Origin: Thermodesulfobacteriota bacterium
GTDB lineage: Bacteria; Desulfobacterota_D; UBA1144; Nemesobacterales; JAJCZQ01
Assembly (NCBI GenBank): GCA_965203965.1
Contig: CBDBDR010000005.1
Span: 1 to 16,163 of the forward strand
Reading direction: 5' to 3'
Length of the DNA: 16,163 nucleotides
Part shown: piece after piece, positions 1 to 16,163 of the stretch
Position numbering within the stretch: the first letter of the stretch is position 1
How the letters are laid out: every line of letters starts with the position of its first letter
Made by a program: the position numbers and the translations under genes
The notes under the pieces: model-generated
Told to the model about the DNA's origin: nothing
Seen by the model: only the letters and a program-made list of their open reading frames with translations
Database searches by the model: none

Positions 1-1
1 A

Positions 2-505
2 ATCCGATATACCAACAGAAAATCCAGCTGCCTTTAATTCATCGATACGCTTTAAACTATCTTCGATGCACCTGCCATGAACACAGTGAAATTTACTGGC
101 TGGTTTGATACGACAGTTGTCAAATGCTGTTATAATCTTCGGTGTACATTTTGCATAATATGGTGAATAAGAAATCAAGGTTTCAGAGATTTCCTCAAGA
201 CTGTATTTGTAGTTTTCTATTAGTATGTTTTCAGCATGTTTCCCATCTTCGCCCTTTTTCTTCTTTTTCCTGCTGATAAATCCAGGGCAGTAGCAGTCTG
301 CTACAACTGGCGCTGCTACCACCCAGGACAAGTTGTACTTGAAGTCTAAGTATCTGACGTATATTGAATGAAATCCTGCCTCCAAGCAAGGGAGGAAAGG
401 ATTGTTCTCAGTGAAGTTTCTAGTACTTAAGTTTACGTGAAAACTGACTGCAGAAGCTTCCCAGATACTGAGTTCTTTATTTTTCTCTATAGGGAGAAAT
501 GACAT
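2..505 (-). CDS. AID/APOBEC-like deaminase paralog, copy 1 (subfamily B); 3' end runs off the window; first zinc Cys replaced by Tyr
   Basis: Not in the ORF track because no stop lies in the window. Manual translation from ATG at 505: MSFLPIEKNKELSIWEASAVSFHVNLSTRNF...NLSWVVAAPVVADCYCPGFISRKKKKKGEDGKHAENILIENYKYSLEEISETLISYSPYYAKCTPKIITAFDNCRIKPASKFHCVHGRCIEDSLKRIDELKAAGFSVGISD. HAE at 230-238, SPYYAKC at 146-166. SWVVA, KHAE, KPA.KF.C.H and GF..G align with copy 6. Confidence 0.85.
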   Translation of the reverse strand, partial: MSFLPIEKNKELSIWEASAVSFHVNLSTRNFTENNPFLPCLEAGFHSIYVRYLDFKYNLSWVVAAPVVADCYCPGFISRKKKKKGEDGKHAENILIENYKYSLEEISETLISYSPYYAKCTPKIITAFDNCRIKPASKFHCVHGRCIEDSLKRIDELKAAGFSVGISD

Positions 506-537
506 GATCTACTACATTACAACACTCCTAGCTAGTC

Positions 538-544
538 TTATATA
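538..544 (-). promoter_or_regulatory. Candidate TATA box (TATATAA) for copy 1
   Basis: About 33 nt upstream of the ATG at 505; copy 2 has TATAAAA at a similar spacing. Confidence 0.4.
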
Positions 545-953
545 GCCTTAAAACCACGTGCTGAGTTTTCAGGGAAAAATTCCAGAAATTGCTCTTTCGC
601 CGACGTATTGTGAATATCATTTTTATGACTGTTAAAATGCAGTTCACTACCCAAAATTTCCGTTCATCGACGATAATTCGAGACTCGAGGATAATAGCGA
701 AAAAATGTTCCGTCCAGCCCTCGGTAGCATCATTGGCTTGAAGCTTCTCGTTTTTATAGACCTGCTACCGCTACACGTCGAGAAATCTGGTGTGATAATT
801 GCTACATCATTTCGGGGATCGCATGCACTTCGTGATTTATAGATTTCACTGAAAGTCGCTAGCAAAGCACGGACACGCGTCAACATGCTTCACAGCAAGT
901 TTCGGGCTAAAGAATTTGAGTCATAACTATGTGGCTGGTTGGCATAAATTATA

Positions 954-1299
954 CTACGTTACGTAGTATCTATGGCATAGCTTACTAGCTGTCCCACTTG
1001 TGTTTATGGTTACTTGCAGTTGCAGATGACCCTTTCCAGTGGTAGTGGGTCTAGCAAACATTGCATAGTTAGGTATAGAAATCAGTAGGTTACGCTGAGT
1101 AAACACTTTTATTTGAAAATCGACACTGAAAGATGGCTCATGTAGTTTCATTTTGATGTATTTAATATTTGATCTCGTATTTTTTGCTCCCTTCATTTTG
1201 CACTCTTGAAGTTGCGTTTCCGTTTTACTTTTCTCTGGATCTTCAGCAGCAATCAGATAGTCCGCTGGTCTCCTCTCAGCAATTATATCCCAGGCATCA
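954..1299 (-). pseudogene. C-terminal fragment of deaminase copy 2 (subfamily A)
   Basis: Translates DAWDIIAERRPADYLIAAEDPEKSKTETQLQECKMKGAKNTRSNIKYIKMKLHEPSFSVDFQIKVFTQRNL, colinear with copy 3 (HAWDITTEKKPVDYLTEAEKP...ARNTRSMIEDIKSKLHKLYFCVGYPKAQVKVFTSNL). Homology stops at about 1299, where the long inverted repeat begins. Confidence 0.85.
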
Positions 1300-1677
1300 A
1301 CAAGAAATTAAAAAGATTTCTGTCGAAATCAAAAGGATGTAGGGTTGTAAAATCTACCACTGGTCCACAATGCAATCTAACAAGAAACAAGTATGGAATG
1401 GTAACACGATTGACTTGCTAACAGACCATAGATCCCTACATCAGTGGCTGCTGTGGTTGGCTATAGCTAGGTCAGCTAGTTGCTGTTGACACCTGACGTG
1501 CATTCCGCTTGTGACATCTTATGTACAGCCACTGATGTAGGGATCTATGGTCTGTTAGCAAGTCAATCGTGTTACCATTCCATACTTGTTTCTTGTTAGA
1601 TTGCATTGTGGACCAGTGGTAGATTTTACAACCCTACATCCTTTTGATTTCGACAGAAATCTTTTTAATTTCTTGTT
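1299..1677. repeat. Perfect 152-bp inverted repeat with 75-bp spacer
   Basis: 1299-1450 is the exact reverse complement of 1526-1677 (checked base by base); spacer 1451-1525; no target-site duplication seen. Confidence 0.95.
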
Positions 1678-2199
1678 TGCGTCCTTTTTTCCTTTTAGTG
1701 AAGTGCAGTTCAATATCATGAACGTACTGAGCTGTCTTTGTTTCCACCAATGGTTTAGTTTCCTGTTGTTGATGGCTTTTCTTTATTATTAAGAATTTTA
1801 AACTTGTAGCTAAAAATAATTGTTATGCTGTACATATCAGCTCGCCTACGCTTGTATGCATGCATGCATGCAGTGGATACGAGCCCCGCCCACACTTGTT
1901 TGTAGACCTGTAGGGCGGTTATAATTATCTGGCAAGCGCAGAATGGTGATCCTATACGAGCTTACCTTTCTTCGAAGACTCCAGCCAAATATGTGTTCTC
2001 CGTGATCCATACGGCGTGGCGATACTCAAGCTAGTGCTTGGTCACGTGCGCTAACCACTTCGTGATCACGTGCGTATTGCGCAATCACAATTATGGCGTC
2101 TAACACTTATGGATTATGATCGAGAACTCGCGGAATTTATATCGCCGTTTCGCTAAAAACAAAGTTCAAAAGGCACTTGCCAGGAGAATTTCACGACTG

Positions 2200-2499
<300 letters not shown>

Positions 2500-2766
2500 T
2501 GGTGAATATGTTATGTAAATAGCCTCAACATAAAGCTGTCTAGTTCTAGCAAGGTATCTTATCTCTATCTCCTCAGCATGATATCCATATTGAGGTGTGC
2601 TCTTAGCCACGATGTATTTATAGCAACCATATTCATGACATTCTGCAACAGCTACAGCATGCTTCGGATAGTACTTCTGCCAGGGTTTACATCTTATCGA
2701 TGCTATCTGTAAATTGATCTCACAGAAACGAATACTTATAAAAAGGCTTTGAAAGTAATGTAACAT
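2500..2766 (-). pseudogene. N-terminal fragment of deaminase copy 2 (subfamily A)
   Basis: MLHYFQSLFISIRFCEINL...CKPWQKYYPKHAVAVAECHEYGCYKYIVAKSTPQYGYHAEEIEIRYLARTRQLYVEAIYITYSP aligns closely with copy 3. Homology ends right after SP, before CxxC; the rest of ORF 2404-2766 is foreign sequence. Confidence 0.9.
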
Positions 2767-2806
2767 TATAGAATTTATAGTAATAGTAAACTTACTCTTC
2801 TCAGCC

Positions 2807-2863
2807 TTTTATAGGCTGTCAAGTGCTATTATTAGAAATTACAAATACATAATTATGACATCA
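2807..2863 (-). promoter_or_regulatory. Candidate promoter of copy 2: TATAAAA (2807-2813) and TGACATCA (2856-2863)
   Basis: TATA about 41 nt upstream of the ATG at 2766; 2823-2885 is homologous to 5552-5628, the displaced upstream region of copy 3. Confidence 0.5.
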
Positions 2864-3644
2864 TGTACTTAATTCATAACGTGCTATGGTTTTACTTGTG
2901 CAATTCATGGTTACCTTCTTAGGATCCTTGGAATTTTCATGTGCGCATGGCACACATACTTGCAAACCGGATCATGCCCAGGATTGCAAAATGGTCGGTC
3001 GTTTTGAAGTGCTGCATGTGATGAGAGTACGTGTGTACATGCAAAATACTCTTTTTGTCATTAGAACTATGCCTACTTTCCTTTATATTCATAGCTGCTT
3101 ACTATTAAAGACGTGGTACAGTGCTTTTATTATCAAAATCACTTCACCAGTACTTCATGACAGAGAGAAAAGCTTGATACATCAGCTATTGCTTCGTGTC
3201 GTAATTGTTCCCAGTGTGAGTCTTCAGGCTTATTCATGTCCTAACTTTTGAGTCCTACATGTACTGTAAACAGGCTACATAATTCTGTCGAGTGTTACCA
3301 TACATTTTTTGTCTATCATCCAAATGATCTAATGTACATGTAAGTTTGTGACAAATAAATTTCACCCTTGTATTCTGCTTGTGTTAGTGAGTTTCGTGCG
3401 AAACAAGAAAGCCGCTATAATATCTGAGTCTATTGGTGTTGGAAACATTATACTGTATCATTGCCAGAAATGTTTTGTTTTTAAAGTGCGTGACGCAGGC
3501 GAACATGTTTTATTTATGTGAGTATGCTGTGCTTGACTAGTCTGGTTTATAATGACAACACTTGATTACAAGTGCTACCTATCTTGTTCCTTTACTTCAC
3601 ATTACCCCTACACTTTTAAAATAATTTTTACTTGTAAATAAAAA

Positions 3645-4334
3645 TCAGATTTTTAAATTTGAAGTAAACACTTTAACTTGTGCCTTTGGATAACCAACAC
3701 AAAAATATAGTTTATGTAGTTTCGATTTTATGTCTTCGATCATTGATCTTGTATTTCTGGCTCTCTCTTGAAACATTATTTTACACCTTTCAAGATGCAT
3801 TTCCATTCTTCTTCTCTTTTGTTTTCTTGGTTTCTCTGCTTCTGTCAGATAGTCCACTGGCTTTTTCTCAGTAGTAATATCCCAGGCATGAATTTGAAAT
3901 CCATCTCGGATCAACAGCTTAAGACTCCGAATAGCTCCTTCATGTTTCCTGGCTCCTGGTTTACCATAGATGCAGAGAAATTTAATATTTGGTTTTTTAT
4001 AAAGCCGGAAAGTACCAAGGAGAAGCGTTGTACAGGAAGAACACGGTGAATATGTTATGTAAATAGTCTCAACATCTGCAAGCTGTCTAGTTCTAGCAAG
4101 GTGTCTTATCAGTATCTCCTCAGCATGGTATCCTTCATCATGACCACAAGGAGGTGTGCTCTTAGCGACGATGTATTTATAACGACCATATTGATCACGA
4201 CATTCTGCAACAGCTACAGCGTACTTTGGGTAGTACTCCTGCCAGGGTTTACACTCTGCCGCTTGGGCTACCTGTGACAACTTGATGTCACAGACAAAAA
4301 TACCTGTAAAAAGACTTAAATAATAATTCAAGAT
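3645..4334 (-). CDS. AID/APOBEC-like deaminase paralog, copy 3 (subfamily A); catalytic motifs intact but no in-frame ATG
   Basis: Uninterrupted frame with HAEE (4116-4127), IYITYSPCSSC (SPCSSC 4032-4049), KPNIKFLCIY and SLKLLIRDGFQIHAWD, the strand/helix order of AID/APOBEC-type deaminases. The track start is TTG; the codon matching the copy 2 ATG is ATC (4332-4334). Confidence 0.85.
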   Translation of the reverse strand: MLNYYLSLFTGIFVCDIKLSQVAQAAECKPWQEYYPKYAVAVAECRDQYGRYKYIVAKSTPPCGHDEGYHAEEILIRHLARTRQLADVETIYITYSPCSSCTTLLLGTFRLYKKPNIKFLCIYGKPGARKHEGAIRSLKLLIRDGFQIHAWDITTEKKPVDYLTEAEKPRKQKRRRMEMHLERCKIMFQERARNTRSMIEDIKSKLHKLYFCVGYPKAQVKVFTSNLKI

Positions 4335-4365
4335 AATGGCTAGTTACTGGTTTTCTAGCCTTTAA

Positions 4366-4956
4366 CCCTTTAACCCCTAATGTCGCCTTTTGGCGACATA
4401 CATACTTCAGACACCATAACTTTATCAAAAAGTGTTAAAATATCCAAAAATTAAGCCAAATTGAATAATACAAATAACCGCCAAAAATTGACCGGTTTTC
4501 GGCGCGCCCCCTGCGCTAAACGTTATGGTGACGGCATTTCTATGGCTTCAGTGCAAAATTCACAACATTTTAGGAAAAACAAAATGGCTGCCAAGAAAAT
4601 TGGGACATTTTATGGCTTCAGGGTGCTCGGAAACACATTTTTGGACATTCTCTATGATCTGGGCTACATTTTGCACTCACCAAAACCACTGCTATTTGTG
4701 TGTACTTTTCAGCAGCCAGCCCCAAAGTACTAACTTTGAGCAAAATTTGACGAGGTCATCGCACTTTATCAGCTTCACTTTCGAAGTGGGAGGGGCATAT
4801 TGACCGACTTGAGTGTGGGCAATTGCGGCTACTCACTGGGGTAAAAGGACGCAAATTTGAGACCAGTAGCTCAAAAGACACACCAGATATTCACGAGAGA
4901 AGTGGTCAGCATTTACGAGGTTAAAATTTCAGCTGGATAATTTAGTAATTAAAGGG
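4366..4956. mobile_element. Non-autonomous piggyBac-like element (591 bp), TTAA target duplication
   Basis: TTAA(4362-4365) CCCTTTAA...TTAAAGGG TTAA(4957-4960); internal sequence recurs at about 6630-6984 and 13460-13826; no transposase ORF. Confidence 0.85.
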
Positions 4957-4960
4957 TTAA

Positions 4961-5533
4961 GGGTGGAAATCCCAAACATCAGGATTACGAAAATTTTGGT
5001 TTCTACTGTTAGTTGAAGGTTTGGTCAGTCACACTGATCACCCAAGAAAGTCGCCATTCGTCTTGTGGGCGTAGCAAGCCCCACCCAATGACGAAAAGTT
5101 GCGTTTCTTTCCTGAGCATGCCACACCCACACAAAATGTCAGACATAAACTTTGGTAGACAAGGAAGAAACGTATGTATCGGATTTTGCAAAAAGGTCTC
5201 TGTCTGTAAGTTACAGAGGGGCGAATATTTAATGAGAACAAACGATTTCGGCAAAAATCCCTTACCAGCAGCGATGGAAGAAGATACATCTCCTTTTGCC
5301 AGAGCACCAAAAAAATGCCACCTGACGCCCTCCCACCCTCCCCACGACCCACCCACTCCTATGTGGGTCTCTCCTGATTGCCGAGTACGAAATAATTTTG
5401 TTCCAAATACGGCAAGTGCTACTGGAGTGTGGGTACACCCATTTTCCTTGTAAAACGGGCAAGTAATAGCCAGGACACTGTAGATTATATTGTGCAAAGG
5501 GCAGCAAGAAAGAATAGTTCGGGTTTTCCTGGC
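4961..5533. mobile_element. Second TTAA-flanked non-autonomous element (573 bp), possibly Kolobok-like
   Basis: Left end GGGTGGAAATCCCAAAC; right end reverse complement GCCAGGAAAACCCGAAC (12 of 17 match). TTAA at 4957-4960 and 5534-5537. Homology to the copy 2 upstream region resumes just beyond 5537. Confidence 0.7.
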
Positions 5534-5537
5534 TTAA

Positions 5538-5630
5538 ACATCCAATTCTTCTGTGGTATTATTAGAAGCTCTGATTGCATCATCATGACATCACTTGGTT
5601 ACTTAATAATATTCATGAGCATGATATTCA
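5538..5630 (-). promoter_or_regulatory. Displaced upstream region of copy 3, with TGACATCA at 5586-5593
   Basis: gtggtattattagaa...catcatcatgacatca...tacttaat...attcat aligns with gtgctattattagaa...cataattatgacatca..tacttaattcat upstream of copy 2. Confidence 0.6.
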
Positions 5631-6106
5631 TGATTATTTTGCTATCTTTGTAGGCTGCTGATGCATTGCAAACGTCACTAGCTGTACAATCAGTTATTTA
5701 GAAATGAAAATACATTACGCTTTGCAGAGATTATTGAATCGTGAGTTGTATAATGCACTAACCCGTGCAGAATTTAAATCTCATAAATGCAGATCATTCT
5801 GTTATCTGTTAAATAAAAGTCAGAATTTGTTATGTCTGCACTCGTGAGATGATGAGATCATGCAAGAAATATTTATTACTCAGCATCTGCAAAGTGATGC
5901 ATTAGCACGATGTGGGTAAATCAATACTCAACTTAACTATGATCATAGTTTATTGTATGACTAGCAAATGCACCGAATGGGTACAGGGGTGTGGCATCAT
6001 TGACCAACTACGCATGCATATAAACTATCACCATGAGGAAGCTGGCTGGAACAGCCACCATATTCAGCATTAGGATCAAATCAGCTGTTCCAATGACTGT
6101 ACGAAT

Positions 6107-6575
6107 CCTCTCAGCAGTTATATCCCAGGCATCACTTGGAAACCAATCTTTGATCAGTAGTTTAAAAATCTGAATAGCTCCTTCATGTTTCCTGCTTCCT
6201 GGTCTTCTATAGACGCAGAGAAATTTAATCATTGGTTTTCTGTAGCAATTAGAAAATGCATCAAGAACTAGAAGTAACATTGTACAGGTGAACATGTTAT
6301 TCTCAGCATCTTCAAGCTGTCTAGTTCTAGCTTATCAGTATCTCCTCAACATGGTATCCTTCATCATGACCATAAAGACGTGTGCTCTTAGCCACAATAT
6401 ATTTATAGCGACAATAATATTGATCACGACATTTTGCCACAGTTATGGCATGCTTCAGTTAGTATCTCCTGGCCTGCAAGACTAAGTATCTCCTCAGCTA
6501 ACCTTTATGGCTCGTTTAGCTCAGGCAACTTTATCTTACAGAAAGGAGTGCTTGTGAAAATACACTTACATATTA
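6107..6575 (-). pseudogene. Deaminase copy 4 (subfamily A), pseudogene
   Basis: Colinear with copy 3: FTSTPFCKIKL, YIVAKST, GHDEGYHVEEILI (HVEE 6342-6353), KPMIKFLCVYRRPGSRKHEGAIQIFKLLIKDWFPSDAWDITAER. A deletion near 6285 removes the first Cys of PCxxC and shifts the frame; further deletions and stops; 3' end lost at about 6107. Confidence 0.9.
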
Positions 6576-6592
6576 AAATTTTGGCAACTTAA

Positions 6593-6984
6593 CCTTGGCT
6601 TTATTGCAAATTTTGCCATAATTTTTATAAGGCCGTCAAGAAAAGTTTTGACATCTTATGGCTTCAGGACACTCGGAAGACACATTTTCACATCAATAAA
6701 TCTTTATAATCTGGGCTACATTTTGTCAGTGCTATTTGTATGTACATGTATTTTTCAGTAGCCAGCACCAAAGTTCTAACATTGACGAGGTCATTGCACT
6801 TTATTGGCTTCACTTTTGCAGTGAGAGGGGCCTCGTGATCAACTTGAGCATGGACAATTGTGGCTACTCACTGGCAAGAAAGGACACAAGTTTGAAAACA
6901 ATAGCACAAAACCCACAAGATACTCTCGAAAGAATTGGCCATCATCTTATAATTCCATCATGATTTATTATTAATTTTAAAGGT
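6593..6984. mobile_element. Degenerate, internally deleted copy of the piggyBac-like element
   Basis: TTAA(6589-6592)CC... and ...TTAAAGGT TTAA(6985-6988); internal matches to 4586-4900 (tatggcttcagg, tctgggctacattttg, gacgaggtcat, gctactcactgg). Confidence 0.8.
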
Positions 6985-7020
6985 TTAATCAATCTACTTA
7001 ATTATTTTTTGCTGAGTCTA

Positions 7021-7624
7021 CTAGTTGGGGTTACATTCCTCAGTGTGATGTAGGCTTGTATTTAGTTGTATGTTAGGGGCTGCTTCAGCAATCGCGTCAC
7101 ATAATTGTACAGCATTTCTTTCTATTTCTTCCGGCATGCTTAGAATCATGTCATCAAGTCTCCAATCTTTTCTTACTTCAAAGTCATGCCATTACAACAA
7201 TTCAATATTCTTCCTAACATGTTTAGTTATATGTCGTTGGTTTAGTACGCTGGAACCGAAATGCCAATATTAAATATACTGTGCAACTGCTGCAGGGAGG
7301 GTATGTCAAGTAGATTGATTCAATGTCTTCAATATTTTTCCTTTACTGTATTCATCAAGCAGTATTTTCTCAGCATGGACACCAGAAGTTTTTCCGTCAT
7401 CCTGCGATGCAGTGGCCACGAACTTCCTGTCTGCTTTTCGACAATGTTTGTGGTGCTTTACTACCGCAAAACTCAACGAATTATTTCGGTAAAGATTGTC
7501 ACTATTGGACCACTTGTAATTTCCGGCGACCAGGTTCTGGAAATTATTTGGTTCTACGAGTTGTACTTCTTGGTTTATCATGATGTTCAGTTCGAGTGCC
7601 ACGCCGTAGGTACGCGAATTATCG
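7021..7624 (-). pseudogene. Deaminase copy 5 (subfamily B), main body, pseudogene
   Basis: SLSFAVVKHHKH...FVATASQDDGKTSGVHAEKILLDEY (HAE 7369-7377). Frameshift at the A5 run (7335-7339), then NIEDIESIYLTYPPCSSCTVYLILAFRFQRTKPT (PPCSSC 7283-7300). A second deletion/frameshift follows, then HITKHVRKNIELL*WHDFEVRKDW (TAA 7192-7194), matching copy 6 HITRS...KNLQLLQTNGFELGVW. That frame ends at TAG 7021-7023. Confidence 0.88.
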
Positions 7625-8817
7625 TAGCGATGCCAGATACTAATGCAAACAATAAAAGACTTACAGCGAAGAGTCTTTTCTTTCATAAGAAACAAATGTG
7701 CTCATACTTTGAGATACAAGCCCAGCGCTTTTTAGCAATCTTTGTTCTGTGTTATTAGACCGAGTAGTTCTCGAGATATTGAACGTCGAAAGTTTGCTTC
7801 TAATTACTCGTAATACAAATTAATATTGAAAATCAGTGTGCTAATAGCCAAATATTAATTTAGCATGTAGAACTATACATACTACCAGTTTAGAACTAGT
7901 GTTATTTTTAACGGAAAAATGCGGAAACGCAATATTCAAATTTGTTGTTTTTTTTACACATGTATATGGTAGGAGCCGAAATGGCAACAGCTAGTAGTGC
8001 AGAAAGATACGCTGGGGATCACTGCAAGAAGCTGGGTCTCTCTATCAACCAGTTTTATTCCGCAAGCCAAGTGATGAAGATAACGAACATTAAGAAGGGT
8101 GCAGTGTATGAGCTCTGCCAGGTACGAAAGTCTAGGGGTACTCCTTGGAGAGACTTCTATGAGTTGATGAGAGCAGTGTGTGATGAATCGTTTACAGTCT
8201 CATTTGAAAGTTTTAAAGTTATGGTTGGTAGGCTAGAAAAGAGGAGAAGTTTACTATTGCGAAACAAGAAAAGAGAATATATTGAGGTTTTATTAGGAGA
8301 GCCGTTTTGTGGCAGGCATACCATTCCAGAGCCTGTTACTGACTCGGAAGACAGTGTGCTAGCAAAGGAAAGAGCAAAGACTGAAGAGTTAACTGCTAAC
8401 TCCAGCATCTCTTTAGTGGCTCAAACGACTAATTAATGACAGAGGATCAAAAGACGTGATTTTAAGATTGCTGAGTCCACAGCCCAGATCAATGAAATGG
8501 ACAGAGAAAGAGAATCTTGGGATAAATGCATCACCAAACTTGCCAGCTATAGTAATTAATGTGTTTTCTTGAACTCAAACCACTAATTAATGACATCACT
8601 AGTCATGTATAAACATTACATAACAAGGTGCCACAGTTTGTACAGTGAAGTGGTGCACAAACTATTGGCTGTTTGCCTTATTTTAAAATTTAATATCTCA
8701 GGATTGGTTGCAGCTAACGACTTACTTTTTGGTGAATGATATAAAACAACAATTGTAGAATTTTTGGAAAATTTTAAGTACCTATTTAAATGCAAAAAAA
8801 TTTTCCTGGCATCGCTA
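7625..8817 (+). mobile_element. Internally deleted DNA transposon (1193 bp) inserted in the 5' coding region of copy 5
   Basis: Perfect terminal inverted repeats TAGCGATGCCAG (7625-7636) / CTGGCATCGCTA (8806-8817); flanking duplication ATTATCG (7618-7624 and 8818-8824), extendable to AATTATCGT if the terminal T/A are counted as target. Confidence 0.88.
7981..8558 (+). pseudogene. Truncated transposon-borne ORF, probably the N-terminus of the element's own protein
   Basis: ORF 7942-8436 (MATASSAERY...) lies wholly inside the TIRs; after two stops the frame continues QRIKRRDFKIAESTAQINEMDRERESWDKCITKL (coiled-coil-like); no DDE core present. Confidence 0.55.
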
Positions 8818-8824
8818 ATTATCG

Positions 8825-8892
8825 TCGTTCTGTTCTATGGTGAGGCAGATAGACAAAAATTGTTGCTGTAACCAGAGACGATAGAAAAATCG
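8825..8892 (-). pseudogene. Separated 5' part of deaminase copy 5
   Basis: Removing 7625-8824 gives an in-frame read RFFYRLWLQQQFLSICLTIEQND-DNSRTYGVALEL, weakly similar to copy 6 DYFRRVWKKVAAAFFVGIKLHL; TAG at 8893-8895 upstream and no ATG found. Confidence 0.5.
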
Positions 8893-8946
8893 CTATCTCG
8901 TCCGGCGCGGCACCGTGCCGTCGTCACATTTTGGCACGTGCGCAAC

Positions 8947-9016
8947 TAGTCTGGCCGCTGCCCCTCCCCGCCTATTGAGTGGGTGCAATAGGCGGGGAGG
9001 GGCAGCGGCCAGACTA
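8947..9016. mobile_element. 70-bp palindromic miniature element with 9-bp target duplication (TAG...CTA ends; Academ-like assignment is inference)
   Basis: Perfect arms 8945-8977 / 8986-9018 with loop AGTGGGTG; GTGCGCAAC duplicated at 8938-8946 and 9017-9025. Confidence 0.85.
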
Positions 9017-9129
9017 GTGCGCAACGAGCGTACTAAAAATAGTGGAAATCCGCACCGAGACTACGCCGTGACGCTTTTTGTGGACAAGATAGTCAGTATG
9101 CGCTGAGATCTTACCGTGAGGCGTATCCA

Positions 9130-9669
9130 GATCAGCAAGCTATGGATGGGCAACAAGCAAGGGATGATAGTCAGCAAGCAATGGACGGGCAGCAAGTAAT
9201 GGATGTTCAGCAAGCAATGGATGATGGTCAGCAAGCAATGGATGGTGGTCAGCAAGCAATGGATGATCAGCAAGCAATTGATTATCAGCAAGAAAGGCAA
9301 GCAATTGATTATCAGCAAGCAATTGATTATCAGCAAGAAAGGCAAGCAATTGATTATCAGCAAGAAAGGCAAGCAATTGATTATCAGCAAGCATTTGAAT
9401 ATCAGCAAGCAATTGATTATCAGCAAGCAATTGATTATCGGGCAGCATTTGAATATCGGCAAGCAATTGATTATCAGCAAGCAGTTGATTATCAGCAAGC
9501 AGTTGATTATCAGCAAGCAGTTGATTATCTGGCAGCATTTGAATATCAGCTAGCAATTGATTATCAGCAAGCAGTTGATTATCTGGCAGCATTTGAATAT
9601 CAGCAAGCAAATGATGATCAGCAAGCAAAGGATGATCAGCAAGCAAAGGATGATCAGCAAGCAATTGAA
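9130..9669 (+). repeat. Coding minisatellite, 18-bp unit GATTATCAGCAAGCAATT (with 21- and 27-bp variants)
   Basis: About 27 units encoding [M/I/V/F/K]-[D/E]-[Y/D/G]-Q-Q-A; all length variants are multiples of 3. Confidence 0.95.
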
Positions 9670-9846
9670 TCTGTTTACACAATTAAATATCAGCAACCTA
9701 AATATCTGCAACCAATGGTTGAACCGACCGATGAAGAGAAGATTGAATTCATCGAGATAGTAGATGATATTAAACACCCGCCAATGCATCGTGACAGCGG
9801 CGATAAACTTAAACGCAAAAGAAAAGTGTTGTTTAGATTACTTTAG
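9142..9846 (+). CDS. Hexapeptide-repeat ORF, probably the N-terminal extension of deaminase copy 6
   Basis: 234-aa ORF: repeats, then a non-repetitive acidic linker and basic KLKRKRK; overlaps the deaminase ORF by 83 nt, which is in the +1 frame. Confidence 0.6.
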   Translation: MDGQQARDDSQQAMDGQQVMDVQQAMDDGQQAMDGGQQAMDDQQAIDYQQERQAIDYQQAIDYQQERQAIDYQQERQAIDYQQAFEYQQAIDYQQAIDYRAAFEYRQAIDYQQAVDYQQAVDYQQAVDYLAAFEYQLAIDYQQAVDYLAAFEYQQANDDQQAKDDQQAKDDQQAIESVYTIKYQQPKYLQPMVEPTDEEKIEFIEIVDDIKHPPMHRDSGDKLKRKRKVLFRLL

Positions 9847-10483
9847 AAGAGTTTGGAAAAAGGTGGCAGCAGCTTTTTTTGTTGGTATCAAATTACATCT
9901 AGAAGCCAAAAATTTTCTTACAGAGACTGGAATCAAGAAGTTACATACTTCTGATAGCATATTACAGACATCCTGGGTTGTGGCAGTAGTAGAGCACCAT
10001 GATCCCAGTAAACAGGACATTATGTTTGTGAGCACATCTCATAATAGTGAACGTGTTGGTAAGCATGCTGAAGAACGGATACTTGAACATTTTGAAAAAA
10101 AATTATCGGCTATCAAATCTATCAACCTGACACATTCTCCTTGTAGTAGCTGCACAGCTCAACTTATCTCAGCATTTTTAAAAATAAAAAAGGAAACCAA
10201 AAGACCAGCCATCAATTTTCTCTGCATCCATATCACTAGATCTAAGTACAGCTACTATCAATCTTTCAAGAATCTTCAGCTTTTGCAGACGAATGGATTT
10301 GAGTTAGGTGTTTGGTGTGACTTTCGTGACAAAATGGAACACAGGTTGCTTAGATTAGGATTTCGAGAAGACTATGAAAAAGTGCGGAATATGTTGGAAA
10401 GACATAGATCAGAATTGAAATATAGAGAATTGAAGTTAAAAATGGTTTTGATGTTTAATGTTACAATAAATCAATTTTATTGA
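9764..10483 (+). CDS. AID/APOBEC-like deaminase paralog, copy 6 (subfamily B), catalytic motifs intact
   Basis: TSWVVAVVEHH...VGKHAEERIL (HAEE 10064-10075), INLTHSPCSSC (SPCSSC 10136-10153), RPAINFLCIH, NLQLLQTNGFELGVW; uninterrupted 239-aa frame with ATG at 9764. Confidence 0.88.
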   Translation: MILNTRQCIVTAAINLNAKEKCCLDYFRRVWKKVAAAFFVGIKLHLEAKNFLTETGIKKLHTSDSILQTSWVVAVVEHHDPSKQDIMFVSTSHNSERVGKHAEERILEHFEKKLSAIKSINLTHSPCSSCTAQLISAFLKIKKETKRPAINFLCIHITRSKYSYYQSFKNLQLLQTNGFELGVWCDFRDKMEHRLLRLGFREDYEKVRNMLERHRSELKYRELKLKMVLMFNVTINQFY

Positions 10484-10985
10484 AGTCATGATACTGTTAC
10501 AGGTGTTCAATTACTGAGTTATTTTATTATGATTATTATGACCTGTACAGTATTATAACTTGTATCATTTTTCAGCAATGCTGACACTGCTGTACATGAC
10601 AAAATATTTCACTTTCTTTGGTACAGTTTCAGTCTACTGAATTATTATTGTAAACCTGCACTGTTGGTTGAGATTGTTAGTGAGGCACATACTTGGCAGT
10701 TGTGAGTTGCCAACTGATGGTGGCACCCATTATACACTGTGTATTTGCTCCTGGTACTGTACGACAAATTAGTACTGATGTCAACTGAATAAAACCTCTT
10801 GGTGCCATTAGTGAAAATGGTTTCATAACAAAAAAAACATCAGAGCCAGCATTGATTACTATCAACACTGTAGACCAACATCATTAAAAGTTTTAAAAGT
10901 GATTTAATTTAGTATTCAGAAAAATGACATCTTGCTTAAAATGTACAGCTACATGTACATTTATAGGTAGGTTTTATTCATGCAG

Positions 10986-11094
10986 TAAAGGAGAGTCCAC
11001 CATGTTCAAGGCTCACACAGCTAGTGTCAGACATGTTGAGTTCTCTAGTGATGGACAATCACTACTGACAGCATCTGATGACAAGACCATTAAG
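10986..11094 (+). CDS. POC1: POC1 centriolar WD40 protein, internal exon (first one visible in the window)
   Basis: tgcAG|...|GTgagg; [36 protein letters not shown], recognisably like POC1A/B (KGESTVFRAHTATVRSV...). Confidence 0.92.
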
Positions 11095-11341
11095 GTGAGG
11101 AATGAGGAATGAGGAATATTGAGATCCAATAAACTGTGTTCATTTGAGGGAAAGAGTGATTTTACCTAAGTGTGTACACTTAAGTAAGAATGAAGTGTGT
11201 GTAGCCCATAAAGAGAAATGCATAATAGAATTATTAGCAGTTTATTTGTATAATTATTATAACCATAGATTAATTTTTGTCTCAAAACAATCACAGATGT
11301 TCTTTGAAACTATACCACTACATAATTGTGATTTGTTCTAG

Positions 11342-11520
11342 GTATGGACGGTTCATCGTCAGAGGTTTCAGTATTGTCTGAGTGGTCACAGTAACTGGGT
11401 GCGCTGTGCTAGGTTCTCTCCCGACAGTCGACTGATAGTGTCCGCTAGTGATGACAAGACTGTGCGAGTATGGGACAAGATGAACAAGGAGTGTATCCAT
11501 ACCTTCAATGAACAGAGTGG
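11342..11520 (+). CDS. POC1: POC1 exon
   Basis: ttctAG|...|GTtagt; [60 protein letters not shown]. Confidence 0.95.
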
Positions 11521-12403
11521 GTTAGTATTCAACAAATTTTAGTCTCTTTATTGTGTTGTATCTGGAAAAGCTACTTGTACATGTATCTTCATCACTGATA
11601 GATTTGTGCTTGTGTTTCTCTACATGTGTACTGTATGTGTACTCTTGACAGCCTCTTGTTGTGTTCTTGCTTGTGTGTATCTGTTTCACCTGTGGGGCTA
11701 TGAATTAGCTTATGTACAGTTCAATACCTAGAAGTAGGTTAGAACCACCCAACATGTAACATGAAACTATTCCAGGCAGTCCCCTGCTACATGTAACACC
11801 CATAATGTTATTCTAGCTGTTGACCCTCCCCACCCCAGCTGTTGACCCTTTTTGAAATGTGATACTATGTTGATTGCTGGGTGAGTGGTGGTTTACTAAG
11901 AATAACATACACTGTATTATACTAAAGGTAAAATAATTATTGTAAGGTAAATAAGTATTAGTTATTGCCCTCACGCGAGGGCATCAACCGACATTAATGA
12001 CCGCGGGAAAGTCTGTTGCCCGAGACTGTACGAGGGCAAACGAGTTGTGTAGGCAATAAATGATTTATTACATAGTTCATCACTGTGAGCGCAATAACAT
12101 CGGGAAGACGCTACTCGTGGTCAATAACCTACATTAATGTAGGTTATTGACAATCCGATTGGTGAAAAAAATAGAGCAATCCGATTGGTGAAAGATGACA
12201 TACCATGTAATAAATGCTTGATACAAGCATTTTATTAATTTTGTTGTCTGCAACAAATTGCATTGTGCATAACATCGTTGAATCCCATTCATTGCAGGTA
12301 GCTATGCCGCTTAGTGCCTTTATACCAGTACATTTACATTTCAAAATTCAAGAGCCATTTCCTCTCCTCCCTCTTATGACTATCCTCATCTGTTGTTGTG
12401 TAG

Positions 12404-12519
12404 GTTTGTCCAGTCAGTGGCGTTCCATCCTGATGGTAACTGTATAGCTGCCGGCACTACTGATAATGTGGTCAAGATATGGGATATTAGAGTGAACAAG
12501 TTACTACAGCACTATAAAG
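12404..12519 (+). CDS. POC1: POC1 exon
   Basis: tgtAG|...|GTatgt; [38 protein letters not shown]; phases agree with both neighbours. Confidence 0.95.
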
Positions 12520-12721
12520 GTATGTCACTTAGATAACAGAATTACTATGTTAGATAATAGAATACTAGAATACTACCCTAATGTATACATTGTAAATTTA
12601 TTGTCTATGTAAGGTATTGTTCATTATCTATGGTCTGACACACACACTTGACCACACATCATGAATGCTTTTGAAAGCTCATTCACTGATTATTTAACTC
12701 CTTAGAAAGTTTATGTGGTAC

Positions 12722-12923
12722 CAGGGTTCATGGGAATGGGTGATTTCCCACCTCCAACTCCAGTGTCTCCTCCAAGAATCATTTTCAGAAAGTTAATTTT
12801 TTTCTTTAGTGCTTCTTTTGTGTCAAAATAGCCTAGACGGCCTCATGTACATGTACTCAGAGTTGACTCAGACTCTCTAAAAAGCTGATGTTCCCCACAA
12901 GAAAAATTCTGTTTGAATCTCTG
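12722..12923. mobile_element. Small MITE with CAG...CTG ends and 5-bp target duplication (hAT5-like, inference)
   Basis: CAGGGTTCA...TGAATCTCTG flanked by GGTAC at 12717-12721 and 12924-12928. Confidence 0.55.
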
Positions 12924-13012
12924 GGTACACAAATGTGTCTGCTGTACCTGCAGTGCAACAATCCATTTATTAGTCACTGTGTGTACACTACACACTCCTC
13001 CCTCTGTTTACA

Positions 13013-13397
13013 CTGGTGCTTAGCTTGCTAGTAACAATGCTATCACAAACCTCTAATGGGTCACCACCACCTTCATCCATCCTTATGTTACTCTTACAGT
13101 ATGTCTAGGGCAGGTCTAGGGCATAGAAACACTGTAGATCAGAAATTTTCACCTATAAAATTTTGTATGTTGAATTTTCGAGTTGTTTAATTTTCGTTGC
13201 TAGCTGCACGTATAATACAAATTCTCATTGTGTTAAGTTTTCGTGTTGTTTAATTTTCTTTGCAAGGATGGACGACTAAATAAATTTTAGCGCCGAAAAT
13301 TTCCCAATCTACGGTACTGTAAGAGTAACAGAAGGTGTGTGAAGGCGGTGACCAGTGGGTGTTAGTGCATTGTTACCAGAAAAGCTAGGGCATCACT
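13013..13397. mobile_element. Degenerate foldback element with ~85-bp imperfect arms
   Basis: 13016-13101 (tagtaacaatgc...ggtcacc...ccttca...tgttactcttacagta) is an imperfect reverse complement of 13315-13397 (tactgtaagagtaaca...tgaagg..ggtgacc...gcattgttacca). Confidence 0.65.
13132..13314. mobile_element. Tc1/mariner-type MITE nested in the foldback element
   Basis: CTGTAGATCAGAAATTTTC ... GAAAATTTCCCAATCTACGG followed by TA; internal aattttcg repeats; related to 14950-15121. Confidence 0.7.
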
Positions 13398-13440
13398 AAG
13401 AGCTTATTAAACCCCACAACACATCCTACAAACAGCACAA

Positions 13441-13826
13441 CACACAATTTTGAATCTTTTTGACATTCCACGGCTTCAGGACACCCGGAAAACACATTTT
13501 TGCACATTCTCCATGATCTGGGCTACATTTTGCACTCACCTAAACCACTGCTATTTATATGTACTTTTCAGTAGCCAGCCCCAAAGTACTAACTTTGAGC
13601 AAAATTTGATGAGATAGTTACACTTTATCAGATTCACTGCCGCAGTGGGAGGGGCATATTGACCGACTTGAGTGTGGGCAATTGCAGCTACTCACTGGCG
13701 AAGAAGGACACAAATTTGAGACCAGTAGCACAAAAGACACACGAGATATTCGCACACACACAGTCTTGAGAATTGTAGCATTTACGAGGTTAAAATTCCA
13801 GCAAGATAATTTTAGTATTTAAAGGG
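13441..13826. mobile_element. Third copy (right-hand part) of the piggyBac-like element, in a POC1 intron
   Basis: High identity to 4605-4956; ends TTTAAAGGG followed by TTAA (13827-13830); left end not resolved. Confidence 0.85.
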
Positions 13827-13935
13827 TTAAACACTGGGCTATAATTGTTGCCAGGTAAACGCTGAGTACTAAATAAGTAAACAACAACCAGTTTTATTTT
13901 GTTTTCTGCCAAAGGTTTTTTGAAAAATTAAGCGC

Positions 13936-13970
13936 CAGTGCATGTCACATGTGACATGTGACATGCACTG
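13936..13970. repeat. Short palindrome with 17-bp arms built from CACATGT/GACATGT units
   Basis: cagtgcatgtcacatgt-g-acatgtgacatgcactg. Confidence 0.8.
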
Positions 13971-14580
13971 TCACATGATGCCTAGTGTGCGTATTCTATA
14001 TCATGAGTTCAGTTCAGTGCAGTACAACAACACATTTTGCCTTTTTATCATAACAAATTGAAATTTTCGTGGCTAAATTTCGTTGCCATAATGTATGAGG
14101 ATTACGCAAAAATTTGCGCTGGGAGCACCCACAAAACGCGAACAAATTATCATCTCAAAATTTCCTACGTTTACTGTACACCACAGCACTCTGATACATC
14201 ACTACTAACAAGGCATTGAGATGAGCATACACTGTCTCGAGAGGCGGGACATAGTAACATAAAATGTGATTGTAACTCAGTCCCTTACAATGACGGGGCT
14301 GCTTACTCCATCATGTGACTTAGTACATTGTAACATAGTAAAACCGATAATTTTAAGATAATCAGTTGCATTCTCTAGAATTAAAATGTGATGTGAACCA
14401 AACCACATGGCTCTTGCTGTCTCTTTACACTGTTGCAGACCTCATCCAGTATTCTCCTCAGTAACATAGTGGAGTTTTTAAGCTCAGTAGCCCATAATCA
14501 GTTGCTTGTAGAATCAATTATTTCTGATGAGTCTTCTTAGTTGTGTGTGATAATTCTTCTTGTCTCTCACTCCACTATAG

Positions 14581-14663
14581 TGCATACTGGTGCTGTCAAC
14601 GGTCTGGCATTCCATCCCTCTGGCAACTATCTCCTCTCCTCCTCTTCTGATGCAACTCTAAAG
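14581..14663 (+). CDS. POC1: POC1 exon
   Basis: ctatAG|...|GTgact; (V)[27 protein letters not shown]. Confidence 0.95.
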
Positions 14664-14720
14664 GTGACTGTCACTTGTTTCATAGCAAGTCACTGGTCTC
14701 TGTTGCTGTGTTCACAATAG

Positions 14721-14771
14721 ATATTTGATCTTATTGAGGGACGACCATTCTACACATTACATGGACACAAG
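14721..14771 (+). CDS. POC1: POC1 exon
   Basis: caatAG|...|GTatag; IFDLIEGRPFYTLHGHK; preceded by a 57-nt intron. Confidence 0.93.
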
Positions 14772-14779
14772 GTATAGTA

Positions 14780-14921
<142 letters not shown>

Positions 14922-14949
14922 AACATTACTCCTACGAAATAAATTATTA

Positions 14950-15121
14950 CTGTATAGTGGGAAATTTTCGCGATTGCGTGAGATTGAGCATTTCAGTAAT
15001 AATATTTTCAGCGCTATTAGCTTATCTTTGTCAACTAAAACAAGACATTCGCGGATAAAATTTTTGCAAACAGTCTGAAATTCACGAAAACTTTCTACCG
15101 TGAAATTTTCCTGCTATACGG
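14950..15121. mobile_element. Tc1/mariner-type MITE with TA target duplication
   Basis: TA CTGTATAGTGGGAAATTTTCGCG ... CGTGAAATTTTCCTGCTATACGG TA. Confidence 0.75.
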
Positions 15122-15491
15122 TATTCCACCATTCTATTACAACCCCCAAAAATGTTTTGTGGTGAGCAAAATTTTAGATTCTCAGATTTTGCTCAAAAAA
15201 ATTATTTTGTAAAATTAAGAATGTGCGTTGCAGCACTGAATTCAAGTTTTTAAAGGAGAAGGCAACATATTATGAGCTATCTTGGCTCATCAACACACTC
15301 AAGCAGAACCAATAGAAACCGCCTTCCACTTCAGCATAATAATAATTTGCCTTTTTATGTTGCTTGAGAAATCTGCCCTTTAGTATGTTTTTCGATCATT
15401 ATTGATAACAAAATAATAATAAAGATTCACAAAAAAAAATTAATAAGAAAAAAATTTTGGAGTTAAATGTGGCTGTCAATTCATTCTACAG

Positions 15492-15560
15492 GGACCTATC
15501 AATAGTGTGGATTTTTCACCATCTGGAGAGTTCTTTGCTTCTGTTAGCAACGATGAACAG
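15492..15560 (+). CDS. POC1: POC1 exon
   Basis: ctacAG|...|GTaacc; GPINSVDFSPSGEFFASVSNDEQ. Confidence 0.93.
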
Positions 15561-15613
15561 GTAACCACCATCATTCCTCTCCTTGTTGTTCATGTTCCTT
15601 CTCCTCATCCTAG

Positions 15614-15659
15614 GTCTTAGTGTGGAAGACAAACTTCGATAGTATAGACTACACTGAAG
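15614..15659 (+). CDS. POC1: POC1 exon (end of the WD40 domain)
   Basis: cctAG|...|GTaacg; VLVWKTNFDSIDYTE, the W[KR]TNFD motif closing the POC1 propeller; preceded by a 53-nt intron. Confidence 0.92.
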
Positions 15660-15794
15660 GTAACGTTATGATAGTGTTTTACTACTGTGCTTCAACTGTT
15701 GCCTTTTTTGTCTTTCCCACTGTCACTCACTCTCTCACACTCTCTTCTTTCTCTTGTTCTCTGACTGTCTCTTTCTATCTCATTCCTCATTCTC

Positions 15795-15950
<156 letters not shown>

Positions 15951-15958
15951 TCTCCCAG

Positions 15959-16044
15959 TGCTCAAGGGTCAGAGGAAGAGACCAGCTCCTGCTCAACATC
16001 ATGAACATGATCCTCCTCCTTCGCTATCAACTGCTGGACAAGAG
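15959..16044 (+). CDS. POC1: Probable POC1 linker exon
   Basis: cccAG| with matching phase; (V)LKGQRKRPAPAQHHEHDPPPSLSTAGQE; donor GAG|GTacct inferred because the frame otherwise stops at 16068. Confidence 0.7.
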
Positions 16045-16115
16045 GTACCTCATATCATCATCGAATAGTTTTTGCGAGGGATAGAGAGGAGGAGGAGGGA
16101 GAGAGATTGTTACAG

Positions 16116-16163
16116 TCACCCTCAGCCCATGTGCGAGGGATACAGTACCTGCAACGTTCCTAT
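16116..16163 (+). CDS. POC1: Possible next POC1 linker exon, running off the window
   Basis: ttacAG| then open SPSAHVRGIQYLQRSY; implies a 71-nt intron; no conserved motif to confirm. Confidence 0.45.

Follow-up and report, generated by a model that had tools for sequence, protein, structure and literature searches.

Putative AID/APOBEC-like deaminase genes in a tandem array on a contig of probable invertebrate origin binned into a bacterial assembly

The window, i.e. the whole stretch of DNA analysed here (16,163 nt), is the entire contig C5 of a 17-contig assembly and carries six homologous deaminase loci at positions 1-10483, two of them intact. We consider it very probable that they represent classical AID/APOBEC-like deaminase (AAD) genes clustered in tandem in the germline of a marine invertebrate, probably a mollusc, where they evolve by birth and death, and that the cluster was binned as one contig into a bacterial assembly. 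Each gene would carry its deaminase domain within a single exon, copies 2, 3 and 4 would have arisen through local duplication, and other copies would have decayed when a repeat was inserted with accompanying deletion, through small indels, or by losing a zinc ligand. The array offers a well-resolved example of the turnover of invertebrate mutator deaminases, with duplication, disruption by a repeat, decay by small indels, a lost zinc ligand and a segregating frameshift within one 10-kb stretch. Judged from sequence, copies 3 and 6 are two intact candidate C-to-U editors of lineages without named relatives in the searched collections.

Composition and decay of the array

All six loci of the original prediction were recovered when the two intact open reading frames were used as tblastn queries against the window (remaining matches had E values of at least 0.27), and its tally of two intact copies, one copy with a lost cysteine and three broken ones holds as well. 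Subfamily A (copies 2, 3 and 4) is supported in the tree (100/99). The predicted subfamily B (copies 1, 5 and 6) is not a single clade and falls apart into three separate lineages. The array thus contains four lineages which are only about 25-35% identical to one another, and we propose that it is a mixture of four old lineages of one family. The four motifs thought to be common to all six copies are found in copies 3 and 6, but not throughout copies 1, 2, 4 and 5; HAE, SPC..C, KP.I.F and L..L...GF show no or almost no variation among 30 family sequences.

Copy 3 is an intact frame on the minus strand (3645..4343, 232 codons from stop to stop) with an ATG at 4331, encoding 228 aa identical to the family member P0001 and containing HAE, SPCSSC, KPNIKFLC and LKLLIRDGF. 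Copy 6, identified on the plus strand by tblastn and motifs (9764..10483, 239 aa), is likewise intact, with HAE, SPCSSC, RPAINFLC and LQLLQTNGF. Copy 1 (2..508, minus strand), assigned by tblastn and tree, runs off the start of the contig and lacks its C-terminus. It matches copy 6 at 2-505 (E 1e-8), is 65% identical to P0021 across 177 aa, and keeps HAE; since SPYYAKC stands where SPCxxC is expected, its first zinc cysteine has been lost. Only in its lineage does helix 1 contain a His, and only there is an FHC.H motif present.

Copy 2 is a pseudogene on the minus strand that is split by a high-copy interspersed repeat (1308..2499), recognised by a word depth that exceeds the depth of unique bins about 1000-fold or more. 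Its N-terminal part (2500..2772) is in frame through HAE up to ...YITYSP, and its C-terminal part (1095..1307) comprises strand 5 and the C-terminal helices (tblastn matches 2772-2449, E 1e-31, and 1307-1098, E 3e-15). About 145 nt of coding sequence (CSSC...LLIRD) have been replaced by the repeat, in whose open reading frames no Pfam domain was detected, and many contigs from public sequencing runs have loose ends at the break at 2500. Further high-copy repeats, recognised by depth and self-comparison, separate copies 3 and 4 (4313..5929), with related pieces at 6646-6917 and 13458-13825. The pseudogene copy 4 (6107..6485, minus strand) is matched by tblastn in two frames (6455-6333 and 6331-6107, E 6e-31); it carries HVE, has lost SPCSSC through 8-bp and 10-bp deletions, and shows another 8-bp deletion, a frameshift and stops. 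Copy 5 (7084..7557, minus strand), a pseudogene by its tblastn matches in two frames (7557-7342 and 7339-7253, E 2e-7), its lesions and its place in the tree, retains HAE and PPCSSC and has suffered the deletion of strand 4, frame changes near 7342 and 7230 and an in-frame stop. These several routes of gene death, together with the tree, bear out the birth-and-death turnover that had been postulated for the cluster.

Upstream of copy 6, an open frame on the plus strand (9043..9846, first ATG at 9142) covers a tandem repeat of an 18-bp unit (9132-9668) encoding a QQAIDY-like hexapeptide, continues into an acidic stretch followed by KLKRKRK, and terminates 83 nt inside copy 6 in a different frame. 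Run contigs reveal a polymorphic T-run at 9830..9832 (plus strand): the window and run X6 have TTT, runs X1 and X2 have TT, and this shorter form brings the repeat frame in frame with the deaminase. A tail of about 190 aa, consisting of Q/D/A/Y-rich hexapeptide repeats, an acidic linker and a KRKRK patch, may be fused in front of the deaminase, and haplotypes may differ in whether it is switched on, depending on the single nucleotide of the T-run. Support for a fusion comes from the in-frame form in two public runs, with the split form in the window and one run, and from the closest relatives, P0009 and P0010, whose N-terminal extensions consist of unrelated low-complexity sequence leading into a basic stretch. 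Against it, change in the repeat units is not in excess at third codon positions. P0009 and P0010 are called as plain open reading frames, an observation that also speaks against a fusion. It is conceivable, though we would rather doubt it, that the copy 6 lineage represents a new AAD architecture with a fused tail switched by the T-run and, more broadly, that the mixed cluster of four lineages is an immune locus conserved since long ago; in other assemblies, members of different lineages lie on contigs of shared length.

Damage to four of the six copies, the lost frame link between copy 6 and its upstream open reading frame in the window allele, and the absence of the stretch from every run recorded as RNA would all fit a dying remnant in which copies 3 and 6 are open merely by chance and no longer functional. 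We regard this as unlikely, because both copies keep all conserved positions of the family and the dS values of 0.38-0.90 to the pseudogenes imply that 228 and 239 codons have stayed free of stops over a long period. Pairwise dN/dS of copy 3 versus copies 2 and 4 (0.32-0.52) stays below 1 and does not indicate positive selection. In copy 3, four of the five variants listed are synonymous, which also argues against a remnant, although the synonymous counts represent a small chosen sample (5 and 11 variants listed out of 271 differences). A weak hint in the same direction comes from run X6, guessed to be RNA, which has a 956-nt contig over copy 6 and no depth in four bins that are covered by the DNA runs.

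That the assembly created the array, or individual copies in it, from collapsed or chimeric paralogs is very improbable. It is true that no single contig from four public runs spans the whole array, that a perfect 152-nt inverted repeat at the break of copy 2 (1299-1450 / 1526-1677), which forms part of the interspersed repeat there, could be a fold-back artefact, and that contigs with about 4-9% divergence map to copy 1. However, runs X1 and X2, which differ in coded organism, sample and study, cover all 30 of 30 bins and provide contigs without a mismatch over copies 4 and 5 (5578-6811 and 6782-7625) as well as over junctions with unique sequence, and in X1 copies 3, 5 and 6 are covered to the same depth (6.6-11.9) as the single-copy WD40 gene next to the array. 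As X1 or X2 may be the source of the window, this independence is partial.

Family assignment of the intact copies

Copies 3 and 6 are AID/APOBEC-like by their sequence profiles and predicted folds. In Pfam searches copy 3 scored above the cut-offs for AID (30.4 bits, cut-off 27.3) and NAD1 (27.0, cut-off 27), and copy 6 above that for APOBEC3 (29.6, cut-off 27), while SNAD4 stayed below its cut-off of 27 in the window copies (24.7 and 25.0). Among the 30 family members, matches were obtained to SNAD4 (22), NAD1 (21), AID (18), APOBEC_N (18), APOBEC3 (17) and the general family dCMP_cyt_deam_1 (13). A profile of the family searched against PDB sequences returned APOBEC3G or APOBEC3H in all top ten positions (best E 3.5e-8), with another deaminase first appearing at rank 11 (E 0.0024); with the single sequence of copy 3, the best match was APOBEC3H at a weak E of 0.045.

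The AAD fold is defined by the deaminase sheet with one helix linking strands 4 and 5 and more helices after strand 5. The AlphaFold models (pLDDT 79.8 for copy 3 and 86.5 for copy 6) both show this order, with strands 4 and 5 separated by a helix and additional helices beyond strand 5; the canonical helices are named Hel-5 and Hel-6 in Table S1 of PMC5889660. The predicted elements are E115-120, H128-142, E146-149, H158-166 and H170-211 in copy 3, and E149-154, H161-176, E180-183 and then four helices in copy 6. For copy 3, Foldseek returned APOBEC or AID in 43 of the 44 rows listed, the exception being human dCMP deaminase (rank 47). Upon re-alignment with VIA-align, the best 50 entries for each model were all APOBEC3 or AID (Z 12.1-13.8 for copy 3, 15.3-16.7 for copy 6). 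The profile and structure checks that had been proposed for these two copies gave AAD family scores and APOBEC3/AID as nearest folds, and the predicted AID/APOBEC type, as opposed to housekeeping cytidine, dCMP or tRNA deaminases, is upheld.

Duplicated housekeeping deaminases acting on cytidine, dCMP or tRNA-adenosine are accordingly a highly improbable source of the array. Copy 3 does pass the cut-off of dCMP_cyt_deam_1 (32.2 versus 25), and dCMP and cytosine deaminases occur among the weaker matches of the PDB profile search. Yet matches of this type are limited to the core from HAE to PCxxC, more members are matched by AAD families, the best 50 re-aligned folds of each model contain no housekeeping enzyme, and a decaying array of several lineages would be unexpected for such genes.

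The AAD zinc site H-x-E...P-C-x(n)-C is complete in copies 3 and 6 and not intact in copies 1 (Cys lost), 2 (truncated) and 4 (deleted). The two intact copies are predicted to be zinc-dependent enzymes in which zinc would be coordinated by the His and two Cys, with the Glu as proton shuttle, and the predicted reaction is the hydrolytic deamination of cytosine to uracil in single-stranded DNA or RNA.

Origin of the contig

The neighbour of the array is a multi-exon gene with WD40 repeats (10903..16163, plus strand), which may be POC1-like. One GT..AG intron of this gene (11520-12402) is absent from a contig of run X8 that joins 11340-11519 to 12403-12519. Since a spliced gene lies on C5, the window represents host DNA despite being filed as prokaryotic. 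About 0.42 Mb of the assembly has an ORF density resembling that of eukaryotes.

Bacterial polymorphic-toxin deaminases, or genes recently transferred from bacteria, are hardly credible: although the assembly holding C5 is rated 99.48% complete as a prokaryote, copy 3 has a sub-threshold Pfam match to XOO_2897-deam (25.4 versus 27) and one Atlas cluster, at rank 5, consists largely of bacterial sequences, there stand against this the spliced WD40 gene, the microsatellites and interspersed repeats of about thousand-fold or higher depth on C5, a long-ORF fraction of 0.29 versus 0.89 on the 1.5-Mb main contig, the higher scores of AAD over bacterial deaminase families, and the location of 126 of 126 tblastn matches on C5, with no relative elsewhere in the assembly.

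The host of the AAD cluster is most likely an invertebrate, as originally predicted, and probably a marine one, a mollusc: Mollusca is the commonest taxon in the nearest ESM Atlas clusters. As the relatives found are throughout unnamed predicted proteins, this Atlas lead is the sole basis for naming the host taxon; the nearest relatives also suggest a non-mammal. With the contig filed as prokaryotic, such deaminase genes are open to being misread as bacterial.

Comparison with known deaminase systems

Tandem, lineage-specific AAD arrays with pseudogenes and inactive copies have already been described in invertebrates, according to the portion of Krishnan et al. (2018, PMC5889660) used here, and the present array is a further case of this type. 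The original suggestion of a possibly undescribed clade goes further than these data, in which the nearest relatives are unnamed. The classical AADs covered there, especially the Lophotrochozoan-Echinoderm-Cnidarian (Lop-Ech-Cni) clade, share with it HAE and PCxxC, an aromatic-Pro before strand 1 and x-Y-S before PC, a strand 4 of the form I-x-F-x-x-x-Y with a short loop 7, a coding region mostly in one exon, and an arrangement in lineage-specific tandem arrays that include pseudogenes as well as copies without catalytic function. Compared by motif description, the Lop-Ech-Cni synapomorphies in Table S1 of that source (NYS before CxnC, WP before strand 1) differ in detail: NYS is mostly [TS][YH]S here (ITYSPC, LTHSPC, ISYSPC), occurring as such in one relative only (P0028), and WP is replaced by [YFH]P (YYP, YHP or YFP) or, in copy 6, by SW. 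For the low-complexity N-terminal extension of the copy 6 lineage, the only parallel in the same portion of PMC5889660 is a nematode CxC fusion.

The Lophotrochozoan-Echinoderm second-zinc (Lop-Ech-Zn2) clade resembles the array in being a molluscan AAD expansion, and includes 13 Crassostrea gigas genes in that account (PMC5889660). Table S1 there gives GLH at the end of helix 1, DW in helix 5 and a long loop 7 (9-28 residues) that bears SC plus two C/H ligands. In copies 3 and 6 loop 7 is short, at about 9-10 residues, and lacks SC, which does not fit this clade. SNADs are characterised by a signal peptide, and strands 6/7 replace helices 5/6 in SNAD1/2; the models of copies 3 and 6 show helices following strand 5, and the N-terminus of copy 3 has a short hydrophobic stretch aligning with helix 1 of longer relatives.

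The mammalian APOBEC3 locus is likewise a tandem array with turnover and inactive domains, and is also copy-number polymorphic. APOBEC3 provides the best fold re-alignment matches for both models, yet sequence identity is 10-20%, and the array described here differs from that locus in holding four so divergent lineages. Because APOBEC3 derived from AID within eutherian mammals (PMC5889660 section 5), the array would be a parallel expansion rather than an orthologous one. The sea urchin SpAIDL and Lingula AID/APOBEC-like families are invertebrate AAD gene families of other phyla, compared here by description. In the portion of Liu et al. (2018, PMC5956068) used here they have cytidine deaminase activity, are expressed in microbe-exposed tissues and are induced by pathogen challenge. 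For copies 3 and 6 we infer enzymatic activity, substrate and immune role, and by analogy to APOBEC3 and the tested sea urchin and brachiopod enzymes their most likely role would be the mutation of nucleic acids of viruses or retroelements.

Deaminase loci and their state

The window very probably carries AID/APOBEC-like genes for polynucleotide cytidine deaminases that lie clustered in the germline DNA of a host and evolve by birth and death. The original prediction of six homologous deaminase loci between positions 1 and 10483 was borne out both by the list of stop-to-stop ORFs and by a tblastn search of the window with the two long deaminase ORFs, in which neither query revealed a seventh locus scoring better than E 0.27. 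Numbering the loci along the window, the predicted tally of two intact copies (3 and 6), one with a lost cysteine (1) and three broken ones (2, 4 and 5) is correct. The statement that all six carry all four motifs is looser: it holds for copies 3 and 6, the motifs being altered or broken in copies 1, 2, 4 and 5. In copy 3 (3645-4343, minus strand) and copy 6 (9764-10483, plus strand) the frame is open, and both retain the zinc-site motifs HAE and SPCSSC as well as [KR]P.I.FLC and L.LL...GF. The start of copy 3 (4286-4331) encodes a short run of hydrophobic residues and then VAQA-AE, slightly reminiscent of a signal peptide; the hydrophobic run aligns with helix 1 of longer relatives. Copy 1 (2-508, minus strand) is cut by the contig start and, reading SPYYAKC where its relatives have SPCSKC, is probably a zinc-site-dead copy.

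Copies 2, 4 and 5 are pseudogenes. The N-terminal part of copy 2 is in frame from the start through ...YITYSP, matching ends exactly at 2500 and the match picks up again at 1307 with strand 5, leaving out about 145 nt of coding sequence (CSSC...LLIRD by reference to copy 3). In its place lie about 1.19 kb with a word depth of roughly 1000x or more relative to unique bins in two public DNA runs, and many run contigs have loose ends at 2500. Because no Pfam domain at cut-off was found in the ORFs of the interspersed repeats, this replacement included, it looks like a non-autonomous repeat. Within this very high-copy repeat, at the edge of the C-terminal fragment, there is a perfect 152-nt inverted repeat (1299-1450 and 1526-1677, 75-nt spacer), which may represent either a hairpin element or an artefact of fold-back during assembly. 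One relative found by protein searches, P0007, is identical to copy 2 for the first 89 residues, after which it has the middle part that copy 2 is missing; this alignment suggests that the repeat insertion is absent from some haplotype or relative. P0007 nonetheless lacks the SSC of the zinc motif. Copy 4 has HVE instead of HAE, an 8-bp deletion lies past its helix-2 codons, and SPCSSC has been removed by two further deletions, of 8 and 10 bp, with a frame change and stops besides. Copy 5 has kept GVHAEK and PPCSSC, but strand 4 is missing, the frame changes near 7342 and near 7230, and there is an in-frame stop (NIELL*WHDF).

Nei-Gojobori comparisons of copy 3 with pieces of copies 2 and 4 gave dN/dS values of 0.32-0.52, which mix constraint and decay since one partner in each pair is a pseudogene, and no overall signal of positive selection; the corresponding dS of 0.38-0.90 indicates that the duplications are not recent. 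Among the differences listed between run contigs and the window, a sample beside 231 further differences, 4/5 in copy 3 and 3/11 in copy 1 are synonymous.

Protein family and fold

Both open copies were scored against the curated Pfam cut-offs: copy 3 exceeds those of AID (30.4 vs. 27.3), of NAD1 (27.0 vs. 27) and of the general zinc-binding family dCMP_cyt_deam_1 (32.2 vs. 25), and copy 6 that of APOBEC3 (29.6 vs. 27). An exhaustive HMMER search with copy 6 returned 35 cluster representatives (E at most 0.001), and a word-indexed search with copy 3 returned seven proteins. When 30 family members were aligned and then scanned singly, 22 matched SNAD4, 21 NAD1, 18 AID, 18 APOBEC_N, 17 APOBEC3, 14 APOBEC2 and 13 dCMP_cyt_deam_1. 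A profile of the family placed only APOBEC3G/H among its top ten PDB sequences (best E 3.5e-8), with the first non-APOBEC deaminase, a dCMP deaminase, at rank 11 (E 0.0024, catalytic core only); as a single sequence, copy 3 matched the PDB weakly (APOBEC3H, E 0.045).

AlphaFold models built on the family alignments are confident in the domain for both copy 3 (pLDDT 79.8, pTM 0.73) and copy 6 (pLDDT 86.5, pTM 0.84), and in both, the predicted elements include one helix separating strand 4 from strand 5 and more helices past strand 5. In the Foldseek search with the copy 3 model, 43 of the 44 rows listed were APOBEC3/1/2 or AID, and human dCMP deaminase appeared at rank 47. Re-alignment of Foldseek's top chains (VIA-align) gave APOBEC3A/B/C/F/G/H or AID for all of the best 50 entries, at Z 12.1-13.8 for copy 3 (about 150-164 residues aligned, rmsd near 3.1) and Z 15.3-16.7 for copy 6. 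Pfam, PDB profile and fold searches thus agree with the proposed assignment to AID/APOBEC-type deaminases, and neither a grouping with housekeeping enzymes nor the lack of a deaminase fold was seen in them. Copies 3 and 6 are treated here as candidate active enzymes, which would use zinc to deaminate C to U in single-stranded nucleic acid of viruses or retroelements, a function that we infer from the conservation of motifs and fold and from tested relatives in other phyla.

Two further relatives, P0011 and P0013, are ORFs with two tandem deaminase-like domains, P0011 having two HAE...PC..C sets; they are either APOBEC3-like double-domain proteins or gene-caller read-through of adjacent copies. 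P0018 (943 aa), a match of the copy 6 search in which Pfam recognized no deaminase family, was set aside as a low-complexity match.

Source of the window and use of the copies

The window comprises the entire contig C5 of an assembly of 17 contigs rated, on markers for a prokaryote, at 99.48% completeness and 0.07% contamination. The share of length in ORFs of at least 150 aa is 0.89 for the 1.51-Mb main contig, 0.29 for C5 and at most 0.49 for 13 contigs out of the 17, which together make up about 0.42 Mb out of 1.99 Mb; all 126 family matches found by tblastn across the assembly are on C5. Downstream of copy 6, a WD40-repeat gene (10903-16163, plus strand) has at least five exons, with one splice confirmed by a contig of the public run X8 that fuses 11340-11519 to 12403-12519, a GT..AG intron having been removed. 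Using one of its exons as query, a search restricted to longer proteins matched only long multi-WD40 proteins; the sequence recalls the centriolar protein POC1, and the gene may be POC1-like. The window also contains (AC)n and (CT)n microsatellites, and neither a tRNA nor an Rfam family was found in it. Given the low ORF share, the spliced WD40 gene and the microsatellites, the window is DNA from a eukaryote that ended up in a bacterial bin. The Atlas clusters nearest to copy 6 bear an APOBEC label and are commonest in Mollusca, a lead, not proof, that the host is a mollusc.

The public DNA runs X1 and X2, which are coded as different organisms, samples and studies, have depth in 30/30 bins of the window, and their contigs are free of mismatches over copies 4 and 5 and the unique flanks of these. 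In X1, copies 3, 5 and 6 have a depth (6.6-11.9) comparable to that of the WD40 gene outside its repeat bins (2.2-6.8). One of the two runs may be the window's own source, and no single contig spanning the array was found among the runs compared with the window. The public-run search listed no RNA-recorded run holding the window. For runs X6 and X8, an RNA origin is a guess; besides the spliced WD40 contig in X8, a 956-nt contig of X6 (9635-10591) covers the whole of copy 6, and further X6 contigs fall on copies 1 and 5 and on 7971-8817, a weak hint that copies are transcribed. X6 has zero depth in four bins covered by the DNA runs, at least two of them within WD40-gene introns; uncovered stretches in X6 and X8 were not counted as evidence, save as a weak hint of silent stretches.

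Other features of the window accompany the array. An ORF of 174 codons between copies 5 and 6 (7912-8436, plus strand), overlapped by the X6 contig over 7971-8817, has a DNA-run depth about 2-10x that of its unique flanks and, with neither a Pfam match nor a usable Atlas match, could represent either a repeat of low copy number or an unknown gene. One interspersed element occurs three times, in copies that are 80-91% alike, at 4600-4956, 6646-6917 and 13458-13825, two of them just upstream of copies 3 and 4 and the third in a WD40-gene intron; the element may have been carried along with the duplicated unit or inserted independently. A palindromic stretch (8885-9106), encoding the same peptide from both strands and raised in depth in all runs, with X6 contigs ending loose at 8947 and 9022, is probably another repeat.

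Just upstream of copy 6, an 18-bp tandem repeat (9132-9668) is open in a frame extending from 9043 to 9846 (267 codons), whose peptide runs from QQAMDG/QQAIDY-type hexapeptides through an acidic stretch to DKLKRKRK, and which ends 83 nt within the copy 6 ORF in a differing frame. At 9830-9832 the window and X6 read TTT, and one T fewer is found in X1 and X2, at the full depth of the single covering contig in each. Without the extra T the repeat frame continues into ...DYFRRVWKKVAAAFF..., and the ORF that starts with the 9142 ATG then has roughly 450 codons. It is conceivable, if rather doubtful, that the copy 6 lineage has such a repeat tail fused to the deaminase domain. The 55 non-repeat codons ahead of the junction are open in that frame only, and the two closest relatives, P0009 and P0010, have low-complexity N-terminal extensions of about 70 residues with a basic end, followed by the same helix-1 motif, both of which speak for a fusion; against it, these relatives seem to be plain ORF calls, and the 18-bp repeat gave no coding signal, its units being least variable at third codon positions (entropy 0.86, 0.70 and 0.60 at positions 1, 2 and 3). 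Likewise, the start of P0008, a protein that the window itself encodes, is a GTG read as Met.

Lineages of relatives and comparison with known deaminases

A maximum-likelihood tree was calculated from 41 rows, namely 35 relatives plus the six copies of the window, whose breaks were filled with X, leaving out P0001 and P0008, which are encoded by the window, and P0015, P0018 and P0040, which exceed 450 aa. Copies 2, 3 and 4 form a clade with P0002-P0007 (support 100/99), copy 1 with P0021, P0017 and P0039 (100/99), copy 6 with P0009 and P0010 (100/98), and copy 5 with P0022, P0025, P0027 and P0029 (98/97). The subfamily of copies 1, 5 and 6 postulated in the original prediction is not one group, since the clades of copies 5 and 6 join (94/86) while copy 1 stands apart.

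Equal contig size, used as a proxy for location on the same contig, hints at conserved clustering of these lineages: 916,849 is common to P0009 (copy 6 type) and P0017 (copy 1 type), 1,115,150 to P0010 (copy 6 type) and P0029 (copy 5 type), 503,012 to P0022 and P0025 (copy 5 type) and P0039 (copy 1 type), 28,313 to P0002, P0004, P0006, P0007 and P0021, and 216,455 to P0001, P0003 and P0005. If equal size does mean the same contig, the mixed array would be old and shared, and at least two further copy-3-type genes of the window's array would lie outside the window. Four scans of metagenome contigs and genome contigs with smaller family alignments found no relatives.

According to Krishnan et al. 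(2018; PMC5889660), lineage-specific expansions dominate among classical invertebrate AID/APOBEC-like deaminases (AADs), ranging from 2 to 22 paralogs, the latter number in Crassostrea gigas. The same work describes genes clustered in tandem in Lingula, sea urchins and Nematostella, a pseudogene inside a tandem array, paralog content that varies between individuals, and catalytically inactive copies that arose repeatedly. Deaminase activity and immune-linked expression are reported for sea urchin and Lingula members by Liu et al. (2018; PMC5956068). In the open-access literature searched, no later specific work on bivalve AADs was found. By the clade definitions of PMC5889660, the window family resembles the Lop-Ech-Cni clade in its aromatic-Pro ahead of strand 1, x-Y-S-P-C and short loop 7, but lacks the NYS and WP residues named for that clade; unlike the second-zinc clade, which includes 13 oyster genes, it has neither the defining long loop 7 nor the SC ligand set. 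The cluster is real and was well described from the outset, yet it is of a known kind; what is new are its particular lineages, the putatively repeat-tailed copy 6 with a segregating frameshift, and the misfiled contig.
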